A DNA stretch of 64,000 bases from a virus (taxonomy: Duplodnaviria; Heunggongvirae; Uroviricota; Caudoviricetes), in the IMG/VR virus record IMGVR_UViG_3300001605_000009. One strand, given 5' to 3'. Shown piece after piece: positions 1-64,000 of the stretch. How positions within the stretch are numbered: position 1 is the first letter of the stretch; every line of letters begins with the position of its first letter. The notes beneath the pieces are model-generated. The model had not been told where the DNA came from. It did no database searches and saw only the letters and a list, made by a program, of their open reading frames with translations. The translations under genes were made by a program, and so were the position numbers.

Positions 1-112
1 GCGCACCAGTCCAGCCATCGTGCTGAAACTTGGCACTGGAGAGAATCTCTTCTCTCCAGGCCTTTAGTGTGTTTAAAGGTACCTCACCCTTGTATTCGTA
101 GTAATCACTCAT
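1..112 (-). CDS. hypothetical protein, N-terminal part only (gene continues beyond the left edge of the window); its ATG overlaps the polymerase stop codon as ATGA
   Basis: The minus-strand ATG at 110-112 is in frame to position 1 and gives MSDYYEYKGEVPLNTLKAWREEILSSAKFQ. It has a start/stop overlap with the upstream gene. Confidence 0.35.
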   Translation of the reverse strand, partial: MSDYYEYKGEVPLNTLKAWREEILSSAKFQHDGWTGA

Positions 113-2400
113 GCCGCCTCCGCATATTGCTTCTCGAACTTGCCGAATGAGTAATCATCCCCAATTTCAAAGTCACAACCAATAGCACATCCTGGGATTG
201 ATAGTCCTCGATCTTTCTTTATGAAGGCTTCAATCTCCTGTACGTAGTGATCTACTTCATCGTCAGGAACCTCAGCCAAGATAGAGTCATGTACTAGAGC
301 GAAGATTCTAGCTTTCATTCCAGTACTCTTGATGTACTGCTGCATTTCTATACCTGCTAGTAGGTTAACATCACTAGCAGGTGACTGAACTAGAAAGTTA
401 ATTCCTGAGCGAACTGCGTGTCCACGCACGGCTCCGTCAGTAGATAGAACGTTAGCAAGTCTACGCTTACGACCAAAGAAGGAATATGTGTATCCATTCT
501 TAGAGATAAACTCCTGGTTCTTATCTAGCCACTCCTTCAAGCCCTTAAACTGCTTGAAGTAGGACTTAATAGCAGCTTTAGCATCATCTACACTAAAGTG
601 ATAGTCCATGTTATTGGCTTTAGCTTCCTTGTTAACAGTCTCGCTGACCTTAGAAGGTCCGCTACCGTATAGGATGCCGAATGTAATAGCCTTGGCAGCC
701 TGACGTAGAAGTGGATATAGAGCTTTAACTTCCTCTACCTTACACTCTAGTCCGAATACCTTCTTTGCCATAGTAGAGTGGAAGTCTCCTCCGCTTTTGA
801 ATACATTCATCAGCTCTCTGTCACCAGACAAAACAGCAACAATGTAAACTTCAGCGGTGGTCAAATCGACTGCGACAATCTTATGGCCTGGAGCAGCTTT
901 GATGGCACCCTTAACAGCACTATTGTCACGAGGAAGCTGCTGCATATTCAGACGACCAGAAGAAGATAACCGCCCACTAGTAGTACCATGAATATTAAAG
1001 TTAGTACGAAGACGACCGTCTCTGTCTAGTTGCGGAATGATCTTATCAAGATAGGTATTCTTGATCTTGCTCTTTTGTCTGATATTCAGAATAAGAGCAG
1101 GAATAGGATGTTGATCCGCTAGCTCCTGCAGCACCTCTGCGTCCGTAGAGTCTAGGCCGGCTCCCGTCTTCTTACCGATAGGCTGTAGGCCAAGATAGTC
1201 AAATAGGAAGCTGCGAAGCTGCATAACACTGTTAGGGTTAAACTGCTTACCTTGAGCTTCCTCAAACTCTTTAACCTTAGGCTCCTTATAAAGCTCTGCT
1301 ACAGACTCGTCGATGCTTTTCTGCATTTCCGCCTGCGCGAACTTTAGCCTGTCTAAGTCGAATGGAACCCCATTATCCTGAATTTCAGACAAAAAGGTTG
1401 ACGCCGGAATAAGGATCTGGTTATATACTCTATCTAGCTTCTTATTCTTAGTAACCGCAGGCTTTAGCTTTAGGTAGATAAGGAATGTTACAATAGAGTC
1501 AATAGCTGCATATGGTTGAATAACTTCGAATGGAATAAGATCAAAGGTAAAGTCTTCTTTAAGACAGCCTGTTCTCTTCCTATACTCCGCAATCCACTCA
1601 TACATAGGCTGCTCATAGTCACCGTAATCGGTATACTGTAATGCTAGCTGCTTCAATCCGTGTGTGCCAGGGTTTTCATCAATACAGTAGTGCAATAGCA
1701 TGGTATCTTCGTACCGTGGGAACGTCCATCCAAAATGGTACGTTAGAAACGGCAAGTCGAACTTAGCGTTATGGAATACTACAATCTTCATACTGAACAG
1801 CGCCTGAAATAGATCAGAGCACTCCTCGTCTATGCAGTCAGAGTCAATGTAGACTCCATGATCCCGTTCGTAACACAAACTGATACCTAATACAGCACCA
1901 TTCCTAGGATATAGAGCTCCACACTCGGAGTCGACTGCAATAAAAGGGTTAGGACTTGCAATAGCATCCTGTAAGAATTTCTTTAACTTCTCAGAATCTC
2001 TAATGCCATAAATTTTATCACTAGTATAAGATACTACCTTTTTAGTTCCGGTAACATATCCAATGATGCTATCCCTAGACTCGTCCCATAGCTTTGCTGA
2101 TTCTGGCTTAAAGGCCACCATAGCAGGATTAATAACTGGTAAGAACTTGTCATCAACAATCTTACCGCTATGGTCAGTAACAGAGGCGTTCTTAGTATAA
2201 AACTTGCAGGCATCAGCACCTACAAGAATAACCCATTCATAGCTATCTGGGTCAAATTCAATATCTACATGCTTCTTTAGAAGCTTCTTAATTGTAGGGT
2301 CTGAGCATAGTGAGTATCTATCGAACTCAAATGCTCCCTTAAAACTCTTGGAAAAGTCTGTTCGGCTAGGTTTAGACTCAATTATAGCTATATTAGCCAT
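109..2400 (-). CDS. DNA polymerase, family A (Pol I-like), with an N-terminal 3'-5' exonuclease domain
   Basis: 763-residue ORF. Pol A motif B (RQAAKAITFGILYGSG) and motif C (LVHDSILAEV) are present, and the N-terminus carries 3'-5' exonuclease-like acidic motifs. Confidence 0.9.
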   Translation of the reverse strand: MANIAIIESKPSRTDFSKSFKGAFEFDRYSLCSDPTIKKLLKKHVDIEFDPDSYEWVILVGADACKFYTKNASVTDHSGKIVDDKFLPVINPAMVAFKPESAKLWDESRDSIIGYVTGTKKVVSYTSDKIYGIRDSEKLKKFLQDAIASPNPFIAVDSECGALYPRNGAVLGISLCYERDHGVYIDSDCIDEECSDLFQALFSMKIVVFHNAKFDLPFLTYHFGWTFPRYEDTMLLHYCIDENPGTHGLKQLALQYTDYGDYEQPMYEWIAEYRKRTGCLKEDFTFDLIPFEVIQPYAAIDSIVTFLIYLKLKPAVTKNKKLDRVYNQILIPASTFLSEIQDNGVPFDLDRLKFAQAEMQKSIDESVAELYKEPKVKEFEEAQGKQFNPNSVMQLRSFLFDYLGLQPIGKKTGAGLDSTDAEVLQELADQHPIPALILNIRQKSKIKNTYLDKIIPQLDRDGRLRTNFNIHGTTSGRLSSSGRLNMQQLPRDNSAVKGAIKAAPGHKIVAVDLTTAEVYIVAVLSGDRELMNVFKSGGDFHSTMAKKVFGLECKVEEVKALYPLLRQAAKAITFGILYGSGPSKVSETVNKEAKANNMDYHFSVDDAKAAIKSYFKQFKGLKEWLDKNQEFISKNGYTYSFFGRKRRLANVLSTDGAVRGHAVRSGINFLVQSPASDVNLLAGIEMQQYIKSTGMKARIFALVHDSILAEVPDDEVDHYVQEIEAFIKKDRGLSIPGCAIGCDFEIGDDYSFGKFEKQYAEAA

Positions 2401-3223
2401 ATAACATCTCCTTTAATTCGATCACTTGTGAGGCTGTCATTTCACCTGGATCATCCACGTCCGGATGATTAATAGCCCTATGGCTTACTTCTCTTTCTTC
2501 TAAAAATTTAATCAGTTTATCTGTACCAAGCTTACCTGCCGCATCATCGTCAAAGAATATGTCAATACAGGATACGCCCTGAATTTTTAGAATATTTAAC
2601 TTTTCTTCGTTCATCTTGTTAACACCAAACGCACAAACAGCATTAGTTAGCCCCTTATCGTGCAGGTTTAACATATCTATTATGCCCTCTACTAGAATGA
2701 TGCTTCCCTGAATTGGTTTAACAATCGGAAAGAACGGCAGAGAGGCTCCAGCTGGGTGGAATAAGTACTTAGGGTCGCCCTGACTTAGGTGTCTACCACA
2801 GAATGATACGATCTTACCAGATATACTATATACGGGGAAGACTACTCTACCAATAAATTCTGGATTGTTATGCTGAAAGGCACCAAATTTTAGTAGAGTC
2901 TTAGCAGAAATCCCTCTCCAGTCCCTATCAAAGGGTACCGCAGTCTCAGGAACTCTGTAGCCCGTAGATTCCTTAAGCTTCTCGTCTATAAGACTAGTAA
3001 GCTTTTTGCGACGTATCTGTAGCCAGTCGGCTTTTTCTCCGAAGTGCTCAAATATGCTGCCTTTATACCCACAAGAGAGACAGTTAAATATGCCAGTAAC
3101 TTTATCTACTCTAAGGCTTGGGTTTCGGTCTTCATGGTCAGGGCTTAGACACCTTATTAGGTAGTCACCGCCACGTGGCTGAAAATCAATTCCTTTTGAC
3201 CTTAAAACGTCGTCAACTAGCAT
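2393..3223 (-). CDS. DNA primase (DnaG-like zinc-binding domain plus TOPRIM)
   Basis: A Cys/His zinc ribbon (CLSPDHEDRNPSLRVD...CLSCGYKG) is followed by TOPRIM acidic motifs (ILVEGIIDMLNL and FFDDDAAGKLG). Confidence 0.8.
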   Translation of the reverse strand: MLVDDVLRSKGIDFQPRGGDYLIRCLSPDHEDRNPSLRVDKVTGIFNCLSCGYKGSIFEHFGEKADWLQIRRKKLTSLIDEKLKESTGYRVPETAVPFDRDWRGISAKTLLKFGAFQHNNPEFIGRVVFPVYSISGKIVSFCGRHLSQGDPKYLFHPAGASLPFFPIVKPIQGSIILVEGIIDMLNLHDKGLTNAVCAFGVNKMNEEKLNILKIQGVSCIDIFFDDDAAGKLGTDKLIKFLEEREVSHRAINHPDVDDPGEMTASQVIELKEMLYG

Positions 3224-3226
3224 ATC

Positions 3227-4621
3227 TTACTGCTCCCAAGGTAGATCGTCGTAGATACCATCCATTATAGGCTTAGAATCTTCGTCATCGTCTTTTTTCT
3301 TTTTCCCAAAGCTCTTTCTTGCCGGAGCCTCTCCATCTATAACTACTTCTTGTCCATTTTCAGGACCAATACGAAGTGTCTCCCAATACGCTTTAGAGGT
3401 AAAATTAATCTTAGCGTCTCCACGTATTTTTGTACATGTAAACTGAATAGAGTCTGGACCTGCTTCTAGTGTAAACGCCGCGTCAGCAGAGTCTAGAATA
3501 CCTTTAGCAAATCTAGCTTCACCACTAGCATCAATCTGATATGGTGAGAAGAAGGGTACGTTTAGCTCTCCAGCCATAGTCTTTAACGCAGTACTTACTA
3601 CGATTTGATCCTTCCAGTCAAACTTGTCTTCCGATGAGTTTGTCCTTTTGATCTGATTAACGTAGTCTACAATAACTAGGCCGACATTTCCTAGCTTTCT
3701 TATGCGCTTGATTATCTCAGCTTTTAACTTTGGTAGCGTTAGAACTGGATCATAGATAATATCAATCTGTACGGGCTTTAGGGGCTCTTTCTGGATTGCA
3801 GCATGAAACTTATCAAAGTCTCGATGTTTCTTGTATACTTCTAGGTGTGTGTCACCGTTTTCGTAGCGATCAGCCCACCAAGTAGCTACCTTCATCCATT
3901 CCAGATTATCTAGCGTTCTATACTTGATTTTAGAGTGCGGGACACCTGAACCAATAGAACACTGTCTCTGCAGAACTTCTCTAGTAGGCATTTCGATAGT
4001 GAAGAAGAGAACTGATTTACCTCTCTTGTACACCGTGTCTGCAAGATTAGAACAAGTAATAGACTTACCCGAACCTCTCTTACCTCCCATCAGAATATAA
4101 TCTGTACTCTTAAAGCGAACCTTCTTATCAAAGTCGTCATTCAATCCAAGAGGGATATAGTCTGCAATCTCGTCTTCTGACTCAAAAAGATTTATCTTCT
4201 GAAGATTATCCTCAGTAGTTCTAAGTTCAACCTTGTCCTCAATCCTAGATATAATATCATAGAGTGAGTCTAGCGTCTCCTCTGCTGTCTCGAAAGAGAT
4301 AGAGTCTTGAACGTACTTATGTAGTTGAAATAGTGTTTCTTTTTGAGTAAATTCGTTTTTTAAGTAGTCCAGCAATAGGAATGGCTCTGCCTCTACTTCT
4401 ACGGCTTCAATAGCGTAGATTTTGTCTAGAGTAGGCCCGTCCCTTGTAGCCAGCTTAAGTTCTTCAATCGTTGGTAGCTTGTGGTATGAGTCGATTTGCT
4501 TATCAACAATGTCATAAACTACATGATACTCGCTAGGCAAATAATGCCGTCTTAAGCTGGACCAGGTGTCAAAGTCTTCCTCTTCAAGGATTCGTTTGAA
4601 CAAAGCACTAGCAAGATTCAT
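3227..4621 (-). CDS. replicative DNA helicase (DnaB-like, RecA fold)
   Basis: Walker A motif GGKRGSGKSITCSNLA, Walker B motif LVIVDYV, and a DnaB-like N-terminal domain. The gene lies between the primase and ligase genes. Confidence 0.85.
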   Translation of the reverse strand: MNLASALFKRILEEEDFDTWSSLRRHYLPSEYHVVYDIVDKQIDSYHKLPTIEELKLATRDGPTLDKIYAIEAVEVEAEPFLLLDYLKNEFTQKETLFQLHKYVQDSISFETAEETLDSLYDIISRIEDKVELRTTEDNLQKINLFESEDEIADYIPLGLNDDFDKKVRFKSTDYILMGGKRGSGKSITCSNLADTVYKRGKSVLFFTIEMPTREVLQRQCSIGSGVPHSKIKYRTLDNLEWMKVATWWADRYENGDTHLEVYKKHRDFDKFHAAIQKEPLKPVQIDIIYDPVLTLPKLKAEIIKRIRKLGNVGLVIVDYVNQIKRTNSSEDKFDWKDQIVVSTALKTMAGELNVPFFSPYQIDASGEARFAKGILDSADAAFTLEAGPDSIQFTCTKIRGDAKINFTSKAYWETLRIGPENGQEVVIDGEAPARKSFGKKKKDDDEDSKPIMDGIYDDLPWEQ

Positions 4622-4696
4622 GAAAGTAATCTCCTATAAACAAGTTTAGCCGGAGCAGTACTTAAACTGCTCCGGCTTTCACTTTAAAGAGAAAAC

Positions 4697-5416
4697 TTAA
4701 GCAGCCTTCTCAGCCTTAGCAGCCTTAGCTGCACCATCATAGTCTGAGGCCGTTAGTGCACGACGTGTAAGCATTGTCTTAACACCGCGCTCGGTCTTAT
4801 TGATTGCTTCAGCAATCTGCGCAACAGTTAGTGATGGAACATCAATATCAGCTAGTGGATCAGCTGCTGGACCCTTAAGGTCACGCTGCTTTGGCATCGC
4901 ATCAATTTCACCAGCGCGTTGTAGGCTAAGAGCCTTACCGCGTACTGACTGAATTGACTTACCAACTGCTTCAGCAATATCCTCAACAAAGTTGCCCGCC
5001 TTAATCATCTTAAGTACCTGAGCTTCTTCATCCTGTGAGTAGGTCTTTACAGACTCTACCTTCGCTGCTTCCTTGACATGTCCAGTTAGTTCCATTGAGA
5101 GGATCTTACCCTGAATAGCCTTTGGAGTATAGTCACCTGGGAACTTGTCCGCGATTTCTACATATGTGAACTCGCCGGTATTCTGCGTTACAAAGTGGCG
5201 AAGTTCCTCGGTTACTTCATCAGAGAAGGCACGTGGAGCGGCTGAAGCTAGTTCAACATCATATCCTAGCTTACGTAGCTTTGAGGAAATTGAACGTGTG
5301 CTTGTTTCTAGATCTTCTGCAACAGTCGCAACAGTTGCACGGCTTACCGGACGTTCGTCACCTACGAGGTTAACTAGTTGTGCGGTACGATCTTCGGTCC
5401 ATTTAGGTGTAGTCAT
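4697..5416 (-). CDS. multi-repeat helix-turn-helix protein carrying four copies of the IAExLGKSxRSV/I motif
   Basis: The protein contains repeats such as VAEDLETSTRSISSKLRKLG, IAEAVGKSIQSVRGKALSL and IAEAINKTERGVKTML. The same motif defines a paralog family found across the window. Confidence 0.5.
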   Translation of the reverse strand: MTTPKWTEDRTAQLVNLVGDERPVSRATVATVAEDLETSTRSISSKLRKLGYDVELASAAPRAFSDEVTEELRHFVTQNTGEFTYVEIADKFPGDYTPKAIQGKILSMELTGHVKEAAKVESVKTYSQDEEAQVLKMIKAGNFVEDIAEAVGKSIQSVRGKALSLQRAGEIDAMPKQRDLKGPAADPLADIDVPSLTVAQIAEAINKTERGVKTMLTRRALTASDYDGAAKAAKAEKAA

Positions 5417-5419
5417 AAT

Positions 5420-6172
5420 TTAATTATTCTCCAATATAAAAGTTTTAAGGTCGTCTATGACCAATACGCCAGATTCTCTGGCTTTTTGAGTTTTAGTGGT
5501 TTCTTTACCACTTTCGTTTACTAGAATAGTCACGTCCTTAGTAATAGTGGACTTAACTAAATATCCCAGTTTTTCTAGTTCGACTTGGGCTTCTGCCTTA
5601 GTCTTAAAGCTAACTAGCTTACCTGTAATACAGACTGTACCTTTTGTTGCCTGTTTAGCAATCTTGGTAGTTTCAAAGCTAAGATTATGTGGTAGAAATA
5701 AATACCAATCATTTTCACTTAACCAGCTTATAAGGTTGTCTGTCGCTTTTGGACCTAATCCTGCTTCTGAACAGCTACTGACTGTTATAGACTCAATATC
5801 AGAACATACCTTAGATAACTTATCTGTGGCTGTTTTACCAATAAGCGGTATTCCCAGAGCAGGTAGCACATCATTAAGTCTTTTAGATTTAGATTGCTCA
5901 ATCTCGTCTAATAGCTTAGTTGCCATCTTTTCTGAGTTTAACCCTTCGGATATTTCCAATAGAGTTAATTCGTAAATGTCTAGCGGACTAGACAACTGTA
6001 GTTTTTCCACTGCTGCGGGACCCAAGCCTTTAATCTTAAGTGTAGTAGCGAAGTGTTCTACTTGTTTCTTGTTAACTGATCCGCAATCAGAACTGCGGCA
6101 GTAAAGAATATCATTAACGAGAACTAGAGAGCTGTTGCATGATGGACAATTAGTTGGAATGTTTATTTGCAT
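5420..6172 (-). CDS. NAD-dependent DNA ligase, C-terminal portion (zinc finger, helix-hairpin-helix and BRCT domains); a separate ORF from the adenylation domain
   Basis: Cys4 finger CPSCNSSLVLV...YCRSSDC, helix-hairpin-helix region, and a C-terminal BRCT-like segment (GKLVSFKTKAEAQVELEKLGYLV). The -35/-10 promoter and ribosome-binding site lie immediately upstream. Confidence 0.8.
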   Translation of the reverse strand: MQINIPTNCPSCNSSLVLVNDILYCRSSDCGSVNKKQVEHFATTLKIKGLGPAAVEKLQLSSPLDIYELTLLEISEGLNSEKMATKLLDEIEQSKSKRLNDVLPALGIPLIGKTATDKLSKVCSDIESITVSSCSEAGLGPKATDNLISWLSENDWYLFLPHNLSFETTKIAKQATKGTVCITGKLVSFKTKAEAQVELEKLGYLVKSTITKDVTILVNESGKETTKTQKARESGVLVIDDLKTFILENN

Positions 6173-6198
6173 ATTATCTCTCTGCTCTTGATAAAGCC

Positions 6199-6240
6199 AT
6201 TATATCTAAACTTAGGGTCAAAGTCAAGAAGTATTTTTAA
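6199..6240 (-). promoter_or_regulatory. sigma70-type promoter with TTGACT, a 17-nt spacer and TATAAT, upstream of the ligase C-terminal gene
   Basis: The reverse complement of the -35 hexamer is at 6222-6227 and of the -10 hexamer at 6199-6204. A-rich UP-like sequence lies upstream on the minus strand. Confidence 0.6.
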
Positions 6241-6968
6241 CCTAGGTGGCCAGGCACGCTTCTAATTATTTCATCATCTAAGTCGAAAAGCTCTGTGTGT
6301 CCGGGAAACTTTTTTGAAGAGAAGTGTCTTTTATTTGCCCATAATTTGTGTAATGACTGCTCTAAGTTAAATACTTCCTCTAAGGATCCCTTAACTATTT
6401 TCAGTAGTCTATACTCATACCCTTTGAATCCGTTAGCTCGCCTCTTTACATCCTTAAAGTTAGTACCCTTGGTTATACCTATCTTTAAGCACTCTCGTAC
6501 GTTTGTCTCCTTGTTTACTAAAACCACTAAATATAGTATACCTGGAGACTTTGCTATTTCTGGATTCCTACTGAAAAAGGTAGGATTATACTTACCAACT
6601 CTATTGCAGTCAGGACACCCGGATCCGCTCAAAACGTTATTAGGTATAGCTTTCCACTTATGGCCTGCTTTACATTCATGTAGTATAGGAGTTTTAGCTC
6701 CTTTATAGGAGTCTAGTACCTTTATATTAAGCTCTTTAGATAGTAGCTCCTCCGTGTACATTACTGTAGTTTTCTGTAATTTATTACTACAGACGGGGCA
6801 ACCACTACCTCCCAATATACTACTGGGACTAACTGGCCACCTATGCCCGTGAAGACACTCATGGAGTATAGGTGTTTTATTGGTAAGGTATTCTTCTACT
6901 GGCCAGTAGTCTATTTCTTTTCTAAATAGCTCCTCTTCATACTGAGCATGAGTCTTCTTACTAGCCAT
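6237..6968 (-). CDS. GIY-YIG family homing endonuclease with two N-terminal Cys/His zinc-binding repeats, inserted between the two ligase parts
   Basis: Duplicated HECxxGHxW...GSGCPxC motifs are followed by GILYLV...KIGITKG (GIY-YIG). The ORF at 28329..29006 is a paralog. Confidence 0.7.
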   Translation of the reverse strand: MASKKTHAQYEEELFRKEIDYWPVEEYLTNKTPILHECLHGHRWPVSPSSILGGSGCPVCSNKLQKTTVMYTEELLSKELNIKVLDSYKGAKTPILHECKAGHKWKAIPNNVLSGSGCPDCNRVGKYNPTFFSRNPEIAKSPGILYLVVLVNKETNVRECLKIGITKGTNFKDVKRRANGFKGYEYRLLKIVKGSLEEVFNLEQSLHKLWANKRHFSSKKFPGHTELFDLDDEIIRSVPGHLG

Positions 6969-7209
6969 GTAATAGGCGTTGAATCACGTTTAGTGGCTTA
7001 ACTCCAGTAAAACGCTCTACCTCAGTACCTTCAGCACTTAGAACAATAGTAGTTGGCACAGCACGTACCTCATACTTCTTAGTCAGTTCGTCATGAATAT
7101 CAATATCATACCTAATAACCCTAGTAGGGTCTAAGCCCTCTAGTGTCTTCTTATATGTTTGGCACGGCCCACACCAGGTGGCCGAAAATACCAGCAATGT
7201 ATTACTCAT
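6961..7209 (-). CDS. thioredoxin
   Basis: WCGPC active-site motif in an 82-residue protein. Confidence 0.85.
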   Translation of the reverse strand: MSNTLLVFSATWCGPCQTYKKTLEGLDPTRVIRYDIDIHDELTKKYEVRAVPTTIVLSAEGTEVERFTGVKPLNVIQRLLHG

Positions 7210-8152
7210 AGATTCTCCTTAGTACTCGCGGGATAATCTCACCCGCACGAACTACTTCAACAAGACACCCAATTTCTAGGTCTAGGTCTTGGATGTACTT
7301 CATATTATGCAGTGTAGCTCTAGATACCGTAGCTTCACCGATTACTACAGGCTCTAGAAGCGCGACAGGGCTGACAACACCAGAACGTCCTACTTGCCAA
7401 TCAACACCCAGTAGTTTAGTTAATACTCCACCCTTACGCTCTTTGAGAGCAAAGGCACCACGTGGGTGCTTTGACGTGTACCCAGCTTCATAAAACTTCT
7501 CGTAGTCGTCAATACGAAACACTGTACCATCTTGTGGAAACTCATCAAGAAAGTGTGGGTCAGAAGAAAATACTGTATGAAATCCGTAGCAAGAAGCTAG
7601 CTTTTCCATATCCTCTGACCACGTATCATAAACATGTGGTGTAATACCATACGCAATAAACTGTAGCTCACGAGTCTTAAACTCTTCAACTGACTTTAGG
7701 CTTAAAGCACCGGCAGAATAGTTACGAGCGTTGTCAATAGTCTTTGGAGCCACAACCTCACCAGTAATCTGAGTTACTAGCTCATCCATTGAGCTGAACG
7801 GTATTTCCTGAGGGATAAGAGTACGCATATTAGCAGTAATGTCAAGACCTTCCTTGCCATCACCTCGTGTTAGCGATAGGAAGTGCTTACCCTTACAGTA
7901 GTAGTTACCTACAGCTGCTCCATCTAGCTTACGCGTAGTAGCTACTGCACCGCCTAGACTGATTAAAGGTTCATCATCATAGCATTTCTGCAGGCTCCAC
8001 ATAGGAAAAGCGTGAGCAATCCGATCACCTGTGATCGAAGCACCCACGCTTTCATAGCCATGATACTCCGCTAGTTTATCAAATTCTTCGTCGCTGATGA
8101 TTGGATCACCCGCGTAGTATTTAGAACTTGCATAATCTAGAAAAGCTTTCAT
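7202..8152 (-). CDS. NAD-dependent DNA ligase, N-terminal portion (Ia, adenylation and OB domains)
   Basis: The N-terminus YYAGDPIISDEEFDKL matches the LigA Ia domain. The adenylation motif KLDGAAV (KxDG) and an OB-fold segment (GRSGVVSPVALLEPV) are present. Confidence 0.85.
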   Translation of the reverse strand: MKAFLDYASSKYYAGDPIISDEEFDKLAEYHGYESVGASITGDRIAHAFPMWSLQKCYDDEPLISLGGAVATTRKLDGAAVGNYYCKGKHFLSLTRGDGKEGLDITANMRTLIPQEIPFSSMDELVTQITGEVVAPKTIDNARNYSAGALSLKSVEEFKTRELQFIAYGITPHVYDTWSEDMEKLASCYGFHTVFSSDPHFLDEFPQDGTVFRIDDYEKFYEAGYTSKHPRGAFALKERKGGVLTKLLGVDWQVGRSGVVSPVALLEPVVIGEATVSRATLHNMKYIQDLDLEIGCLVEVVRAGEIIPRVLRRIYE

Positions 8153-8475
8153 TGATAAATGTCCTGTAATAGTTCGCTAAAATTAGATATTATCACATCT
8201 TTAGACTCAGCTAAAGACAAGATTTCAACCAACCCAGTGAATAACTCCTTAGAGTTGTTTAAATCTAAAGGCATAGCTACCCCATCTTTAGTGGGGAGCC
8301 ATTCTTCAGAAAAATCCAAGTAGTACTTACGAAGGTGCATATACTCTACACCCCTAAATCTATTGATTGTAAGTCTTACTTGGAAGTCTTCTGTACAGTG
8401 TATTACGCGAGAGTAAATTTCCTCGTCATCGTCCATTATCCCTTCCCTTGAGCGAGACAGATAATGGAACAACAC
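8149..8475 (-). CDS. hypothetical protein
   Basis: ORF only; it overlaps its neighbours by a few nucleotides. Confidence 0.35.
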   Translation of the reverse strand: MLFHYLSRSREGIMDDDEEIYSRVIHCTEDFQVRLTINRFRGVEYMHLRKYYLDFSEEWLPTKDGVAMPLDLNNSKELFTGLVEILSLAESKDVIISNFSELLQDIYQ

Positions 8476-8701
8476 TGGTTACGCTACTAGGTCTAATAAG
8501 CCTATAGGAGTCTGCATCCCAGCAGAATAGCAACACGGTGTCTTCGGTTTCTCTCGCTCTATTTGATTTGGTCTTTACATAATCCGTAGTAAAGTCTAGA
8601 GTACATACATTATACTTTAGTTTCTTAGACTCTAGGCTTCTGTATGTAATGGTGGCGTCGCCGTAATCTTTTACAGCATCAATTAGTTCATCTTTTGTCA
8701 T
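8426..8701 (-). CDS. hypothetical protein
   Basis: ORF only. Confidence 0.3.
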   Translation of the reverse strand: MTKDELIDAVKDYGDATITYRSLESKKLKYNVCTLDFTTDYVKTKSNRARETEDTVLLFCWDADSYRLIRPSSVTSVVPLSVSLKGRDNGR

Positions 8702-8770
8702 ATTTATCCCGTCAGCAGGTTGGCATACTCGCGGACGCGAGTACCCGCAGTTAAGCGGGTACTTTATGGA

Positions 8771-9136
8771 TTAAGCAAAGAGGCCTGCGAAGTAGATAGC
8801 AGCCTTGCCAGTCAACTTAGAAATAATATCTGAGTCTACTGTTTTACCAGCAGCTTCGATAGCTGCTACTAGTTGTGCTTGTGCGTCTTCCTTACTAACT
8901 CGTGTAGAAGCTGCCTTAGTTGTCTTTGTTGTCTTTGACTGACCACCTGAAGATGGAGCCGCTGGATCCTTCTTAACGTATACGCCAGCCTTGCTGAGAA
9001 TCATACGAACGCCATTAACGCTCTCTTCCATATCTTCAGCAATTTCTGCTACAATATCCATTGAATTTTCTGGCGTTGGCTCAGCCTTTTCATACATAGA
9101 AATAGCTTGTGCCTTACGTTCATCTGTCCATGCCAT
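8771..9136 (-). CDS. small helix-turn-helix protein, member of the window-wide paralog family
   Basis: The motif IAEDMEESVNGVRMILSKAGVY is shared with the ORFs at 36761, 57769, 60752 and 4697. A consensus promoter and a ribosome-binding site lie upstream. Confidence 0.55.
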   Translation of the reverse strand: MAWTDERKAQAISMYEKAEPTPENSMDIVAEIAEDMEESVNGVRMILSKAGVYVKKDPAAPSSGGQSKTTKTTKAASTRVSKEDAQAQLVAAIEAAGKTVDSDIISKLTGKAAIYFAGLFA

Positions 9137-9166
9137 ATTGTGTATTCTCCTTATTGTTGAAACTTC

Positions 9167-9210
9167 ATTATATTAAAATAAAAGCCTAAAGTCAAGAACT
9201 ATTTTGACTT
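9167..9210 (-). promoter_or_regulatory. sigma70 promoter with TTGACT, a 17-nt spacer and TATAAT, carrying the conserved AAAATAGTTCTTGACT upstream motif
   Basis: The minus strand reads aaaatagttcTTGACTttaggcttttattttaaTATAAT. This motif recurs upstream of many minus-strand genes. Confidence 0.65.
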
Positions 9211-9215
9211 TAGGC

Positions 9216-9292
9216 TGGCGAGGGTGCTCGGATTCGAACCGAGATTTGTGGGGTTGGAGTCCACCGTGTTAAACCATTGTCACTACACCGAC
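9216..9292 (-). tRNA. tRNA-like gene, possibly Trp (CCA anticodon), with two acceptor-stem mismatches
   Basis: It has a T-arm (CTCGG-TTCGAAT-CCGAG), an anticodon stem-loop with CCA at positions 34-36, and a 3' CCA end. The 5' acceptor strand GTCGGTG pairs imperfectly with the 3' strand CACCCTC. Confidence 0.4.
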
Positions 9293-9295
9293 GTA

Positions 9296-9508
9296 TTAGT
9301 TGTAGAGGTCTCGTGCATCAGCTTCATTATTGAATACTGCGCAACCACAATACCTCATAGTGTGCCTACGGAAATGCTTATCAAAATAAGCATTATGACT
9401 TGCTAGGTCTTCGCAAGCCTCTTTCAAAGTTTCACCCTTACCGTAGCCCAGGTGACAGGCTGTGTAGTCTCGGCGTGGGTCGCCCTCACACCAGATTTCC
9501 ATTAACAT
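9296..9508 (-). CDS. hypothetical Cys-rich small protein
   Basis: ORF only. Confidence 0.3.
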   Translation of the reverse strand: MLMEIWCEGDPRRDYTACHLGYGKGETLKEACEDLASHNAYFDKHFRRHTMRYCGCAVFNNEADARDLYN

Positions 9509-9600
9509 GCTACTCTCCTTAGATAAACAGAATAGCGTAAAATAGAATGGAAGTCAAGGATAGAATTAAGTCTAGCCCTATACGAGTTACAATAATTTCT

Positions 9601-9792
9601 TTACTTGGCATCTACACACTCCACATAACTTGTTTGTCCGTCATTCCAGTGCCTAATGACACCAGCTACAATAACAGCGTTGGTAATTAAATACGCCGCT
9701 AATATAGCAGTACGAATATAGGCTACAACATCTGATTCTTTGTTGCACTCAGTAGCCTTATCACCGAGTGCCTTACACCATAAACGCCACAT
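9601..9792 (-). CDS. hypothetical small membrane protein
   Basis: The ORF contains a hydrophobic segment. Confidence 0.3.
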   Translation of the reverse strand: MWRLWCKALGDKATECNKESDVVAYIRTAILAAYLITNAVIVAGVIRHWNDGQTSYVECVDAK

Positions 9793-9808
9793 ATTAATTC
9801 CTTTAAGA

Positions 9809-9882
9809 TGGATGCTCGACTAGGGCTCGAACCTAGATTGCACGGATCAAAACCGCGTTTCCTACCATTAGAAGATCGAGCA
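9809..9882 (-). tRNA. tRNA-Gln (UUG)
   Basis: Manual fold: the acceptor strands TGCTCGA and TCGAGCA pair perfectly, the anticodon loop is TTTTGAT, and the T-arm is CTAGG-TTCGAGC-CCTAG. Confidence 0.75.
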
Positions 9883-9883
9883 A

Positions 9884-9958
9884 TGGTGCTTCCACTCTGA
9901 ATCGAACAGAGATTTTCGGGTTACAAAGCCGAGGTAATAGCCGTTATACTATGGAAGC
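9884..9958 (-). tRNA. tRNA-Thr (UGU)
   Basis: The acceptor strands GCTTCCA and TGGAAGC pair perfectly, the anticodon loop is TTTGTAA, and the T-arm is CTCTG-TTCGATT-CAGAG. Confidence 0.65.
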
Positions 9959-10101
9959 TTGGTGGAAACCCTCACGGATTGGTTTCCTGTACGAGCACTC
10001 CCACGACTATTGGCTGCAGCACAAATAGTGTCTCGTATTAACCCTCACGTATCGGGTTTAATGTCTAGCATTACGACCAGCAGGGGTAGCTAGACTGAAC
10101 G

Positions 10102-10177
10102 TGGTACTCCCAGTAGGATTCGAACCCACGACCAAGCCATCATGAGTGGCCGGCTCTAACCGCTGAGCTATAGGAGC
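10102..10177 (-). tRNA. tRNA with a CAU anticodon (Met, or Ile2 if modified by lysidine)
   Basis: The acceptor stem pairs with G-U wobbles, the D-arm is TAGCTCAGCGGTTAGAGC, the anticodon loop is CTCATGA, and the T-loop is TTCGAAT. Confidence 0.75.
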
Positions 10178-10349
10178 ATTATTCTGGGTCTAAAATGAAA
10201 AGTAGAATAGTTAGTGGCCATACTAAAGACACACCAAGAAGAATCACAAACTGTGTAGACCCAATCTTAATAGGTGAGTCGTATAACATATAAGCTATTA
10301 AGGCTAAAGCTATTCCAAAGTAAATGATTGCTGCTATTTCCATTTTAAC

Positions 10350-10426
10350 CTCTTATACCTGGTGCACCCGGCAGGACTCGAACCTGCAACATACGGAGTA
10401 GAAATCCGATGCTCTGTCCAGTTGAG
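10350..10426 (-). tRNA. tRNA-Arg (UCU)
   Basis: Acceptor strands GCACCCG and CGGGTGC, D-arm GCTCAACTGGACAGAGC, anticodon loop TTTCTAC, and T-arm GCAGG-TTCGAGT-CCTGC. Confidence 0.7.
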
Positions 10427-10442
10427 CTACGGGTGCTAATTA

Positions 10443-10904
10443 CTAATGTCTAACGCAGTGATCTGCGGCTGTAGTTGCAGCAAAGCTATCTGGCTTTACT
10501 CGCGCTTGAAGACCAAGACCTCGAACCCATCCAATAGCCTCACTTGTAACTACATTACTAGCGTGACGAGGGTCAGGATTAAAGTCTAGGTGAATTTCGA
10601 GACGACGATCTCCAACTACGTCTTCAATAGCGTAGAATGCCTCTAGAGCAAACTGCACTTCCATCATTAGACGGGGGCGCATCTGACCGTAATCTGGTAG
10701 AGTTACCTTGTTATGAAAGACCTTGCAGCCATTTTTAGAGTTCATATGTAGAATAATAACTGTAGAAAAGTCAGCCTTATTCTTCGTTGAATTTCGTAAT
10801 GAGTCACATCCAATATAAATACTTGATGCCTTACTTGATTTTAGAATTTCTTCTCTGGCATCAGCCCACATAACTATCCGTTTCAATTGACTCAATAGAC
10901 TCAA
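10443..10904 (-). CDS. hypothetical protein
   Basis: ORF only. Confidence 0.35.
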   Translation of the reverse strand: MSLLSQLKRIVMWADAREEILKSSKASSIYIGCDSLRNSTKNKADFSTVIILHMNSKNGCKVFHNKVTLPDYGQMRPRLMMEVQFALEAFYAIEDVVGDRRLEIHLDFNPDPRHASNVVTSEAIGWVRGLGLQARVKPDSFAATTAADHCVRH

Positions 10905-11115
10905 ACTTAATCGAGCGCCACTGGTTCTGCTCCAAGTCCCATACTGTTATAGTAAACTGGGACGGAGCGTATTTAATATTAGGGTTCAACTCAAGAACAG
11001 GCAAAAACATACTGTTCAATGTGCAATGCATTTCACGCTTTTCGCCATTCACTTTAGTGAATACGATAGTGGCTGTTTCTGTTTTCAGAAGCTCGCGAAG
11101 TTCGTTAATATCCAT
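10861..11115 (-). CDS. hypothetical protein
   Basis: ORF preceded by a consensus promoter at 11142-11185. Confidence 0.4.
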   Translation of the reverse strand: MDINELRELLKTETATIVFTKVNGEKREMHCTLNSMFLPVLELNPNIKYAPSQFTITVWDLEQNQWRSIKFESIESIETDSYVG

Positions 11116-11141
11116 GTGCCTTTTGCCTTTCTGTTGATACT

Positions 11142-11185
11142 CTTATATCAAAATAGAGGTACTAAGTCAAGAACTATTTTCGACC
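11142..11185 (-). promoter_or_regulatory. sigma70 promoter with TTGACT, a 17-nt spacer and TATAAG
   Basis: The minus strand reads aaaatagttcTTGACTtagtacctctattttgaTATAAG, with a ribosome-binding site and ATG downstream. Confidence 0.6.
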
Positions 11186-11351
11186 TTCATTACTAGAGAG
11201 AAGTTCTCATATCGCCTGAGAAACTCTAGCTCACGAGACATAGTTTCCTCAATCATTGGTGAGAATACTGGAAAACTGTATGTAGAACTAATTGGGTTCC
11301 CACGAAGTGGGAAAGTGCTGGTGATAGTTACTTTCATGGTAACTCCTAAAA

Positions 11352-11442
11352 TGGTAGTCCTGTGTGGATTCGAACCACAATTAACCCCTAATCTGGGCTC
11401 CGGGATATAAATCCGGTCGTTTTACCATTAAACTACAGGACC
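11352..11442 (-). tRNA. tRNA-like gene, 91 nt, with a long extra arm; the anticodon may be UAU (Ile) but the fold is unusual
   Basis: The acceptor strands GGTCCTG and CAGGACT pair, and the D-arm and T-arm (TGTGG-TTCGAAT-CCACA) are canonical. The anticodon region is ccgga-TTTATAT-cccgg, and roughly 20 nt lie between the anticodon arm and the T arm. Confidence 0.5.
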
Positions 11443-11444
11443 GT

Positions 11445-11530
11445 TGGTGGGGAAGACGGGACTCGAACCCGCACGGACAAAGTCCACAAGATTTTAAGTC
11501 TCGCGCGGCTACCAATTTCACCACAACCCC
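11445..11530 (-). tRNA. tRNA-Leu (UAA), type II, with U-U mismatches in the acceptor stem
   Basis: The D-loop AAATTGGTAG and anticodon loop CTTAAAA are Leu-like, a variable arm and T-loop TTCGAGT are present, and the 3' end is CCA. The acceptor strands GGGGTTG and CTTCCCC give 5 of 7 pairs. Confidence 0.5.
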
Positions 11531-11625
11531 TTGCTTGATACATATGTTATAACTGAAATAAGATAAGAAGTCAAGATATATTTTTTAAATGGTGGGTGGC
11601 CCACTATAGGCCACCCACTATATAA

Positions 11626-14600
11626 TTAAAAGAATGCTAGAAATGCTCCTAACTTCTTTATAGCGCCAATAATAGACCCTGTTATATAACTGATTGATAA
11701 ATAATTAGGACTTGTTCCTGTAAAAGAAAGACCCGTATTATTCCCTCCATTCGTACTATTAGCTCCTACATTCCACGCTGTTGACTTTTTAAGAATCGCC
11801 GGAGTAGTGTTCGTAGAAGTTATAGTTACTAAGGAACTTGAATCCCCACTTATATTGAAACTACTAAATGTCTGAGTTGATCCACCTTCAAATTTTATAG
11901 TAGTAGGTTTCACTGTATTACTCATAGTATCAAAAGTATTGTTACCATAGATTGACAGAGTGCTTCTTTGTAACGTGGTAGAAGATGGAGTAACAGTAAA
12001 GTTATTATATGTCTGGTCACCTCCATAGAATTGGTATTCTACTGGTATTGAATAGGTAGTACATATGATATTGGCCGTGCCTTTATCTAATGTAAGATTA
12101 GTGGGATCGCTTATATCCCAACCAAATATTGGTATTAATGCAGAATACGCGCTCACATCTATTAAATATTGAAGATATGTAAGGTTATATGGTACTATAG
12201 TCCAATTACCAGACCCCATTATCAGGGCTCTACTTGAAGTGTAACTACTACTAAATTCTGGTACAGTAACATCATATCCATTAGCATTAAATGTTCCGGC
12301 CTTTAATATCATCCCTCCAGTAGTGTTCAGAGTAGCGCCATAAGAATAATAGGCGAGATTTATAGCACTACCTAGCTGATAAATTGCTCCTGGACAGTTG
12401 AATGTTAGAAACGCGCCACAAGCATTACTTGTAGTGTTGATAGTTAATGTCTTAGTTCCAGAGGTTGCCAAGAAATTAACAAAGCCAGTCAGAACAGCAG
12501 AGTTGTTAGTCATATTACCGTAGATATTAACTTTTGATGCCATATTGTACGTACCAGTGAATCCTGTATCGTTATAGTTACGAATAGAAGGTACTCCACC
12601 TGTACTAAATGAGATTATATCTGAACCAGCAGTAATATTTATATCAAAACAGGTAGTCTCTGTCATTCCAGGAGCAAATATAGTTCTAGTCCCCGTGCTT
12701 CCAGAATAAGTCAAATTCACAGTTGGTATACCTGTGTAATTAAAGTTCCCACCACTTACCTCCATATAAAGTATAGTACCGTTATTACCAGTAATATTTA
12801 TAGCACTACTACCGAATGCAATAGCTGGAAAGTCATATATAGAGGCAGATACAGCAGGCTGTAGCGAAGAAACTGTAGCAGTAAATCCATTCAAGTCTAG
12901 TGTACCAGTATAAATAGATACAGTACCACTACAAGTCAGCGCTGAGCCTAGCTTAGTTGTACCAGAATTAGTGTTATATACATTTATACCTGTAGGCCAT
13001 GTAACTCCTGCAGAAGTAATAGTTTGAGTAGCCCCACTTTTATTAAATGTTACTACTCCTGTTCCTGTTATTGTTAGTCCAGAGTATAGAGTGACATTTC
13101 CATATATATCAGGAGATGTTGTACCAATAGCTAAAGTAGAAGCTGTTGTTCTAGAAGAGTAATTTAAAGTACCAATGTTCCAGTTGGCATTTATTGTAAG
13201 CGTACTTGCAACACCCGTATTAGTGAATGTTGCAGTATCTTGAGCTAATGGGAAGTTAGCTACTGCAGGAGTACCCGCTGCTGTTGTTGCCCAAGCTGTT
13301 GCAGTCCAAAGAGAATTACCCAATAAGTTCCAATACACAGTTTTAGGAGTAGATGTGGTAATATTAGTGTTGTTTCCACAATCTCCAAGCCTTATTCCTG
13401 TCCAAGTACCTGCAGCTCCTGCAGCTGTAATATCCCTGAAGTCTACATCAGTAAGGGCAGATATTGCATTTGCTGTTATTGTTCTAGCAGTACCTTGAGT
13501 ATTAGATTGTAGGAAAGTTCTATAGATTGCTGACGTGCCGGCCCCAATAGTAAGTGTACCGTTGACAGTTTGATTACCTCCACCAAATATGACTTGACTA
13601 ATACCCACACTTCCAGTACGTCCAGCTATATTTAAATTATTGAAAGTATTAACTCCAGTAATATTAGCAGTGTTAATTGCTGTATTATTAAATGTTACAT
13701 TATAGTATGTTTTATCCCCGCCAGTGAAGGTAGGAGTAGTAGAAGTTAATACTATTGTAGAGGTACCGGCATTTATAGTATTTGTAGACAGTGCTTGCCA
13801 TGCCGTTCCAGTAGCGGATAGTGTCACTGTAGAACCATTTAAGTTTATAGTGGCATACTCACTTGCATTAATAGTTGTTGCGGATACAGAGTAGTTAGAA
13901 GTGTCAAGATTTCCTACAAGATTTATAGCATTAGTTGAGGTAAATGCTCCGCCCAATAACACTGTAGTTGATGGGCTGTAGGATGCTATCGCGATAGGAA
14001 ATGATTTTCCTGCAGTATTTAAGGTTTGTGTTTTGGTATACCCCAAAAAGGCTAACTGTCCTGTAAGTGTTGTTGGCGTTACACCCGTTCCTAGTATAAA
14101 ATCACTGTATACAAATTGAGTACTACTACCAAAAGCTAGCGTCATTACGGTTGTTCTGGCAGACATATTGATAGTACCCGTATTATATAGACCATCAAAG
14201 GTAACAGTAGTTGCTGCGCCAGTATTATCAAATATAGCAGTATCTTGAGCCAATGGAAAGTTATTTACAGCAGGAGTTCCACCAGAACTGGTGGCCCAAC
14301 CATTAGCAGACCAATTTACAGTTCCAGTTAGATTCCAATAGACAGTTTTAGAGGACTCAAATGTAATATTAGAGTTATTCCCACAATCACCAAGTCTGGT
14401 ACCAGACCAATTTCCTGAGGTACCTGCTACTACAATATCTCTGAAGTCAACATCTACTAATGAACTAATCGCAGCAACAGTTAGCGTGATTTGGGTATCA
14501 AACACCTGACTAAGTAGCCAAGTTCTGTATGCTGGACCAGTTCCTGCTCCTATATTAAGAGTTCCATTAATAGTCTGATTAGCATTAAATTGTAAATAAT

Positions 14601-17600
14601 TAACCCCAGTAACTGTTCTTCCAGCAATCGTAAGATTGTTAAATACATTGCTACCTCTAATACTATTAACGACTGATTCAGCGGAACCACCTGAGGTAAA
14701 ACTTACATTATAATAGGTTTGTTCGCCTCCATTAAATGATTGACTGGCAGCACTCAAGTTAATCGTTGATGTTCCACTTGATAAAGTAAGACCTGTTGGT
14801 ACCGTAATATCCCACCCACCAGAAGATAAAGTAATAGTTGAAGACCCCAAAGTCAACGATCTGGTATTACTATTACTACTAGAAACAGATCCTGCAGTAA
14901 CATTAAAGTTACTAGTGCTGAACGAGCCGTTAGTTAGCGTTAATGTGTATGTACTTAAATTGATAGCGTCAGCAAGAGTCCACTCTCCGCCAATACCATT
15001 GAATGTAATTGGACACCCCAATGCTTTACCACTAGAAGTGATTATTTTACCGGCAGATGTTGATGCAAATGTTCTCACACCTGCGCCAGCAGTAACAGTC
15101 ATGCCTGTTGATAACGTCAGATTACCGTAGATTGTAATGGCACTATTTGGCCAAGTACCCGCAAAACCAGTAAATACTAGATTTCTTACGTTTCCAGTAA
15201 CAGTAGTAGAGCTTGTTCCTGCGGTGATATTAAACGATACACTGTTAGATTCAGATGGAGAACCCGCGATAATAGTTCTAGCTGTTGCAGTAGCGTTAGT
15301 TACGTTTACAATAGGAGTTCCTGTTACTGTCATATTGTATACGTTTGTAGCATCCCATACTGTACCAGTCCCATTAAGAGTTAAGGAGCCATAATTAAAA
15401 GCTAAGGTTCTTGCGCTGTTTGAATTTGTTATAAAAGCAGGACATGAATGATTATTTCCATTCAAATCTAAATATCCAGCCGCAAGTCTTATAGTACTAG
15501 TAGAAGTAGTACCAGTTGATAACTGACCAGTAAGAGTCCATCGTCCAAACAGTCCATTAAAAACTATAGGGAATCCTAGGGTTTTTCCATTTGGATTAAT
15601 AGTATTACCAGTATATGTTGATAAGAATGAAACAGTATTCGTACCAGCAGCCACTGTCATTCCAGTTGATACAGTAAGACTTCCATAAATTCCTAACGCT
15701 ACATTAGTCCATGAGCCTGCAAATCCAGTGAAGTCTAGGTTTTTTATTCTGTTATTAGCAGTGAACGTAACAGGGCCAGTTCCTGCAGTGATATTAAAGG
15801 AAAAAGCATAATCTTCCGACCATACTCCGGCAGAGATCGTCCTAGTAAGAGATGTAACGGCAGTGACATCTACTCTTCTTAGGCCAGAAGTAGTTAAATT
15901 AGTTACTGTAGCAGTATTCCAAATAGTACCAGTTCCCTCTAGTTTTAAATACCCAGTAGACCCAAACATAATAGACCTAGTATTAGAATTACTAGATGAA
16001 AAGGAATTTAGAGATAAAGAGTACTCATTTAAATCAAGTGTACCATTAGTTAGCGTAAGCGACCCCATTCCTGTATTAGTAACATTTACTTTTATTGTAC
16101 TGTTGTAGGCGTCTATATTAGTAATATTTGTAGGTTGATAGCCTACTAATTGGATTTTATTTACTCCGATATAATTTAAAGTACAGCCGATACCCGCAGA
16201 AACACCCATCATATTATTATTACTTCCACACCAGTAAGTAGTAGTCGTGCCATAGGATAAGGTAAAAAGAGTCGATCTAGCGGTGGTATCATAAGTACCA
16301 ATATACCAATTCTGATCAAGAGTAAGAGTACTCCCAGCACTATTGTCATCCACAATACACGTATCTTGTACTAATGGAAAATTAGCAGCATCTGGGGTGC
16401 CACCAGAAGTCAATGCCCAGCCTGGTGAAGACCAGTTACTAACTCCTGGACGGTTCCAATATACGGTTTTTGGCGCTGCAAATGTGATGAGAGAGTTTCC
16501 TCCTGCGTCACCTAAACTAGTGCCGGACCATGTAGCTGTCCCAGATCCTGTAATGTAGCGAAAGTCTACATTCGAAAGGTCCGTTGAAGCTGCGGTAATA
16601 ACTCTAGGGCTGCCTGTTTGGTTACTTTGTAGTAATGTTCGATTTAGTAGTTCAGTACTAGATACAGTTAATGTACTAGTAATTACTACATCACCACCTA
16701 AATATGTAGGCGTTACTCCTACTGAGTCCCTGGCTGGGATATTTAAATTAATAAAAGTTATGGTAGGAGAAGGACTATTAACTGAACTACCAATACTATA
16801 TCCAAATGTATTTGCAGTAAAATTAACAGTACCAAAACTCTGCCCATCTGGAAGAAAGTTTACAATAGCCGCAGTATGCGTACAATTAATAGTAGATGAA
16901 ATACCACTAAAAGTTAGCTCTGTTGAGTTAAAAGTTATAGGTGACTGCCCATTTAGTGTTACAGTAGAAGTACCTAATGTTATTGATCTAATGTTAGAAT
17001 TACTAGACGAAATACTGCCCGCAGTTACATTATAGTTACCTGTGTCAAACGAACCCTTAGTGACTGTGATTTGATTCGTTCCAATATTCAACGCATCTTG
17101 CAGAGTCCACCCACCACCAACACCATCAAAAGTAGCAGGGCCGTTTAATGTGACGCCATTAGATGTAATGGTCTTACCTGTAGAAGTGGCTGCGAATGTA
17201 AGTGATGTATACGCGGCTACTGTTTGACCAGTTCCAAGAGTCAGGTTTCCATATATAGTACCCGCTGTTGGAATCCATGCTCCACTAAACCCAGTGAAGT
17301 CTAGATTCTTAAAGGTACTCGTGCTGGTTGATACGTTTCCTGTTCCGGCTGTGACATTTACAGATGCTTCAGAGAGTGCACCTGTGGTAATTGTTCTGGC
17401 TGTTGCTGATGAGTTAGTCAGATTGACTGTAGGGAACCCCGATATAGCTATAGAAGAGGTCGTATTGAATACTGTGCCAGTTCCCGATAATGATACAATA
17501 CCCGATGTACCAAAATTTAGTGTTCTAGCAGACAGACCAGTAGAAACGAATAATCCCGTTGTGAGTGTGAAGTTATTCAGGTTTAATGTACCAGAGTTTA

Positions 17601-18600
17601 ACGTGGTAGTTCTAGTCGAACCTACGGTAAACGCATCCTGAAGTGTCCATACACCTGTACCATTAAAGTTAATGGGAAAATCTAATAATTTACCATTGGT
17701 TGTAATTGTTCTACTGACATTTGCAAAAAATGTCCAGGCTCTTGTACCCGCAGTCAGTATCATAGTAGGGGATAATATTAAATTTCCATATATGCTTATA
17801 GCAATATTACTTACAGTACCGCTAAATCCAGTAAAGTTTAAATTGTTCACGCGATTGTCTGCGGTGAAAGTAACAATATCTGTTCCGGCAGTAAAGTTAA
17901 AACTTAATTCAGTAGCATTCGCTCCCGCATTTATAGTTCTTGTCCCAGTAGATCCAGAATAAGTGCAGTTAATTGTCGGTGTTCCAGAAACTTTTAATCC
18001 AGTTTGAGTAGCTGCATCAAAAATAGTTGTACCAGAGCCAGTAAGCGTTAAGTCTCCAGTACCAAAGTTAAATGTTCTCGTAGTAGATCCGGAGATATTG
18101 GCTGTTAACGCGGTAAATTTATTAGTGCCTATCGATAGAGTACCCACCGTAAGGGTAAGTGTACTGCTCGTAGAAAATGCCCCGTTTAGGGTAACTGTAA
18201 TAGAGTTGCCATTTACTACTACAGGACTACTAATTATTGAAGTACCAGTATTACATATAGCAGTGGTACCATTGAAGGATAGTGAGCCTGTGTTTGTCCA
18301 ATTAATAGTTCCAGAAATAGTAAGTCCAGAAGTAGTCACAGATATATTACTTGATCCATTAAAAGTCAAAGTGCCTGCTGATGGGTTTGCCATATTAATA
18401 CCAAGAACTGATGTAGTAGCAGTTCTTGTTACTGTGTAGGATGCTCCAGACCCTGCAACATTAGACTCAGAGTCAAAAATGGCAACATCGGCAGTAGTTG
18501 GAACGGCAGCACCTCCAGTTCCTCCAGATGTAAGTGACCAATTAGTTGTGTTCGTAGCATCCCAGGTACCTGTGCCGCCTACCCAATATTTATTAGCCAT
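11626..18600 (-). CDS. giant repetitive Ser/Thr/Gly/Asn-rich structural protein (2324 residues), likely a tail fibre or adhesin with beta-helix-like modules
   Basis: A single ORF of 2324 residues. The module KTVYWNxxGxxxWSxxGWAxxxGGTPxxxNFPLxQDT occurs four times and the module NL(D/V)FTGF(S/A)G(T/A)W at least five times. Composition is low-complexity beta-rich. The gene lies next to small fibre-like genes. Confidence 0.8.
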   Translation of the reverse strand: MANKYWVGGTGTWDATNTTNWSLTSGGTGGAAVPTTADVAIFDSESNVAGSGASYTVTRTATTSVLGINMANPSAGTLTFNGSSNISVTTSGLTISGTINWTNTGSLSFNGTTAICNTGTSIISSPVVVNGNSITVTLNGAFSTSSTLTLTVGTLSIGTNKFTALTANISGSTTRTFNFGTGDLTLTGSGTTIFDAATQTGLKVSGTPTINCTYSGSTGTRTINAGANATELSFNFTAGTDIVTFTADNRVNNLNFTGFSGTVSNIAISIYGNLILSPTMILTAGTRAWTFFANVSRTITTNGKLLDFPINFNGTGVWTLQDAFTVGSTRTTTLNSGTLNLNNFTLTTGLFVSTGLSARTLNFGTSGIVSLSGTGTVFNTTSSIAISGFPTVNLTNSSATARTITTGALSEASVNVTAGTGNVSTSTSTFKNLDFTGFSGAWIPTAGTIYGNLTLGTGQTVAAYTSLTFAATSTGKTITSNGVTLNGPATFDGVGGGWTLQDALNIGTNQITVTKGSFDTGNYNVTAGSISSSNSNIRSITLGTSTVTLNGQSPITFNSTELTFSGISSTINCTHTAAIVNFLPDGQSFGTVNFTANTFGYSIGSSVNSPSPTITFINLNIPARDSVGVTPTYLGGDVVITSTLTVSSTELLNRTLLQSNQTGSPRVITAASTDLSNVDFRYITGSGTATWSGTSLGDAGGNSLITFAAPKTVYWNRPGVSNWSSPGWALTSGGTPDAANFPLVQDTCIVDDNSAGSTLTLDQNWYIGTYDTTARSTLFTLSYGTTTTYWCGSNNNMMGVSAGIGCTLNYIGVNKIQLVGYQPTNITNIDAYNSTIKVNVTNTGMGSLTLTNGTLDLNEYSLSLNSFSSSNSNTRSIMFGSTGYLKLEGTGTIWNTATVTNLTTSGLRRVDVTAVTSLTRTISAGVWSEDYAFSFNITAGTGPVTFTANNRIKNLDFTGFAGSWTNVALGIYGSLTVSTGMTVAAGTNTVSFLSTYTGNTINPNGKTLGFPIVFNGLFGRWTLTGQLSTGTTSTSTIRLAAGYLDLNGNNHSCPAFITNSNSARTLAFNYGSLTLNGTGTVWDATNVYNMTVTGTPIVNVTNATATARTIIAGSPSESNSVSFNITAGTSSTTVTGNVRNLVFTGFAGTWPNSAITIYGNLTLSTGMTVTAGAGVRTFASTSAGKIITSSGKALGCPITFNGIGGEWTLADAINLSTYTLTLTNGSFSTSNFNVTAGSVSSSNSNTRSLTLGSSTITLSSGGWDITVPTGLTLSSGTSTINLSAASQSFNGGEQTYYNVSFTSGGSAESVVNSIRGSNVFNNLTIAGRTVTGVNYLQFNANQTINGTLNIGAGTGPAYRTWLLSQVFDTQITLTVAAISSLVDVDFRDIVVAGTSGNWSGTRLGDCGNNSNITFESSKTVYWNLTGTVNWSANGWATSSGGTPAVNNFPLAQDTAIFDNTGAATTVTFDGLYNTGTINMSARTTVMTLAFGSSTQFVYSDFILGTGVTPTTLTGQLAFLGYTKTQTLNTAGKSFPIAIASYSPSTTVLLGGAFTSTNAINLVGNLDTSNYSVSATTINASEYATINLNGSTVTLSATGTAWQALSTNTINAGTSTIVLTSTTPTFTGGDKTYYNVTFNNTAINTANITGVNTFNNLNIAGRTGSVGISQVIFGGGNQTVNGTLTIGAGTSAIYRTFLQSNTQGTARTITANAISALTDVDFRDITAAGAAGTWTGIRLGDCGNNTNITTSTPKTVYWNLLGNSLWTATAWATTAAGTPAVANFPLAQDTATFTNTGVASTLTINANWNIGTLNYSSRTTASTLAIGTTSPDIYGNVTLYSGLTITGTGVVTFNKSGATQTITSAGVTWPTGINVYNTNSGTTKLGSALTCSGTVSIYTGTLDLNGFTATVSSLQPAVSASIYDFPAIAFGSSAINITGNNGTILYMEVSGGNFNYTGIPTVNLTYSGSTGTRTIFAPGMTETTCFDINITAGSDIISFSTGGVPSIRNYNDTGFTGTYNMASKVNIYGNMTNNSAVLTGFVNFLATSGTKTLTINTTSNACGAFLTFNCPGAIYQLGSAINLAYYSYGATLNTTGGMILKAGTFNANGYDVTVPEFSSSYTSSRALIMGSGNWTIVPYNLTYLQYLIDVSAYSALIPIFGWDISDPTNLTLDKGTANIICTTYSIPVEYQFYGGDQTYNNFTVTPSSTTLQRSTLSIYGNNTFDTMSNTVKPTTIKFEGGSTQTFSSFNISGDSSSLVTITSTNTTPAILKKSTAWNVGANSTNGGNNTGLSFTGTSPNYLSISYITGSIIGAIKKLGAFLAFF

Positions 18601-18841
18601 TTAGTATCTCTCCTTGGATTAATACATCCACTGGAGAGGCTTCTTCTGGGGCAACATATGTAATAATAGTAATCCAGTTATCAAATCGCTCTTGTTTCAT
18701 AACTTCAATTTGCTCAGGAGCTGTAGCAGCATAGTTTTCTTGAGTAAAGTATAGTGCGTCCCTATAATTATTAGTTCCGTCTGTTTTCTCGAAAATAATA
18801 CGAATCATACCATCTTCAGTTGTTTCAATAATGTCTGTCAT
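18593..18841 (-). CDS. hypothetical protein, likely structural
   Basis: ORF whose start overlaps the end of the giant ORF. Confidence 0.4.
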   Translation of the reverse strand: MTDIIETTEDGMIRIIFEKTDGTNNYRDALYFTQENYAATAPEQIEVMKQERFDNWITIITYVAPEEASPVDVLIQGEILNG

Positions 18842-18850
18842 AAATACTCC

Positions 18851-19339
18851 TTAAAATCCAAAATTAGTAGCAATTAATTCCCACTTACTAGTATTGCTGT
18901 TATACATAAAACCAATATAGTCAGTCTTACTTGAGCCAGTGGTGGTAGTTGGTAATGGCAGGTCAGTAGACCCGATAAATATCGCATTCCATGAGAATGT
19001 CTGGATATTTGTAGACTTTACTCTTAATAATAGCTTATCTCCATTTTTAAGTGTTCCTGTAGGTGCATTAACTGTTAATGTACCAGCAGCTTGAGTATTT
19101 ATTTGATACGCTAAATCAGTAGTATCAACATTTATAGATACACTAGCTCCATCCGCTATTAAAGTATCATTAGTGGAACCAGTTGTAGCTCCTATCTCGA
19201 CAATACTTGGAGTACCATCATCTTTCTTAATAAAAAGCTTGCCATCATTTGTATTGATGGCAAGCTGTCCTAGTTCCAGATCAGTAGTGGTAGGCACTTT
19301 ACCAGGTACTGCTGATCTTTTAAATTTTATATCTGCCAT
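18851..19339 (-). CDS. tail-fibre-like protein with the conserved N-terminal IKxKRS...DGKL motif
   Basis: The N-terminus MADIKFKRSAVPGKVPTTTDLELGQLAINTNDGKLFIK is the conserved fibre N-terminal box. The rest of the protein is Thr/Gly/Asn-rich. Confidence 0.55.
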   Translation of the reverse strand: MADIKFKRSAVPGKVPTTTDLELGQLAINTNDGKLFIKKDDGTPSIVEIGATTGSTNDTLIADGASVSINVDTTDLAYQINTQAAGTLTVNAPTGTLKNGDKLLLRVKSTNIQTFSWNAIFIGSTDLPLPTTTTGSSKTDYIGFMYNSNTSKWELIATNFGF

Positions 19340-19378
19340 GTGGCTCCTGTAATCCTGCTATATAGCACAGGGTCTTTA

Positions 19379-19831
19379 CTAGAATGTTCCTAGATCAATT
19401 GTTCCGACTGCTAAAGTTACATAACCACTTGCAGCATCTTTAGTCCAGCTCATTGATGTGCTCATACGAACTATGCCATCAGTACCATCGGTTCCCCAGA
19501 TATAACCAGCAGTTCCACCTGAAACTACAGCTACTTTCTCATCTGAGGAAGCGGCTGGAATATTCAATGCTGTTTTAAAGTCATTGAAAAGCATCTTCTT
19601 TTCCTTGACACCCGTAGCACTAGCATCATGAATAAGAATAAGATCCGCAGCGCCATCAATAGCTGCTAGTGTAACTAGATCATCAACTGGTGGGACAATC
19701 GGAAGTGTTGTTGTAGCATCTGTAGCTACGTGTAGTGTACCACGATCTGTGGTAAATAGTTGTTCACCCGCTAGTAGTGCTGATGTAGGTAGATTAGCCT
19801 TTAGGCCTCTTTTAATTTGAACTCTTGCCAT
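19379..19831 (-). CDS. tail-fibre-like paralog
   Basis: The N-terminus MARVQIKRGLKANLP...GEQLFTTDRGTL is the same N-terminal box. Confidence 0.5.
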   Translation of the reverse strand: MARVQIKRGLKANLPTSALLAGEQLFTTDRGTLHVATDATTTLPIVPPVDDLVTLAAIDGAADLILIHDASATGVKEKKMLFNDFKTALNIPAASSDEKVAVVSGGTAGYIWGTDGTDGIVRMSTSMSWTKDAASGYVTLAVGTIDLGTF

Positions 19832-19834
19832 GTT

Positions 19835-20143
19835 TTACTCGAATGTGCCGCAATCAAGCGGTCCTGAGATATCCGTTGCCGGAATATCTGAAACTGCGGT
19901 GAAAGCGTCCTGCCCCACACCTTTAATATATCCTGTGAACTGTGTTCCACCTGTTCCTCCTTGAGGAACCTGTGACACATCATTCGTTTTTACAAACGAC
20001 GAATAGCCGTCGGGATCAGTCCCGACGGCTAGTCTATCTTCATCTGTAATTAAGTAAGGCTCGCCGTCTTTTAGTTGTCCGGCTGCCTTAGCAGCCTCTA
20101 TCTGAGCGCGCGTACCTCGTTTTATCTGTATAGTATGTACCAT
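19835..20143 (-). CDS. tail-fibre-like paralog
   Basis: The N-terminus MVHTIQIKRGTRAQIEAAKAAGQLKDGEPYLITDE is the same N-terminal box. Confidence 0.5.
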   Translation of the reverse strand: MVHTIQIKRGTRAQIEAAKAAGQLKDGEPYLITDEDRLAVGTDPDGYSSFVKTNDVSQVPQGGTGGTQFTGYIKGVGQDAFTAVSDIPATDISGPLDCGTFE

Positions 20144-20190
20144 AGGTCACTATAACGTACCGAAGAGTACGTGCTTGCTTTTAAGCAGTG

Positions 20191-20376
20191 TTAGCGCTTG
20201 GCCCCAGCAGAACATACAATAATATGCAACCAAAACGCTGCGGCCCAGTTCCAGAAGGTCAGGGCGATCGAGGTATTAAATAGGTGATTAATCGCTAGAA
20301 TGCTCAGCCAGGGAGCAACCACGAACAATCCAATAAGAGCTGCAATGAAAGCTGTGATAAGTAAAGATTTTAACAT
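20191..20376 (-). CDS. small membrane protein with two transmembrane segments (holin-like topology)
   Basis: A 61-residue hydrophobic protein with a consensus promoter and ribosome-binding site upstream. Confidence 0.4.
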   Translation of the reverse strand: MLKSLLITAFIAALIGLFVVAPWLSILAINHLFNTSIALTFWNWAAAFWLHIIVCSAGAKR

Positions 20377-20432
20377 ATTTTTTATACCTCAAAATGGTTT
20401 GAAAGTCAAGCTATTTTTTAACGGGTCTAGGA

Positions 20433-20816
20433 CTAAGTAAGTTTGACTGGAAGCTCTGTGAGAGCCAAGTCCCTGTCTAGGAACTTATATTCAATCTTAT
20501 TTGGCTTGAAGAATTCTGTGATCTTACTAGCAACTAGAGGTACGTCAATCCATGAGCAAGAGTATAAGTCTAGCTGCAGAACTGTATTGTCGTCGTCCTC
20601 AAATGTGTGAAGCATTACGTGCGAAGTACTTAGGATAGCACCTGCAGTAATTCCTGTATTACCAGGCATTGTACTATAGATTGAGAAGGGACCAGACAGA
20701 ATCTCCATTGAAATAGCCTCAATAAGATTTGCTAGCCATTCCGTAACGCTGTGCTGGTCCCTGATTGCAGATTCTAGTTCTGCTCTAACTAGTAGATGTT
20801 CGTGCTTTAAAATCAT
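20433..20816 (-). CDS. S-adenosylmethionine decarboxylase proenzyme-like protein (pyruvoyl-dependent, SpeD/SpeH class)
   Basis: ILSTSHVMLHTFED resembles the ESH(I/L)SIHTWPE self-cleavage region, and LDLYSC resembles the VDVFTCG motif. Confidence 0.45.
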   Translation of the reverse strand: MILKHEHLLVRAELESAIRDQHSVTEWLANLIEAISMEILSGPFSIYSTMPGNTGITAGAILSTSHVMLHTFEDDDNTVLQLDLYSCSWIDVPLVASKITEFFKPNKIEYKFLDRDLALTELPVKLT

Positions 20817-21508
20817 TATCTTCCTTCGAGAAACTTTGGAAAGCTTGCTCGGTATGGACGGTAAACATCCACACCATATTTATTAAGATGATCTAGTGCT
20901 GCTAGATCATAGGCGTAAGCCCCATCGTAATAACCTCCGTAGCCTTCCATCCGGTGGCCTTCAGTATTCTCGATAGGTTCAATAACATATACTTGATAGT
21001 ATTTGTTTTCTGGATCGGAAGCCTTTCGCTCCTCTCGTACAATGCTAAGAGCATTACGCTTAGAATTCCAAACGATCTCACCACGAATAAATGTCTCTCG
21101 TAGGCACTGTTCTGGAATGAGATCGGGAAGCCAGTAACTGCTTCCAACACTTGGACAAGGTACACCTACATTGTCAACAACGTCACGAACAAATCCTGGA
21201 GAACGGAATAATCTCTTAGAGATCTCAGCAACAGAGTCTCCGTCTAGAAAACTCTCGATGATAGCTTGAATCTCGTAAGGAGTAGCTGGTTTGCCACGAT
21301 TGGCTGCACGCCGACGTTGCTGCTCAGCCTGCTCCTCACGAAAAGTATCAAGAATCTTTGTTAGACGAGTAGTATTGTATGAGATATTGAGAATCTCGCA
21401 AGCTTCTTTCTTCGAAATAGGCTTGTCAGCCTCTAGAAGTTCGATAACTTTCTTGATATTAGTCTCGGTAAGGTTCTCATGCTCCTTAGCCTTTACTTTG
21501 CTTGCCAT
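20816..21508 (-). CDS. hypothetical protein with N-terminal helix-turn-helix motifs
   Basis: The motifs ISKKEACEILNISYNTTRLTKIL and SVAEISKRLFRSPGFVRDVV are present. Confidence 0.4.
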   Translation of the reverse strand: MASKVKAKEHENLTETNIKKVIELLEADKPISKKEACEILNISYNTTRLTKILDTFREEQAEQQRRRAANRGKPATPYEIQAIIESFLDGDSVAEISKRLFRSPGFVRDVVDNVGVPCPSVGSSYWLPDLIPEQCLRETFIRGEIVWNSKRNALSIVREERKASDPENKYYQVYVIEPIENTEGHRMEGYGGYYDGAYAYDLAALDHLNKYGVDVYRPYRASFPKFLEGR

Positions 21509-21703
21509 ACAACTCTCCCTTTAAAGACAAATTATACTATCAAACCAATGGATTGTCAAGTTAAATTTTGAAGATCCTAAGGACTTCATCGTCTAGATCG
21601 TAGTCTAGCATGTCTCCATCTTCCCAATCCAGATTGCGCATCATGCTCTCTGGAATGGTAATAAAGTGTTCGTCTAACTCGGAATCGTATTCAATTTCCA
21701 CTA

Positions 21704-22498
21704 TCATGCTCCAAGCGCTTCTTCAATTCCTGGGAAGCGCTGCTTTATAATGTCCCAACACTGGTCTGCTACAATCATGTGCTCTAGCTGAGTTCCATTC
21801 GACCGTCTTAGTTGGCAGTAATGAATCCAAGATCGTAGCGTGCCAGCCATAATAATAGTTGATTTTGTACAGCCTTCTGGAAGTACGGCCCGTGCTTGCT
21901 CCTTGGCAATCCCACGATCTGTAGCCCACTTATACGCGAAGTCTGCGGCATTAATTACTGACTTCTGAACAACGTCCCATTCGTCTGCTAGCCGATTCTC
22001 GTCTGGAGAAAGCTTTACAGAGTTCTGTCGGTTCTTCTTATCCTGTAGTCGGGCTTCTCGAAGTATATATCCTAGATCCTTGGTAGGATCAGCGTAGCGC
22101 TGGCTATATTCTTGAAAGCTAAAGCTACGGTGACGTAGCATCTGACGCGCAATGTCCCGAGTTGTCTTAATCTCAATAGACAGAGAAACCATTTCTAGTG
22201 GAGACCAGTGATTTTCTCGAACAAGATACTTTACCAGCTTTGGGCCTGTGGCAGTGTTATTTTGATTAGACGGATTAGAAACCCGCGCAACCCACGCTAC
22301 CAGCTCTTCGGCTGTACTACAACCTGTGTACTCGGTAGGTTGCGAAATACTGATTAAATTTGCTTCACTCAACGTTGAAACTCCATGTATATAAGAAGGC
22401 AAAGGACTACCGCCCAAATACTCGTAGGTACTTGAGACAGCAGTCCTAGCAGGATTAAAATTAATATGATTGGTATCATCTACCAGAGATTCTCCCAT
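21704..22498 (-). CDS. thyX: flavin-dependent thymidylate synthase ThyX
   Basis: ThyX signature RHRSFSFQEYSQRY (RHRx7-8S). Confidence 0.85.
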   Translation of the reverse strand: MGESLVDDTNHINFNPARTAVSSTYEYLGGSPLPSYIHGVSTLSEANLISISQPTEYTGCSTAEELVAWVARVSNPSNQNNTATGPKLVKYLVRENHWSPLEMVSLSIEIKTTRDIARQMLRHRSFSFQEYSQRYADPTKDLGYILREARLQDKKNRQNSVKLSPDENRLADEWDVVQKSVINAADFAYKWATDRGIAKEQARAVLPEGCTKSTIIMAGTLRSWIHYCQLRRSNGTQLEHMIVADQCWDIIKQRFPGIEEALGA

Positions 22499-23066
22499 TC
22501 TGTTGCGCTACTAGATCGTCGTCCCACCAGTCTGGTTTACCGCGACGCTTCCATGAAGCAAACGGACCCTTGTCTAGCATATAGAACTTACGATATGACG
22601 CAACGGCGTCATCGCTTTTAAGCTCGTCTGGCATAGCAAGTGTAGGTCTAGTCCACCCAACATTGGGAAGTCTAGTTGGCTCTGGCATTCGGTTTACCTC
22701 GGCACAAGAGGCGTGAGTCTTGTTACCTCGCCACATAGTCTCTTCGTTGAGAGCATTGACGTAGCAGATTATCCAATAGTGGTGATCTAGGCTACTACGT
22801 GCCCAAATAGCGCTGGGATGATTGATGTGAGTAGGGAGATATCGAGTGAATACACGATCGTCAATACTCGGTTCATTACGCTTAGCATCATTTATAACTC
22901 CTAGTTCTTCGCTTGTTAACTTACGTGGTACGTACCCAATATGCTTGTCAACCCATAATGTAGTTGTCATAAGCTGAGCAGCCTCAAGCTGCATCTTACC
23001 TACATGCTTGTCAATGTGATATTCAGCACATTTATCTACGTCATGGTCCAAATAAAAGAGATTCAT
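22476..23066 (-). CDS. hypothetical protein
   Basis: ORF only. Confidence 0.35.
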   Translation of the reverse strand: MNLFYLDHDVDKCAEYHIDKHVGKMQLEAAQLMTTTLWVDKHIGYVPRKLTSEELGVINDAKRNEPSIDDRVFTRYLPTHINHPSAIWARSSLDHHYWIICYVNALNEETMWRGNKTHASCAEVNRMPEPTRLPNVGWTRPTLAMPDELKSDDAVASYRKFYMLDKGPFASWKRRGKPDWWDDDLVAQQNGRISGR

Positions 23067-23323
23067 TCAAAGAACACTTCTATTTCTCCAAGGACAACAA
23101 ATGGATAGACTGGCTTCACAGATCCATGTTCTAGAATGTTATACACGAAGTCTTCATCCTCTTCGTCATAGACTGTATAAGAAGACCAATCAATATCGGG
23201 AACGAAATTCTCTTCGCACTCATTTAGAAAGTGAAATAACCCAGCATTGGTAGTATATAAGGTATCTGAGTACCTCCAAGGCTTATAACAGGCTGTCTTA
23301 CGAATTATATATAGTTCCTGCAT
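23063..23323 (-). CDS. hypothetical protein
   Basis: ORF only. Confidence 0.3.
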   Translation of the reverse strand: MQELYIIRKTACYKPWRYSDTLYTTNAGLFHFLNECEENFVPDIDWSSYTVYDEEDEDFVYNILEHGSVKPVYPFVVLGEIEVFFE

Positions 23324-23326
23324 AAA

Positions 23327-23635
23327 TCACCAATTGAAGTAAGAATTAGACTCGGTATGATCCAGTACAGTGATAGGGTACTTATGTACAAACGTTTCTA
23401 GATACTCTAAGGCATCGCCTAGGCTCATAGTTTCGTCAATAGGCTCCGGGCTATAGGGTAGCTGCCAGTCTAGGCAACTATGTGCTACCCTCAAGTCCTC
23501 TTTTAGTTCTTCACTAAAGTCGGAGTAGGTTTGCTTACCTTGTCCAAAGGCGTCAAATAATGCCTTACTCTTAGTGTAAACAACTCGTTGACCATCCCAC
23601 TCTGGTCCAAAGCGGCATAGAATCGAATAATACAT
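23327..23635 (-). CDS. hypothetical protein
   Basis: ORF only. Confidence 0.3.
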   Translation of the reverse strand: MYYSILCRFGPEWDGQRVVYTKSKALFDAFGQGKQTYSDFSEELKEDLRVAHSCLDWQLPYSPEPIDETMSLGDALEYLETFVHKYPITVLDHTESNSYFNW

Positions 23636-23690
23636 CAGTAATTCCTTTCAAATAGACATTACCAAATTAATAAAGGCAAGTCAATACAAA

Positions 23691-23972
23691 TTATTGACTT
23701 GCCTTCTCAGCTTCTTTGAGCCGTTTATCTACTAGTAGCGCGTATCCTGCAAGATCGTGCCATGAGTCTGAGTATAGGGTTCCAATGGGGGCATTTAGAA
23801 TGCGTGCAATCTTATCCGCTATAGTTGTTAGTGCCTGTCGTTCATCAGCTAGTAAATGATTCCAGTTTGTATTAGATCGCATTACGTCTTGAAGAGCCTG
23901 TGCAATCGTAGCGTGGTCCATAAAGGTTCCATACCGCGCTCCACGCTCTTCTAATGTCTTATCTACAGACAT
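23691..23972 (-). CDS. hypothetical protein
   Basis: ORF whose stop lies inside a palindromic hairpin with a T-tract at 23676-23704. Confidence 0.35.
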   Translation of the reverse strand: MSVDKTLEERGARYGTFMDHATIAQALQDVMRSNTNWNHLLADERQALTTIADKIARILNAPIGTLYSDSWHDLAGYALLVDKRLKEAEKASQ

Positions 23973-24247
23973 TTAATCTCCTTGCCGTTGTTAATTGCAT
24001 CCTTGACGCAATTGTATAAATCAATTAATTTGTTTTTTTGGTGTGCTTCAGCATTATACTGCATATCAGAAGCTGCGCCATCTAGTACAAGAGCACCCAT
24101 TGAAGGATCTGTTAGCTGCGGCAGTTGACCTGCTTTCTCTGATAGACCAGGTGGAATATCAGGAATTCGTACTGGTTTTGCTAAGCCTGTGTCCAAGGTC
24201 TTACAGCAACCTCCTAGTAGTAATACCGATAGTAATAATACTTTCAT
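23963..24247 (-). CDS. outer-membrane spanin (o-spanin, lipoprotein)
   Basis: Signal peptide with lipobox LLGGC, Pro-rich, and a start that overlaps the end of the upstream inner-membrane spanin gene by 4 nt. Confidence 0.55.
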   Translation of the reverse strand: MKVLLLSVLLLGGCCKTLDTGLAKPVRIPDIPPGLSEKAGQLPQLTDPSMGALVLDGAASDMQYNAEAHQKNKLIDLYNCVKDAINNGKEIKCL

Positions 24248-24684
24248 TTTACGTCTCCCAATACTACCTTAGCTGGGTACTGTGGACCTAGCTGACGTAT
24301 TGCGTTTCTATTGTCTAGTACTTCCTGATCCACTACACACGAAGTGTAAACTGGATTGTTCTTTACTATGGTTTGTAGCCGGTCACGATACACAGTCTCT
24401 GTCTTAACGCGCTTTAATGCTTCTTCTACGGCATTCTTGCCGAATGTAGAAACAACACTAACAATAAGAGCTTCAAATTCTCTGTTCTTAGCGTCTTCGA
24501 CGGCTACTCTGGCTTCCCACTTCGCTCGTTCTTCAAGAACACCCTTGTCATAGTACTTATCAGATACTACAAAGAAGGAAACTACTAGTCCTACTGTTGG
24601 TAGTAACCATTTCCAGTTATTACTTATAAAATTACCAATAAACTTGGTTCCACCAAGGAGGGCTAGGCCTATACTAGTTAACAT
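24244..24684 (-). CDS. inner-membrane spanin (i-spanin, Rz-like)
   Basis: An N-terminal transmembrane helix is followed by a coiled-coil (ERAKWEARVAVEDAKNREFEAL). It sits immediately upstream of the lipoprotein gene. Confidence 0.55.
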   Translation of the reverse strand: MLTSIGLALLGGTKFIGNFISNNWKWLLPTVGLVVSFFVVSDKYYDKGVLEERAKWEARVAVEDAKNREFEALIVSVVSTFGKNAVEEALKRVKTETVYRDRLQTIVKNNPVYTSCVVDQEVLDNRNAIRQLGPQYPAKVVLGDVK

Positions 24685-24712
24685 TTAACTTCTCTAGGCC
24701 TGAGCCTCTTGC

Positions 24713-25003
24713 TTAATAGCAGTTATCGCACTTTGGAGATTCAAAGACTTTTCGTGAGGCTGGTTGGCCGCAGTCACCACAGATAGCTGCTGACATTTCT
24801 CTAGCAAACATGGCGAAAGCATCTGTTATCTTGCTTCCACCTGCATAGGTAATCTGTAGTAGCCCGTGGTGAACGTCAAATTGAACTTCACCTTGTACTG
24901 GAATACCCCTGTTAAATTCTACGTCGTATTCGGACATTGTAACAAAGGCGGAAATAATTGGTTCCCAACTAGTTGGTACCTCCTTACTTACATAGACTTG
25001 CAA
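24713..25003 (-). CDS. hypothetical protein
   Basis: ORF only. Confidence 0.3.
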   Translation of the reverse strand: MQVYVSKEVPTSWEPIISAFVTMSEYDVEFNRGIPVQGEVQFDVHHGLLQITYAGGSKITDAFAMFAREMSAAICGDCGQPASRKVFESPKCDNCY

Positions 25004-25397
25004 GGTACTTTTCCTTATTATCAGAAGAGAAATAAATACGCTCTTCTTCTTCAGAGAGAGGTCTACTCATTGGAGTATTCTTCTCGTCCCTCCAACACAG
25101 ATGGTTGGTATTCTCAAAAGGTATAAGCCAAGGTGTCATTAATTTCTCCGTGTAAGTGCGGCGGGTTCTGTTTCTAGGTTCCGCCAGACCCAAGAAGAAT
25201 CAAGCTACTAGAGCTAGACCTTCAAATGCTGAGTTATCGTTAGCATTTACTTTTTGTGGCTCTTTGCCAGTCAATAGTCTCGGCGTTCCCTATTACACGA
25301 AAATCGATCCCTGGTCGCCCCCATCATAGAATATCGGACTGTGTAGGTACCAATACACGAGACACTGATAAACGGTCAGGCTCTTCCCAATATTCTA

Positions 25398-25425
25398 TGG
25401 TGGAGGCGGCGGGAATTGAACCCGC
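25398..25425 (-). ncRNA. tRNA/tmRNA 3'-end-like element (T-arm, acceptor 3' strand and CCA) with no matching 5' half
   Basis: The minus strand reads GACGCGGG-TTCAATT-CCCGCCGCCTCCACCA. This matches the 3' end of bacterial tmRNA and tRNA closely. No complementary GGAGGCG was found within plausible distance. Confidence 0.4.
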
Positions 25426-25454
25426 GTCTTTTCGTCTTTATTGTCGGCTGTCAG

Positions 25455-25497
25455 CGACTATATACTCGTTATAACAAAAGTTACAACAAAAGTCAAG
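25455..25497 (-). promoter_or_regulatory. sigma70 promoter (TTGACT, 17-nt spacer, TATAAC) firing into the tRNA/tmRNA-like fragment
   Basis: The minus strand reads aaaaatatttcTTGACTtttgttgtaacttttgtTATAAC, about 45 nt upstream of the fragment. Confidence 0.5.
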
Positions 25498-25732
25498 AAA
25501 TATTTTTCAAGCGTTCGGCCTTAGCACGAAGATGCTCAGCTGGGGACATTCCGTAGTCCTGATGGTTAACAGAAATATTCGCTAGTACAAATCCAAGGTC
25601 TTTTCGCTCCTGATAGAACTGCTCACGCATCTTTCGCTTACGCTCTAGCTTCTGCTCACGAGTTTCTAGATTTGGGAAGTTGACTTGTCCGTTGGACTTT
25701 TGCTTCTGTACGACCTGTTCTGCTTCCTGCAC
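25493..25732 (-). CDS. hypothetical basic protein
   Basis: ORF with the promoter at 25830-25870 upstream. Confidence 0.4.
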   Translation of the reverse strand: MQEAEQVVQKQKSNGQVNFPNLETREQKLERKRKMREQFYQERKDLGFVLANISVNHQDYGMSPAEHLRAKAERLKNIS

Positions 25733-25829
25733 TTATAATCTCCTCTATTGTTCTACCACATCCTAGACATGTATTGGTTGACCTTTCTAGTTCACACTTA
25801 TTTTGACATCTCTTTTCTGTCATTAGACT

Positions 25830-25870
25830 AATATAGAGAAGTTTAAATCAAAAGTCAACTACTAAATTTT
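25830..25870 (-). promoter_or_regulatory. sigma70 promoter with TTGACT, a 17-nt spacer and TATATT (the leftward member of a divergent pair)
   Basis: The minus strand reads aaaatttagtagTTGACTtttgatttaaacttctcTATATT. Confidence 0.55.
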
Positions 25871-25899
25871 CTTTACTAGGCAGCTTGGTTAACGAACCT

Positions 25900-25950
25900 A
25901 ACCTAAAATAGCTCTTGACTTTTACCTTAACTTACTCTATATTACTTAAA
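25900..25950 (+). promoter_or_regulatory. sigma70 promoter with TTGACT, a 17-nt spacer and TATATT (the rightward member of a divergent pair)
   Basis: The plus strand reads aaaatagctcTTGACTtttaccttaacttactcTATATT at 25915-25943. Confidence 0.6.
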
Positions 25951-26070
25951 TGCAGCACAAATGCTAAACTTAATTTACGAGAAGCACATTAAATGAAAAG
26001 TAACTTAAGCGCGTAACCCTGAAGGTTAGTATTTGTGCTGTTAATTATAACAACTAAAAGGAAATAACTC

Positions 26071-26280
26071 TTGGGTAAAAAGAAGTTGAGGTCAAAGACC
26101 TCGTCTAAAGGTGAGCGTCGCAACGTAGCCGGTAGTTTTCAATACTGGTCAGTGCTAGATCGCGCACTATTCAAAGCCAAAGCACAGGCTGCTGGTAAGC
26201 GAGTGTGCCATACTATTGCAAATCCAGATAAGTCAGCAACTAATATGCCGTTCATTAGGGTTTGTAGCAGTGGAAAGTAA
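26071..26280 (+). CDS. hypothetical small basic protein with a TTG start
   Basis: ORF with the ribosome-binding site aaaaggaaat upstream. The call is uncertain. Confidence 0.3.
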   Translation: MGKKKLRSKTSSKGERRNVAGSFQYWSVLDRALFKAKAQAAGKRVCHTIANPDKSATNMPFIRVCSSGK

Positions 26281-26467
26281 CATTGTAGAGTTCCGGCCTA
26301 AAGTGGCTGAAGTAGTAGAAGAGTATGATCCAGTAGTTGACTTTGTTCATAATAACCTACTACCGTGGGCTATGAGTAATAATCTGGATATTAACTCTAT
26401 GAAGTTCAAGCTAAATGGGGCCACTATTATGGCCTGCCTACAAGGGATGTTACTAGATGACGTTTAA
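26216..26467 (+). CDS. hypothetical protein
   Basis: ORF only. Confidence 0.3.
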   Translation: MQIQISQQLICRSLGFVAVESNIVEFRPKVAEVVEEYDPVVDFVHNNLLPWAMSNNLDINSMKFKLNGATIMACLQGMLLDDV

Positions 26468-26867
26468 TAAGTTACATGAGGATGCAATCATTCCTCAATA
26501 CCAAACTAAGGGGTCTGCTGGTCTAGATCTTCACAGTATTGAAGCAGCCACACTTCAGCCAGGTAAGTACACATTGGTAGCCACCGGGCTATCAATTGAC
26601 CTACCAGAGAACACAGAGGGACAGGTTCGGTCCCGCTCTGGCCTTGCGGCTAAGCACGGTGTACAAGTTCTCAATAGCCCTGGAACTATCGACGAGGATT
26701 ATAAGGGAGAGATCAAGGTCATCCTACATAATGCCGGTGATAGTGTCTTTTCTATTGAGAAGGGAGACAGAATTGCACAGCTAGTCATTGCTCCAGTTTA
26801 TAAACTGGAAGGTTATGCACTAGATAATACACGAGAAGATAAAGGATTCGGGTCAACAGGCTTATGA
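26457..26867 (+). CDS. dut: dUTP diphosphatase (dUTPase)
   Basis: All five dUTPase motifs are present: GSAGLDL, RSRSGLA, GTIDEDYKGEI, GDRIAQL and FGSTG. Confidence 0.9.
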   Translation: MTFNKLHEDAIIPQYQTKGSAGLDLHSIEAATLQPGKYTLVATGLSIDLPENTEGQVRSRSGLAAKHGVQVLNSPGTIDEDYKGEIKVILHNAGDSVFSIEKGDRIAQLVIAPVYKLEGYALDNTREDKGFGSTGL

Positions 26868-27058
26868 GAGTAGAAATTAGAAACAACAACGTCGAACGAG
26901 GAATGCAAGTACTCAAGCGTAAGCTAATTGACGAAGGCGTGTTTAAAGAAATGGCCGAGCGCAGGCACTATGAGAAGCCTAGCGACAAGAAGCGCCGACT
27001 AAAGCGCGCAGCCATCACCAGGGAGAGACGCAGGGAACGTAGTCGTAATGATGCGTAA
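26864..27058 (+). CDS. ribosomal protein bS21-like (phage-encoded S21 homolog)
   Basis: A 64-residue basic protein. VEIRNNNVERGMQVLKRKL...FKEMAERRHYEKPSDKKRRLKRAA aligns with the bacterial S21 pattern (V.VR.NE...AL.RFKR..EK.G...E.RRR.FYEKP...RKR.K). Its ATG overlaps the dUTPase stop codon. Confidence 0.65.
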   Translation: MRVEIRNNNVERGMQVLKRKLIDEGVFKEMAERRHYEKPSDKKRRLKRAAITRERRRERSRNDA

Positions 27059-27064
27059 AACTGA

Positions 27065-27403
27065 GTGGATCAATGCATAAATGAAGTAGTTAATACAGTA
27101 TACGCCGAAAGTAGGGGTACTGGTGAAATGGGAATGAAAGCTGTAGTTCATGTAATAATGAATCGCAGCAAAGATCAAAAAGTTAGGCCTTGCGTTATAG
27201 TAAGACAACCTAACCAGTTCGCCAGAGGTAAGAGTAGACCTAGTGATCCAGCATGGCAGATGGCCAAAAAGTTGGTTCTAGAGCCTGGTAAAGATATTAC
27301 TAGAGGTGCTCGTTACTTCCATAATCTTACGGTTAAGCCTAGTTGGAGTTATCGCTTTAGAGTGACAATGCGATTAGGTAGGCATATATTTTATAAACCT
27401 TAA
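27065..27403 (+). CDS. cell wall hydrolase, SleB/CwlJ family (candidate endolysin)
   Basis: VYAESRGTGEMGMKAVVHVIMNRS matches the Hydrolase_2 signature (AEARGE...A.V.NR). A GTG start is likely. A rho-independent terminator follows the gene. Confidence 0.65.
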   Translation: MDQCINEVVNTVYAESRGTGEMGMKAVVHVIMNRSKDQKVRPCVIVRQPNQFARGKSRPSDPAWQMAKKLVLEPGKDITRGARYFHNLTVKPSWSYRFRVTMRLGRHIFYKP

Positions 27404-27408
27404 AATTA

Positions 27409-27443
27409 GGCTCGAAGGGAAACCTTCGGGCCTTTTCTTTTAC
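27409..27443 (+). terminator. rho-independent terminator
   Basis: GGCTCGAAGG-GAAA-CCTTCGGGCC followed by TTTTCTTTT. Confidence 0.7.
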
Positions 27444-27487
27444 CCACACGTAACACCAAAACTCAAAAGATGTGCCTCCGGCGCAGC

Positions 27488-27528
27488 ATACAAATAAAGC
27501 CCGCTTCCAGTTAAGGAGGCGGGCTTTA
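27488..27528 (-). terminator. hairpin terminator for the minus-strand phosphoesterase gene
   Basis: The minus strand reads AAAGCCCGC-loop-GCGGGCTTT followed by ATTTGTAT. Confidence 0.5.
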
Positions 27529-27531
27529 TCG

Positions 27532-28323
27532 TTACAACTCTAGAATGTTAAATCTATTAAAGCCTTGAGCATTTTCATCCCTATAACCTTTTGGGTTACA
27601 AACGACTCTAGTGTTCCCAATATTGTAGTCAAAGCTATTATGCATATGACCATGAGTCCACAACTCAATCTGCGGGTTATCTAGAATAAAGTTATCTAGA
27701 TCAGAATAGTAACCGAAGTTACTTTGCTCATACATTTCATCCTGATAACTACCATGAACTGACATCCTAGACGGGGCATGATGGCTCATGACAACAACAC
27801 GCTCCGCTGAACGGATATTATTAGCAATCCTACGAAGAGCCCTAGCATGAAAATCAGCAGTATCAGATGGAATCAATTTTCTATAGATGGTTCCATCTTT
27901 GTACTTAATGATCTTAAAGTCACTCATATAGCCCTTGAGGTAATACTCAGTAAGTGGGTTCTTATGATTACAATCAGTCCACAGCGTAGTGCCAAAAAAC
28001 CTGATTCCATCAATATCAACCCATTCATCATCCAGAATGGTAATGCCGTCTAGATTATTCTTTAGAATAGTAGAAGTATTATTGATAGTTCCACTGTAGC
28101 TTTCATGGTTGCCAGGAATATAGAGAACGTGCTGATATTTAGTACGGCAGTACTCGAAGAAATCTAGAAAACGCTGCTTCTGGTAGAAGTACTTGCTGTC
28201 TTCAGTTCTATTGAGAATATCAGCAACGCAAATATCCCCGTTTAGCATCAGCATATCTGCATCTTCAGTTGGACGAAAGTCCTCGAACTCTAAATGTAGG
28301 TCCGACATTTGTAGAATGCGCAT
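27532..28323 (-). CDS. calcineurin-like metallophosphoesterase (Ser/Thr protein phosphatase-like)
   Basis: Phosphoesterase motifs DLHLE, GDICV and GNHE are present, with downstream His motifs. Confidence 0.7.
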   Translation of the reverse strand: MRILQMSDLHLEFEDFRPTEDADMLMLNGDICVADILNRTEDSKYFYQKQRFLDFFEYCRTKYQHVLYIPGNHESYSGTINNTSTILKNNLDGITILDDEWVDIDGIRFFGTTLWTDCNHKNPLTEYYLKGYMSDFKIIKYKDGTIYRKLIPSDTADFHARALRRIANNIRSAERVVVMSHHAPSRMSVHGSYQDEMYEQSNFGYYSDLDNFILDNPQIELWTHGHMHNSFDYNIGNTRVVCNPKGYRDENAQGFNRFNILEL

Positions 28324-28328
28324 ATTTA

Positions 28329-29006
28329 TTAATCCTTGTCTAAATTTAGTATGTCTTCTTTAAATAGCTCTGTGTTACCCTTTGACTTTAAAAAGTCTTT
28401 TACATATATTCTTTTGTCTTTGAACTTCTTTAGTATTTCTGTTTCTTTATCTAAAGCGTCCTGTCCTCTTATAAAGAACTCTCCAAATAATATTTTAATA
28501 TCCCTATCTTTGTCCTGTCTAAACCTCTGCTCAATAGATTTGTTTGTAATACCAACCTTATAATACTCATTATCTATTTTAATATAGTACAATATAGCAG
28601 ATTTAGTAGTATCAAAAGTATAGGAGGCCGGAGAATTAAACAGAGAACAAATTGGGCACCCACTACCTGATAGTATATTTGTAGGTGTTGAACTCCACTC
28701 ATGTCCGTCTGTGCACTTGTGAAGTAAATGTGTGTATGCATTTATATAAGGGTCAAGAACCTCTATTCCTCTGGTCTTTAATTGTAATTGATATGTTGAA
28801 TGCTCTTTTTTAACTCCGCCTTTGCAAGTAGGACAACCCTTACCTTGCAGTACACTATTAGGCCTAGCTAACCACGTGTGGCCTGCTATACACTCATGCA
28901 TAATAGGGGTACTACTATTAATATAAGTCTGTATGGGGTAAGCATCTGCTTCTATATTTAGAAGTCTATTTTCGTATTCTTCGTGTGTTAGTGTCTTCTT
29001 AGCCAT
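28329..29006 (-). CDS. GIY-YIG homing endonuclease with dual zinc-binding N-terminal repeats (paralog of the ORF at 6237..6968)
   Basis: HECIAGHTW...GKGCPTC, HKCTDGHEW...GSGCPIC, and then AILYYIKIDNEYYKVGIT. Confidence 0.7.
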   Translation of the reverse strand: MAKKTLTHEEYENRLLNIEADAYPIQTYINSSTPIMHECIAGHTWLARPNSVLQGKGCPTCKGGVKKEHSTYQLQLKTRGIEVLDPYINAYTHLLHKCTDGHEWSSTPTNILSGSGCPICSLFNSPASYTFDTTKSAILYYIKIDNEYYKVGITNKSIEQRFRQDKDRDIKILFGEFFIRGQDALDKETEILKKFKDKRIYVKDFLKSKGNTELFKEDILNLDKD

Positions 29007-29062
29007 AAAAGCATACTATATTATTACATAGTAAATGTCAAGAGTTTTTTACATCAAACACA

Positions 29063-29095
29063 TAAAAAAACTCCCTCATTTAGTGATGAGGGAGT
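29063..29095 (-). terminator. rho-independent terminator (strong on the minus strand)
   Basis: ACTCCCTCAT-TTAGTG-ATGAGGGAGT followed by a T7 tract on the minus strand. Confidence 0.7.
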
Positions 29096-29099
29096 TACG

Positions 29100-29363
29100 T
29101 CAAGTAATAATATTTACTTGTTCAAATTTTCTATCTGTCGGCCATGCGACAGCATATGGGTTATCTCTATCAAAGAGTACTAGATACTCATCATCAGTGA
29201 TTTCTCTAGCATCTGAGATAACTTCGTCTAAGTGAAGCTGAGAGAACTCTTTTAGATCGTCCTCTTTCATAACTACTAGGTCTTTTGCGTAGTCAGCACA
29301 CTTAGCATCTACTACATATCTCATACGAAACATAGATACGGCCTCTACTAGGTATTTTGGCAT
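29100..29363 (-). CDS. hypothetical protein
   Basis: ORF only. Confidence 0.3.
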   Translation of the reverse strand: MPKYLVEAVSMFRMRYVVDAKCADYAKDLVVMKEDDLKEFSQLHLDEVISDAREITDDEYLVLFDRDNPYAVAWPTDRKFEQVNIIT

Positions 29364-29576
29364 TTAAGTCGTCCTTTCTGTCTTCTGGTATACCTGTGCC
29401 CAGTCTGCTCCGTAAGCAGGACATACCAGAATATTATCTGGTAGTCCGTTTCTATCTAGTGAGCCTGTCTGTCCACATATAAAGTATACACCGCTTAGCT
29501 TTTCCGCCAGCACTGTGTGTCTGATTATAGACTGTAGTTTACGAAGATCGTCTAGCTCTCCTGGGTATTTTTCCAT
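29364..29576 (-). CDS. hypothetical protein
   Basis: ORF only. Confidence 0.3.
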   Translation of the reverse strand: MEKYPGELDDLRKLQSIIRHTVLAEKLSGVYFICGQTGSLDRNGLPDNILVCPAYGADWAQVYQKTERTT

Positions 29577-29851
29577 TATAACTTCTCCAAGTACATAGCG
29601 TCTAGGTAGCCGTCAATCCAGTCTTTATCAGCTTCTGAACCTCTAACAAATGGTCCTTCCATAGATAGCCCATTCCGGTAGGCTTCAGAGCCTAAAACAT
29701 AGGCGAGATTCTTCTTCCGGTCTTCGATCTTAACACTGAAACTAGTCACTAGTCCACTCCACATTTTTGATGCCTGCTTCCTCAATTGCCGACTGACAAA
29801 CAGGACAGGGCTTGGCATTTCCATACTTACCGCTTCGTGTAATCCTAGCAA
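29576..29851 (-). CDS. hypothetical protein
   Basis: ORF only. Confidence 0.3.
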   Translation of the reverse strand: MLGLHEAVSMEMPSPVLFVSRQLRKQASKMWSGLVTSFSVKIEDRKKNLAYVLGSEAYRNGLSMEGPFVRGSEADKDWIDGYLDAMYLEKL

Positions 29852-30110
29852 CTAGAATTCTATGCGCGCGGGTAATATCACGACACCTAATAATGGCGTC
29901 CAACTCAGCGTGAAGAAACACCTTGTGGTCCAGACCCACCTTTTTAGCATGACGAGCCTGCTTAGGGTGAGTCTTTACATAAGAATTCTTACCAATACTA
30001 AGTACGCGACCTTTCTTATCAAAGATGGTCGCTGTAATGTGCTGAGTTTGACGCCTACTCATATTAGTCCCAGAGACTCCTAAAGTATTTTCCGAAAAGC
30101 CTAGTTCCAT
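29742..30110 (-). CDS. dCMP/cytidine deaminase (zinc-dependent); the true start is probably the internal Met near 30062
   Basis: HAELDAI (HAE) and PCPVCQSAI (PCxxC) zinc-binding motifs. The upstream part overlaps its neighbour. Confidence 0.65.
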   Translation of the reverse strand: MELGFSENTLGVSGTNMSRRQTQHITATIFDKKGRVLSIGKNSYVKTHPKQARHAKKVGLDHKVFLHAELDAIIRCRDITRAHRILVARITRSGKYGNAKPCPVCQSAIEEAGIKNVEWTSD

Positions 30111-30693
30111 TGGCTATACGATCATCATAAGCTTTTTTAGCATCCCAGTCAACACTATAAGTATGCTTTGGTCCATAATTTAGCTTATATAGTCCGTTCT
30201 CGGCCGGACCCCACTGGTAGTCAGACTCTCCAGTAGAAAAGTCTTCCGGGTATTCTTCAACAATCTGAGTGAAAGCCCAGATCATTTCGTCCATAACCCA
30301 ATTCCAGCGATCTTCTCCACCTTTTAAGGAACCCCAGTCTTCCTTCTCTTCACTACGAAGATGTTCTGGAACCTCCTCGTTATCCACAGTACTAAAGCCG
30401 TGATTAGTATCTTTAAGTTGCTTCAGTCCAGGAAGAATAATAAGTGCTAAAGTGTGATCTAGGCTGAATGTATCATACGAATGATACTTAATCTCTACTT
30501 TGCGGTTCCTATTCAATTTTCTAACAAAGACTTTGTTGATGAAGTCTAAAGGAACCAGAACTAGCTTATCGTACCAAGTATGGTCTTTTTCTCCAATATC
30601 AACCCACTTGTCTCCGTACATATACTCTAGGTACAAGCACTCTAGTTTATGGGTTGATAGCCAACTTCTATACGGTCCAATATTAACTTTCAT
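30064..30693 (-). CDS. hypothetical protein
   Basis: ORF only. Confidence 0.35.
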   Translation of the reverse strand: MKVNIGPYRSWLSTHKLECLYLEYMYGDKWVDIGEKDHTWYDKLVLVPLDFINKVFVRKLNRNRKVEIKYHSYDTFSLDHTLALIILPGLKQLKDTNHGFSTVDNEEVPEHLRSEEKEDWGSLKGGEDRWNWVMDEMIWAFTQIVEEYPEDFSTGESDYQWGPAENGLYKLNYGPKHTYSVDWDAKKAYDDRIANGTRLFGKYFRSLWD

Positions 30694-30948
30694 CTGGTAT
30701 CCATTCTATCTTATGGTAGGCTACAACTCTTGTTACGAAGCTCCCGTCAGGGTATTCTAGCTCTAGAGTTACTCCGGTGGTGTTCATGCCACGAACGTAC
30801 CCATGAACTATGTATTCTACATTGTGGTCGTCCCACATATCTGTAATTAATCTACATTTCATACTGCCTCTCCAATATCCTTACTTTAGCTTATATTAGC
30901 TTCAATGTCAACAAATAAAAAGGGGGAAGCCGAAGCTCTCCCCTCTCA

Positions 30949-31161
30949 TTACTTTGCTAATTTCTTACCAAGAAGGTAGATGCCGATCCCTGGTAAAGCT
31001 ATAGGCCATAGAAGGGCCAGCCCCAGAGTTCCTATTACGTAAAACATAACTTTACCTGAGTCGATGCTACCACCACGGTTACAGAAAAGACTTTTAGTGT
31101 TCCTCCCGGCGTTAAATACTGAGTAGACTAATACTATAATAAACCCCAGGAGCCAGATCAT
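30949..31161 (-). CDS. small membrane protein with two transmembrane segments (NfeD-like partner of the SPFH protein?)
   Basis: A 70-residue hydrophobic protein whose start overlaps the end of the SPFH gene. Confidence 0.4.
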   Translation of the reverse strand: MIWLLGFIIVLVYSVFNAGRNTKSLFCNRGGSIDSGKVMFYVIGTLGLALLWPIALPGIGIYLLGKKLAK

Positions 31162-31955
31162 TTTACGTTCACAATACCTTTGAAGTCATAGGGAACCACG
31201 ATAGTGCCGACCTTACCTTCTTTGATAGCCTCTGAAATATTAATCAGAGCCTGTGCTTCCATGTACTTGGTAGCACCAGAGTTGGCGTTTAGAGCAGCAA
31301 TACGCTCAGCTTCTAGCTTAGCAGTTCGTACTTCGGCTTCTTTAGTCTTAGTGCCATTCTGTGCCCGAACTAGTTCGTTTGCAGACTCTACAATACTATC
31401 AGCGGCTTGAATATTCTTTACCAGAACCTGAGATACATTGATCGAAGTACCTAGCTTTTCAGCATTAAGCTGATCTACAATTTCTGCACGAACTAGCTGT
31501 TCGATTTCAGCTCGGTTATCTGCCATCTTTAGTGACTCATAGCGACGAGCAACTTTGTATGCAGCGTTACGGGCAAGTTGGTGAATGTAGTTATACATTA
31601 GAAGGGTATCACCTTCTTCTGTTACCTGATGGAATCCACGATTCTTTTCAATGTAAATCTCAGCCGCTGAAGCTGGGTTCACCGAGTAAATAACTGAGAT
31701 ATCAAAGTCCTTGACACTAGAGTTATCGGAAGCTAGAGGATGAAGGTCGACAACATCTACTGACACGTCCTTAACTGGGAAGGTCATAACAGAACCAAAC
31801 ATGGTCTGATTAAGAGTACCTGCACCAAGTTCAGCAGTCTCAACTTGCTTATCCATACCAACTCGAACACCGACTTCACCAGTCTCAATACGAGTACAGG
31901 CCGATGCGGAAACTACTAGACCGGCAAGAAGAGCAAACTTTGTAAAACGATTCAT
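31158..31955 (-). CDS. SPFH (band-7, stomatin/prohibitin-like) domain lipoprotein
   Basis: A signal peptide with Cys (LVVSASAC) is followed by an SPFH-like core and a coiled-coil tail (ADNRAEIEQLVRAEIVDQLN...EAEVRTAKLEAERIAAL). Confidence 0.65.
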   Translation of the reverse strand: MNRFTKFALLAGLVVSASACTRIETGEVGVRVGMDKQVETAELGAGTLNQTMFGSVMTFPVKDVSVDVVDLHPLASDNSSVKDFDISVIYSVNPASAAEIYIEKNRGFHQVTEEGDTLLMYNYIHQLARNAAYKVARRYESLKMADNRAEIEQLVRAEIVDQLNAEKLGTSINVSQVLVKNIQAADSIVESANELVRAQNGTKTKEAEVRTAKLEAERIAALNANSGATKYMEAQALINISEAIKEGKVGTIVVPYDFKGIVNVK

Positions 31956-32282
31956 GAAAATTCCTTAAAATAGAACGATGATTAGGATAACTGCGAATAT
32001 CGTTGCAGTTAGTGAGTACATTATAGGATAAAATAAAGGCTTTGTCAAGTCCCAATCTAGGGAAGGTATGATTTTAATCCCAAAGAAGACTAGACAAAAT
32101 ACAAACAAAAATCCAAGTATAATCTTACCCATTAGTGAATAGTATGCGCAATGAGATACTCCTCCTCAACAAACCAAGTAACCAGTGTTTTCATTTCTGA
32201 GTCATCAAAATCCATATACGACTGGATAAAGCTAAGATCCTCTCCTTCTAGTAGAAGACTAAGAGCGTCCAGCTTTTCTTCT

Positions 32283-32606
32283 TCATCCACCATTGCCAAG
32301 AAGCTCCATTAGTGCGGGATCGAAATAGACATGACCCTTAGTACGTTCCTTACTAGGATCGGCCTTCGCTACTACAGTAACGTGAGAACTAAACTCCTTT
32401 CCTCGAAGCCTTTCGATAAGACTAGTGGTGTACTCAACCATGTCTTGGTTGTATACAATCCAGAAAATATGTTTAGTTGGGTTAGCTGGAAGGCCAAGAA
32501 TGGCTTGTTCCCGTTTTACGTAAGAAGTCACTGCTTTCTCCTTGTTATGCCTCATTATACTGAATTGACACGAAGATGTCAACACTGAAATTAGAGTATC
32601 TTGCAA
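32283..32606 (-). CDS. hypothetical protein
   Basis: ORF only. Confidence 0.3.
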   Translation of the reverse strand: MQDTLISVLTSSCQFSIMRHNKEKAVTSYVKREQAILGLPANPTKHIFWIVYNQDMVEYTTSLIERLRGKEFSSHVTVVAKADPSKERTKGHVYFDPALMELLGNGG

Positions 32607-32844
32607 AGCTCCAGTGCCTGAGCTGGTTCAAAGCCTTCTGATAGGTAAGCCTCATATAGCGTTCTTCGGCAGTACGCGATATCCGAAGAGAACTCAGCTA
32701 GGTGCATGTAACTCCCTACGAGTACAGGAATAAGCTGGTCGGCGCCAAGTAAATTTTCATCCATAAATAACTCTTACTTCTTTTATTGAAGCTCTTGTTG
32801 AAGACATATTCTTTATACTACAAAATTAGCTTGGTGTCAAGCAC

Positions 32845-32880
32845 TAAAAAAGGGTCGGTAATCACGAAGACTACCGACCC
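32845..32880 (-). terminator. rho-independent terminator (minus strand) that also supplies the UP/-35 region of a downstream promoter
   Basis: GGGTCGGTA-loop-TACCGACCC followed by TTTTTTAGTGCTTGACA, then a 17-nt spacer and TATAAA. Confidence 0.65.
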
Positions 32881-33348
32881 TTATGTTGCTGGTTACGTTT
32901 ACCAGACTGTGCGTCTTTCCGAACAGTCACTATAGCACTTTGTGTTAACGACGGCGACTTTAGCAACCTACGCTGAATAGCAAAGCCTACTCAGAGCTAC
33001 ATTTGAATAACCGAGTGAATGCTCTCGGCCCTAGCTTATAGTAGAAGGGCAACCGCCAGTAGTTAGCTGGGCTTAAGACTTTATGGGGTAACTACGTCCA
33101 TAGAATCCGGGATTCACACTATCCCTGAGTGGCTCTTAGCGGTCCCCATACGGTGAACCTTTTGCATATCCATACTGGCATTGCCAACAGGGCTAAGTTA
33201 TAACACTCCTGCACTAGCTTGTAGTGCGCCGGAGTGTTAAAGTGGAAAGCAGTCTTTAGGCCTTCCTCATTACCTCTTCCGAGGCCTAGGGTCATGGCAC
33301 GCCCACCTAAAGTTCCATGATGAAGGCTACTGCCTACTGCTTATCTTG

Positions 33349-33422
33349 TGGTGCGGACGGAGAGTATCGAACTCTCGACTACTGGGTGGAAGCCAGTCAC
33401 GTTACCATTACGCCACGCCCGC
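33349..33422 (-). tRNA. tRNA-Gly (UCC)
   Basis: The acceptor strands GCGGGCG and CGTCCGC pair with one G-U. Anticodon loop CTTCCAC; T-arm GAGAG-TTCGATA-CTCTC. Confidence 0.75.
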
Positions 33423-33661
33423 ATTAATCCATTCTCTAACGTCGTCAGACGTGATACTAAACTTGTGATACTTCTTGAGCATAGACACTACTCTAGGTAC
33501 AATATAAGAGTATAGAACTACTCTATCCTTGACCTTGTTCTCTACAGTCAGATAAGGTTTACCTGCTATATAGGCTCTTGCTAGAAAGGTTGCTCTGTTC
33601 TCGTTTCCAACATCCCACCTACGATGGGCTGCAGTTGCTTATCGGCCACACCTAAGTTAAC

Positions 33662-33746
33662 TGGTGGGTAGTGTAGGGTTCGAACCTACCGTGCCTTTCG
33701 ACTCTGGGTTTACAATCCAGGACGCGTCCACTCGCGCATACTACCC
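33662..33746 (-). tRNA. tRNA-Tyr (GUA), type II
   Basis: An 85-nt gene with acceptor strands GGGTAGT and ACTACCC, anticodon loop TTGTAAA, a long variable arm, and T-arm GTAGG-TTCGAAC-CCTAC. Confidence 0.7.
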
Positions 33747-34118
33747 AATTATTTCTCTGCCGCTTTTCATCGTTATTAGTTTATTCGTGAACTCATTCCA
33801 TGTTTTAGCCCAAGGCCCACGAAAAGTCAAGACATATGTTTGACCATGCGAATCCACTTTGTGAAAATCTTCTCTAGTAGTAATGAAGGGAATCAAGCTA
33901 GGTTTATATTCACGAACGCTACCGTCGAGCATAGTCTCGGTCAGCTTTCCTTTTAGGACCCAACTAAAGCAGTTGAATGCATGATTGTGAAAAGCTTCAC
34001 GGCTACGACCGTCAAATTTTAGTATAAGAGCCGAGAATAAGCGCCTAGACTCAATAAGCCAGTAACCTGTTACTGTGCTTTCTGGTCCGCCGTCTTTCAT
34101 TTTCTTAAGGAGCTTCAT
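33741..34118 (-). CDS. hypothetical protein
   Basis: ORF only. Confidence 0.35.
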   Translation of the reverse strand: MKLLKKMKDGGPESTVTGYWLIESRRLFSALILKFDGRSREAFHNHAFNCFSWVLKGKLTETMLDGSVREYKPSLIPFITTREDFHKVDSHGQTYVLTFRGPWAKTWNEFTNKLITMKSGREIIG

Positions 34119-34375
34119 CCGTACATTTCCTGTTGCTCAAACATTCTTTCACGAAGACTAACTTCACGAAATAGTGCATCGTCCGGAACTGTTTTTAGTA
34201 GATCAATCTGCTCTTCTGTGAGTTGTGTACAGTAGTATCCATAATCTTCTGGATCAAGCTTTAACACATTCTTAATATAGTTAAAATAACTATGTTGATG
34301 TTCTGGACTAAGGTAGGCTCGGTTTACTAACATACCTCCATCTTTGACCCAAACTGGTACTTGAATTTCTTCCAT
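34115..34375 (-). CDS. hypothetical protein
   Basis: ORF only. Confidence 0.35.
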   Translation of the reverse strand: MEEIQVPVWVKDGGMLVNRAYLSPEHQHSYFNYIKNVLKLDPEDYGYYCTQLTEEQIDLLKTVPDDALFREVSLRERMFEQQEMYG

Positions 34376-34376
34376 A

Positions 34377-34727
34377 TCAAAATACCTTTAGCTGATTTGC
34401 ACTGAACCCAATCTGACGATACAGAATATCATTCAAGATAGGAAGTTTAGTTTTAACTATACCCATACGCTGAGAGTTAGGCTTCTTACGAAGAATAGTA
34501 CCTCTAGTCTTTAGACCCGCACCCTTTGCTAGTATAGCAATCTGACGTCCAATCTCATACCCAGGACTACTAATATCGTAGTTAAATGGCTCGCCATTAT
34601 AAATGGAAAGAATACCAGCATGAATACTAGGAATATTTAGCCAGTCTTCTACGGTTGTTCTAACGCCCTCTACGGTAATATTGCTCATTAGTATCTCCAC
34701 TTGTTGAAACCATATTAGCGGATTCAA
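34377..34727 (-). CDS. hypothetical protein
   Basis: ORF only. Confidence 0.35.
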   Translation of the reverse strand: MNPLIWFQQVEILMSNITVEGVRTTVEDWLNIPSIHAGILSIYNGEPFNYDISSPGYEIGRQIAILAKGAGLKTRGTILRKKPNSQRMGIVKTKLPILNDILYRQIGFSANQLKVF

Positions 34728-34756
34728 CGTGAAGGATCAAGACTTAAATTAGGAAC

Positions 34757-34832
34757 TGGTGAACCATGTTGGGATCGAACCAACGACACGGAGATTAAGA
34801 GTCTCCTGCTCTACCTACTGAGCTAATGGTCC
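34757..34832 (-). tRNA. tRNA-Lys (CUU)
   Basis: Acceptor strands GGACCAT and ATGGTTC, D-arm TAGCTCAGTAGGTAGAGC, anticodon stem GGAGA/TCTCC with loop CTCTTAA, and T-loop TTCGATC. Confidence 0.7.
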
Positions 34833-34987
34833 GAATACTTAACTCAATACACTAGATATTGTTAATACCACTCCGTTTAGCTTAAGAGTGCGTAAAAGCG
34901 ACCTGACAATCACCCTTTCGCATAGTGTCAGCTATACCGACACTTTGAGAGAGTGCCGTCTAGTGTACTGAGTTAAATACTCGGTAA

Positions 34988-35063
34988 TGGTGCCTCCCCG
35001 AGGAATCGAACCCCAACCTCTAGTTCTTCAGACCAGCGCGCACACCAGCTACGCCAGAGAGGC
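34988..35063 (-). tRNA. tRNA-Phe (GAA)
   Basis: Acceptor strands GCCTCTC and GGGAGGC, anticodon loop CTGAAGA, and T-loop TTCGATT. Confidence 0.7.
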
Positions 35064-35187
35064 AAAATGCTGTTACGGTAGCACTCCACTTGATTTATAC
35101 ATAGAACGTCAACTAGATAGCGTCTGCAGTACGGACCTAGTAATATAGTCTAGTGATAAATAGTGAAGTGCTGTCATAACAGCACAA

Positions 35188-35269
35188 TGGAGTCGGCGAC
35201 AGGATTCGAACCTGCATTTTCAATCCAGTTACCTTTCTCTCCGTTCGTAGCGGAGGGGGTTACGCCGAC
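35188..35269 (-). tRNA. atypical tRNA-like gene, 82 nt; the anticodon arm may read ACG (Arg) but the D-arm is irregular
   Basis: The acceptor strands GTCGGCG and CGCCGAC pair perfectly, the T-arm is GCAGG-TTCGAAT-CCTGT, and the 3' end is CCA. The internal arms CTCCG-CTACGAA-CGGAG do not fit a standard cloverleaf. Confidence 0.4.
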
Positions 35270-35278
35270 AATATTATT

Positions 35279-35944
35279 TTACCAGTTGGGTACTTTGTTA
35301 GATTTCTTTAGATTTTCTTCTACGGTTAAATACTGTAGGTTATTCTCTACATGTAGTCCACAACTATTTTTAGCGTTAAGAGGGTATATATGATCTACAT
35401 GATACCCTTCTGGACACTCATTATATATTTCTTTTAGCTTCTTAATATCTGCCCATGGAGCTAGGGCTTGTTTTAGTTGGGCCCTTCTTCTGGCATTCTT
35501 TTCTCTACCATGTATTTTCCAGTATTCCTGATGATACTCTTTATTATTTTGATAATTATTCTTATTATATGAAGATTTACAATCTGTGCAGTACCTGTCT
35601 ATACCGTCATGCTCTAGGGCAGATTTAGTGAAAGTCTCTCTTAAAGAGAATTCACTACATCCGGAGCACTTCTTGTAGTCTGACTGTCTTACTAGCCAGG
35701 ATACCCAGGTACCCTCCCCTCCTTGTAGCTTTACCTCAGGAAATAGCCTCTTAACTAATCTATTAAAGGTCTGTTCAGACCTACCAAGACTTTTTATAGC
35801 TTTTGGACCTGTTCCATAAGTAAATAGGGCGTCTACCACTTCTCCAAAACAAATAGGTGGTTTTTCACCTCTTTTGTTAATGACTATAGTGTACTGCCCT
35901 ATGTTTAGGTTTTTATAAATTGATTCTTTTACTTTCTGTTCCAT
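35279..35944 (-). CDS. HNH homing endonuclease, inserted within the tRNA cluster
   Basis: HNH motif GYHVDHIYPLNAKNSCGLHVENNLQYLTVEENLKKSNK. N-terminal DNA-binding region. The promoter at 35953-35997 lies upstream. Confidence 0.75.
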   Translation of the reverse strand: MEQKVKESIYKNLNIGQYTIVINKRGEKPPICFGEVVDALFTYGTGPKAIKSLGRSEQTFNRLVKRLFPEVKLQGGEGTWVSWLVRQSDYKKCSGCSEFSLRETFTKSALEHDGIDRYCTDCKSSYNKNNYQNNKEYHQEYWKIHGREKNARRRAQLKQALAPWADIKKLKEIYNECPEGYHVDHIYPLNAKNSCGLHVENNLQYLTVEENLKKSNKVPNW

Positions 35945-35952
35945 ATTCCAAA

Positions 35953-35997
35953 ATAATAGCAGTTTGGAGGACAGAAGTCAAGAACTAAAATTTGGTA
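35953..35997 (-). promoter_or_regulatory. sigma70 promoter with TTGACT, a 17-nt spacer and TATTAT
   Basis: The minus strand reads aaattttagttcTTGACTtctgtcctccaaactgcTATTAT, followed by the ribosome-binding site and ATG of the HNH gene. Confidence 0.55.
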
Positions 35998-36070
35998 CCC
36001 CAGGCGAGACTCGAACTCGCACAACTTTCGGACCTAAACCGAACGACTTTACCAATTTGCCCACAGGGGC
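35993..36070 (-). tRNA. tRNA with a UAG anticodon (Leu-like); one U-U acceptor mismatch
   Basis: Anticodon stem TTCGG/CCGAA with loop TTTAGGT, T-arm GCGAG-TTCGAGT-CTCGC, and acceptor strands GCCCCTG and CTGGGGT. Confidence 0.5.
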
Positions 36071-36078
36071 ACAATAAA

Positions 36079-36154
36079 TGGTGGAGGATAACGGGATCGA
36101 ACCGTTGGCCTCAACAGTGCAAGTGTTGCGCTCTCCCAGCTGAGCTAATCCCCC
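36079..36154 (-). tRNA. tRNA-Ala (UGC)
   Basis: Acceptor strands GGGGGAT and ATCCTCC (one G-U pair), D-arm TAGCTCAGCTGGGAGAGC, anticodon loop CTTGCAC, and T-loop TTCGATC. Confidence 0.75.
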
Positions 36155-36156
36155 AT

Positions 36157-36232
36157 TGGTACCTGATGACGGTCCTGCCCCGCCGACCTGAGTCTTGTAA
36201 GGACCCCGCTCTACTAACTGAGCTAATCAGGC
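36157..36232 (-). tRNA. tRNA-Val (UAC) with a non-canonical T-loop
   Basis: The whole gene aligns with canonical bacterial tRNA-Val except that the T-loop reads GGCAGGA instead of the canonical TTCGATC. The anticodon loop is CTTACAA. Confidence 0.5.
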
Positions 36233-36380
36233 AAACTTTTTTCTACAGGCATACTTTCGTAGCTGTTTCTTTTTATCTTTAATAACTTTTGGTTTGTTGT
36301 ATCTGTAGCTATTACCTGCTACAGGGTTTCTTGTCTTCATTTCAAGTTCTCCTTATAGCAAGAATTTAACTAACAGTCAA

Positions 36381-36457
36381 CATCTAAATTTGGTGAACCC
36401 TCTGGGATTCGAACCCAGGATCGCGGATTAAAAGCCCACTGCTTTAGGCCTACTAAG
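36381..36457 (-). tRNA. tRNA-Lys (UUU)
   Basis: Acceptor strands GGACCCT and AGGGTTC, anticodon loop CTTTTAA, and T-arm CTGGG-TTCGAAT-CCCAG. Confidence 0.7.
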
Positions 36458-36471
36458 CTAAGGGTCCGTTA

Positions 36472-36768
36472 TTACTTTGATCCGTAACAGGTATGTTCAG
36501 TCTCTTGCTTAAAGCTTCGAATAGCTAGATCCTTCATTTCCTGCGTCGGATAGACGGGAGTCTTAAAAGCATAGCGAATCATGCTCTTGGTTAGCTCGGT
36601 AACTTGAGTGTTAGGAGTAACCATATTCAGTACTTCCTGCTCTTCTAGTCCGAGTTGTCGTGCCCACATAACACTACCTGCTAGTTCTCCCATAGAGGAA
36701 CATACGTTGGCAGCCGCAGGAGTGCAGGACATTACAAAAGCAGTAAAAGCTAGTACAATCTTATTCAT
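36472..36768 (-). CDS. small secreted or periplasmic protein with a signal peptide
   Basis: N-terminal hydrophobic signal MNKIVLAFTAFVMSCTPAAA. Confidence 0.4.
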   Translation of the reverse strand: MNKIVLAFTAFVMSCTPAAANVCSSMGELAGSVMWARQLGLEEQEVLNMVTPNTQVTELTKSMIRYAFKTPVYPTQEMKDLAIRSFKQETEHTCYGSK

Positions 36769-37144
36769 TTTCTAAATCCACTAGGTGTGCACGAATGAAA
36801 TCTACGTTCGATAAGGCTTTGTGCAGAGCCTGTAGATCAAGTTTACCAGCTTTAGCCAGTGATGGAATCTCTAGTCCGAACCAGTCACCAATCTCCTTAG
36901 CAAGGTCCTCCTTGCGAGTAATGGGTTCTCCGTTCTTGCTAACACGAATGGGAGCCTTATAAACTCCAGCACTAGATAGCTTAGCAATAATAGAGCGAGC
37001 ACTTTTACCAAGCTCCTCTGCTAGACGATCTACGGTTGCGCGAGTAGGCTCAGCCGAGTACTCGTCAATAATAAGTTGGCTAGTTTCCTCTGTGTAACTC
37101 ATGGTCACTCCAATATAGTTGTGTAAGTCCATAACTAAGGCCAT
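36761..37144 (-). CDS. helix-turn-helix paralog family member
   Basis: Motif LAEELGKSARSIIAKLSSAGVY. Confidence 0.5.
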   Translation of the reverse strand: MALVMDLHNYIGVTMSYTEETSQLIIDEYSAEPTRATVDRLAEELGKSARSIIAKLSSAGVYKAPIRVSKNGEPITRKEDLAKEIGDWFGLEIPSLAKAGKLDLQALHKALSNVDFIRAHLVDLENE

Positions 37145-37505
37145 AGGCCTCTACTTCCCACGGACTAAAATAATACTGTTCAGAGCCAACCTTGCTATCT
37201 TCGAACTTCTCGCCCTTCCAGATAGAATGGGCGTTGCCATCGACTAAATCTCCACGTGCATACTGTTCAACATGGACCATTTCGTGTGCTAGAACCCCTA
37301 CTGACTCGGCTCCCTTTTCTAGTACAACTAGGAAAGTTTTGATAATATCACTAGCTTCTGGAAAGTGCTCGCAGTAGCCATACATCCCTTTTAGCTTCTT
37401 TTTAATCTTGATGTGAATAAACACAGAGTCATCAAGACCCAGCTTATCAGCAAAAAATCCAGCTGCCTTGGTTAGCTTCTTACTCTTACAATCAATGATT
37501 GCCAT
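37080..37505 (-). CDS. putative zinc metallopeptidase (HExxH)
   Basis: HEMVHVEQ motif, with a consensus promoter upstream. Confidence 0.45.
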   Translation of the reverse strand: MAIIDCKSKKLTKAAGFFADKLGLDDSVFIHIKIKKKLKGMYGYCEHFPEASDIIKTFLVVLEKGAESVGVLAHEMVHVEQYARGDLVDGNAHSIWKGEKFEDSKVGSEQYYFSPWEVEAYGLSYGLTQLYWSDHELHRGN

Positions 37506-37514
37506 TGGATGATC

Positions 37515-37560
37515 CTTATATCAGAAATGGGGCGTACTGTCAAGAACTATTTTTGAATAG
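37515..37560 (-). promoter_or_regulatory. sigma70 promoter with TTGACA, a 17-nt spacer and TATAAG
   Basis: The minus strand reads aaaaatagttcTTGACAgtacgccccatttctgaTATAAG. Confidence 0.6.
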
Positions 37561-37825
37561 CGTTCCTAAGAGTTACTAGATCATCGAGAACTAACTTATC
37601 AAGACCTTTAAATGGGGTTCCTAGAATATTCTCGATTTGCTTTACTAGGTCAGCTTTTGACTCTTTCTTCATCTTAACTGGCTCTCTCAACTCTAGTGGC
37701 CTATAGCTTAGGTTACGTTCACGAATACGAGCTAGGACGTGACGAACTGGGTGTCCACTATTAAGAGATACCGCTAGTGCGGTTTCGTAGTTATGCTCTT
37801 CAAATTGATCTAGAAAGTAATCCAA
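37547..37825 (-). CDS. hypothetical protein with a TTG start
   Basis: ORF with the ribosome-binding site taaggagac upstream of the TTG. Confidence 0.4.
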   Translation of the reverse strand: MDYFLDQFEEHNYETALAVSLNSGHPVRHVLARIRERNLSYRPLELREPVKMKKESKADLVKQIENILGTPFKGLDKLVLDDLVTLRNAIQK

Positions 37826-37880
37826 CTGCTTGTCTCCTTATTTAGATAAATATATCGTAAATAAGGAGACAAATCAAGAG

Positions 37881-38369
37881 TTATTTTGAGTGTTCCTCGC
37901 AAAGAGTACGAATCCAACCTGTCTTTGTTGGCTTTCCTTTATTACCGCAGACTTCGCAGATGCGATAACTCATTTCCTCGGCCATTGTTTCTAGACCTCG
38001 AATGTACTCATCGCCACCACTATAATAGAAACGAAGGCCTCCGAATTTTTCTTTGACCTGAACGGCAACCACCTGATCAATAGGTTCTGGTAGTGGGCGA
38101 GGCTCACGACTCATCCAAGGTTCTCGATCTTGGAAGTCTGTTTTTGCGTGTTCTGCTAGTTCATCATTGAACTTCTTTGTCAGTTCAATAGAACGGTTAC
38201 GCCAATCAATGTGCCCCTGAATAAGAGCACAAAGTTTATCAAGTAGGTCGTACCATCCGTCACCTACGGACAGGCCCCAATACATACAGGTCTTACTAGG
38301 ATCTTCGTAGCGATCACGAAAGATAAGTGGGTACTTTTCACAAAGCTTTTTATCGAGATCAGAATGCAT
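37881..38369 (-). CDS. hypothetical protein with a C-terminal zinc ribbon
   Basis: CEVCGNKG...CEEH motif. Confidence 0.4.
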   Translation of the reverse strand: MHSDLDKKLCEKYPLIFRDRYEDPSKTCMYWGLSVGDGWYDLLDKLCALIQGHIDWRNRSIELTKKFNDELAEHAKTDFQDREPWMSREPRPLPEPIDQVVAVQVKEKFGGLRFYYSGGDEYIRGLETMAEEMSYRICEVCGNKGKPTKTGWIRTLCEEHSK

Positions 38370-38796
38370 TTAGTTTCTCCTGAATTTCAAGGTAGAACTT
38401 GTGATACTTAGCAATACGGGCTACATCCTTCTCGGTGACACCCTTTAGACGGCGAATATCCGAATTGTGACGAAGATCACAAAGCTTGACTCGCATTGCA
38501 TCATGACTGTTAAGTACTTGCTGCTTATAGTTGTCGTAGGACTGGCCATCACGCTTCGTTAGATTTAGAATACCATCTACAACACGATCAGAGAATCCCT
38601 CGTCAAGCAACCTCCGACTAGAAGTATCCGTGTCCTCTAGAAGGTCATGCCCCAGGGCAATACACATAAGTTCTTCGTCTTCGGAGTTTAGATAGTGCAT
38701 AACTTTTAGACAGTGAAATACGTAAGGCTTCCCAGCCTTATCATACTGTCCTTTATGCGCCTCGCACACAATGCTCAGCATGTTTTCTAGGTTCAT
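38359..38796 (-). CDS. HD-domain phosphohydrolase resembling the (p)ppGpp hydrolase domain of Rel/SpoT (small alarmone hydrolase-like)
   Basis: AHKGQYDKAGKPYVFHCLKV...ALGHDLLEDT matches the SpoT/Mesh1 HD signature (HxGQxRKxGxPYxxH...LHDxxEDT). Confidence 0.6.
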   Translation of the reverse strand: MNLENMLSIVCEAHKGQYDKAGKPYVFHCLKVMHYLNSEDEELMCIALGHDLLEDTDTSSRRLLDEGFSDRVVDGILNLTKRDGQSYDNYKQQVLNSHDAMRVKLCDLRHNSDIRRLKGVTEKDVARIAKYHKFYLEIQEKLNAF

Positions 38797-38994
38797 TACT
38801 CAAAGTCCTTCTCTAGATGTTCCATCACACCTTCCCACAGCTTTTTAAAGGCTGGGTTACTGGCGTTTTTCCACGCCGTAAAGGCTAGATACCAACGAAA
38901 TTCTGGTGAGGTTCTAATCACTGGTTTTCTCCTGCACAATCTTTACAAGTTTGTAGTTCTGTCTCTTTATGTATTCAATATACAGAGAAACGGC

Positions 38995-39225
38995 TTACAG
39001 GTCAACATAAGACTTTAGATATGCTATTTCTTCTTCCGCATCCTGAGCGTACTCTATGTTCTCTAGCACTAGTAGAGAGATTTCCTCGCGCGCTTCCCTG
39101 ATTTCTTTGACAGCACGCATCATCCTGCTCATAGCAAGTGCGAGTTTGGCGTCTTGTTCGCCATCTACCGCCTTCATAACACGAAGATGTTCAATGCTTT
39201 GTCGTAGCTCTTCTTCAATAAACAT
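38995..39225 (-). CDS. hypothetical coiled-coil protein
   Basis: ORF only. Confidence 0.3.
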   Translation of the reverse strand: MFIEEELRQSIEHLRVMKAVDGEQDAKLALAMSRMMRAVKEIREAREEISLLVLENIEYAQDAEEEIAYLKSYVDL

Positions 39226-39246
39226 AGTTATCCTTTAGTGCTGAGG

Positions 39247-39552
39247 TCACCGTCCCGCCTCCCATGCTTCACGCTCCTTGCGCATTTGCTCGGTGGCGCG
39301 GGTGAGGTTGGCGCAAGGTCGGATGTGCGGCATTAATGCGCTGCCACCTAACCATGCTGCTACCACCCGCTTCGCCGCTTCTTCGTCAGGATCGGTCATC
39401 GGTGCAGGCGGGTTCATTAGCAGCTCGGCTACGGTTAAGACGGCGGGGTAATCGCGGCACCCCGGCCATTTGTAGTCATATACCGGTCCACTAGCATTCA
39501 GCAACCGCACGGCTTCGCGGCCTACGTGGTCGGGGATGGTGGTCATTTCCAA
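39247..39552 (-). CDS. hypothetical protein encoded in a GC-rich islet
   Basis: ORF in a segment of roughly 58% GC. It overlaps the upstream small ORF. Confidence 0.4.
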   Translation of the reverse strand: MEMTTIPDHVGREAVRLLNASGPVYDYKWPGCRDYPAVLTVAELLMNPPAPMTDPDEEAAKRVVAAWLGGSALMPHIRPCANLTRATEQMRKEREAWEAGR

Positions 39553-39683
39553 CTACCCCTTTTTGAAAATGATCGGGCGACGTAAAACCCGAACCATGCC
39601 AGCGCCAGAATGACGATAATCGTTGGAACGCCGATCAAGGCGGCAAGCGCCCAAAGCGCCCAAGTGGGGATTGTGAATGTCAT
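39543..39683 (-). CDS. small single-pass membrane protein (46 residues) in the GC-rich islet
   Basis: MTFTIPTWALWALAALIGVPTIIVILALAWFGFYVARSFSKRGSWK. Its ATG overlaps the stop of the upstream gene as ATGA. Confidence 0.4.
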   Translation of the reverse strand: MTFTIPTWALWALAALIGVPTIIVILALAWFGFYVARSFSKRGSWK

Positions 39684-39979
39684 GGCTGGCCTTTCGTGAA
39701 GGGTGCGAGGGCTTGGCGCATCTGTTCAAATGCCACAGTCGGTACGAGAACATATCTGGGGTGATGGTGCTCGCTGGTCATGTAGTCATCACCCATCGCC
39801 TTCGCAGCCTCCACCAGCGCAGCCACATCGGTTGCAACAGGCGTTGCATCTGTGCGTGTGGCGAGGATGCGATGCTGCGCTGCAATTTCGGAGGCCGTAT
39901 CGCAATTTACATCCCAAGCATTCCGAATGTTTCTAGCGCAGTCCTTATCAGCTTGAGTCACTTCGATCTTATCAGTCAT
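39680..39979 (-). CDS. hypothetical protein in the GC-rich islet
   Basis: 99-residue ORF whose composition differs from the rest of the window. Confidence 0.4.
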   Translation of the reverse strand: MTDKIEVTQADKDCARNIRNAWDVNCDTASEIAAQHRILATRTDATPVATDVAALVEAAKAMGDDYMTSEHHHPRYVLVPTVAFEQMRQALAPFTKGQP

Positions 39980-40080
39980 TTCTATCTCCTATTCATGAAT
40001 ATATATAGCAGGAACTAACTAAATAGTCAATATAAAAATTATAGTAGCCCATAGAATAATAGAAACTATACACCCAACTC

Positions 40081-40578
40081 TCATAGAAACTTCACAGCTA
40101 GTGCTGTGGCGTCCCACCAGGCGTTATGCTGTACCGCCTCAGTTAGTAATGTAGGGTAACAATCAATGTTCTCTACTGTGAACTTAATCTGCCTGTATCC
40201 AGTAGACTCCCACCCACCGTCTGGTCCAGTTGAGAGAGCCTTACAGAAACGGTAAATATCTACAGGGCTGTCTGCGACGATTTCGAAATCTACATCAGGT
40301 AGAAAGGCTCTCAGTACGGCACCCACATCATTTGTGTTGACATTGATGACCTTCGACGCAAGATGAGAATCTAATACAGGAATTACGTTTCCTGCTACCC
40401 ACGGGTCACACACTAAAGCATCGGCCACTTTGATATAAATGCTATCATGAATATTTACTAGAGCCATACTGATTAGATCACCGTCGTGGCCATCAAATTC
40501 ACAATCAAGGTAATATTTCATATATGTCTGCTTCCTTATATAGAGATTTCCAGTATTCAGCCTCGTACTCGGTATCAA
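40081..40578 (-). CDS. small DEDDh-type 3'-5' exonuclease
   Basis: Exo I motif YYLDCEFDG and Exo III motif HNAWWDA. Confidence 0.5.
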   Translation of the reverse strand: MIPSTRLNTGNLYIRKQTYMKYYLDCEFDGHDGDLISMALVNIHDSIYIKVADALVCDPWVAGNVIPVLDSHLASKVINVNTNDVGAVLRAFLPDVDFEIVADSPVDIYRFCKALSTGPDGGWESTGYRQIKFTVENIDCYPTLLTEAVQHNAWWDATALAVKFL

Positions 40579-40647
40579 ATGTCATAGGCCTAAGATCGTC
40601 TAGAGGGCCTTCCATCAAAGGAAGACCCTCTACAATAATTCCATACT

Positions 40648-41193
40648 TCATGCTAGCTTATATACCGTATTTCGTGTAATAAGACGAGTACCTTCAATAC
40701 CCTTAACCTCTGAAGTCGTAATCTTATCTCCATCACGGAAACGATTCTTTGAATCTCCGTAGATTTCTCCGGTTACTACAGTGCAATCGTAATGGAAGCT
40801 TTTTACTAGGTGCCAATTACGAAGCTCAGCATCATAAGGAGCTTCTTTTACTTCTACTACTTTCATTGGTTCTTTCTCCGATCTTTCTAGGTGACTGTGC
40901 ATAGCGGCTCCGCAGAAGAACCTATCACCTTCATTGAATTTAACATCATTAAGATAAAACGGTTTTAGTGTAATATCTCCATTTGAGCTCACTCTACAGG
41001 TAGAGATATAACCCTTCTTCTCTAGATACATACGTAGACGAGCGAAGCTAGGGTGATCTACTGATCCGTGTGAGGACCAGCTTCCACCCACTTCAGATTG
41101 TTCGCAGTTGATAGCATCAACCACCGCACATAGGTACTTTGGATCAATACGCATACGTAGGGTATACAGCTCTAGTGACGGTTGAAAGCTCAT
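40648..41193 (-). CDS. hypothetical protein
   Basis: ORF only. Confidence 0.35.
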   Translation of the reverse strand: MSFQPSLELYTLRMRIDPKYLCAVVDAINCEQSEVGGSWSSHGSVDHPSFARLRMYLEKKGYISTCRVSSNGDITLKPFYLNDVKFNEGDRFFCGAAMHSHLERSEKEPMKVVEVKEAPYDAELRNWHLVKSFHYDCTVVTGEIYGDSKNRFRDGDKITTSEVKGIEGTRLITRNTVYKLA

Positions 41194-41498
41194 TTGTACT
41201 GCTCACTCTGTAGTGAGAAATCCTCTTCAAAGGAACCACCTCCAGCCCGGAGGCCTTCATGTTCTTCTGAGTCATATTCTTCCCACCAGTACTCTAGATC
41301 ATCTGAGGTGACTTCGTTATCATACTCATTAGAGTAATCATCCACTAAATCCCAGCCGTACATTTGGGCATTTTCCACCGACGCCTCGTAGCAATATTCG
41401 GTAATCTTGTCATCTGAAGTATCATTTGACACTAGAAGTGCCTCTGCAAAATCAGTTCCTACAGTTTTAGCTGATCCTCGAAGAATAATCTTACGCAT
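41190..41498 (-). CDS. hypothetical acidic protein
   Basis: ORF only. Confidence 0.35.
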   Translation of the reverse strand: MRKIILRGSAKTVGTDFAEALLVSNDTSDDKITEYCYEASVENAQMYGWDLVDDYSNEYDNEVTSDDLEYWWEEYDSEEHEGLRAGGGSFEEDFSLQSEQYK

Positions 41499-41528
41499 TG
41501 GAAATCTCCTCTTGATACCACCATTATA

Positions 41529-42014
41529 TCATTGTGGACCACAAGGGTCAACAATGATTTGGTGGAATCCCTCATCTAATGTGGGCGGCTGATAGTTACG
41601 ATCCATCTGCCTAAGAATATGCTCTGGAATCCGTTTATCAGGCCTGCTAGCAAGTCGTTCTGCCCAATTATCAGGAATTGGAAAAACAACTGCCGTAAAC
41701 TTATGGTTTGGCAATGCCTTAAACAACCGTGCGCGACTCTTTACTGTTAAGTTTGTACGATCAATGTAAACATCTTCGTTACACCCTTCTAGAAGTTCCC
41801 AAAAATGTGCCTCTGCTTTCTTGATGTATTCTGGGAACACATTATTATATGTTTGTCCTCTAAGCTTAGCAAATAACTCGATAAAATCATCACTAGAAGC
41901 TACAAAGATATTATCTGGTCGGCTGGCAAGCCACGTAGACTTGCCAACTCCAGGAAGACCCACTAAAACATACGCATTAGGCATTATAAATAACTCCTGG
42001 AAACCATTCTGCAC
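41529..42014 (-). CDS. P-loop polynucleotide kinase-like protein (kinase domain of T4 Pnk-type)
   Basis: Walker A motif GLPGVGKST. The gene is small and sits next to the RNA ligase genes. Confidence 0.6.
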   Translation of the reverse strand: MQNGFQELFIMPNAYVLVGLPGVGKSTWLASRPDNIFVASSDDFIELFAKLRGQTYNNVFPEYIKKAEAHFWELLEGCNEDVYIDRTNLTVKSRARLFKALPNHKFTAVVFPIPDNWAERLASRPDKRIPEHILRQMDRNYQPPTLDEGFHQIIVDPCGPQ

Positions 42015-43191
42015 GGATTTCTTCGTACTTACTAGTCTTAGCTAGATTCTTGCGAATAGTATTATAAATTTTTTGCTCACAAACACTAACGGCATCTACG
42101 TACAGAACCTCGTCCCACATAGCAAACGCTATAGATCTATTAAGCCCACTCATTTTATTCGCATATGTGGTCGCGAAAGTCTTCCGATCCATACCACCGA
42201 TACGCCGACAGTTAGATACTTGTGAAACAATAGAGAGTGCCAAAGGATGAATAACTTTATTAAAGTCATTCTCGAACTGAGAAAGACGATCACGCTCTTC
42301 TTGTGGAAGATGCGCTTTCACGTCGTCTAGCTTTTGATCTAGAATAAGTTCAACAATGTGGCGATCCTGTAGAATACGCTCCTTAGCCTTGTGAATCTGC
42401 ACGTACCAGTCACACTTTAGCTTTACCATGTGTCCGTTGTCAAAACGCACAACGAAGCCTTCAGTGTCCTGAAGATCACGAGTGTGCTCAATAAGACCGT
42501 TGATGTGCTCCTGGGACGGGAAGGATTTCACAATTGGGATATTATACTTCTCGATAATAGGATAGTTATTATGAAGGTTGATAATATAACTACCGCGCTC
42601 CATATTACGAATAGCTGTAAGAATCAGACGATCCTCTGGATAGTCTAGAACGATGCGCTGCTTACGTGAGCACCACTCAAAAATAGGAGTAAACCCATTC
42701 TCGATAAGATCACGAGAGAAGTCAATGTAGTGTGGATTGTTATTCACAAACTCCTCAACAGGCTTCGCCACATCAGTAGCACCCATCTTAGTACCGAATA
42801 CTAGAACAGCACGATTAAAGAATGGGGCAATCATTGATCCATCCAGTTTATCCAGAATGATGTGATCCTCATACAGAGGAACATTCTCGGTCTCTGGTCG
42901 TTCGTTTACGTTGAAGAACTTGTGATAAGGACGGCGAAGAATATCGCCCGTTTCGTTGTCAAAGATAATACCCCGACATTCACGACGAGTAGCAGCGTGC
43001 TTAGCATCCGTAAAAGCTAGCTTGTTAAGCTGCTCGCTCCACTCAATCACAGGCGGAAAAGTATCCTCAAACATCACATTGTAGTTGATAACGGTATAAC
43101 CGTCTTTAACAGCCACTACAAATTCACTACGACCTTCAATCGCAGGAAGCACATCACTGATGTTACGAATTACTGGGAATTGATAGTTCAT
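41977..43191 (-). CDS. RNA ligase 1 (T4 RnlA-like)
   Basis: ECRGIIFDNETGDILRRPYHKFFNVNERPET aligns with the T4 Rnl1 segment [34 protein letters not shown]. The nucleotidyltransferase lysine motif DKLDGSM is present. Confidence 0.75.
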   Translation of the reverse strand: MNYQFPVIRNISDVLPAIEGRSEFVVAVKDGYTVINYNVMFEDTFPPVIEWSEQLNKLAFTDAKHAATRRECRGIIFDNETGDILRRPYHKFFNVNERPETENVPLYEDHIILDKLDGSMIAPFFNRAVLVFGTKMGATDVAKPVEEFVNNNPHYIDFSRDLIENGFTPIFEWCSRKQRIVLDYPEDRLILTAIRNMERGSYIINLHNNYPIIEKYNIPIVKSFPSQEHINGLIEHTRDLQDTEGFVVRFDNGHMVKLKCDWYVQIHKAKERILQDRHIVELILDQKLDDVKAHLPQEERDRLSQFENDFNKVIHPLALSIVSQVSNCRRIGGMDRKTFATTYANKMSGLNRSIAFAMWDEVLYVDAVSVCEQKIYNTIRKNLAKTSKYEEIRAEWFPGVIYNA

Positions 43192-43199
43192 TTGTCTCT

Positions 43200-43262
43200 C
43201 CTCTTTGAACCTTTATAGCCCAAAAACGAAAAAAAGTCAAGGCCTATTTTTGGCCTTGACTA
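43200..43262 (-). promoter_or_regulatory. overlapping terminator hairpin and promoter (TTGACT, 17-nt spacer, TATAAA)
   Basis: The minus strand reads GTCAAGGCC-loop-GGCCTTGAC followed by TTTTTTTCG. The TTGACT inside the 3' arm of the hairpin is followed by a 17-nt spacer, TATAAA, a ribosome-binding site and the ATG of the Rnl1-like gene. Confidence 0.55.
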
Positions 43263-43531
43263 ATTCTTTTGTATCGCTGTCGTAACGTAGAAATGACTAT
43301 TTCCCATAGAAACCAAGCACCAAATCCGCCAAATAAGACGTAGGCAGCTAGTGTCTCTCCTAAAAGGTATTCTATACCTAGTTCTACTCCAATTGATAGT
43401 CCACCGACTACTACCACAATAGCTAAAGTTCCTGCTAGAGCCACTCCTAGTAAGATAAAGAAGTCTTTACTTGGAGTAAGTGTCTTTTGTAATGCTTTCC
43501 AATTCATTCTGGCCCACTCCCGTTGCCCCAA
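43244..43531 (-). CDS. small membrane protein
   Basis: Two hydrophobic helices. Confidence 0.4.
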   Translation of the reverse strand: MGQREWARMNWKALQKTLTPSKDFFILLGVALAGTLAIVVVVGGLSIGVELGIEYLLGETLAAYVLFGGFGAWFLWEIVISTLRQRYKRISQGQK

Positions 43532-44160
43532 GCCTTGACAGGCCCAACATATCCTACTACTTCCCAGCGATCCTTAATACGAGCTTCTACTTCGTCGAAG
43601 GACAGAGGCTCGTAGTTAGTGTGCTCTACAGATACACAGAGATAACGCGGGTCAGGAACAGATACTGACTTATATTCACTAGGGTGGGAACTATGGTAAT
43701 CGCTCCAGCCTTTGGATACCATTTTATGCCTAGTCTGCATTACTTCATTGGCATGAAGGTGCCCATGCACGTTAACCTTAAATCGGTCAGTTACGCAGTC
43801 TGGATGCAGCGGAATATGGCTAAGAATAAACTTATCCACAAACACACGAACACCATACATCTTTTCAAAGCCAACTTCCCGATAGTACTTATCATGAAAA
43901 ATATCATGATTACCGCGTACTAGACGCTTCTTACCATTAAGACGTTTTACTAGCTCTAGTGAAGGCTTCTTGATGACAACATCACCAAGATGGTAGACGG
44001 TGTCCTGCGGGCTTACTTTAGCATTCCAACGCTCGATCATGGCCTCGTCCATTTCTTCGTTAGAAGAGAACGGACGTAGAGGATCCCCATTGGGAAGCTT
44101 AAACTTCTGCCACGAATTAGTGTGCCCGAAATGGGTATCACTTATAACAAAGCTGCTCAT
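43504..44160 (-). CDS. calcineurin-like metallophosphoesterase (candidate RNA 2',3'-cyclic phosphodiesterase or 3'-phosphatase in the RNA-repair cluster)
   Basis: Phosphoesterase motifs DTHFGH, GDVV, GNHD and HGHLH. Confidence 0.65.
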   Translation of the reverse strand: MSSFVISDTHFGHTNSWQKFKLPNGDPLRPFSSNEEMDEAMIERWNAKVSPQDTVYHLGDVVIKKPSLELVKRLNGKKRLVRGNHDIFHDKYYREVGFEKMYGVRVFVDKFILSHIPLHPDCVTDRFKVNVHGHLHANEVMQTRHKMVSKGWSDYHSSHPSEYKSVSVPDPRYLCVSVEHTNYEPLSFDEVEARIKDRWEVVGYVGPVKAWGNGSGPE

Positions 44161-44383
44161 TCATATACTCCAATATATCATATAGTACGCTGGTACTGAG
44201 ACCTGTTCGACCTGTTCTTAGATCATCTCGAATACGATCACGAATCATTAGCTCCGCGGCTTCTGCATTCGTGAACATAAAATCATTAAGCTCTTGAAAC
44301 TTCTCAATTTCCTCAAATGAGGGCTCTGGATTATAAGGCTCTCGTGGTTTGTAGGGACCTAAGTCTCTATCATAGTCTGTCAT
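44138..44383 (-). CDS. hypothetical protein (start set to the ATG that overlaps the lipoprotein stop)
   Basis: The ORF in the track begins with TTG. An ATG six nucleotides downstream overlaps the lipoprotein stop as ATGA. Confidence 0.35.
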   Translation of the reverse strand: MTDYDRDLGPYKPREPYNPEPSFEEIEKFQELNDFMFTNAEAAELMIRDRIRDDLRTGRTGLSTSVLYDILEYMNEQLCYK

Positions 44384-44556
44384 GAGCAAGTATCTGGCAT
44401 ATCATAACCCGCAGAATACTTAGGGGCTATCCCATTGTCTGACCCCTGCCAGTATGCTACACCATCTATGCATATAATTTCATATTTAGGTTTAGGGGTT
44501 GGCTCACTGCAACCCGAGAGTAGACCTAGACATAGAATAATTACTGGATATTTCAT
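44380..44556 (-). CDS. small lipoprotein (58 residues, lipobox LLSGC)
   Basis: MKYPVIILCLGLLSGCSEPTPKPKY... It is below the 60-residue ORF cutoff of the track. Its ATG overlaps the Rnl2-like stop as ATGA. Confidence 0.45.
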   Translation of the reverse strand: MKYPVIILCLGLLSGCSEPTPKPKYEIICIDGVAYWQGSDNGIAPKYSAGYDMPDTCS

Positions 44557-45569
44557 GAATTAATCCTTTTAATAAACCAAGGGCGAGCCTTGTTAGCAAT
44601 TGGTCCACCAAGCTTCTTAGGATCAAACCCAGAGGCTACAATAGTATCGGTTTCTTCCTTTACAACATCGTTGTAGACCCAACGAATGAAGTCACCCATT
44701 GAAGTCATATCTAGGGGCTTTAGTTGCTCACGAACTAGGTTATCAACACCCTGTTCTAGACGTTGCTCGGTAACTGTAGTGTCAACGAAGTCCTTGAGAG
44801 CTTGAACGGCTTCAACGTCTACAGCAGCTAGAGTCTTAACCTTAGATGCTGAGTGCTTTTCACCCTTTACCTTGAAACGAAGACCTTCCCAACCTGGTGT
44901 AACGCAGGTCCAAACAACACCTTCTCCGACACCAGATACACCGAAAGCCTTGCCCACAGGGCATTCGTTTTCGACGGCTTCTGTGATTTCGATCATGCGG
45001 TTCTGTGCTAGTTCAGGATGTGCGAAGTCAATGTCAAGCTCCCACATTGGAAACTCCTCAATGTCACGAACACCTGGAATATCAGTAAACTCAGTTTCTC
45101 CAGATAGAGGGTCACTCCAGAGCTCTGTACCGTCTTGTTCAATAAACTTCACTGCGAAGATGACAAACATCTTAGGCAGTTCACTAACAGCCACACCACG
45201 TTGAATGCCTTGTCCACACCACTCACCGTATACGGCAATCTTGCGCACACTTGGGTGGCTCATAGTACCAAAGAATTCTAGCCACTTTTTCTCGTACTTC
45301 ATCTGTGCTAGCATGAAGCCAGCGTTATCCTGAGTAAGACTTAGCACCCGTTCACGAGACTGATAAGAAAGTTCTTGTGAAACATAATCGTACACTACAG
45401 CTGCGTTTGTACCGTGAAGCTTCACAGTACCATGAAACTTCAGAGTTGGAAGCTCCCGTGTATGGTCATAGATTGGCTGGCCTGTATCATCCTTACCGAC
45501 ATAGCGGTGTGACGCCTTCACATGATGAATGACGTTGCGAAACTGCTCGATTGATGGAAACTTAATCAT
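44553..45569 (-). CDS. RNA ligase 2-like nucleotidyltransferase (start corrected to an internal ATG with a ribosome-binding site)
   Basis: KLHGTN matches the KxHGTN lysine motif of T4 Rnl2. The promoter at 45578-45640 and the ribosome-binding site taaggagat place the start at 45569 rather than 45752. Confidence 0.65.
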   Translation of the reverse strand: MIKFPSIEQFRNVIHHVKASHRYVGKDDTGQPIYDHTRELPTLKFHGTVKLHGTNAAVVYDYVSQELSYQSRERVLSLTQDNAGFMLAQMKYEKKWLEFFGTMSHPSVRKIAVYGEWCGQGIQRGVAVSELPKMFVIFAVKFIEQDGTELWSDPLSGETEFTDIPGVRDIEEFPMWELDIDFAHPELAQNRMIEITEAVENECPVGKAFGVSGVGEGVVWTCVTPGWEGLRFKVKGEKHSASKVKTLAAVDVEAVQALKDFVDTTVTEQRLEQGVDNLVREQLKPLDMTSMGDFIRWVYNDVVKEETDTIVASGFDPKKLGGPIANKARPWFIKRINS

Positions 45570-45577
45570 TCTTATCT

Positions 45578-45640
45578 CCTTAACAAAACAAATATAGCCC
45601 ATCAACCGAGAAAAGTCAAGGGCTATTGAAAGGCTTGGTC
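45578..45640 (-). promoter_or_regulatory. sigma70 promoter with TTGACT, a 17-nt spacer and TATATT
   Basis: The minus strand reads caatagcccTTGACTtttctcggttgatgggcTATATT. Confidence 0.55.
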
Positions 45641-45775
45641 CATAAAGTCGTAATATGCCTGTGTAATCAAAAGTGATTAGTGTATAATCATCTGACATGA
45701 AGGCATACTCGTTTATCTCGTCTGCGTAGCACCTAGGTTCCGTCCGGTCCATACGTAAATATCATCCGGCATTGT

Positions 45776-46213
45776 TTAAGCTGTCTTCCATTCATAGTCG
45801 TCTACTGTGCAAACGGACTCAAAGCCGTCATACTCGTCAATTTTATAGAGCGTGCCTTCATCAACTTCCGCAATTTTAAGATTAGAGTATCTAGAATTAG
45901 CCGCTTGTCCAAGAGTCTCTATAACTTCTACTAGGCAAGGGTCAGTACGATCAATATTGCTAACCGAGAAGCAAAGCTTGTTTGAGATCTCAAATCTTCC
46001 TACACCTGCAGGGTTCTGATGGTCTTTTGCTAGTGCCTCCTCATACTCTGGTACAGGGCAGAGATAATAGTTGGTAAAAAAGTCTCCAACTTCATGTTTG
46101 GAGTACAACGTAATCCTCTTTAGTTTTGCGTATAGTTCAACAGCCTTATTGGAGAGCCCAAAACCGCCGTAACAAGCGTTATATACAATCTTAGTCATTA
46201 TGCTGTCTCCCAA
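45776..46213 (-). CDS. hypothetical protein; paralog of the ORF at 46198..46497
   Basis: The C-terminal motif IDEYDGFESVCTVDDYEWKTA matches IEEYDGAETLRLENEYDWETA in the neighbouring ORF. Confidence 0.4.
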   Translation of the reverse strand: MGDSIMTKIVYNACYGGFGLSNKAVELYAKLKRITLYSKHEVGDFFTNYYLCPVPEYEEALAKDHQNPAGVGRFEISNKLCFSVSNIDRTDPCLVEVIETLGQAANSRYSNLKIAEVDEGTLYKIDEYDGFESVCTVDDYEWKTA

Positions 46214-46497
46214 TCGTATTCATTTTCTAGCCGCAAAGTTTCTGCACCATCATACTCTTCAATACGAAAACGTGTGCCTACTGGAACCCACCGAACTACT
46301 AGTCCTTCAATACCACCAACATAGGCGTCCGGATAAATTTCTCTAGCAATATCTACAATTTCAGTCTCAGACTGTCCCTCTAGAAGGGCCTCTACGATTC
46401 TAGGTTCAAATACATTCTGTCCCCACGTTGACCATCCCGATCCGAATCCACGAGACACTAAAACAGCAACTTCCCCGTCTACAATAAACTTACTCAT
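46198..46497 (-). CDS. hypothetical protein; tandem paralog
   Basis: Shares the C-terminal motif described for the ORF at 45776..46213. Confidence 0.4.
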   Translation of the reverse strand: MSKFIVDGEVAVLVSRGFGSGWSTWGQNVFEPRIVEALLEGQSETEIVDIAREIYPDAYVGGIEGLVVRWVPVGTRFRIEEYDGAETLRLENEYDWETA

Positions 46498-46694
46498 GTT
46501 AAAATCTCCTTCACAACGTCTTCCAGAGTGTCAAAATCGCCTGTGAAATTATCACAGTCAAAGTACCCGCCGCCTTCTCCACGAAAGCCCTCTAGATCAT
46601 GCTGCTCTAGCAACTTAATGCACAGCTCGTTATTGAAGAAACGAACAGACATTGATCCATCACCGCAGTCTACAGCTGTATAAAAGATTCTCAT
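46494..46694 (-). CDS. hypothetical protein
   Basis: ORF only. Confidence 0.3.
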   Translation of the reverse strand: MRIFYTAVDCGDGSMSVRFFNNELCIKLLEQHDLEGFRGEGGGYFDCDNFTGDFDTLEDVVKEILT

Positions 46695-46891
46695 GACATA
46701 TACTCCTGGATTTCTTCTTGTGCTTCTGATACTGCTGAGGCAATCTGCTCAAAGTAGTAGCTAAGGCTATCGGCCACGGATTCTTTAGCAACATCCAGCT
46801 GGTTTTCTAGCTTTCGTACGTCCCTCTCTAGACGGTCGATTTTGGACTGAAGCTCGTTCACCCAGGCCTTGTAATAAAGAACTTCATCCAC
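46691..46891 (-). CDS. hypothetical coiled-coil protein
   Basis: ORF only. Confidence 0.3.
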   Translation of the reverse strand: MDEVLYYKAWVNELQSKIDRLERDVRKLENQLDVAKESVADSLSYYFEQIASAVSEAQEEIQEYMS

Positions 46892-46943
46892 GTTTCTTCC
46901 TCCCTTTGTTTAATGCCTTAATTGCTAGTGTAGGTGGAGCGGT

Positions 46944-47051
46944 TCAGGTAAAGTGAACTCCTGCCCCACCACATCCGGGACAGTCCCACCATTGAAGTTT
47001 ATTAGAAGTAGTCAAAAGATTGCCAGAGCCTTTACAGACAACACAGATCAT
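46944..47051 (-). CDS. 35-residue zinc-ribbon mini-protein
   Basis: MICVVCKGSGNLLTTSNKLQWWDCPGCGGAGVHFT, with the ribosome-binding site aaggagac upstream. It is not in the ORF track. Confidence 0.35.
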   Translation of the reverse strand: MICVVCKGSGNLLTTSNKLQWWDCPGCGGAGVHFT

Positions 47052-47115
47052 TTCCTGTCTCCTTAAACAATAATATAGCCCGTTAACCTTTGAAAGTCAA
47101 CGGGCTATTTAAGTT

Positions 47116-48492
47116 TTACTTGATTTCAGCGCGTTTTCGAATGTCCTCGAAAGTTTGCTGCTTAGGGACTTCTCCGTCTACAAAGACTACTCGAAGATAG
47201 TCACCTACTGTTTCATAGTCGTCTTCATGATTACTTACTGTAAAGTACTCGTTGTAGAATGTTTTACCTAACTTCAGCAAGCCCCGCTTAGAGCGCTTAC
47301 CACTATCAGTGACTGGATCTTTATAAACATCAACCCATTTGCCGTTGATCTTAGCAGCTGAGCACTTCATGGCGAATTTAAAATCGTCTCGATTAACGAT
47401 CTGAAGAAGCGCGCCGCCCTGACCAAAGACTACGTTATCAGCACTGAAGTCGTGTGCTGCTAGATTGTCTAGAATAGCACGAATAGAGTCGATGTTGATA
47501 CCGTCACCCTGCAATACGCGAACGTTATTAAGAACCTTAAAGCCCTTTTCGTTTACAGTGTAGCCGAAGTATTCTGCTAGAATGCTTACGCAGTCTAGTA
47601 CTACTTTCTTTGGCTCTCCAGAGTCCGGACGAACAACAAGAGTAGCGCCGCTGTCTAGAACATCCTGCTTTAGTACTGTACCCCACAGCTTGCAGGCTTC
47701 ATAGATATTGTAGCTGTCTGAAACAGCGGATACAATACCACCTGGCTTACCATTCTTCTTAACCATGTTACGGTACGCGTCAACTTCGTTTTCGCGACCC
47801 CAACTGGTTACAGTGCTATGTTCCATAGCGGGAACACTGAACCCAGCCATATCAGCACCATAGTGGCGACGAGCAAAGAGCAGAGCTTCAATAGTGTCAG
47901 TACCCATGAAGTTGACAAGATGCGCTGCTCCGCCAATTCCAGCCGACTCAAGCGAGCTAACACCGCGAGAACCAAAGTCATGAAGCTTAAAGCTAATATC
48001 AGCAGGAGTTCCAGTGCGAACGAGAGCATCTAGAATGACCTTCTTAATTTCGCGGCTATTGGTAGCCACAGTTGTAGGATACCAGATCGCTCGAAGAAGC
48101 GCGGTTTCTAGGAACGACGTCAACCACCAGCAATTTGGATCAGTATTCTCAATAGTGGCGAGCACGTTATGAGTTGGCACGACAGTGCCCTCATGTACAG
48201 CTGTGATAAGAACAGGAAGACGACCGTCATGCTCACGAACAATGTACTCCCAACCCTCACGGTTGAAAGGCTCACCATGTGCTAGAATGATGGCTTCCGC
48301 TTCATCAATCATTTCCATAGTGATAGGTTCCATCAAGTATTCTTGAATGAATGCCTGAAGACCAAAGAACACAGTTTCGTCGTACTTGCCACCACGGCTT
48401 TCGATGTAGCTATATACGATTTCAGTACCTTCGGGGTACTGGTTAAATTGGCTGTATTTGTAGCTATCGCTGTTTAGGATAATGTTTTTCAT
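47116..48492 (-). CDS. nadV: nicotinamide phosphoribosyltransferase (NadV/NAMPT)
   Basis: A 458-residue protein with an NAMPT-like N-terminus (LNSDSYKYSQFNQYP) and overall family architecture. Confidence 0.8.
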   Translation of the reverse strand: MKNIILNSDSYKYSQFNQYPEGTEIVYSYIESRGGKYDETVFFGLQAFIQEYLMEPITMEMIDEAEAIILAHGEPFNREGWEYIVREHDGRLPVLITAVHEGTVVPTHNVLATIENTDPNCWWLTSFLETALLRAIWYPTTVATNSREIKKVILDALVRTGTPADISFKLHDFGSRGVSSLESAGIGGAAHLVNFMGTDTIEALLFARRHYGADMAGFSVPAMEHSTVTSWGRENEVDAYRNMVKKNGKPGGIVSAVSDSYNIYEACKLWGTVLKQDVLDSGATLVVRPDSGEPKKVVLDCVSILAEYFGYTVNEKGFKVLNNVRVLQGDGINIDSIRAILDNLAAHDFSADNVVFGQGGALLQIVNRDDFKFAMKCSAAKINGKWVDVYKDPVTDSGKRSKRGLLKLGKTFYNEYFTVSNHEDDYETVGDYLRVVFVDGEVPKQQTFEDIRKRAEIK

Positions 48493-48540
48493 GTTGGTTT
48501 CCCTTTTGATGCCTCATTATATGAAATTTCAGCTAATTGG

Positions 48541-49014
48541 TCAAGCCCAATATTTAGTAATGTATGTGATTAGGTCTTCCAAACTATCAACCACATTAAG
48601 ATCATATACGCTAGAAACAATATCTACATTTCCTTTACGCCAGAACGGATCAGGACAGTATACAATAGCCTGTTGTCCCATTCCAGCAACAAGGCCAAGC
48701 TCTAGTAGAGTAATTGGTGATTTTGTACTTGGATCAAATACAAATACTACCAGATCACTGTTTTCAATACCAGATAGCTCCCATAGTACTTGCTCTTGAA
48801 ACTGTTCGTTATCAATAGATTGAGTCCAACTGCTGTCCCAATCATCCCTACGAGGATTAAGGAAGGTAATATCACTATTCTGAAAATGACTAACTAATTC
48901 ATCTTGCCAGTTGATAGCTGTACCCATTTCAATAGAGCCAGCTAGAAAGATTAAAGTATTAAACTCATCAAACTCATTTGGGGCTTTAATTACTTGCATA
49001 TACTGTTGTTCCAT
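48541..49014 (-). CDS. nucleoside 2-deoxyribosyltransferase-like or Rcl-like protein
   Basis: The IFLAGSI motif and a Rossmann-like fold resemble the deoxyribosyltransferase/LOG superfamily. Confidence 0.45.
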   Translation of the reverse strand: MEQQYMQVIKAPNEFDEFNTLIFLAGSIEMGTAINWQDELVSHFQNSDITFLNPRRDDWDSSWTQSIDNEQFQEQVLWELSGIENSDLVVFVFDPSTKSPITLLELGLVAGMGQQAIVYCPDPFWRKGNVDIVSSVYDLNVVDSLEDLITYITKYWA

Positions 49015-49202
49015 TACAGCTCACTCGCATAGGGCGAATAGGCTTTCTATTTACTAGTACTTCGACGTCGCTCTTACCTACAGTTTCCCAGATACGATAA
49101 GTAGGAATATCAGGAACTTCTAGTCCCGATCGTAGCGCTGTCCAGCATTGCCCTGCGTACACCCACTGTACACAGAGCATATCATTTCGTGTTTTCTTAC
49201 CT

Positions 49203-49703
49203 TCAGACATTTGTAAACTCCACTAATGTTGCTGATCCACCCTTAAGCTCTTTAGCAAACTCTTCTAGCATTGAAATGATACGATCCTTATCTCCACCAG
49301 CTAGGCCCATTCCAATGTAAGGAAAGCCAAAGTCGTAGTTTGGATAAAGATGCAAAAGCTTCTGTAGAATAACAGCGAAACTGGCATATTCAAAGTGGTC
49401 CTTACCCCGTGGTAGGTAGTCGTACTGTGTATACGCGTTCACAATAGTAAAACTCCCAACCCTAGTATGTGTGAAGTTTCCTAGCTTTAGATATGGAATG
49501 AGCTTTTTCTTCTCGTGATAAGCCGTATCTACATCGTATGCAGACGGAAAGCGCTCTCGAATCTCTTTAGCAATACCACTTCCCATAGTATTCTTGCAAT
49601 TGCAGCCATGAACGATAATATCGAACTTACCGCGCTCTGCTAGAGTGAGAAGGTTTCCTTTAGTGTGCTGTAGCATCTTGAGACCACTCCCAGTATTTAT
49701 CAA
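49203..49703 (-). CDS. Macro domain protein (ADP-ribose binding or ADP-ribosylhydrolase)
   Basis: DIIVHGCNCKNTMGSGIAKEI matches the Macro domain glycine-rich ADP-ribose-binding loop. Confidence 0.6.
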   Translation of the reverse strand: MINTGSGLKMLQHTKGNLLTLAERGKFDIIVHGCNCKNTMGSGIAKEIRERFPSAYDVDTAYHEKKKLIPYLKLGNFTHTRVGSFTIVNAYTQYDYLPRGKDHFEYASFAVILQKLLHLYPNYDFGFPYIGMGLAGGDKDRIISMLEEFAKELKGGSATLVEFTNV

Positions 49704-49959
49704 GTTTTTCTAGCTCTCTCGAGCCTATAGCAATAATATCCGAGTCTGGGAAATTATTAGCAATAAAGAAGTTTAGAGCGGCGGATACGTCTGCTAATTC
49801 TTCAATAAGATTCTGGCCGAGATCAGCGCCACCCCAATAGGCTAACTCCCCACCGTTCCCTATGATTTTACTCAGAACAGTTTGAAGCTCTCCCATCTCC
49901 TCTTGAAGTTTAGACAACCCTCTCCATGAATCTGTTGATTTAATTCTGTACATCACCAA
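49660..49959 (-). CDS. MazG-like nucleotide pyrophosphohydrolase
   Basis: The EEMGEL and IEELADV acidic motifs are typical of MazG/HisE family proteins. Confidence 0.5.
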   Translation of the reverse strand: MVMYRIKSTDSWRGLSKLQEEMGELQTVLSKIIGNGGELAYWGGADLGQNLIEELADVSAALNFFIANNFPDSDIIAIGSRELEKLDKYWEWSQDATAH

Positions 49960-50144
49960 CTCCTAATAATTGCTTGATGACCACAATTAGGGCAGTCTAC
50001 CCACTCGTGTCCATCAGGACCGCCACTGTAGTCCCTACCACGGTACTCTTTCACTTCACAGAGCTTGTACTCTAGAATAGAAGCACATCCGCGACAGGTA
50101 ATCCGCTTCACAGCTGACTCGTCTCGTCCTACAACTTTAACCAT
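49953..50144 (-). CDS. zinc-ribbon protein
   Basis: CRGC...CPNCGH motif. Confidence 0.4.
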   Translation of the reverse strand: MVKVVGRDESAVKRITCRGCASILEYKLCEVKEYRGRDYSGGPDGHEWVDCPNCGHQAIIRSW

Positions 50145-51189
50145 TTAGTAGTTCCTTAATGATATGATAATGATCGTCGAACATAACACTTTCATCTAGC
50201 TCAGAGATATTAATCCAGCCAGCTGAGACAGCATCATCTGCGCCAACCACATCAGGTCGTTTACCCATCCAGCTAATATCAAAGTAAAAACAGTGACTTA
50301 CAGTATGTCCCATAGTTGAGCGACCTGGATGATCGGCAATGAACAGCTTTGGCTTCCCACTAAGTAGTAGGTCATCCTTAGTAAGTTGCAAACCAGTTTC
50401 TTCAAGCAGCTCACGAAGTGAGCCAGCTAGTGTGCGCTCGCCCGCATTAAGATGGCCCCCAGGAAGAGCTAGAAGCCCCTTACCGGGGTGTTTTCCACGC
50501 TCTACAAGCAGAATCTGGTCGTTATATCGAACCACAGCATCTACAGTGATCTGCTTAACAGGATACGGGGAAGAAGACCACAACTCTGTGTTTATATCAA
50601 TTTCTGTCTGCCAATCAGACATGTAGTTGATAAAACCTAGCTCAGAGTTAGTAATTACGTCTACTGTGCTCCATGGGAGGTTATCTAGCTGTAGCGAAAA
50701 GTCTCGGAAGAGTTCTTCACGAATATCAGTGGCATTCAGCGGGGCATCAATAGCCCACTCTACTAGATCATAGTTTGGGAACATATCAAGGTAGTAGCTA
50801 GACTCGTCCTTACGGGCACCGATGATGCCAATCTTGAGGTCAGCAGTACCATTGTTGTGAAATCCATCAGGATTGGCAACGTCTAGTGCTGTGAACTTGA
50901 TAGCTTCTCTTACTTCGGCAGCCCATGCACTATCATCATAGGGCTGGTCCCGAATAGCGTCTGTATATAGATTTGTGCCTTCAGGATAAGAAGCTAGAAT
51001 CATATCAGAGCGCTCTTCATAGGTCCATGGATTCTTTGGAGTACGCGCACCACCAGAACTTCCAATAAGAACTAGGACGTTCTTGGCTTTGGTAAAAGCA
51101 TGGTCGATCACACTCTTGTGACCCTTATGAAACGGCTGAAAGCGTCCGATGTATACTAGAAGGTCGTACATTATTATCTCCTTATGCAC
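50137..51189 (-). CDS. bifunctional NMN adenylyltransferase and Nudix ADP-ribose pyrophosphatase (NadM-Nudix, NatV-like)
   Basis: Nucleotidyltransferase motif GRFQPFHKGH at the N-terminus and Nudix box GGHLNAGERTLAGSLRELLEETG at the C-terminus. Confidence 0.85.
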   Translation of the reverse strand: MHKEIIMYDLLVYIGRFQPFHKGHKSVIDHAFTKAKNVLVLIGSSGGARTPKNPWTYEERSDMILASYPEGTNLYTDAIRDQPYDDSAWAAEVREAIKFTALDVANPDGFHNNGTADLKIGIIGARKDESSYYLDMFPNYDLVEWAIDAPLNATDIREELFRDFSLQLDNLPWSTVDVITNSELGFINYMSDWQTEIDINTELWSSSPYPVKQITVDAVVRYNDQILLVERGKHPGKGLLALPGGHLNAGERTLAGSLRELLEETGLQLTKDDLLLSGKPKLFIADHPGRSTMGHTVSHCFYFDISWMGKRPDVVGADDAVSAGWINISELDESVMFDDHYHIIKELLNG

Positions 51190-51222
51190 TGATAATACAA
51201 AATTTAAGCAGTTGAGTCAACA

Positions 51223-51459
51223 CTATTTACTAACGACCCAGTAAGCAAGTGCGAGAGGCCCTAGACAAGCTAATCCGGCTAGAAACATAGGAATGGTGGC
51301 TGGCCAAAGTAACCCAAAGAAAAAGCTACCTATAGCTATAGCCTCTCGTTCAGCTGTATCTATTTCTTCTCCCTTACGAATAAATGTTAGGAATTTTAGA
51401 TATACGTAGGCAGATAGAGGGGCTAATATAATAAAGCCAATAAACCAACTAACAATCAT
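51223..51459 (-). CDS. small membrane protein
   Basis: Hydrophobic ORF. Confidence 0.3.
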   Translation of the reverse strand: MIVSWFIGFIILAPLSAYVYLKFLTFIRKGEEIDTAEREAIAIGSFFFGLLWPATIPMFLAGLACLGPLALAYWVVSK

Positions 51460-51697
51460 AGTTGCGCTCCAGGTACTCTTTTAAGTCCTCTTGAGACATT
51501 TTGAGATTCTCTTCTGTCTGCTTTTGAATTGCCTCTAAGATAATCTCATTTCTTACTTTAATGGAATCGCCCCGAAAGCATTGACTAAGTTTCGACCGTA
51601 GATTGGAAACTTCTAGTCTTAGCGCTATGATCTCTTCTTTCAGGTCGTTGATAGTTTCTACCCTACCCCAGTCTTCTGGATCATTTATACTCATCAA
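51449..51697 (-). CDS. hypothetical coiled-coil protein
   Basis: ORF only. Confidence 0.3.
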   Translation of the reverse strand: MMSINDPEDWGRVETINDLKEEIIALRLEVSNLRSKLSQCFRGDSIKVRNEIILEAIQKQTEENLKMSQEDLKEYLERNYDC

Positions 51698-52388
51698 TAG
51701 CCTTTCGTTTTCCTAATATGTCTAAAATTACAGAGATAAATCCCTCATTAGAGGAATCTATATGGTGACTCACGTGTCTATGCTCTCCACCAGTTAAAAT
51801 ACCAAATACTAATCCTCTATTGATAGCACCACTATCGTCGTGATTAAAGGTAGACCACGACAAGGTTACCAGAGCGCAAGCTGCTGGAACCAGCCACAGA
51901 AATAGAAGGGCCTTCAAAGAAATTAGTAGTAACAATACTGGTAAGCACACTAGTATCCAGTAGTGACGCTGAAAGAACATAACTCTAGGATTCTTACTTA
52001 ACCTAGCAATTGTTCGATAGTCTCCCTTATCTTTATCTACCCAAAAGAGTGGAAAAGCGGCTCTCCAACCTATGTATTTTGGAGAGTGAGGATCACGATT
52101 CGTGTCTACGTATTTATGGTGATTAATGTGTATAGAGGCTGCCTCTAGTGGAGTTGACATACTACCATAGAACCCAAAAGCTAGACATATAAATTCTATA
52201 GCTGGGTGAAACTTGTGTGTTTGATGGGTTATTACTCTATGATAAGTAGCTGTATACCCAACACACCTAAATAGAAAAAATACTAGAATAGATACTAGTG
52301 CCCAACCTAGGGTTATAAAGTATAAAGACGCTAAGGCTAGTATAGGCAGCGTTATCTGCAATATAAACAGAAATAGAGCCTTATTCAT
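51681..52388 (-). CDS. membrane di-iron His-box enzyme (fatty acid desaturase or hydroxylase family)
   Basis: Three histidine boxes (HRVITHQTH, HINHHKY and HRHVSHH) and multiple transmembrane segments. Confidence 0.5.
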   Translation of the reverse strand: MNKALFLFILQITLPILALASLYFITLGWALVSILVFFLFRCVGYTATYHRVITHQTHKFHPAIEFICLAFGFYGSMSTPLEAASIHINHHKYVDTNRDPHSPKYIGWRAAFPLFWVDKDKGDYRTIARLSKNPRVMFFQRHYWILVCLPVLLLLISLKALLFLWLVPAACALVTLSWSTFNHDDSGAINRGLVFGILTGGEHRHVSHHIDSSNEGFISVILDILGKRKAIDEYK

Positions 52389-52926
52389 AGAGGCCTCTAC
52401 TTCTCAACATATCAAATATCCACTGCTTGTTATCTCTCCAGAATCTAGCAGAGCGTAGACCCTCAGTAGAAGCTACATATCGTTTATCTCGTGTTTCAAA
52501 GTATTCCATAGTATTAAACTCGCACCCTACATGCATCCAGCCATTATCTAGAGCTGTAATTGGGTACTCTATTCCATCAATAATAAGTGGAGGGGAGTTG
52601 ATGATGGTTCCCTTCCAATGCACATTTTCAAAGTTTGTGCCAGTAAAGTCTACGGTACTAAGGAGAGTATCATCCATAGTACAGGAGTCTAGCACACAGT
52701 TTTTGAACTGAGAGCGGAAAATATAAGCATTACTAAACTCACATAGGGTGAAGCTACAGTTAGTGAACTTTGTGCCAGTGATATAGGCATTTAGGTCACA
52801 CCCATGAAATGTACAATTAGAGAACTCCGCCCCGTACATATCAGCATTCTTGAGAGTACAGTTAGAGAAGACTACACCAGTATAGTCTTCATAGCGCATG
52901 TTTTTAAAGGTATGATTCTCAATCAC
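52381..52926 (-). CDS. pentapeptide-repeat protein
   Basis: Tandem A(D/N)LxX-type repeats (FSNCTLKNADMYGAEFSNCTFHGCDLNAYITGTKFTNCSFTLCEFSNAYIFRSQFKNCVLDSCT). Confidence 0.7.
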   Translation of the reverse strand: MIENHTFKNMRYEDYTGVVFSNCTLKNADMYGAEFSNCTFHGCDLNAYITGTKFTNCSFTLCEFSNAYIFRSQFKNCVLDSCTMDDTLLSTVDFTGTNFENVHWKGTIINSPPLIIDGIEYPITALDNGWMHVGCEFNTMEYFETRDKRYVASTEGLRSARFWRDNKQWIFDMLRSRGLYE

Positions 52927-53425
52927 AGAATCTCTCTAAGTAAAGGGCTTCACCTTCTGAAATGCCTAGTGCACGGAACCAGCTACGAAAGTATAAGTCT
53001 AACTCTTCAGAACGCTCATGCTTTCCTTTATGGAACTGTTTAAAGTCTTTCCAGTTTTGTACTTTATCAGCAATAAGCATCTTATTGACCTGCTCTAGTG
53101 GACTGATTTTAATCTGTCTACGAAGCTCTAGTGGGCACCAGTCTTTATAATTATTACGAAATACAATGTCACTAAGACTGGCATTAGCAATATTACGGTA
53201 TTCCATAACGTATACTACCACGAGCTGTGGAAGCTTTACAAGCTCGAAGTAATTATCCTCTAGGTCATAATCATTTTGGTACATGGGGTGCAGACGATAT
53301 GCCAGAATGGCCGCAGGATCGGTTCCAAGAGCCTCTAGAATACGAGTTCCCTCTTTGATATGATTAATGAGGGGCACACCTGAGCGCTTTGCGGTTCGAT
53401 TACCGTAGAATTCTTCAATAGTCAT
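52919..53425 (-). CDS. hypothetical protein (start moved to the internal Met; the upstream frame is occupied by a small membrane-protein ORF at 53427-53580)
   Basis: An ATGA overlap with a 51-residue hydrophobic ORF in another frame. Confidence 0.35.
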   Translation of the reverse strand: MTIEEFYGNRTAKRSGVPLINHIKEGTRILEALGTDPAAILAYRLHPMYQNDYDLEDNYFELVKLPQLVVVYVMEYRNIANASLSDIVFRNNYKDWCPLELRRQIKISPLEQVNKMLIADKVQNWKDFKQFHKGKHERSEELDLYFRSWFRALGISEGEALYLERFCD

Positions 53426-53718
53426 AGATTCTCCATTAGTACGCGGACACCAATTAGACTGAGCATAGCGCAGACTACAAAACAGAAAGCCAGAGCAAAG
53501 ATGGAACACTCAACAGCAATACCTGCTACAATAGTGAATCCAAAGACTCCTACTATAGCTGTTCTAACCGAGTTGTTCATAGTACTTCCTTTGTGCTTCC
53601 GTTAGTTGTGCGTCATGCGACGCATTATGAATAGGGTCGAATCCACACTCTGGGCAGCTTTCTTCCCAGAAGAAGAATCTGTAGTCACAGTGTATGCAGT
53701 ATTCGTCTGGATTACGCA

Positions 53719-53925
53719 TTACCATGACGGAAACTCATCTTCATAATCAGAGTTATAGGCATCCCAACCATCTCGCCGGAGTTGAGCCTGATTTTCTCGG
53801 TAAGATGGAATCTCTGAGCAGGGGTTACTAATATTATAAACTACAGGTTTATCTGAGCTGAGCATACTCTTTAGCCAGCGCACATCAGCCTCTAGTCGGG
53901 CCACTCTTAGTTCTAGTTCATTCAT
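53719..53925 (-). CDS. hypothetical coiled-coil protein
   Basis: ORF only. Confidence 0.3.
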   Translation of the reverse strand: MNELELRVARLEADVRWLKSMLSSDKPVVYNISNPCSEIPSYRENQAQLRRDGWDAYNSDYEDEFPSW

Positions 53926-54467
53926 TATTCAAATCCTCTTAGTGCAGCAAATGTTTTAGGCAGACTCTGACAGACTTCGTACGCTAGCAGCAGCTTTCGC
54001 ACTTCTGCATCCGTCATTTCATCTAGGTCTTTGGGACTTTGAAATCCTCGGCCCACAATTTTAACAAGTTCAGCTCCCGCGCGGTCTGCGTCTCCAATTG
54101 CAATGATCGGTCGCTGTCTACGCATAATACGGAACCAAGATACAAGTCGTCTAGGCGTTGCTCCAAGAACCGCGACGGCGGACAGACCAAGATTGTGTAG
54201 CTTGATTGCTTTAAAGATTCCCTCAACGATGTATAGTGGGCCTCCAAAGTCTCTGGAGTAGAATCCGTCGACATCCCTCGGTAAATACGTATAATATCTT
54301 CCTTCTCGTGGGTCATTTCTTTTCTCCTTACTAGCGCCAGGTCGGTAAACCTGATAACCTACTAGCCTGCTACCGTTGTACAGCATAAATGTAGCTGTTT
54401 CGCCATCAGTGTAATATGTGCCCGGAGAGGCACCACGTGAGGCCATATGTTCAACCAAGCATGTCAC
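53925..54467 (-). CDS. standalone TOPRIM-domain protein
   Basis: TOPRIM motifs IVEGIFKAIKLHNLG and AIGDADRAG. Confidence 0.5.
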   Translation of the reverse strand: MTCLVEHMASRGASPGTYYTDGETATFMLYNGSRLVGYQVYRPGASKEKRNDPREGRYYTYLPRDVDGFYSRDFGGPLYIVEGIFKAIKLHNLGLSAVAVLGATPRRLVSWFRIMRRQRPIIAIGDADRAGAELVKIVGRGFQSPKDLDEMTDAEVRKLLLAYEVCQSLPKTFAALRGFE

Positions 54468-54645
54468 GAATAATTTGTCCTAATGCCCATAGACCACCAA
54501 TAGTTGCTAGGACTCCAACAACCACTTGAAAAACTGTGATGAAGAGAGGCACAGAGGTTAAAACAGCTACAGTGCCAACCAGCAGTGCAGCTAGGATTCC
54601 TAGGGCTACACTTTTAAGAAAGTCAACCAAAGTAAATATCCCCAA
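54451..54645 (-). CDS. small membrane protein (first of a cluster of five or six tiny hydrophobic ORFs spanning 54.45-55.35 kb)
   Basis: Hydrophobic 64-residue ORF. The neighbouring ORFs are similar and most are shorter than 60 residues. Confidence 0.35.
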   Translation of the reverse strand: MGIFTLVDFLKSVALGILAALLVGTVAVLTSVPLFITVFQVVVGVLATIGGLWALGQIIRDMLG

Positions 54646-54855
54646 GAGTATATGATATAAACATTACGCCTAAAGCTATAATTACCCAGGCTACTAGCTT
54701 GTAGACCATTACAATGTGTATAAAGGCCACCATTAGTAGCAGTACTCCAAATCCTAGTACTAGTCTAATCAGATGATGCATGAACTACAACTCCCACAAT
54801 GATTGCACAGGCTAGTAGAAAGGCGGAAGCGGCTAGAAAGATGCCTAGAATTACT

Positions 54856-55038
54856 TCAATCATAACCAAGATCCTCCTTAACTAAGCTTCCTATAACACA
54901 TAGAAGGGGAACTAGAAACAGTAGACCGAAAACTATCACTGCAATAACCGGAAAGCTATTGACAAAAGCCACTAAGCAGGATATCGCCACTCCTAAGAAT
55001 AGGACGAAGCCTAGTCCAAAAAAGAAGTTTTTAATCAT
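54856..55038 (-). CDS. small membrane protein
   Basis: Hydrophobic 60-residue ORF. Confidence 0.35.
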   Translation of the reverse strand: MIKNFFFGLGFVLFLGVAISCLVAFVNSFPVIAVIVFGLLFLVPLLCVIGSLVKEDLGYD

Positions 55039-55419
55039 AATAGAATTGCATCCCCAATAACTACTGATCCCACGACTAGTAGCAATACCGTCATGCCACC
55101 AATTACTAGGTTAGGAAATGCAATAGCTAGTTGCATAAGTCCGAAAAAGACGGCGGCTAGAATAGCGAGGGCACCAAACCCAACAATGAAACTTTTAACC
55201 ACGAATTAGATTCCCAATTACACCAGACACGATAAGAGTAGTAGCTACGATCCATAGTATGGTCATGAAGCCGGGCACAAAAGCAAATCCAGCAATAACT
55301 GGCACTACGATTATGAGGCCCACTCCAACGTCTCTAAGCAATTCCATTTTCATTTCTCCTTAATTGAGTTTAATATACACTGGAAAAAGCCGGCTGTCAA
55401 GGGTTAAATCGGGGTTGGG

Positions 55420-55461
55420 TGAAAAATAATTCTTGACATTGCAACTGTTTTTTGTTATATT
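55420..55461 (+). promoter_or_regulatory. sigma70 promoter (TTGACA, 17-nt spacer, TATATT) with flanking ATTGCAA direct and inverted repeats
   Basis: aaaaataattcTTGACAttgcaactgttttttgtTATATT. The ATTGCAA repeats may be an operator. The leftward partner promoter (TTGACA, 17-nt spacer, TATATT) at about 55376-55405 drives the small membrane genes. Confidence 0.55.
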
Positions 55462-55500
55462 TTTTATATTGCAAAAGCGTTGCAAAGTCAGAGGAAATCA

Positions 55501-55818
55501 ATGGAAGAAAAACTAGACAAAATTATATCACTACTAGAGGAGTTAGTTTATAACTCTAAACACTATAACGGATATGTTAAATGGTCCTACGAACAGGAAG
55601 AATTTCTAGATATTATGTTTACAGCAGGGCACGATGTTCCAGAATTAATAAAGCTCATTAAAGAAAAATTTGGTATTGATAGATCAGCCGGGGCCATATG
55701 CTCTAGACTAAGTAAGCTTGGACTAAATAAGCCTATTGAAAAGAAACGAGTCATTGAAAAGAAAGAGTCTACTACTATAGAAGATATTTTTGACCTACTA
55801 CCGTGGGAAGTAGAATGA
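55501..55818 (+). CDS. helix-turn-helix protein (plus-strand member of the paralog family)
   Basis: The ATG at 55501 has a ribosome-binding site upstream. Motif IKEKFGIDRSAGAICSRLSKLGL. Confidence 0.5.
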   Translation: MEEKLDKIISLLEELVYNSKHYNGYVKWSYEQEEFLDIMFTAGHDVPELIKLIKEKFGIDRSAGAICSRLSKLGLNKPIEKKRVIEKKESTTIEDIFDLLPWEVE

Positions 55819-56324
55819 GCGTAGATAATATTAGAAACAATCCGCGATGGACCGCAGAAGAAGAAGAGAAACTGTGTAGGGCTGTATCCGCTTACTCGGA
55901 TTGGGACGAAGTCCCATACGCTAGTATTCAGGACAAATACTTCCCACACCGATCTGTGTCAGCTCTGCAAGCTAAGTATCTTCGTACTAAAGATAAATAT
56001 TCCTTCTATCAGTGGAGTGATAACGCATCTAAAAATGTGTTCAGAATGTACCTGGATGGGGCCTCCATCGGTCAAATTCACACTAAGATGATAGAAGTGG
56101 GACTAACTGGAGCGAGCCCACGAGATATTGAGCTAGAGATAGAAAGGCTTCGAGGGATTCTCTCTAGTAAGGTTAGGACTTATGCCGAAGAGCATGGACT
56201 TAGGCCAACTAAGAGATATTCGCTGGAACAGCTCCAAGCTTTCGCCAAATTCAAAGCTCCCGAGGGCAACTCCTTCGCAGCTAAAGCCGCTATTGCAGCG
56301 CTTCATGAGATTATTAATGGCTAG
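55803..56324 (+). CDS. Myb/SANT-like helix-turn-helix repeat protein
   Basis: WTAEEEEKL and a helix-turn-helix motif of the paralog-family type. Confidence 0.45.
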   Translation: MGSRMSVDNIRNNPRWTAEEEEKLCRAVSAYSDWDEVPYASIQDKYFPHRSVSALQAKYLRTKDKYSFYQWSDNASKNVFRMYLDGASIGQIHTKMIEVGLTGASPRDIELEIERLRGILSSKVRTYAEEHGLRPTKRYSLEQLQAFAKFKAPEGNSFAAKAAIAALHEIING

Positions 56325-56637
56325 AGGCTGGACACCACAAGAGGATGAATTACTACTTAGACTTCGAGACGAAGGTCTCACAGCTAGGGAGATTGCTCTT
56401 AGACTAGAGCGCAGTGCTGGAGCAATCAGAATGAGAGCTTCACTACTAGCTGAGGACAAGCAGAAACGCTGGACTGAAGCTGATAAGCAGCTAGTATTTC
56501 AACTTAAATCTGAAGGACATACTAACAAGTTTATTGCTATAAAACTGGGCAGAACAGCATCTTCAATTAGTACGTTTGTCTCTCGCAACTGGCATGTTGA
56601 ACAGGCTTCAACCGATGCTAGGAAAAATAATTCTTGA
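56317..56637 (+). CDS. Myb/SANT-like helix-turn-helix repeat protein (start set to the ATG at 56317)
   Basis: Motifs WTPQEDELLLRL, IALRLERSAGAIRMRASLL and IAIKLGRTASSISTFVSRNW. Confidence 0.45.
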   Translation: MARGWTPQEDELLLRLRDEGLTAREIALRLERSAGAIRMRASLLAEDKQKRWTEADKQLVFQLKSEGHTNKFIAIKLGRTASSISTFVSRNWHVEQASTDARKNNS

Positions 56638-56663
56638 CATTTGATATCGCATATGGTATCATA
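56622..56663 (+). promoter_or_regulatory. sigma70 promoter (TTGACA, 17-nt spacer, TATCAT) firing into a 500-bp ORF-free region
   Basis: aaaaataattcTTGACAtttgatatcgcatatggTATCAT. It overlaps the stop of the preceding gene. Confidence 0.5.
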
Positions 56664-57112
56664 CAAACTATGTTAAGTTAGATTGCTTTATATTTACTTT
56701 TATTCTGTTATTGACCTGATCGCGACGGTCCGAGCGTCTCGGATCCGTCGCGTATTCAGGGAGACTCAATACAGACTTTATATCGTGTCTAACTTGTTTT
56801 GCTACAGCCCTTAACGGGCTGGAATTGCGTTTAAAATCCGCTACAAAAATTATGGCTATTTTAAGCTCTTTCTACAAGGCTGTATCGGCTTTTTGATAAC
56901 TTTCTCTTCATTCATCATAAACTTGATCCAACCTAACTCTAGCCGCTCGCTTTAGCCTCGATTCAGCCTGCTGTAGCTCGTTAAAATGTCGTTAGTTGCG
57001 CACGAAGTGCGCTGGATTTAGCTTCAGGCACCAGCTCAACCAAAATAATTTTTTGGCGCTTTTGCTTGGGTGCCAACACAAAAAAGGCCGTACCAAACTG
57101 GCACAGCCTCAT

Positions 57113-57154
57113 AAAAACCGAAAAAAGCGGGTCTAACTTTCGTTAGGCCCGCTT
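57113..57154 (-). terminator. rho-independent terminator (bidirectional, stronger on the minus strand)
   Basis: AAGCGGGTCTAAC-TTTCG-TTAGGCCCGCTT with a T6 tract on the minus strand. Confidence 0.65.
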
Positions 57155-57161
57155 AAGTTGT

Positions 57162-57380
57162 TTAATCTGCAAAAATCTCGTAAGAAAGCTCAAAATCTGC
57201 GTCAAGCACCATCTCACCTACTAGCAGTTCCTCGTCCTCGGAGAGGACTAGCACGATGTCAAAAAATCCAGCAGCACTGTGCACAACCTGGATCGCCTCG
57301 CGATCATACTCTAGGAAAAGGTCTGGAATAGCTTGCGCATACTGCGTCAAGATCGTCTCAATATCGTCGCGAATGTTCAT
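57162..57380 (-). CDS. small acidic protein
   Basis: A 72-residue Asp/Glu-rich ORF. Confidence 0.4.
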   Translation of the reverse strand: MNIRDDIETILTQYAQAIPDLFLEYDREAIQVVHSAAGFFDIVLVLSEDEELLVGEMVLDADFELSYEIFAD

Positions 57381-57575
57381 TGCTTATCTCCGTTGCTTGA
57401 AACTCATTCTAGCCGTTTTAGTGCGCGAAGTCAACATGAAAAAAATAGTTCTTGACACCAGTTTGCACCTGGTTGGCGAACGAAGTTCGCAAGCTTGGTA
57501 AAAATAGTTCTTGACACAAGCATGGCCTAAAATAGATGTTGACTTCGCACTAGCCGGCGCAGGATTTTTGGCGCT

Positions 57576-57620
57576 ACAAAAATAACCGCCACACCTTTGC
57601 AGGGGGCGGTTATTTTTCGT
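57576..57620 (-). terminator. bidirectional rho-independent terminator
   Basis: ATAACCGCC-loop-GGCGGTTAT with T-tracts on both strands. Confidence 0.6.
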
Positions 57621-57768
57621 ACTAGCCGATCCAACGGCAGGCTCTGTTCATTCTAGACTGCGTAAAACAGGCACTGGGAGGGATCCGGTCGTGTACTGAT
57701 ACTAGGAGGGGTGAGGAGTGTCGTTGCTACTCAATGCCTCACCTTATTGTAGCGTTTCCTAGTATTGC

Positions 57769-58080
57769 TTAGGCACTCAGTTTCGAACGAAGTTCGACGA
57801 GTACCAACTTAGGAGCCTTCTCAAGACCATCGAGGCTGCGACCAACGAGGGCCGAAATCTCAGCTACAATGTCTTCCTTGCTCTCGATCTTACCGCCAGT
57901 CTTGCTGGTCTTGACCTTACCACGGTAGGAGCCGAGGCGGACTGCCTTAGCACGCACCGAGCGCACGTCCTTACCAAATTCAGCGGCGAGCATTTCTGCC
58001 GTAGCGTTGTCGATAACCTCGAATTCAGCGAGGCGGGCTTCTTGAGCGTCGGTGTAGTTCTTGATGATGGTCTTGGTCAT
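57769..58080 (-). CDS. helix-turn-helix paralog family member
   Basis: LAAEFGKDVRSVRAKAVRLGSYRGKVKTSKTGG aligns along its whole length with the ORF at 60752..61075. Confidence 0.55.
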   Translation of the reverse strand: MTKTIIKNYTDAQEARLAEFEVIDNATAEMLAAEFGKDVRSVRAKAVRLGSYRGKVKTSKTGGKIESKEDIVAEISALVGRSLDGLEKAPKLVLVELRSKLSA

Positions 58081-58148
58081 AAATGATCCTTTTCTTGGGT
58101 TGATTTAGTATTTATAGTTGGTTTGGGGTTGAATGTCAACTACTATTT

Positions 58149-58244
58149 TCAGAAGTCCTGGTACATGTCCCAGACGCGGCTGGTGTCGTAGTCGTCTTCG
58201 AGGGCGTCTTGGTCTTCAACGAAATCGTCTTGATACTGATCCAT
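58149..58244 (-). CDS. 31-residue highly acidic mini-protein (candidate DNA mimic or anti-restriction protein)
   Basis: MDQYQDDFVEDQDALEDDYDTSRVWDMYQDF, with the ribosome-binding site gaaggaagga upstream. It is not in the ORF track. Confidence 0.4.
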   Translation of the reverse strand: MDQYQDDFVEDQDALEDDYDTSRVWDMYQDF

Positions 58245-58278
58245 ATTTTGTTTCCTTCCTTCTCGCTCTTGATGTACT

Positions 58279-58310
58279 CTTATAACCGGAAAGCGGTCGG
58301 CGGTCAACAT
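58279..58310 (-). promoter_or_regulatory. sigma70 promoter (TTGACC, 17-nt spacer, TATAAG) carrying the conserved box CTCTTGATGTACTCTTATA
   Basis: The box recurs upstream (on the minus strand) of the genes at 59215..59940 and 60752..61075. Confidence 0.5.
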
Positions 58311-58339
58311 AAACTTTTAGCAGTGCTGGTCGGCTTTGG

Positions 58340-58380
58340 TTATTTTTTAACTTGACTTTGCATTGATTTGCCACTATAAT
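58340..58380 (+). promoter_or_regulatory. consensus sigma70 promoter (TTGACT, 17-nt spacer, TATAAT) firing into a 470-bp ORF-free segment
   Basis: ttaacTTGACTttgcattgatttgccacTATAATtttggcgctgcgcgcc. Confidence 0.6.
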
Positions 58381-58716
58381 TTTGGCGCTGCGCGCCTTAC
58401 CAGACCTTCTTCGAGGTCATTTTCAGCACACGTAAAAATTGAACTTGCACTAGGTCGTCGCGGCGCTAAGGGGCTCGTTATAAGTTGCTCCCGCACTCTT
58501 CCTAGCAGGTAACTTTCGCACTAGCATTGCTTTCGCACTGGCGCAGGAACGCTGTTCTCGTTTTGTTCTCGGTTTGTTCCATGTGATGATATATCGTTAC
58601 GCTCATTTAACATAACATGCTTTCCCTGATTTAAGCTGCCTAAGTCATTGATATTACTAGATAAAACCGTTTAACATAATGCATTTTATCAAACCCATAT
58701 TTATTTTTCCTAGCTC

Positions 58717-58745
58717 TTGACAAATGTGTTGAAACCTGTTAAAAT
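58717..58745 (+). promoter_or_regulatory. island plus-strand promoter cassette (TTGACA, 17-nt spacer, TAAAAT, then CGGCGC), copy 1
   Basis: cTTGACAaatgtgttgaaacctgtTAAAATcggcgc. A TG dinucleotide at -15/-14 gives an extended -10 element. Confidence 0.6.
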
Positions 58746-58932
58746 CGGCGCTAGGCCATTTTCGGCGCTGTCACATCCATTATAGCAGGTTTTAATGGGC
58801 TTGTCAATAGGAAAAATCGCCTGTGGATAAATATATTCTAGCGCGGCCTGACCGAACAAAACGGGAACAAAAATTTCGGCGCATTCAGCGCGCTATTTTC
58901 AGTATAGCATATGCCAAAAATGCTGTCAAGCG

Positions 58933-58973
58933 AAAAAAATGCTCCAGAACCAGTCTGGAGCATTTTCTTTTTC
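58933..58973 (-). terminator. bidirectional rho-independent terminator
   Basis: ATGCTCCAGA-ACCAGT-CTGGAGCAT flanked by an A6 tract and a T tract. Confidence 0.75.
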
Positions 58974-59175
58974 AGTCCTTCACTTCAACGTCGATAGTAA
59001 AGGATAGTTCGACTTCTTTATATAACTTGACGTTATAAACACTTACGCCATTTTTTACTTCCTCTTTAATGTCGTCTAGTATGTCTGCTAGTGACTCACT
59101 ATAGTAACTGCCAGTCACACCGCCAGTAATGCCCAAGATTTCAGCATAAAACATAATACTTAATCCTTTTTCCAA
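58972..59175 (-). CDS. hypothetical small protein
   Basis: ORF followed by a terminator. Confidence 0.4.
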   Translation of the reverse strand: MEKGLSIMFYAEILGITGGVTGSYYSESLADILDDIKEEVKNGVSVYNVKLYKEVELSFTIDVEVKD

Positions 59176-59214
59176 AGTTGGGGCAAGTAATCATTACTTG
59201 CCCCGTTTCTGTTT

Positions 59215-59940
59215 TTACTTGACCGTGAAGTGATCCCGAACGGCGAAGTCACGATAGTTGTATGGCGGCGGATTCATATAGTCAGACGGTGAAGTATTTT
59301 TGACTAATGCCGTAAGAATAGGCACCTCGTAATACTTGGCGTCTTCTAGTGCCGTATGTGGTTCGTCTGGCAATCCCGCGCCTAGCAGAAATTTTGCCAT
59401 AACATCGGCATTAGTTTGCACGCCCATATGCCCTGTTTTACTTGTGCGATTGCCGAAATAGTGATTCTGCAAAGCAAAGTTAAGAAAAGCGCGAGTATTG
59501 CCCCACTTAGCAGCGGCAGCGTGCCACAAACAAAATTGACTAGGGAACAAATCATTGGCAATAATGCCAGACTTGTTCATCTTATCACGGTCGAAAGCCA
59601 AGTTATAGGCTGTCATAACAGGCGAGTACTTAGCGGCAATCTTGCTAAGTACGCGATTAACAGCACCAACGCTTGCCAATACTCGCGTTCCGTCTTGTAG
59701 CATTTGCTCATAAGCGGCGTAGCGCGCGGGCAGGCTTTCCTTGCTGAAAACATCGCCCTTATCCCCGAAAACATGAAACAGAGGGTGCGCCTCTTTATCG
59801 CTGAAAAAGTCGCCAATTAGAATGCCCATCTCATAATGGATGTTTCCTTGCTTGTCGGAAACAACGATGCCCATATCCGCGACCATATTGGTTTGCGTTG
59901 TTTCCGTGTCAATTGTCAAGAAAAACTTTTTCTTACCCAT
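59215..59940 (-). CDS. DEDDh 3'-5' exonuclease (DnaQ/RNase T-like)
   Basis: Exo I FLTIDTETT, Exo II YNLAFDRD and Exo III HTALEDA motifs. Confidence 0.75.
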   Translation of the reverse strand: MGKKKFFLTIDTETTQTNMVADMGIVVSDKQGNIHYEMGILIGDFFSDKEAHPLFHVFGDKGDVFSKESLPARYAAYEQMLQDGTRVLASVGAVNRVLSKIAAKYSPVMTAYNLAFDRDKMNKSGIIANDLFPSQFCLWHAAAAKWGNTRAFLNFALQNHYFGNRTSKTGHMGVQTNADVMAKFLLGAGLPDEPHTALEDAKYYEVPILTALVKNTSPSDYMNPPPYNYRDFAVRDHFTVK

Positions 59941-59998
59941 TTTTCGTTCCTTTGCCCTTTGGGTCTTTCAGGAGAGCCTTGCGCCCTCTTGATGCTCT

Positions 59999-60045
59999 CT
60001 TATACCTAGCGAATCGTTGCCCGTCAAGAAAAACTTTTCCACAAT
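59999..60045 (-). promoter_or_regulatory. sigma70 promoter (TTGACG, 17-nt spacer, TATAAG) with an upstream DnaA-box-like TTTTCCACA
   Basis: The minus strand reads TGTGGAAAAgtttttcTTGACGggcaacgattcgctaggTATAAG. Confidence 0.55.
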
Positions 60046-60061
60046 TTATTTATTTTTGCTC

Positions 60062-60090
60062 TTGACAGATTGATTGGACCCTGTTAAAAT
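60062..60090 (+). promoter_or_regulatory. island plus-strand promoter cassette, copy 2
   Basis: cTTGACAgattgattggaccctgtTAAAATcggcgcc, with a terminator hairpin starting about 10 nt downstream. Confidence 0.6.
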
Positions 60091-60098
60091 CGGCGCCA

Positions 60099-60131
60099 AT
60101 AAACCCTTGAAAAACAAGGGTTTATTTTGTT
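60099..60131 (+). terminator. rho-independent terminator
   Basis: AAACCCTTG-AAAAA-CAAGGGTTT followed by ATTTTGTT. Confidence 0.65.
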
Positions 60132-60136
60132 GGCTG

Positions 60137-60538
60137 CTATACTATCGGAAACACAAGTATTGCAAGCAATATAGAATTGAGAGCAAAGCCAATGCCATTA
60201 GAGACAATATAGAGCATATCCTTTTGATATACTGCTCGCCACAAGTAAAGCGCCAAGCCAACCCAAGTCAAGAGTACCATTGATAGTGGTGGCATAGTGG
60301 TGTTATATCCGGCAATTTTTCCGACCATAGTGGGAACAGTATTGCTATGCAGCATAACCATTGCAAGCCAGCCAGCAATTTCAGGGGCTGGCATATTGCG
60401 AATTTTTTGAAAAAACATTGACTTTTCCTTTTTCTTGGGAAAATTCCCATAAGCCGCGTCATGCAAACAAGCCGCCACTAGATCATTGCCTAGTGCCCGT
60501 TCCCGCTTGCTTGCCGCTAGAAGTTCGTTTTTCGTCAT
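60137..60538 (-). CDS. membrane protein with C-terminal transmembrane helices
   Basis: A 133-residue ORF with a hydrophobic C-terminal half. Confidence 0.45.
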   Translation of the reverse strand: MTKNELLAASKRERALGNDLVAACLHDAAYGNFPKKKEKSMFFQKIRNMPAPEIAGWLAMVMLHSNTVPTMVGKIAGYNTTMPPLSMVLLTWVGLALYLWRAVYQKDMLYIVSNGIGFALNSILLAILVFPIV

Positions 60539-60607
60539 GCCCTCTTATGGACTAGGCCAGCCGACCCGTCAAGAAAAACTTTTCCACAAATAAAAATAAA
60601 TAAGCTA

Positions 60608-60636
60608 TTGACAAACCCTAGCGCGTCTGCTAAAAT
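60608..60636 (+). promoter_or_regulatory. island plus-strand promoter cassette, copy 3
   Basis: aTTGACAaaccctagcgcgtctgcTAAAATcggcgcc. Confidence 0.55.
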
Positions 60637-60704
60637 CGGCGCCTCCAGCCGGATTTTTTGGCGCTAATACAATTATAACAGAATCAAAAGGCTTTGTCAA
60701 GCCC

Positions 60705-60742
60705 AAAAAACAAATAAAAAAAGTGGGGGATTTCTCCCCCAC
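60705..60742 (-). terminator. rho-independent terminator (minus strand only)
   Basis: GTGGGGGA-TTTC-TCCCCCAC followed on the minus strand by TTTTTTTATTTGTTTTTT. Confidence 0.75.
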
Positions 60743-60751
60743 CCTATTGAC

Positions 60752-61075
60752 TTATGCGGAAAGCCGTTCCCGAAGGATTTGCAAGGCCAGCTTAGGGGCC
60801 TTTTCCAGTCCGTCCATATTTTTCTGGACAAGTGCCGCAATGTCTGCAACAATGTCTTCCTTGGTTTCGACTGGGCCGCCAGTCTTGCTGGTCTTTTCCT
60901 TAGCCTTATAAATGCCCATGCGAGTTGCCTTAGCGCGAATTGAGCGAACGTCCTTGCCGAGCTTTTCGGCCAATTCGATTGCCTTATCATTGTCAATGAT
61001 GCCAGCGGCCAAGAGAACAGCCTCTTGTTCAGCCGAGTAGTTCTTGACGGTTTCGGTTTTTGCAGTAGCAGCCAT
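60752..61075 (-). CDS. helix-turn-helix paralog family member
   Basis: LAEKLGKDVRSIRAKATRMGIYKAKEKTSKTGG is co-linear with the ORF at 57769..58080. Confidence 0.55.
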   Translation of the reverse strand: MAATAKTETVKNYSAEQEAVLLAAGIIDNDKAIELAEKLGKDVRSIRAKATRMGIYKAKEKTSKTGGPVETKEDIVADIAALVQKNMDGLEKAPKLALQILRERLSA

Positions 61076-61208
61076 GAGAAAATTTCCTTTTTATCTCGAA
61101 GGGCCTATCCCCTCTTGATGTACTCTTATACCGCGCGTTTGCATGTCTGGCAAGAGAAAAATGCACGAAAGCCGAAAAAACTTTTCCACAGTACATTTAT
61201 TTTTGCTC

Positions 61209-61237
61209 TTGACAGGCTCTAGGAAACCTGCTAAAAT
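61209..61237 (+). promoter_or_regulatory. island plus-strand promoter cassette, copy 4
   Basis: cTTGACAggctctaggaaacctgcTAAAATttggcgcc. Confidence 0.55.
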
Positions 61238-61287
61238 TTGGCGCCAATAGGCCTTCAGAAATCTTTTCGCTTGACACGTTTTTTCGC

Positions 61288-61316
61288 TTGACACGGCTGG
61301 CGTTCCGTCCTATAGT
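61288..61316 (+). promoter_or_regulatory. additional plus-strand promoter (TTGACA, 17-nt spacer, TATAGT) inside a tandem 17-bp duplication
   Basis: The sequence cgcTTGACAcg occurs twice. The second copy is followed by a 17-nt spacer and TATAGT, and about 70 nt further on by a terminator. Confidence 0.5.
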
Positions 61317-61354
61317 GAGAGTAGCGGGCAAAATTTTCGGCGCCTTTGGCACAT

Positions 61355-61390
61355 TTAAAAGGTGGGAACAAGTCCCACCTTTTACTTAAT
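61355..61390 (-). terminator. bidirectional rho-independent terminator
   Basis: AAAAGGTGGGAACAAGTCCCACCTTTT. Confidence 0.7.
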
Positions 61391-61598
61391 GTGCTCTGTA
61401 ATCAAGTATAGATTGCAATTCGATTATTTCCCGCAATGTCCTTTGTTTCTCCATGTTTGCAGTATAAAGATCAACAATGATTGACGAAATCAGATCCTCT
61501 TGTAGTGCTAGTTTGTCCTCTGCACAGTCAAGCTGCAATTCTAGTGGTTCCTCGTTCATGCCGCTAACTTTCCGTTTTGCTTTACAGCGTTGAAACAA
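61386..61598 (-). CDS. hypothetical small protein
   Basis: ORF with a terminator at its end. Confidence 0.4.
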   Translation of the reverse strand: MFQRCKAKRKVSGMNEEPLELQLDCAEDKLALQEDLISSIIVDLYTANMEKQRTLREIIELQSILDYRAH

Positions 61599-62029
61599 GT
61601 AATACCGATTGAAAGCATTGCGTCAATTACTTTCAAGTTATCGTCAAACATAATTGCGCAAGCATCCTTTGCACAAGAAAAGCCTTCGCCCGCAAAGTAT
61701 GCTTCTAGCAGATCAACTTTCAATTGCGCGTCCCCGCGCATATCGTTAACGCCGCGCGACAAGAAAACATCATGTTCTAGTCCATGCTTTTCAAGGAACA
61801 AATGGTTGCTTTCATGTGGCGAACGCGCCGTGCAAATGATAACCGTATGGCCAGCCTTTTTAATCTGTTTCATGCTTTTTGCAAGTGGCAAAAGCGAGTC
61901 ACCCATAATTTTCTCATGGGTATTATTCTCCAGCCAGTGCGCAAGATTAAGCGAGCCATCGGGCAACGTGTTTTGACGGTGGCTTGAGTCGATAACCGTG
62001 CCATCCAAGTCGAAAATTACATAAGCCAT
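61556..62029 (-). CDS. HAD-superfamily 5'-nucleotidase (deoxyribonucleoside 5'-monophosphatase-like, comparable to T5 dmp)
   Basis: HAD motif I FDLDGTV at the N-terminus. The gene is small and located in a pre-early-like island. Confidence 0.65.
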   Translation of the reverse strand: MAYVIFDLDGTVIDSSHRQNTLPDGSLNLAHWLENNTHEKIMGDSLLPLAKSMKQIKKAGHTVIICTARSPHESNHLFLEKHGLEHDVFLSRGVNDMRGDAQLKVDLLEAYFAGEGFSCAKDACAIMFDDNLKVIDAMLSIGITCFNAVKQNGKLAA

Positions 62030-62122
62030 TTTGCTAGTCCTTGCTGTCTTGATGCCCCATTATTGCCAGAAAAGCGGCATAGCGTCAAGAAGTTTTTATC
62101 CACAATTAAAAATAATTTGCTA

Positions 62123-62151
62123 TTGACAACCTATAAAAATCCTGCTAAAAT
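62123..62151 (+). promoter_or_regulatory. island plus-strand promoter cassette, copy 5, with a perfect DnaA box 20 nt upstream
   Basis: aTTGACAacctataaaaatcctgcTAAAATcggcgct. TTATCCACA is at 62096-62104. Confidence 0.55.
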
Positions 62152-62160
62152 CGGCGCTAA

Positions 62161-62197
62161 TTAAGCCTTTGAAAACAAAGGCTTAATTGCTTGTTTA
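62161..62197 (+). terminator. rho-independent terminator
   Basis: TTAAGCCTTTG-AAAAC-AAAGGCTTAA followed by TTGCTTGTTT. Confidence 0.6.
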
Positions 62198-62635
62198 ATC
62201 TATGGGGCAAGAGGACTGGCAGCTCTTGCTTGCCCACCAAACCGTTTCCGGTCTTGACAGCCGATTAAAAGTGCGAATGTCAAGTAAAATTGGCTCTCCC
62301 GAATGTTCGCTAGTCGCCAGCTTTTCCACCTTGTCAAGCCAGCGATTAGAGTATTCTGCGTCAGCTAATATGTATTCAATTGGGCAGCCGTCAAACATAT
62401 CGTATTTGAATGTTTTAGAGAATGCAATAACGCTAGAGCGATCAAAAGAAAAGCGCGCCTTTGGTGGGTTTACTAGCCCAAACCAACGCCTAGTGCTAGA
62501 ACGCTTTTCTTCTGATTTGACCCAGCTATTGACTTGTTTGTCAGTTTCTACAGTGACTTGATGCACAATTTCAAGGCGGCAATCCTCTACCATTGCCAGA
62601 AGTGAAGCCTTAGTGACTGGAACAAAACCCTTCAT
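62195..62635 (-). CDS. hypothetical protein
   Basis: ORF only. Confidence 0.4.
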   Translation of the reverse strand: MKGFVPVTKASLLAMVEDCRLEIVHQVTVETDKQVNSWVKSEEKRSSTRRWFGLVNPPKARFSFDRSSVIAFSKTFKYDMFDGCPIEYILADAEYSNRWLDKVEKLATSEHSGEPILLDIRTFNRLSRPETVWWASKSCQSSCPID

Positions 62636-62835
62636 GCATAATTCCTTTGAATAAAGCGATCACCAAAACGATCAAGAGCGAGAATCTGCCAATCATCACT
62701 TTCATAGTCGATATCTATATCGTAGTCAAGCGGTTCTGCAACAAAAAACAGATCACAATCCCATGCTTCCGTGCTAGCATTATCTGCTAAGTGCCAGTCA
62801 AGAGGTTCGTTCATTGCTTCATTCCTTGTTTCCAT
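62632..62835 (-). CDS. small acidic protein
   Basis: A 67-residue Asp/Glu-rich ORF containing DYDIDIDYESDDW. Confidence 0.4.
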   Translation of the reverse strand: METRNEAMNEPLDWHLADNASTEAWDCDLFFVAEPLDYDIDIDYESDDWQILALDRFGDRFIQRNYA

Positions 62836-62882
62836 GAATCCACCTTAGACAATAAAAAACGCCTGTCAAGAAATCTTTTCTC

Positions 62883-62910
62883 TTGACAAAATAAAATAAC
62901 CTGCTAAAAT
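62883..62910 (+). promoter_or_regulatory. island plus-strand promoter cassette, copy 6 (16-nt spacer)
   Basis: cTTGACAaaataaaataacctgcTAAAATcggcgc. Confidence 0.5.
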
Positions 62911-62975
62911 CGGCGCATCTGAGCCAAAAAATTCGGCGCTACTACCATTATAGCATGAAGCTAAATTGTTGTCAA

Positions 62976-63009
62976 ATAAAAAATAAGGCCTGAAGGCCTT
63001 ATTTTTTAG
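62976..63009 (-). terminator. bidirectional rho-independent terminator
   Basis: AATAAGGCC-TGAA-GGCCTTATT flanked by an A6 tract and a T6 tract. Confidence 0.7.
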
Positions 63010-63194
63010 TTCTCCACAACTCTAGCGGCCTTATATTGGGCCGCTTTCATGAAACGCTTAGCCTTATCCAAGGCGTCGCGGGCCTCGCCAGCAGTGTCAA
63101 AATATTGTGCCCGTTCGATCCTTCCAGCAAAGGTCCATACCGTGCCGCGCAGGTAGCAGATGCCTTGTGGTGTGGTCAGTTGAACAGTGAACAT
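63006..63194 (-). CDS. hypothetical small protein
   Basis: ORF only. Confidence 0.35.
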   Translation of the reverse strand: MFTVQLTTPQGICYLRGTVWTFAGRIERAQYFDTAGEARDALDKAKRFMKAAQYKAARVVEN

Positions 63195-63282
63195 TGCTTA
63201 TCTCCTTGCTGATGAATTAACCCTAGGCCATAGCAGTCCCAATGTCTAGCAGTATTTATCCACAAGCAAATTTTATTTGCTC

Positions 63283-63310
63283 TTGACAAACTATAGAAAA
63301 CCTGTCAAAA
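63283..63310 (+). promoter_or_regulatory. island plus-strand promoter cassette, copy 7 (-10 hexamer CAAAAT), with a perfect DnaA box at 63256-63264
   Basis: cTTGACAaactatagaaaacctgtCAAAATcggcgcc, with a hairpin immediately downstream. Confidence 0.45.
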
Positions 63311-63347
63311 TCGGCGCCAATGGGAGGCTTTGCAGCCTCCCATTTTG

Positions 63348-63551
63348 TCAACCATAATTCTGCCAATTCACAATATCGGCCAATGCTTGTTCTGCCGTTG
63401 GCTTTTCATCATAATGCTTGACAAAATCCTCGTCAGTGCCTTCAAAGATTAGATGGTTTCTTCGAGGCAACCAAAAGGCGGCTTGATCCTTTTCGCCACC
63501 ATACCAAGAAACCATTAGATCATTGTGCACCCATTCAGCAGTTGTTTTCAT
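63348..63551 (-). CDS. hypothetical small protein
   Basis: ORF only. Confidence 0.35.
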   Translation of the reverse strand: MKTTAEWVHNDLMVSWYGGEKDQAAFWLPRRNHLIFEGTDEDFVKHYDEKPTAEQALADIVNWQNYG

Positions 63552-63754
63552 CGGCTAGACTCCAATCCAAAGGCTTCGAGGCCTTCATCACCATATTCGC
63601 TTTCTACCGCTTCTGCAAGCATTTCTTCTGGAGTATAGTCGGCTTCCCAGAAATCATAGTAATTCTGGTCAGGCCAGCAATCCGTTGGCATTCCCACGGT
63701 TTCGATCATAAGAGCGTCAACCCGTGCCATCCAAGTCTTGAAAGAAACTGCCAT
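63548..63754 (-). CDS. small acidic protein
   Basis: A 68-residue acidic ORF overlapping the downstream gene by 4 nt. Confidence 0.4.
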   Translation of the reverse strand: MAVSFKTWMARVDALMIETVGMPTDCWPDQNYYDFWEADYTPEEMLAEAVESEYGDEGLEAFGLESSR

Positions 63755-63832
63755 TTGTTATCTCCTCGTTACAAGAACAACCTAGGCCCTAGCTTATCCC
63801 TAGTCAATCCCTAAAATAAAAAACTTTTGCTA

Positions 63833-63861
63833 TTGACAGGTTGAATTGAACCTGCTAAAAT
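63833..63861 (+). promoter_or_regulatory. island plus-strand promoter cassette, copy 8
   Basis: aTTGACAggttgaattgaacctgcTAAAATtggcgcc followed by the hairpin TAGGGCTTTGG-TTTC-CCAAAGCCCTA. Confidence 0.55.
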
Positions 63862-63900
63862 TGGCGCCAATAGGGCTTTGGTTTCCCAAAGCCCTATGTG

Positions 63901-64000
63901 TCAAGGGATTATTTCAAAAGATTCGCCATGATCGTGAAAATATTCTTCTCCACCCATTTCATAGAAGTATTCTTCTATCGTCTCTTTATCAGTAAGGCTA
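63901..64000 (-). CDS. hypothetical acidic protein, C-terminal part only (gene starts beyond the right edge of the window)
   Basis: In-frame minus-strand ORF ending ...EEYFYEMGGEEYFHDHGESFEIIP with its stop at 63901. Confidence 0.35.
   Translation of the reverse strand, partial: SLTDKETIEEYFYEMGGEEYFHDHGESFEIIP

What the first reader, a model, noticed from the sequence alone, without database searches (positions are those of the whole stretch)
41529..45569. RNA-repair cluster: Rnl1-like ligase, polynucleotide-kinase-like kinase, metallophosphoesterase, Rnl2-like ligase and an embedded mini-lipoprotein
An RnlA-like protein (with a long match to T4 Rnl1), a P-loop kinase, a calcineurin-like phosphoesterase and a KxHGTN-motif Rnl2-like ligase are linked on the minus strand, with overlapping stops and starts. 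The chemistry matches healing and sealing of tRNAs cleaved by host anticodon nucleases (PrrC, RloC or similar). The presence of two different ligases, and of a separate kinase and phosphatase instead of a fused Pnkp, is unusual. A 58-residue lipoprotein (LLSGC lipobox) is translationally coupled to the Rnl2-like gene. It resembles the small receptor-blocking or superinfection-exclusion lipoproteins of T5-like phages.
Basis: partly seen in the sequence, partly recalled or inferred. Interest (0 to 1): 0.65.

Follow-up and report, generated by a model that had tools for sequence, protein, structure and literature searches.

The report
Phage RNA-repair gene cluster, ordinary kind
An uncultivated T5-like phage carries two RNA ligases, a small RNA 5'-kinase and a metal-dependent phosphoesterase side by side, most likely a kit for mending host-cut tRNAs; the kit is real, but it is a variation on what phage T4 and many sequenced phages are already known to carry.

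Summary
On the minus strand of 41529-45569 lie an Rnl2-type ligase, a 58-aa lipoprotein, an 81-aa ORF, a metallophosphoesterase (MPE), an 87-aa membrane protein, an Rnl1-type ligase and a 151-aa P-loop kinase. Both ligases keep the catalytic lysine and the other nucleotidyltransferase motifs. The kinase family's best solved match is the T4 Pnkp kinase domain.

Surveys of related loci show that the conserved core is the Rnl1-kinase pair: 59 of 80 Rnl1 loci have the kinase, always on the same strand and often overlapping. The MPE joins this pair in about 29% of loci. The Rnl2-type ligase is only loosely linked. The lipoprotein, p81 and the membrane protein occur only in the closest relatives.

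A strong terminator fused to a promoter splits the cluster into two predicted early transcription units.

T4 has both ligases. Cr30 and DSS3P8 carry the same Rnl1-kinase pair. The stand-alone kinase is the norm for this Rnl1 subfamily. Published comparative work already describes such combinations.

The MPE belongs to the uncharacterised aq_1665 clade, not the lambda-phosphatase/CthPnkp clade, so its 3'-end-healing role is inferred only. The lipoprotein shows no similarity to T5 Llp.

Verdict: new member of a known kind, modest interest.

The parts
45591..45619 (-). Promoter P1 (TTGACT-17-TATATT) upstream of the Rnl2-type ligase gene, inside the inverted repeat ATAGCCC...GGGCTAT
   Evidence: The pattern TTGAC-N18-TATAWT occurs 19 times in the window against 0.13 expected.
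44553..45569 (-). Rnl2-type ATP-dependent RNA ligase, 338 aa. Motif I is K50-L-H-G-T-N. Nucleotidyltransferase domain plus helical C-terminal domain.
   Evidence: PF09414 47.5 bits, above cut-off. phrog_548 E=9e-64. Family profile hits T4 Rnl2 2hvq at E=1.6e-4 with motifs I, III, IV and V aligned. AlphaFold model pLDDT 84.5; best Foldseek PDB hit is full-length T4 Rnl2, E=1.8e-12. More than 6,700 homologues.
44380..44556 (-). 58-aa predicted lipoprotein (signal peptide, lipobox LLSG|C, two further conserved Cys). Its start overlaps the ligase stop (ATGA).
   Evidence: Only 3 homologue clusters among 5.8 billion proteins; the lipobox, C29 and C57 are invariant. It sits at the same position in relative L170. 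It is the most divergent syntenic gene there: 63% identity against 85-96% for the enzymes.
44138..44383 (-). p81, an 81-aa acidic soluble protein of unknown function. ATGA overlap with the lipoprotein gene and 23-nt overlap with the MPE gene.
   Evidence: No Pfam, PHROG or NCBIfam hit. 85% identical in L170. Not found in other loci.
43504..44160 (-). Binuclear metallophosphoesterase of the aq_1665 clade, 218 aa. Motifs D8-x-H10, G59-D60, G83-N84-H85-D86, H115 and H132-G-H134-x-H136 are intact.
   Evidence: Invariant columns. The family profile hits only PDB 1xm7 (aq_1665), E=1.8e-22. Best NCBIfam hit is PdeM, E=1.7e-9, below cut-off. More than 5,100 homologues, the top 120 at 70% identity or more.
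43244..43507 (-). TM87, an 87-aa protein with two predicted membrane spans and a basic C-terminal tail. ATGA overlap with the MPE stop.
   Evidence: No family hit. Found only in identical contigs. Replaced by other small ORFs in L170.
43222..43261 (-). Intrinsic-terminator-like hairpin (10-bp GC-rich stem, 7-nt loop, T-run) that ends the first transcription unit. The TM87 stop codon lies in the loop.
   Evidence: RNA fold -19.5 kcal/mol, z=-5.97, none of 200 shuffles as stable.
43212..43240 (-). Promoter P2 (TTGACT-17-TATAAA). Its -35 hexamer is the 3' arm of the terminator hairpin. It drives Rnl1 and the kinase.
   Evidence: Sequence read. GGGCTATAAA shares the GGGCTATAWW -10 context of P1 and of the promoter at 47072.
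41977..43191 (-). Rnl1-type RNA ligase, 404 aa. Motif I K115 (ILDKLDGS). The equivalents of T4 R54, K75, F77, G102, E159, E227, G228, K240 and K242 are conserved. The T4-like C-terminal domain is present.
   Evidence: Subfamily alignment.
41529..41984 (-). Stand-alone polynucleotide-5'-kinase-like P-loop protein, 151 aa. P-loop G9-x-P-G-x-G-K15-S-T, Asp32, D75-x-T-N, R114. Overlaps the Rnl1 stop by 8 nt.
   Evidence: AAA_33. Best NCBIfam hits are bacterial Pnkp, PNKP and PSTK. The family profile (42 sequences) hits the T4 Pnkp kinase domain 1ly1 best, E=7e-16, residues 1-144, then the CthPnkp kinase, PSTK and Pnkp1. Within 8 kb of Rnl1 in 59 of 80 related loci, 54 of them within 1.3 kb.
41523..41551 (-). 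Promoter P3 (TTGACC-17-TATAAT, with TG) inside the 3' end of the kinase gene. It starts the next unit (p102 and downstream genes).

Best explanation
The interval holds two adjacent early transcription units of an uncultivated T5-like phage. Together they encode an RNA break-repair ('healing and sealing') toolkit.

Unit 2 is the conserved core. It holds an Rnl1-type ligase translationally coupled to a stand-alone kinase that corresponds to the N-terminal 5'-kinase domain of T4 Pnkp. After a host anticodon nuclease or other metal-independent RNase cuts a tRNA, the ends are 5'-OH and 2',3'-cyclic phosphate. The kinase phosphorylates the 5'-OH. Rnl1 is adenylylated at K115, transfers AMP to the 5'-phosphate and seals the loop.

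Unit 1 supplies the metallophosphoesterase. It is the most likely enzyme for opening and removing the 2',3'-cyclic or 3'-phosphate to give the 3'-OH that the ligase needs. Unit 1 also supplies an Rnl2-type ligase (K50) that probably seals nicks in duplex RNA regions, as a second and independent sealing activity.

The lipoprotein, p81 and TM87 are lineage-specific passengers inserted between the conserved genes. They are not parts of the repair chemistry.

Shown here: domain identities, intact catalytic motifs, gene order and overlaps, promoter and terminator signals, and conservation of the Rnl1-kinase(-MPE) neighbourhood. Inferred: every enzymatic activity, the tRNA substrate, the role of the MPE, and early co-regulation.
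For: Rnl1: homology to T4 Rnl1 including the C-terminal domain, with all essential residues kept.

Kinase: the family profile's best solved match is the whole T4 Pnkp kinase domain (E=7e-16), followed only by other polynucleotide or tRNA kinases. The P-loop, D32, the DxTN motif and R114 are invariant or nearly so.

Linkage: among 80 IMG/VR loci anchored on this Rnl1 subfamily, the kinase is within 8 kb in 59. It is always on the same strand, and 54 are within 1.3 kb, many overlapping. The same pair is in the isolates Cr30 (gp022/gp021) and DSS3P8 (gp105/gp106).

MPE: present in 23 of 80 Rnl1 loci. Among 18 non-redundant arrangements the median gap to the pair is 244 nt, always on the same strand, and adjacency holds in several different gene orders (window MPE-TM-Rnl1-kin; L011 Rnl1-kin-MPE; L136 and L165 MPE-Rnl1-kin).

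In related loci other healing enzymes occupy the same place. These are a CthPnkp-like kinase-MPE fusion beside Rnl1 in L156, kinase-2H-phosphodiesterase fusions in L066 and L062, and a full bacterial-type Pnkp in L071. This is consistent with a conserved need for 5' and 3' end-healing next to these ligases.

The Rnl2-type fold and motifs are shown.

Genomic context is counter-defence. The window holds at least 16 phage tRNA genes, including Lys(UUU), Lys(CUU) and Tyr, plus a tmRNA. NAMPT and NadM NAD+-salvage genes lie immediately upstream (NARP2 as defined in bioRxiv 10.1101/2024.02.11.579819).

The T4 precedent is rnlA and pseT lying 1.4 kb apart with small membrane and lipoprotein genes between them. 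The general scheme is published in PMC7824862.
Against: No activity was measured.

The MPE is not in the lambda-phosphatase/CthPnkp clade, the one for which RNA 2',3'-cyclic phosphodiesterase and phosphatase activity is documented. Its profile matches only the uncharacterised aq_1665. Its best NCBIfam hit is a DNA endonuclease family, PdeM.

The reciprocal survey shows that 63 of 80 loci anchored on this MPE family have no Rnl1 or kinase within 8 kb, and 18 of 25 when at least 4 kb is available on both sides. The MPE therefore has a life of its own.

The MPE and the Rnl1-kinase pair are predicted to lie on different transcripts.

The Rnl2-type ligase is mostly unlinked to the others.

The surveyed loci are the 80 most similar of each scan. 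Some are duplicates or close relatives, so the counts overstate independent events.

The host and its nucleases are unknown.
Confidence: 0.62

Rival explanations
1. The metallophosphoesterase is not a repair component. It is an independent, highly conserved phage enzyme that merely lies in the same early, accessory-gene region. Possible roles are a DNA or RNA nuclease of the PdeM/aq_1665 type, or a hydrolase of nucleotide-derived signals or metabolites. The 3'-end healing would then be done by another protein or not at all.
For: The profile matches only aq_1665, and the best NCBIfam family is the PdeM endonuclease. 63 of 80 MPE-anchored loci lack Rnl1 or the kinase within 8 kb. The MPE is more conserved and more widespread than the ligases, at 70% identity or more in the top 120 clusters. 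A terminator separates it from Rnl1-kinase. A second, unrelated MPE lies in the window at 27532-28323.
Against: When the MPE and the Rnl1-kinase pair co-occur they are nearly always directly adjacent, on the same strand, in several different orders. The window holds no HAD, 2H or HD phosphatase next to the ligases. Related loci place other MPE or CPD domains in the same position, fused to the kinase.
Confidence: 0.35
2. The small kinase is a small-molecule kinase serving nucleotide or NAD+ metabolism (nucleoside, nucleotide or nicotinamide-riboside kinase), in line with the neighbouring NAMPT/NadM genes. It is not a polynucleotide kinase.
For: The AAA_33 fold is shared with many small-molecule kinases. 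Weaker hits to adenylate and shikimate kinases appear. NAD+ salvage genes lie 3-8 kb upstream. The equivalent of T4 R38 is not conserved.
Against: The top nine PDB sequences are polynucleotide or tRNA kinases at E=7e-16 to 1e-13, followed by mammalian PNKP at about 1e-11. Adenylate kinases score about 4e-5. The gene is physically coupled to Rnl1, not to NAMPT, in 54 of 80 loci.
Confidence: 0.08
3. The lipoprotein is the functionally interesting element: an early-expressed outer-membrane lipoprotein that blocks the phage receptor or excludes superinfecting phages, as T5 Llp and Cor do. It would be co-expressed with, but unrelated to, RNA repair.
For: A valid lipobox with Ser at +2, and two further invariant Cys. 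It lies in an operon with a sigma-70-type early promoter. Its distribution is narrow and it is the fastest-diverging syntenic gene: 63% identity against 85-96% for its neighbours. The replication module of the phage is T5-like.
Against: No sequence similarity to T5 Llp or any T5-like phage at E<=10. It is not next to a receptor-binding protein gene. There are only four sequence variants, so rate inference is weak. Similarity to T4 PseT.2 and to P2 Rz1 is confined to the signal peptide.
Confidence: 0.25
4. Lipoprotein and TM87 form a spanin-type or holin-type lysis pair, as in T4, where the spanin genes pseT.3 and pseT.2 lie between rnlA and pseT.
For: T4 places a lipoprotein o-spanin and an i-spanin between its RNA-repair genes. 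TM87 has two membrane spans and a basic tail like a class II holin (read from the sequence). There is a weak Rz1-like hit at E=0.009.
Against: TM87 has no periplasmic coiled-coil domain, so it is not an i-spanin. The two genes are not adjacent. Both are absent or replaced in close relatives. The genes sit behind an early-type promoter. Similarity to PseT.2 is confined to the signal peptide.
Confidence: 0.04

Closest known systems
Phage T4 RNA repair pathway (Rnl1/gp63 + Pnkp/PseT), which counters the PrrC anticodon nuclease
   Same: An Rnl1-type ligase with a T4-like C-terminal domain. A kinase homologous to the Pnkp N-terminal domain over its whole length. The genes lie close together in an early region with small membrane and lipoprotein genes between them. 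A second, Rnl2-type ligase is also encoded.
   Different: The kinase is a separate 151-aa protein with no DxDxT (HAD) phosphatase domain. The candidate 3' phosphoesterase is a binuclear metallophosphoesterase. Identity is only 29% for Rnl1 and 28% for the kinase. The phage backbone is T5-like, not T4-like.
Bacterial Pnkp (Clostridium thermocellum Pnkp-Hen1) and the Pnkp1-Rnl-Hen1 repair systems
   Same: The same three chemistries are combined: P-loop 5' kinase, metallophosphoesterase-type 2',3' phosphatase and ATP-dependent ligase. The kinase matches the CthPnkp and Pnkp1 kinase domains. PMC3675462, PMC2190708 and PMC4411300 describe these systems.
   Different: Here there are three separate proteins rather than one polypeptide. 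The ligase is Rnl1-type, not the Pnkp ligase domain. The MPE is aq_1665-type, with no match to the CthPnkp phosphatase 4j6o or to lambda phosphatase. There is no Hen1 methyltransferase.
Rnl1-kinase gene pairs in isolated phages: Caulobacter phage Cr30 (gp022/gp021, plus Rnl2-type gp031 and MPE gp033) and roseophage DSS3P8 (gp105/gp106)
   Same: The same subfamilies in the same order, with an overlapping Rnl1 stop and kinase start. Cr30 also has the Rnl2-type ligase (54% identity) and a metallophosphoesterase within 6 kb. DSS3P8 also has NadM and NAMPT next to the pair.
   Different: 36-42% identity for Rnl1. The intervening small genes differ. In those records the kinase is annotated only as 'ATPase' or 'hypothetical protein', and nobody has tested it.
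T4 Rnl2 (gp24.1) family of nick-sealing RNA ligases
   Same: The same two-domain architecture and motifs I, III, IV and V. T4 Rnl2 is the best structural match.
   Different: About 16% identity. It scores far below the NCBIfam equivalog cut-off: 28.8 bits against 197. It belongs to a large separate clade, phrog_548, with more than 6,700 metagenomic members and no characterised representative that I could find.
T5 Llp and Cor receptor-blocking lipoproteins
   Same: A small, early-expressed predicted outer-membrane lipoprotein in a T5-like phage.
   Different: No detectable sequence similarity. It is not adjacent to a receptor-binding protein gene. Function is untested.

Membership tests
T4 Rnl1 family (PF09511 / TIGR02308) | Motif I lysine (KxDG) that forms the ligase-AMP adduct, plus the essential residues R54, K75, F77, G102, E159, E227, G228, K240 and K242 of T4 Rnl1 | tested here: met
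   ILDK115LDGS aligns with T4 K99. ECRG, HKFFN, FEW, TEGFV and VKLKCDWY align with the T4 residues. The list of essential T4 residues is from my own knowledge of the published mutational analysis.
T4 Rnl1 family (PF09511 / TIGR02308) | Score above the curated family thresholds | tested here: inconclusive
   Pfam PF09511 scores 104.3 bits against a cut-off of 28.3, so it is met. NCBIfam equivalog TIGR02308 scores 151.4 against 242.25, so it is not met. The protein is a family member but not a T4-RnlA equivalog.
T4 Rnl1 family (PF09511 / TIGR02308) | C-terminal all-helical domain that confers tRNA specificity | tested here: inconclusive
   PF20819 scores 25.3 bits, just under the cut-off of 27. 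The BLASTP alignment runs to T4 residue 367 of 374. tRNA specificity itself cannot be tested here.
Rnl2 family (PF09414 / TIGR02307) | Motif I KxHGxN lysine and motifs III, IV and V | tested here: met
   K50-LHGTN, FGEW, GEG and FKVKGEKH align with K35, E99, E204 and K225/K227 of T4 Rnl2. All are invariant in 28 homologues.
Rnl2 family (PF09414 / TIGR02307) | Two-domain architecture: nucleotidyltransferase domain plus helical C-terminal domain | tested here: met
   Model pLDDT 84.5, with helices at 252-337. Full-length T4 Rnl2 is the top Foldseek hit, E=1.8e-12, over 359 alignment columns.
Rnl2 family (PF09414 / TIGR02307) | Equivalog-level sequence similarity to T4 Rnl2 | tested here: not met
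   TIGR02307 scores 28.8 bits against a cut-off of 197.15. There is no phmmer hit to any PDB chain. Identity is about 16%. It is Rnl2-type in fold and motifs but forms a separate clade.
Polynucleotide 5'-kinase (T4 Pnkp N-terminal domain clade) | P-loop GxxGxGKS/T, catalytic Asp (T4 D35), and lid Arg | tested here: met
   G9-LPGVG-K15-ST is numbered exactly as in T4. D32 aligns with D35. R114 lies in the lid. All are invariant or at least 90% conserved in 42 homologues. The equivalent of T4 R38 is not conserved.
Polynucleotide 5'-kinase (T4 Pnkp N-terminal domain clade) | Closest relatives are polynucleotide kinases rather than small-molecule kinases | tested here: met
   Profile hits in order: 1ly1/1ltq (T4 Pnkp) at 7e-16, CthPnkp kinase at 4e-15, PSTK, Pnkp1 and mammalian PNKP. 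Adenylate kinases come only at about 4e-5.
T4-type bifunctional Pnkp | Fused C-terminal DxDxT (HAD) 3'-phosphatase domain | tested here: not met
   The protein is 151 aa and ends after the kinase domain. The alignment covers T4 residues 1-144 only. No HAD domain is encoded in 40-47 kb.
Binuclear metallophosphoesterase superfamily | Metal-binding motifs DxH, GD, GNH(D/E), H, GH(x)H | tested here: met
   D8, H10, D60, N84, H85, H115, H134 and H136 are invariant in 22 and in 27 homologues. PF12850 and PF00149 score above cut-off.
RNA 2',3'-phosphoesterase clade of the MPE superfamily (CthPnkp phosphatase / lambda phosphatase) | Specific sequence relationship to enzymes with documented 2',3'-cyclic phosphodiesterase and phosphatase activity | tested here: not met
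   The family profile matches only aq_1665 (1xm7) at E<=0.1. There is no match to 4j6o or to lambda phosphatase. The activity could still be present, but it does not follow from membership.
RNA 2',3'-phosphoesterase clade of the MPE superfamily (CthPnkp phosphatase / lambda phosphatase) | Enzymatic removal of 2',3'-cyclic or 3'-phosphate from RNA ends | not testable with these tools
   This needs biochemistry. The AlphaFold model was too poor (pLDDT 63) for active-site or fold comparison.
Bacterial lipoprotein | Signal peptide with lipobox [LVI][ASTVI][GAS]C | tested here: met
   MKYPVIILCLGLLSG|C. LLSGC is invariant in all 4 variants.
T5 Llp / Cor receptor-blocking lipoproteins | Sequence homology to Llp or Cor | tested here: not met
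   tblastn against all phage records at E<=10 gave no T5-like or Cor-carrying phage. The best hits (E=0.02) are hypothetical proteins of Vibrio phages.
T5 Llp / Cor receptor-blocking lipoproteins | Blocks the phage's own receptor or excludes superinfection | not testable with these tools
   This needs adsorption and plating assays.
Two-component spanin (o-spanin lipoprotein) | An adjacent or embedding i-spanin gene with an N-terminal TM segment and a long periplasmic domain | tested here: not met
   The downstream gene p81 has no TM segment. TM87 has two TM segments and no periplasmic domain, and is separated by two genes.

The most novel reading that the evidence does not exclude
The aq_1665-type metallophosphoesterase is the missing 3'-end-healing enzyme of a 'split Pnkp'. 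In this reading a three-protein module made of Rnl1, a stand-alone T4-type 5' kinase and this MPE is the standard tRNA-repair kit of a very large group of uncultivated aquatic phages. That would assign a first function to the aq_1665/PdeM-like MPE clade on RNA ends. It would also mean that thousands of phages with the MPE alone carry a general 2',3'-cyclic-phosphate-clearing enzyme.
Probability: 0.35. Interest if true: 0.45.

Novelty: new member of a known kind. Interest (0 to 1): 0.3.

Why it matters
If the reading is right, this phage pairs two answers to tRNA-cutting host defences: repairing broken tRNAs and supplying its own (at least 16 tRNA genes). NAD+-restoring genes lie next door, so the region looks like a counter-defence neighbourhood.

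The useful general point is comparative. The Rnl1-kinase pair is a conserved, translationally coupled unit across many uncultivated phages and in isolates, where the kinase is still annotated as 'ATPase' or 'hypothetical'. Annotation could be corrected on that basis. The aq_1665-type MPE is a concrete, testable candidate for a new RNA end-healing enzyme.

None of this changes the accepted picture of phage RNA repair.

Tried and rejected
- Megablast of the region against 50,697 phage records found nothing. Blastn found only short patches inside the enzyme genes. The phage is not close to any isolate.
- phmmer of the Rnl2-type ligase against PDB found nothing. A family profile and a structure model were needed.
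- Structure prediction of the MPE. The second gave pLDDT 63, with the segment around the H115 and H132-H136 motifs below 50. I ran no fold search on it.
- Burroughs & Aravind 2016 (PMC5062991), the main comparative paper on RNA repair systems, is not held. I cannot say whether it already describes this exact triad.
- Lipoprotein as T5 Llp homologue: rejected, no similarity. As o-spanin: rejected, no i-spanin partner and only the signal peptide is similar.
- p81 as a conserved partner of the MPE: rejected. The small ORF preceding the MPE in L174 is unrelated.
- The second MPE of the window (27532-28323) as a lambda-phosphatase-like alternative healing enzyme: no PDB match at all, so this stays unresolved.
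- The longer 399-aa reading of the Rnl2-type ORF (start 45752) and the GTG start of the kinase (42014): rejected in favour of 45569 and 41984, from homologue lengths, the Shine-Dalgarno sequence, the promoter position and the gene calls.
- Plus-strand ORFs antisense to the cluster (up to 110 aa): none was submitted to a family search; the Pfam, PHROG and NCBIfam scans covered only minus-strand ORFs. I treated them as spurious because each lies antisense inside a well-supported gene.

Full report
**What is there**

The interval 41529-45569 carries seven minus-strand genes. In order of transcription they are:

| Gene | Coordinates | Size |
|---|---|---|
| Rnl2-type ligase | 45569-44553 | 338 aa |
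| Lipoprotein | 44556-44380 | 58 aa |
| p81 | 44383-44138 | 81 aa |
| Metallophosphoesterase (MPE) | 44160-43504 | 218 aa |
| TM87, a two-span membrane protein | 43507-43244 | 87 aa |
| Rnl1-type ligase | 43191-41977 | 404 aa |
| P-loop kinase | 41984-41529 | 151 aa |

It left out p81 and TM87.

The junctions are as described. There are ATGA overlaps at Rnl2/lipoprotein, lipoprotein/p81 and MPE/TM87. p81 and the MPE gene overlap by 23 nt, and Rnl1 and the kinase gene by 8 nt.

The window is identical to part of a 106-kb metagenome contig, ENA ERZ27315062. The same genes recur in other assemblies. No isolated phage is close at the DNA level.

**The enzymes**

*Rnl1.* PF09511 E=1e-29, and T4 Rnl1 structures at E about 1e-31. 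It is 29% identical to T4 RnlA over 334 residues, reaching nearly the end of the C-terminal domain. K115 lies in ILDKLDGS at the position of T4 K99, and the other essential positions are kept.

*Rnl2-type ligase.* It passes Pfam PF09414 but has no single-sequence match in the PDB. A 28-sequence profile reaches T4 Rnl2 at E=1.6e-4, with KxHGTN, FGEW, EG and KxK aligned. An AlphaFold model (pLDDT 84.5) has full-length T4 Rnl2 as its best Foldseek hit (E=1.8e-12), ahead of trypanosome REL1 and Naegleria Rnl. It is Rnl2-type in fold and motifs, but a separate and very large clade with more than 6,700 homologues. It falls far below the NCBIfam equivalog cut-off.

*Kinase.* The single sequence gives only marginal hits to polynucleotide kinases. 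A profile of 42 homologues collected from related loci hits the T4 Pnkp kinase domain best (1ly1, E=7e-16, residues 1-144). Next come the CthPnkp kinase, PSTK, Pnkp1 and mammalian PNKP. Small-molecule kinases score about ten orders of magnitude worse. The P-loop has the same numbering as in T4, and the catalytic Asp is conserved. The protein stops where the T4 phosphatase domain would begin.

*MPE.* All metal-binding motifs are invariant. It belongs to a clade whose only solved relative is Aquifex aq_1665, a structure without a known function (1xm7, E=1.8e-22). The best NCBIfam family is the ligase-associated endonuclease PdeM, below cut-off. It shows no specific relationship to the lambda-phosphatase/CthPnkp clade, the one for which RNA 2',3'-phosphoesterase activity is documented (PMC2190708 and PMC3675462). 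My model of it was too poor to use.

**Which genes really belong together**

I fetched three sets of 80 viral loci, anchored on the Rnl2-type ligase, on Rnl1 and on the MPE. I scanned their six-frame ORFs with iterated HMMs built from the window proteins.

| Anchor (80 loci each) | Result |
|---|---|
| Rnl1 | Kinase within 8 kb in 59, always same strand, 54 within 1.3 kb, many overlapping |
| Rnl1 | MPE in 23; among 18 non-redundant arrangements the median gap to the pair is 244 nt |
| Rnl1 | Rnl2-type ligase in 4 |
| Rnl2-type ligase | 58 have none of the other three genes |
| MPE | 63 have no Rnl1 or kinase within 8 kb (18 of 25 with at least 4 kb on both sides) |

Where the MPE accompanies the Rnl1-kinase pair, it is always on the same strand, and adjacency holds in several different gene orders.

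The lipoprotein, p81 and TM87 were found only in identical contigs and in one close relative, L170. There the lipoprotein is the most diverged syntenic gene: 63% identity against 85-96% for the enzymes.

So the conserved unit is Rnl1 plus the kinase. The MPE is a frequent but optional third member that also lives alone. The Rnl2-type ligase is an independent gene that happens to be adjacent here. The three small genes are lineage-specific insertions.

A caveat applies to these counts. Each set is the 80 most similar loci of one scan, and some are duplicates or close relatives. The counts are therefore not independent events.

**Alternative healing enzymes in related loci**

Beside these same ligases I found three other arrangements:
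- A CthPnkp-like kinase-MPE fusion next to Rnl1 in L156, matching PDB 4jst at 3e-14 and 4j6o at 3e-11.
- Kinase fused to a 2H cyclic phosphodiesterase, as in fungal Trl1, in L066 and L062.
- A complete bacterial-type Pnkp (kinase-MPE-ligase) in L071.

This pattern of non-orthologous replacement is what one expects if a 5' kinase and a 2',3' phosphoesterase are both needed next to the ligase. It is my best argument that the MPE in the window fills the phosphoesterase slot. It is still an argument by analogy, because the MPE clade differs.

**Transcription**

The window is rich in strong sigma-70-type promoters. TTGAC-N18-TATAWT occurs 19 times against 0.13 expected, almost all on the minus strand.

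- One promoter lies at 45619-45591, before the Rnl2-type gene.
- Between TM87 and Rnl1 there is a 10-bp GC-rich hairpin followed by a T-run (-19.5 kcal/mol, z=-6).
- The 3' arm of that hairpin is the -35 hexamer of a second promoter, TTGACT-17-TATAAA.
- A third promoter sits in the 3' end of the kinase gene.

I therefore predict two adjacent early units, [Rnl2-lipoprotein-p81-MPE-TM87] and [Rnl1-kinase], rather than one operon. Both units have the same promoter type, so co-regulation remains plausible. These are consensus matches, not measured transcripts.

**Context**

The replication genes are T5-like: Pol A, primase, DnaB-type helicase, a D5-like regulator and a split NAD+ ligase.

The window also holds:
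- at least 16 tRNA genes, including Lys(UUU), Lys(CUU), Tyr, Gln and Thr;
- a permuted alphaproteobacterial-type tmRNA;
- NAMPT and NadM/Nudix NAD+-salvage genes immediately upstream of the cluster.

The NAMPT/NadM pair corresponds to the published NARP2 counter-defence pathway (bioRxiv 10.1101/2024.02.11.579819).

The best protein matches for Rnl1 are to phages of Caulobacter, Ruegeria, Synechococcus and Rhizobium. Those for the Rnl2-type ligase also include phages of Leptolyngbya and Ralstonia. Together with the alphaproteobacterial-type tmRNA, this hints at an alphaproteobacterial host, but it does not establish one.

**Comparison with what is known**

T4 encodes Rnl1, Rnl2 and Pnkp. Its rnlA and pseT lie 1.4 kb apart, with alc, the two spanin genes (one a lipoprotein) and pseT.1 between them.

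Caulobacter phage Cr30 has MPE, Rnl2-type ligase, Rnl1 and 'ATPase' within 6 kb, with the Rnl1 and kinase genes overlapping. Roseophage DSS3P8 has Rnl1, an overlapping 'NK superfamily' protein, and NadM and NAMPT nearby.

Iyer et al. 2021 (PMC7824862) make three relevant statements:
- These ligases work with polynucleotide kinases and phosphoesterases.

The claims that two ligases, or a split kinase and phosphatase, are unusual therefore do not stand.

What I could not find in the literature available to me is any biochemical test of the stand-alone kinase, of this MPE clade on RNA ends, or of the phrog_548 Rnl2-type clade.

**Lipoprotein**

It is a credible gene. The lipobox and two further cysteines are invariant in four variants, and the position in L170 is conserved. 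It has only three homologue clusters in 5.8 billion proteins. It shows no similarity to T5 Llp or any T5-like phage. Only its signal peptide resembles T4 PseT.2 or P2 Rz1.

Early expression and fast divergence fit a host-surface or exclusion role. That is a guess at about one in four. It is not part of the repair chemistry.

**Verdict**

This is a new member of a known kind: a phage RNA healing-and-sealing gene set in the T4 tradition, with the kinase as a separate protein and an uncharacterised MPE as the likely 3' healer.

Interest is modest (0.3). The most novel reading still open is that the aq_1665-type MPE is a new RNA end-healing enzyme, part of a widespread split Pnkp. I put that at about 0.35.

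Noticed in passing
window 25157-25500 (-): A phage-encoded, permuted (two-piece) alphaproteobacterial-type tmRNA. Rfam RF01849 scores 79.7 bits and RF04321 scores 90.8 bits. ARAGORN gives the tag ANDNSAFEGLALVA. It hints at an alphaproteobacterial host and at phage interference with ribosome rescue.
   Followed up: partly
window 9216-11530 and 33349-36467 (-): At least 16 tRNA genes in two clusters: 14 by ARAGORN, plus two more by Rfam at 35191-35269 and 36160-36232. They include Lys(UUU), Lys(CUU), Tyr(GUA), Gln, Thr, Arg(UCU) and Ile(UAU). Several of these isoacceptors are known targets of anticodon nucleases, so tRNA replacement and tRNA repair may be combined in this phage.
   Followed up: partly
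window 47116-48492, 48541-49014, 50137-51189 (-): NAD+ salvage genes directly upstream of the cluster: NAMPT, a nucleoside 2-deoxyribosyltransferase-like protein, and NadM-type NMN adenylyltransferase fused to Nudix. NAMPT plus NadM corresponds to the NARP2 counter-defence pathway. Roseophage DSS3P8 shows the same linkage to Rnl1-kinase (L167).
   Followed up: partly
window 11626-18600 (-): A 2,324-aa ORF with no PHROG match at E<=1e-5, lying between the tRNA cluster and the nucleotide-metabolism genes. Its function is unknown.
   Followed up: no
window-wide; examples 43261-43212, 47108-47072, 45626-45591 (-): Strong sigma-70-type promoters are hugely over-represented (19 against 0.13 expected). 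Several are built into hairpins, so a terminator stem or inverted repeat carries the -35 hexamer, with a shared GGGCTATAWW -10 context. These are compact terminator-promoter modules between early genes.
   Followed up: partly
window 109-8152 (-): A T5-like replication module: family A DNA polymerase, primase, DnaB-type helicase, a D5-like regulator and a 316-aa NAD-dependent DNA ligase piece (split ligase as in T5). The accessory genes are most similar to those of phages of Alphaproteobacteria.
   Followed up: partly
window 27532-28323 and 31158-31955 (-): A second, unrelated metallophosphoesterase (phrog_1649, no PDB sequence match), and a 265-aa protein matching the 'lipoprotein' family phrog_200.
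   Followed up: partly
window 45776-46213 and 46198-46497 (-); loci L096, L097, L099, L135, L138, L140, L162-L164: p145 (phrog_16527) and its shorter paralogue p99, both of unknown function, lie just upstream of the cluster. p145 homologues recur 2-4 kb from Rnl1 in about 12 related loci.
   Followed up: no
L156:4822-6276, L066:4220-5146, L062:4292-5113, L071:2601-5072: Related viral contigs carry other end-healing architectures beside the same ligases. L156 has a CthPnkp-like kinase-metallophosphoesterase fusion without a ligase domain. L066 and L062 have a kinase fused to a 2H cyclic phosphodiesterase (fungal Trl1-like). L071 has a complete 824-aa bacterial-type Pnkp.
   Followed up: partly
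window 51681-52388 and 52381-52926 (-): A fatty-acid desaturase (PF00487) and a pentapeptide-repeat protein encoded by the phage. These are probable auxiliary or host-takeover genes.
   Followed up: no
L178/L179 (contigs with MPE homologue P0136); L092/L180: Some related phages carry two paralogous stand-alone AAA_33 kinases between Rnl1 and the MPE.
   Followed up: no

Follow-up and report, generated by a model that had tools for sequence, protein, structure and literature searches.

The NARP2 pathway of Vibrio phage KVP40 (Lee et al. 2017; Osterman et al. 2024, bioRxiv 10.1101/2024.02.11.579819) represents the prototype for the core of the locus analyzed here. NadV and NatV of KVP40 counter NAD+-depleting systems and cancel aRES in published assays, and NARP2 has been described to consume PRPP and to overproduce NAD+, being toxic in E. 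coli. In NARP1, the Poa1p-like Macro protein Adpp dephosphorylates ADPR-1''P and thereby feeds the pathway (bioRxiv 10.64898/2026.01.28.702374). RyDEP, an accessory glycosidase of NARP1 operons (phage DyoEdafos), converts ADPR-based molecules to linear ADPR, which fuels NAD+ synthesis (PMC13232231). By analogy, Adpp and RyDEP offer a precedent for inserted accessory enzymes fuelling NAD+ synthesis.

The locus studied here is probably an extended NARP2 operon of a large uncultured phage, in which accessory enzymes would turn non-canonical NAD+ breakdown products into ADP-ribose. The core, NARP2, is already known as a counter-defence used by phages when NAD+ is depleted, and the novelty lies in the intervening genes, whose functions we infer from their fold, their conserved residues, and their conserved place in the operon.

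Operon layout and core enzymes

Seven minus-strand genes, running in one direction with overlapping frames, span positions 47116-51189 of the window (the whole stretch of 64,000 nucleotides that was analyzed). Their order in the 5'->3' sense is NatV, Zn-ribbon, MazG-like, Macro, orf74, NDT-like (PF15891), and NadV. Successive reading frames overlap by 1-29 nt, the sole exception being NadV, which is preceded by a 48-nt gap. The five genes named in the sequence-only reading were all recovered on the minus strand where it had placed them; two further ORFs of the cluster, the Zn-ribbon ORF (49953-50144) and orf74 (48986-49210), were missing from it. Independent gene calls on a metagenome contig encoding an identical MazG-like protein yielded the same seven genes, with the NatV start at 51171 (344 aa), a MazG of 97 aa, and a Macro protein of 157 aa. 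The ATG at 51171 is likely the true NatV start.

A promoter-like site (TTGACT-17-TATTAT; 51192..51220, minus strand) is located directly upstream of NatV, and an internal one (TTGACC-17-TATAAT; 48516..48544, minus strand) in the gap before NadV, matching the consensus at 10 and 11 of 12 positions, respectively, as patterns only. An intrinsic-terminator-like hairpin (47075..47108, minus strand), featuring a 15-bp stem and a T-rich tail, follows 8 nt past the NadV stop, and no second terminator-like site was detected between 46500 and 52000. The phage also encodes an NAD+-dependent DNA ligase.

NadV (47116..48492, minus strand), a nicotinamide phosphoribosyltransferase (Nampt), matched the Pfam families NAMPT_N (8.8e-31) and NAPRTase (1.5e-57) as well as NCBIfam NF006629 (638 bits, cut-off 405). 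Its top PDB match was the bacterial NAMPT 7yqo (1e-165), other NAMPT entries scoring at ~1e-126, and the motifs KLHDFGSRG, RPDSGEP, QGDGI, and FGQGGALLQ were all found. NatV (NadM-Nudix; 50137..51189, minus strand) is a fusion of an NMN adenylyltransferase and an ADP-ribose pyrophosphatase-type Nudix domain (Pfam CTP_transf_like, 1.2e-9; NUDIX, 1.5e-14). NCBIfam models for bifunctional NMNAT/Nudix proteins covered the entire protein at 3e-80, short of their cut-offs. Its HxGH (H21, H24) and T154-x-x-R157 motifs and, at residues 245-267, a perfect match to the Nudix box GX5EX7REUXEEXGU were read directly and show no variation in alignment A1. As judged from motif reading, catalytic motifs are intact in both core enzymes.

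In line with what is established for homologues, NadV would convert nicotinamide and PRPP to NMN, and the NMNAT domain of NatV would adenylate NMN to NAD+; the rebuilt NAD+ would replace that destroyed by SIR2, TIR, SEFIR, or RES-type defences. The earlier assignment of NadV and NatV to a nicotinamide-to-NAD+ route agrees with the published NARP2 pathway, and the proposed countering of NAD+-depleting defences has been borne out by experiment for published homologues.

Conservation of the NatV-to-NadV interval

The Macro-domain protein (157 aa; 49203..49676, ORF to 49703, minus strand) belongs to a distinct Poa1p/Adpp-related subfamily. Among its 80 closest IMG/VR relatives, 72 have NatV and/or NadV within 6 kb, arranged as NatV-...-Macro-(NDT)-NadV, with Macro nearly always located between the two. 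Conversely, Macro was present in 26 of the 80 closest NatV loci, lying between NatV and NadV in 25 of these 26, and the subfamily occurred in 61 out of 107 unique NatV-to-NadV intervals. The NatV-...-Macro-...-NadV block was seen on contigs of 90 kb to 512 kb, and the flanking genes of the window were almost never seen in related NatV/Macro loci. Macro homologues at ≤40% identity were found without a NARP link, indicating that this link is specific to the subfamily.

The NDT-like protein (157 aa; 48541..49014, minus strand), which is nucleoside 2-deoxyribosyltransferase-like (PF15891, 1.9e-35; NDT/DrHyd fold), is the immediate upstream neighbour of NadV in about 13 NARP2 loci. NARP1 loci that encode Prs-like Adps and Namat contain it as well; in one of these (L225), it is placed between NADAR and Macro. 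The NARP-linked copies fall in at least six separate places of the NJ tree; about three quarters of the nearest relatives are located elsewhere in phage genomes, which counts against a role in the pathway. The sequence-only reading had placed Macro and the NDT-like protein outside the classical two-gene module and yet functionally linked to it, and their same position in many unrelated contigs bears this out. Since the accessory genes turn up repeatedly at this location across many uncultured phages, they are probably part of the counter-defence pathway.

The MazG-like protein (97 aa; 49660..49953, ORF to 49959, minus strand), resembling all-alpha NTP pyrophosphohydrolases, was found in 7 of the 107 intervals, each time between NatV and Macro. 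It matched PHROG 25433 (1e-11) and two PHROGs annotated as NTP pyrophosphohydrolase, 4856 (4.5e-8) and 2245 (7e-5), and features the invariant residues E18 E19 x G E22 and E51 E52 x x D55, whereas no match was obtained in Pfam or in PDB sequences. The name 'MazG-like' is therefore kept with moderate confidence on account of PHROG 4856 and the conserved EExxE...EExxD pattern, the evidence being thin and this assignment the weakest of the cluster. Homologues of the Zn-ribbon protein (CxxC...CxxC, 63 aa; 49953..50144, minus strand; PHROG 2834, 1.5e-14, and weak Zn-ribbon Pfam matches) occurred in 17 of the 107 intervals, recurrently directly after NatV. The 74-aa orf74 (48986..49210, minus strand), which independent gene prediction also reported on near-identical contigs, bridges the Macro-to-NDT gap. 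It had no Pfam, PHROG, or NCBIfam match and no tblastn match in about 260 related loci, and is lacking in the syntenic relative L167; it is specific to the present lineage and may not be a real gene.

The 107 unique intervals vary in length (17 to 7146 bp). The content of the NatV-to-NadV interval varies as well: RsoM2USA carries Ter genes and a Nudix gene there, XacN1 has GNAT, NTase, and NADAR, and homing endonucleases, an HNH-type family, or a radical SAM family occur elsewhere. Such variability, together with the Macro domains commonly carried by large phages, would suit an insertion hot spot, a gap open to inserted genes, with the Macro, NDT-like, MazG-like, and Zn-ribbon proteins acting independently of NAD+ reconstitution. 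We consider unrelated cargo unlikely, however, because the Macro subfamily is almost confined to this position, as the counts given above indicate, while the flanks vary and distant homologues lack the NARP link, and because the NDT-like gene is independently tied to NARP1 and NARP2, adjoining NADAR and Macro.

Predicted roles of the accessory proteins

Against the Pfam Macro family, the Macro protein reached 17.2 bits only (gathering score 22). Despite this sub-threshold value, the fold was confirmed by PHROG 335 (4e-43), by the best PDB sequence match, the ADPR-1''-phosphatase Poa1p (1.3e-5 with a single sequence, 4.7e-6 with a profile), and by an AF2 model (pLDDT 91) resembling Macro-domain structures. 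The subfamily is characterized by the invariant motifs HGCNCxNTMGSGIA, NAYTQ..PRGxDHFEY, and PYIGMGLAGGD.

The sequence-only reading had proposed reversal of ADP-ribosylation. On this view, the protein would undo the modification of macromolecules, e.g., DarT-type thymidine-ADPr or protein ADP-ribosylation, and act against DarTG-type systems. The best Foldseek matches of the model, all at ~3e-8, were indeed the DarG macrodomain (5m31, 3e-8, at the top), Poa1p, and TARG1 close behind, and weak matches to NCBIfam DarG (8.7e-5) and, by PDB profile, to Mtb DarG (8e-6) point in the same direction. However, the Lys of the DarG TK motif, which we regard as the catalytic residue of DarG/TARG1, is replaced by an invariant Gln (TQ) in 37 family members, whereas Poa1p shows the highest sequence identity (22-24%), and its H23 and S30, mutated in PDB 6lfs and 6lft, correspond to the conserved H23 and T30. 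Macromolecular de-ADP-ribosylation, which would also not explain why Macro is so strictly embedded among genes for NAD+ salvage, is thus improbable, and the replaced Lys and retained Poa1p residues make a small-molecule ADPR derivative the more likely substrate. We propose that the Macro protein hydrolyzes an ADP-ribose derivative. Poa1p and a NARP1-linked Macro protein carry LFTS.. and INSG(I/L)FG in the second domain half, where the present subfamily has NAYTQ..PRGxDHFEY and PYIGMGLAGGD; owing to this divergence, the substrate may differ.

Among the closest characterized relatives of the NDT-like protein, by sequence and fold, are 4jen, MilB, and Rcl, all NMP N-glycosidases; the protein itself is proposed to be an N-glycosidase acting on a ribose-5'-phosphate-containing compound. 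The same relatives would also accord with precursor supply or homeostasis, in which the MazG-like protein (NTP->NMP) and the NDT-like protein (NMP->base + ribose-5-P, or an NMN/NAD+ nucleosidase) feed PRPP or curb a toxic excess of NAD+/NMN rather than process defence products, in keeping with the PRPP use, NAD+ overproduction, and toxicity of NARP2. This has little probability in our view, as the NDT-like gene also accompanies NARP1, which neither needs PRPP nor overproduces NAD+, and as the MazG-like and NDT-like genes seldom share one interval.

A role in RNA repair, with Macro clearing KptA/Tpt1-type ADPR-1''P or ADPR>p and working with MazG-like alongside the two RNA ligases (41977-43191, 44553-45752), the AAA_33 kinase, and the metallophosphoesterase downstream of NadV, would agree with matching synteny in L167, with the function of Poa1p in yeast tRNA splicing, and with published neighbourhoods joining tRNA ligase, kinase, MazG, and calcineurin-like phosphoesterase, but is very improbable, given that KptA, 2H, and sirtuin were not found among the scanned window ORFs, that T4-type Rnl/PNK repair is not known to make ADPR-1''P, and that Macro keeps its NatV-NadV position even in loci without nearby RNA ligases.

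In the favored extended NARP2 operon, Macro would act on ADP-ribose derivatives originating from non-canonical NAD+-cleaving defences and strip off a 1''-phosphate or some other small group with a 1'' or 2'' linkage. The NDT-fold protein would act on an NAD+/ADPR-related compound that contains ribose-5'-phosphate, breaking an N-glycosidic bond in it, and either reaction would lead to free ADP-ribose. The Nudix domain of NatV would then cleave ADP-ribose to AMP and ribose-5-phosphate, from which host Prs and kinases could provide the PRPP and ATP used by NARP2. No PRPP synthetase is encoded in the window, so that such a recycling loop would rely on host enzymes. The MazG-like NTP pyrophosphohydrolase and the Zn-ribbon protein are additional recurrent accessories. 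An ADPR-1''P phosphatase is dispensable for NAD+ restoration as such, since NARP2 alone cancels aRES in published assays.

Comparison with known NAD+ reconstitution systems

The locus shares with NARP2 of KVP40 both enzymes, their domain architectures and intact motifs, the common strand, and the predicted chemistry (nicotinamide + PRPP -> NMN -> NAD+); as in NARP2, Adps is absent from the window. In contrast to classical NARP2, where the pair is adjacent (L001-L003, RcXuper, LucasX), the core genes are separated here by 3.6 kb of sequence containing five ORFs, and Macro, NDT-like, Zn-ribbon, and MazG-like represent conserved accessories undescribed for NARP2.

NARP1-AP (Adps-Adpp-Namat) of Vibrio phage Gary (bioRxiv 10.64898/2026.01.28.702374) likewise features a Poa1p-related Macro protein in an NAD+ reconstitution operon, and both would share the theme of rendering ADPR-1''P, which arises from non-canonical NAD+ cleavage, usable as a substrate. 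However, the operon here encodes NARP2, a pathway that makes no direct use of ADPR and overcomes aRES unaided, and in the searchable literature the Macro accessory (Adpp) has been described for NARP1 only. The NARP1-linked Macro protein of L225 belongs to a different subfamily (28% identity) with differing second-half motifs. Compared with yeast Poa1p (PDB 6lfq/6lfr) and the DarG/TARG1 macrodomains, the Macro fold reached a TM-score of ~0.7. The N-terminal motif H-x-C-N-C-x3-4-G-x-G-I-A is common to Poa1p and Macro, whereas F152 of Poa1p is Ala here and the invariant PRGxDHFEY segment is peculiar to the subfamily.

Among NadM/NadV neighbourhoods with NADAR (Iyer et al. 2022, PMC9503650), an ADPr-processing domain is likewise located between or beside NadM and NadV; in Xanthomonas phage XacN1, NADAR lies between NatV and NadV, the accessory being NADAR and not Macro or NDT. 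Viral members of the DrHyd superfamily were stated to be ADP-ribosyl-cyclase-like only (PMC9503650), which places the PF15891 proteins outside the coverage of that survey.

RyDEP, being a glycosidase that was inserted as an accessory among genes for NAD+ reconstitution, provides a conceptual precedent for the NDT-like gene. Its RyR/R12 fold is unrelated to the NDT/DrHyd Rossmannoid fold, however, and it cuts O-glycosidic ribose-ribose bonds, whereas an NDT-fold enzyme is expected to cut N-glycosidic bonds. The closest known group for the NDT-like protein is PF15891 / BDI_0649 (PDB 4mcj), together with the NDT, Rcl/DNPH1, and MilB/BcmB N-glycosidases, the substrate being known for no member of PF15891. 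The NDT-like protein is not mentioned in the searchable literature, and the tie between PF15891 and NAD+ reconstitution operons is new.

Organization of the operon and its NAD+ reconstitution core

Seven ORFs, all located on the minus strand, were found in the region 47116-51189, and their domain assignments were obtained from Pfam, PHROG, and NCBIfam scans. NatV, a fused NMNAT-Nudix protein (50137-51189 (-), 350 aa, or 344 aa from the ATG at 51171; CTP_transf_like 1.2e-9 and NUDIX 1.5e-14 in Pfam), is followed by a Zn-ribbon ORF (49953-50144 (-), 63 aa; PHROG 2834, 1.5e-14), a MazG-like ORF (49660-49953 (-), 97 aa; PHROG matches only), a Macro protein (49203-49676 (-), 157 aa), orf74 (48986-49210 (-), 74 aa; without homologues in the Pfam, PHROG, and NCBIfam scans), an NDT-like protein (48541-49014 (-), 157 aa; PF15891, 1.9e-35), and NadV (47116-48492 (-), 458 aa; NAMPT_N 8.8e-31 and NAPRTase 1.5e-57). 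Adjacent frames overlap by 1-29 nt, with the exception of a 48-nt gap before NadV. Consensus matching revealed a putative sigma-70-like site directly upstream of NatV (TTGACT-17-TATTAT), a second one within the gap preceding NadV (TTGACC-17-TATAAT), and a putative terminator-like hairpin, the sole one in 46500-52000, which begins 8 nt past the NadV stop. Independent gene calls on the 106-kb ENA contig ERZ27315062, encoding an identical MazG-like protein, gave the same seven genes and thus confirmed the gene cluster named by the sequence-only reading, to which two further small ORFs were added. The search for identical MazG-like proteins also returned a 126.9-kb contig.

The MazG-like protein matched two NTP-PPase families (PHROG 4856, 4.5e-8, and PHROG 2245, 7e-5), and its EExxE and EExxD motifs are invariant. 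Pfam gave no match for it up to an E value of 5, only one of eight relatives reached E = 0.089, the profile search against the PDB returned no sequence match, and a large protein search provided no decisive support for a MazG identity.

NadV carries both the NAMPT_N and the NAPRTase domain and scored 638 bits with NF006629 (cut-off 405). It was aligned end to end with solved NAMPTs (1e-165 for the bacterial enzyme and approximately 1e-126 for further entries), with 554 bits for bacterial NAMPT, approximately 423 bits for most other NAMPT entries, and 229-259 bits for the most distant PDB entries named 'nicotinamide phosphoribosyltransferase'. Its identity to a NARP1 Namat-like protein is 36%, which places it nearer to the canonical PRPP-using NAMPT than to Namat. 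The motifs KLHDFGSRG, RPDSGEP, QGDGI, and FGQGGALLQ, to which we ascribe catalytic roles in NAMPT, are retained. NatV matched the NCBIfam models of bifunctional NMNAT/Nudix enzymes over its full length (3e-80), under their equivalog cut-offs. Its HxGH motif (GRFQPFHKGH) and T-x-x-R motif are intact, its Nudix box (G245-x5-E-x7-REUxEExGU) is perfect, and none of these residues varies when NatV is aligned with five phage homologues.

On the same strand, NatV precedes NadV by 1.6 kb (start to stop), in what is putatively a single promoter-to-terminator unit. With Nampt and Nmnat (as a NadM-Nudix fusion) present and Adps missing from the 64-kb window, the gene content is that of the second NAD+ reconstitution pathway, NARP2. 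Assignment to NARP1 (Adps and Namat) is disfavoured: three Prs-like/Adps proteins used as tblastn queries found no match in the 64-kb window, no Prs Pfam domain was present among the window ORFs scanned, and these 64 kb yielded neither NADAR nor a second Namat. Judged from its motifs, the NARP2 core looks active. The gene identities and intact motifs match the published Nampt-Nmnat pathway (bioRxiv 10.1101/2024.02.11.579819), so that the nicotinamide-to-NAD+ route proposed for NadV and NatV was interpreted correctly, but this core is already known. The NadV/NatV homologues of KVP40 convert nicotinamide, PRPP, and ATP into NAD+ and counter several NAD+-depleting systems (bioRxiv 10.1101/2024.02.11.579819); aRES, a RES-based system, is likewise cancelled by them (bioRxiv 10.64898/2026.01.28.702374). 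By analogy, the locus studied here would probably synthesize NAD+ and rescue the phage from such defences.

Further genes were observed in the window. Two genes that are unusual for a phage immediately precede the operon; they encode a membrane protein resembling fatty-acid desaturases (51681-52388 (-); PF00487, 1.8e-9) and a protein with pentapeptide repeats (52381-52926 (-)). A giant ORF of 2324 aa (11626-18600 (-)) gave no match to PHROG at E <= 1e-5, and ThyX thymidylate synthase, an SPFH/Band-7 protein, and a PNKP-type HAD phosphatase are also encoded (21704-22498, 31158-31955, and 61556-62029 (-), respectively).

Conservation of the genes between NatV and NadV

Megablast with the 4.3-kb operon region found just a 99-bp patch in Aeromonas phages and no close isolated relative. 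Many isolated phages, as well as some IMG/VR contigs, carry NatV and NadV side by side. Among the 80 closest IMG/VR loci recruited with NatV, 26 encode a Macro homologue (49-65% identity), and in 25 of them its gene occupies the NatV-to-NadV interval in the same orientation; the Zn-ribbon gene was found in 11 and the MazG-like gene in seven of these 80 loci. When the 80 closest relatives of Macro were examined instead, both NatV and NadV were located within 6 kb in 64 of them, one of the two in eight, and neither in the remaining eight, and the gene order was always NatV-...-Macro-(NDT)-NadV. The contigs bearing the block range from 90 kb to 512 kb. Since the flanking genes of the window were practically absent from the loci of both samples, the conservation concerns the block and not its surroundings. 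Macro was counted in 61 of 107 distinct NatV-to-NadV intervals, the Zn-ribbon gene in 17, the NDT-like gene in 13, and the MazG-like gene in seven, these counts being inflated by the use of Macro and NDT queries besides NatV. The window and more than 60 distinct related loci show that NARP2 operons, too, carry conserved inserts.

Other insertions were also noted. A radical SAM family of approximately 320 aa (PF04055, 8e-8) was present between NatV and Macro or NadV in seven distinct loci (including L188 and L153), and small families of approximately 80, 88, and 62 aa were likewise recurrent. In the jumbo phage RsoM2USA of Ralstonia (locus L007, 4299-8700), the NatV-to-NadV interval measures 4.6 kb and contains the tellurite-resistance-type genes TerD, TerC/DUF475, a TerF-like vWA protein, and TelA, together with a stand-alone Nudix gene.

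The Macro and NDT-like accessory proteins

The window Macro protein scored 17.2 bits with PF01661, under the gathering score of 22, and most members of its subfamily are without a precomputed Pfam hit, owing to which the subfamily may have been overlooked in Pfam-based surveys. It matched PHROG 335 (4e-43), annotated as 'phosphatase' and representing the T4 Tk.4 family. The best sequence match in the PDB was Poa1p, a yeast phosphatase acting on ADPR-1''-phosphate (1.3e-5 with the single sequence and 4.7e-6 with the profile), which makes Poa1p its closest characterized homologue. An AF2 model (pLDDT 91) confirmed the predicted Macro fold, with Foldseek matches to the DarG, Poa1p, and TARG1 macrodomains at approximately 3e-8; the identity among these three was highest to Poa1p, at 22-24% (23% in the 3.4e-8 match of the model).

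The motif HGCNCxNTMGSGIA is near-invariant in 37 family members and reproduces HSCNCNGSWGGGIA of Poa1p. Of the Poa1p residues mutated in the PDB entries 6lfs and 6lft, H23 is kept, as is S30 in the form of a Thr (T30). The matches to DarG and TARG1 could favour a reversal of ADP-ribosylation, as the sequence-only reading had proposed, for example of the DarT type. This activity is disfavoured by the profile alignment to 5m3i, in which the Lys of the DarG TK motif is replaced by a Gln (TQ, Q84) that is invariant in the 37 family members. The Lys of the (I/P)TK motif is presumably the catalytic residue of DarG and TARG1, and its replacement opposes a de-ADP-ribosylase of this type. In the second half of the protein, the motifs NAYTQ..PRGxDHFEY and PYIGMGLAGGD differ from LFTS.. 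and INSG(I/L)FG, present in Poa1p and in the NARP1-linked Macro protein of the IMG/VR locus L225. These differences place the window Macro in a subfamily of its own, which may act on a somewhat different substrate than Poa1p and the NARP1-linked Macro. No Macro homologue of more than 40% identity was found in INPHARED phages, so that an annotated reference locus is not available; NARP genes are missing from the vicinity of the closest INPHARED homologue (LR756500, 40% identity), and more distant Macro homologues are not NARP-linked.

The NDT-like protein scored over the gathering threshold of PF15891 and has the NDT fold, and its profile matched 4mcj in the PDB (2e-34), followed by the CMP N-glycosidase 4jen (0.085). 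Invariant residues are E79, E105 (ELG), R55 and R56 (NPRR), Q75, and W78, and in the 0.085 match the Glu of 'hiEiG' in 4jen is the counterpart of E105. Following the NDT family in general, we take E105 to be the candidate catalytic acid. We infer that the protein is an active N-glycosidase or transferase with a phosphorylated ribosyl compound as substrate.

The NDT-like gene was present in eight of the Macro-seeded loci, where it always follows Macro immediately and precedes NadV, just as it does in the window. The syntenic relative L167, a 35.6-kb contig whose NDT protein is 82% identical, encodes NatV, a 46-aa ORF, the Zn-ribbon protein, Macro, NDT, a 242-aa ORF, and NadV, followed by RNA ligase, metallophosphoesterase, and Rnl1 genes in synteny with the window. 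When the 80 IMG/VR proteins most closely related to NDT were examined, 18 were located within 6 kb of a NadV-like gene, and six of these 18 loci were without NatV and featured a NadV-like protein of only 32-34% identity. Three architectures of such NatV-less loci were examined by Pfam, and all three turned out to be NARP1 operons, with the gene orders Prs-like (Adps), Namat-like, NADAR, NDT, Macro (L225), Prs-like, ..., Namat-like, NDT (L250), and NDT, ..., Prs-like, Namat-like (L218). Within L225 (3274-6917), three folds for the processing of ADPr or N-glycosides thus co-occur in one NAD+ reconstitution locus. In two other loci (L176 and L239), a NatV homologue and an NDT-like gene precede a NadV-like protein of only 33-36% identity; they may represent a hybrid or divergent reconstitution module, and their NDT proteins form the sister group of the window NDT in the NJ tree.

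In this rough NJ tree of low resolution, NARP-linked NDT proteins occupy at least six places among unlinked copies, as would be expected if the association had arisen repeatedly and had not been inherited just once. Approximately three quarters of the sampled family members reside elsewhere in large phage genomes. The NDT-like genes of the Alishewanella, Erythrobacter, and Tunturi_5 phages do not adjoin NAD+ genes, and those of the Caulobacter phage CcrColossus and the Brevundimonas phage Kabachok, approximately 7 kb away from NadV/NatV and of opposite orientation, are only loosely linked. In the Tunturiibacter phage Tunturi_5, gp225 (locus L005, 5989-9777; 1262 aa), annotated as 'MutT/NUDIX hydrolase' and adjoining the portal gene, consists of an N-terminal PF15891 domain fused to an ART-PolyVal ADP-ribosyltransferase, which is another tie of PF15891 to NAD+/ADPr chemistry.

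Possible roles of the accessory genes and comparison with known NARP adapters

The new part of the operon is this accessory layer, i.e., a Macro subfamily specific to NARP2 and an NDT-like protein common to NARP1 and NARP2. Few strategies of bacteria against phages are as widespread as NAD+ depletion, to which the reconstitution pathways of phages are the main known counter. NadM-Nudix enzymes have ADPR pyrophosphatase activity, with which the NCBIfam names agree. In the mechanism that we favour, NadV and NatV resynthesize NAD+, as shown for their homologues, Macro would free an ADPR derivative of a phosphate or other small substituent at its 1'' or 2'' position, and the NDT-fold enzyme would cut an N-glycosidic ribosyl bond in a compound related to NAD+ or ADPR. 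The resulting ADPR could be split into AMP and ribose-5-P by the Nudix domain of NatV, and host enzymes could convert these into ATP and PRPP, offsetting the known PRPP cost of NARP2 (bioRxiv 10.1101/2024.02.11.579819). This mechanism is weakened mainly by the fact that ADPR is not a strict requirement of NARP2; NARP2 alone overcomes the RES-based aRES defence (bioRxiv 10.64898/2026.01.28.702374).

It is possible, albeit rather unlikely, that the NDT-fold protein, perhaps with the divergent Macro, is a dedicated adapter cleaving an N-glycosidic ADP-ribose conjugate back to ADP-ribose, thereby destroying an immune signal or product and fuelling NAD+ resynthesis. It might act on canonical or N7-cADPR, on His-ADPR, or on an NAD+ breakdown product still to be described. 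Instead of supplying ADPR, the accessory genes may destroy ADPR-derived signals or toxic products, or serve other roles. Precursor supply or NAD+ homeostasis is a less likely explanation. The window phage itself has a need for NAD+, as it encodes an NAD+-dependent DNA ligase. The ligase appears to be divided into an N-terminal ORF (7202-8152 (-); PHROG 3359, 1.8e-94) and a C-terminal ORF (5420-6172 (-); PHROG 3498, 3.3e-58), separated by an HNH endonuclease gene (6237-6968 (-)); it may be a two-part enzyme or have been interrupted by an intron or a homing endonuclease. The inserts between NatV and NadV could also, though with low probability, be cargo of a hot spot. An RNA-repair-like cluster, retained after NadV in L167, lies just downstream of the operon (41529-45752 (-)) and comprises an AAA_33 kinase (41529-42014 (-)), an Rnl1-like RNA ligase (41977-43191 (-)), a metallophosphoesterase (43504-44160 (-)), and a second RNA ligase (44553-45752 (-); PF09414); a KptA-type role of the operon in RNA repair is opposed by the lack of KptA and sirtuin genes among the scanned ORFs of the 64-kb window.

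Among the searchable full texts, no paper ties NARP2 to a Macro domain or PF15891 to NAD+ reconstitution. Iyer et al. (2022) described NADAR adjoining NadM and NadV, and stated that viral members of the DrHyd superfamily are only cyclase-like (PMC9503650); the former arrangement was confirmed in XacN1. Once identified, the substrate of the PF15891 NDT-like protein could reveal another form of NAD+-based immunity and a first function for a family of thousands of proteins, and the protein could supply parts for engineered phages evading NAD+-targeting defences.

A known counterpart of the window Macro is Adpp, a Poa1p-like Macro protein found in 15% of NARP1 operons, which dephosphorylates the ADPR-1''P made by aRES and so renders it usable by NARP1; Macro genes in NARP2 are not mentioned in that study, nor are PF15891 and NADAR in its supplements (bioRxiv 10.64898/2026.01.28.702374). 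Adpp is part of an operon with Adps and Namat, whereas the window Macro belongs to a NARP2 operon without Adps in the window and is, by sequence, a Poa1p-related candidate for the dephosphorylation of ADPR-1''P. RyDEP, also inserted in a NARP1 operon, linearizes 2'/3'cADPR and fuels NAD+ synthesis (PMC13232231). Each of these NARP1 adapters exposed a new defence chemistry or signal-destroying mode. Should the NDT-fold protein be such an adapter, its presence in both NARP1 and NARP2 would point to an undescribed bacterial NAD+-directed defence chemistry, as Adpp pointed to aRES.
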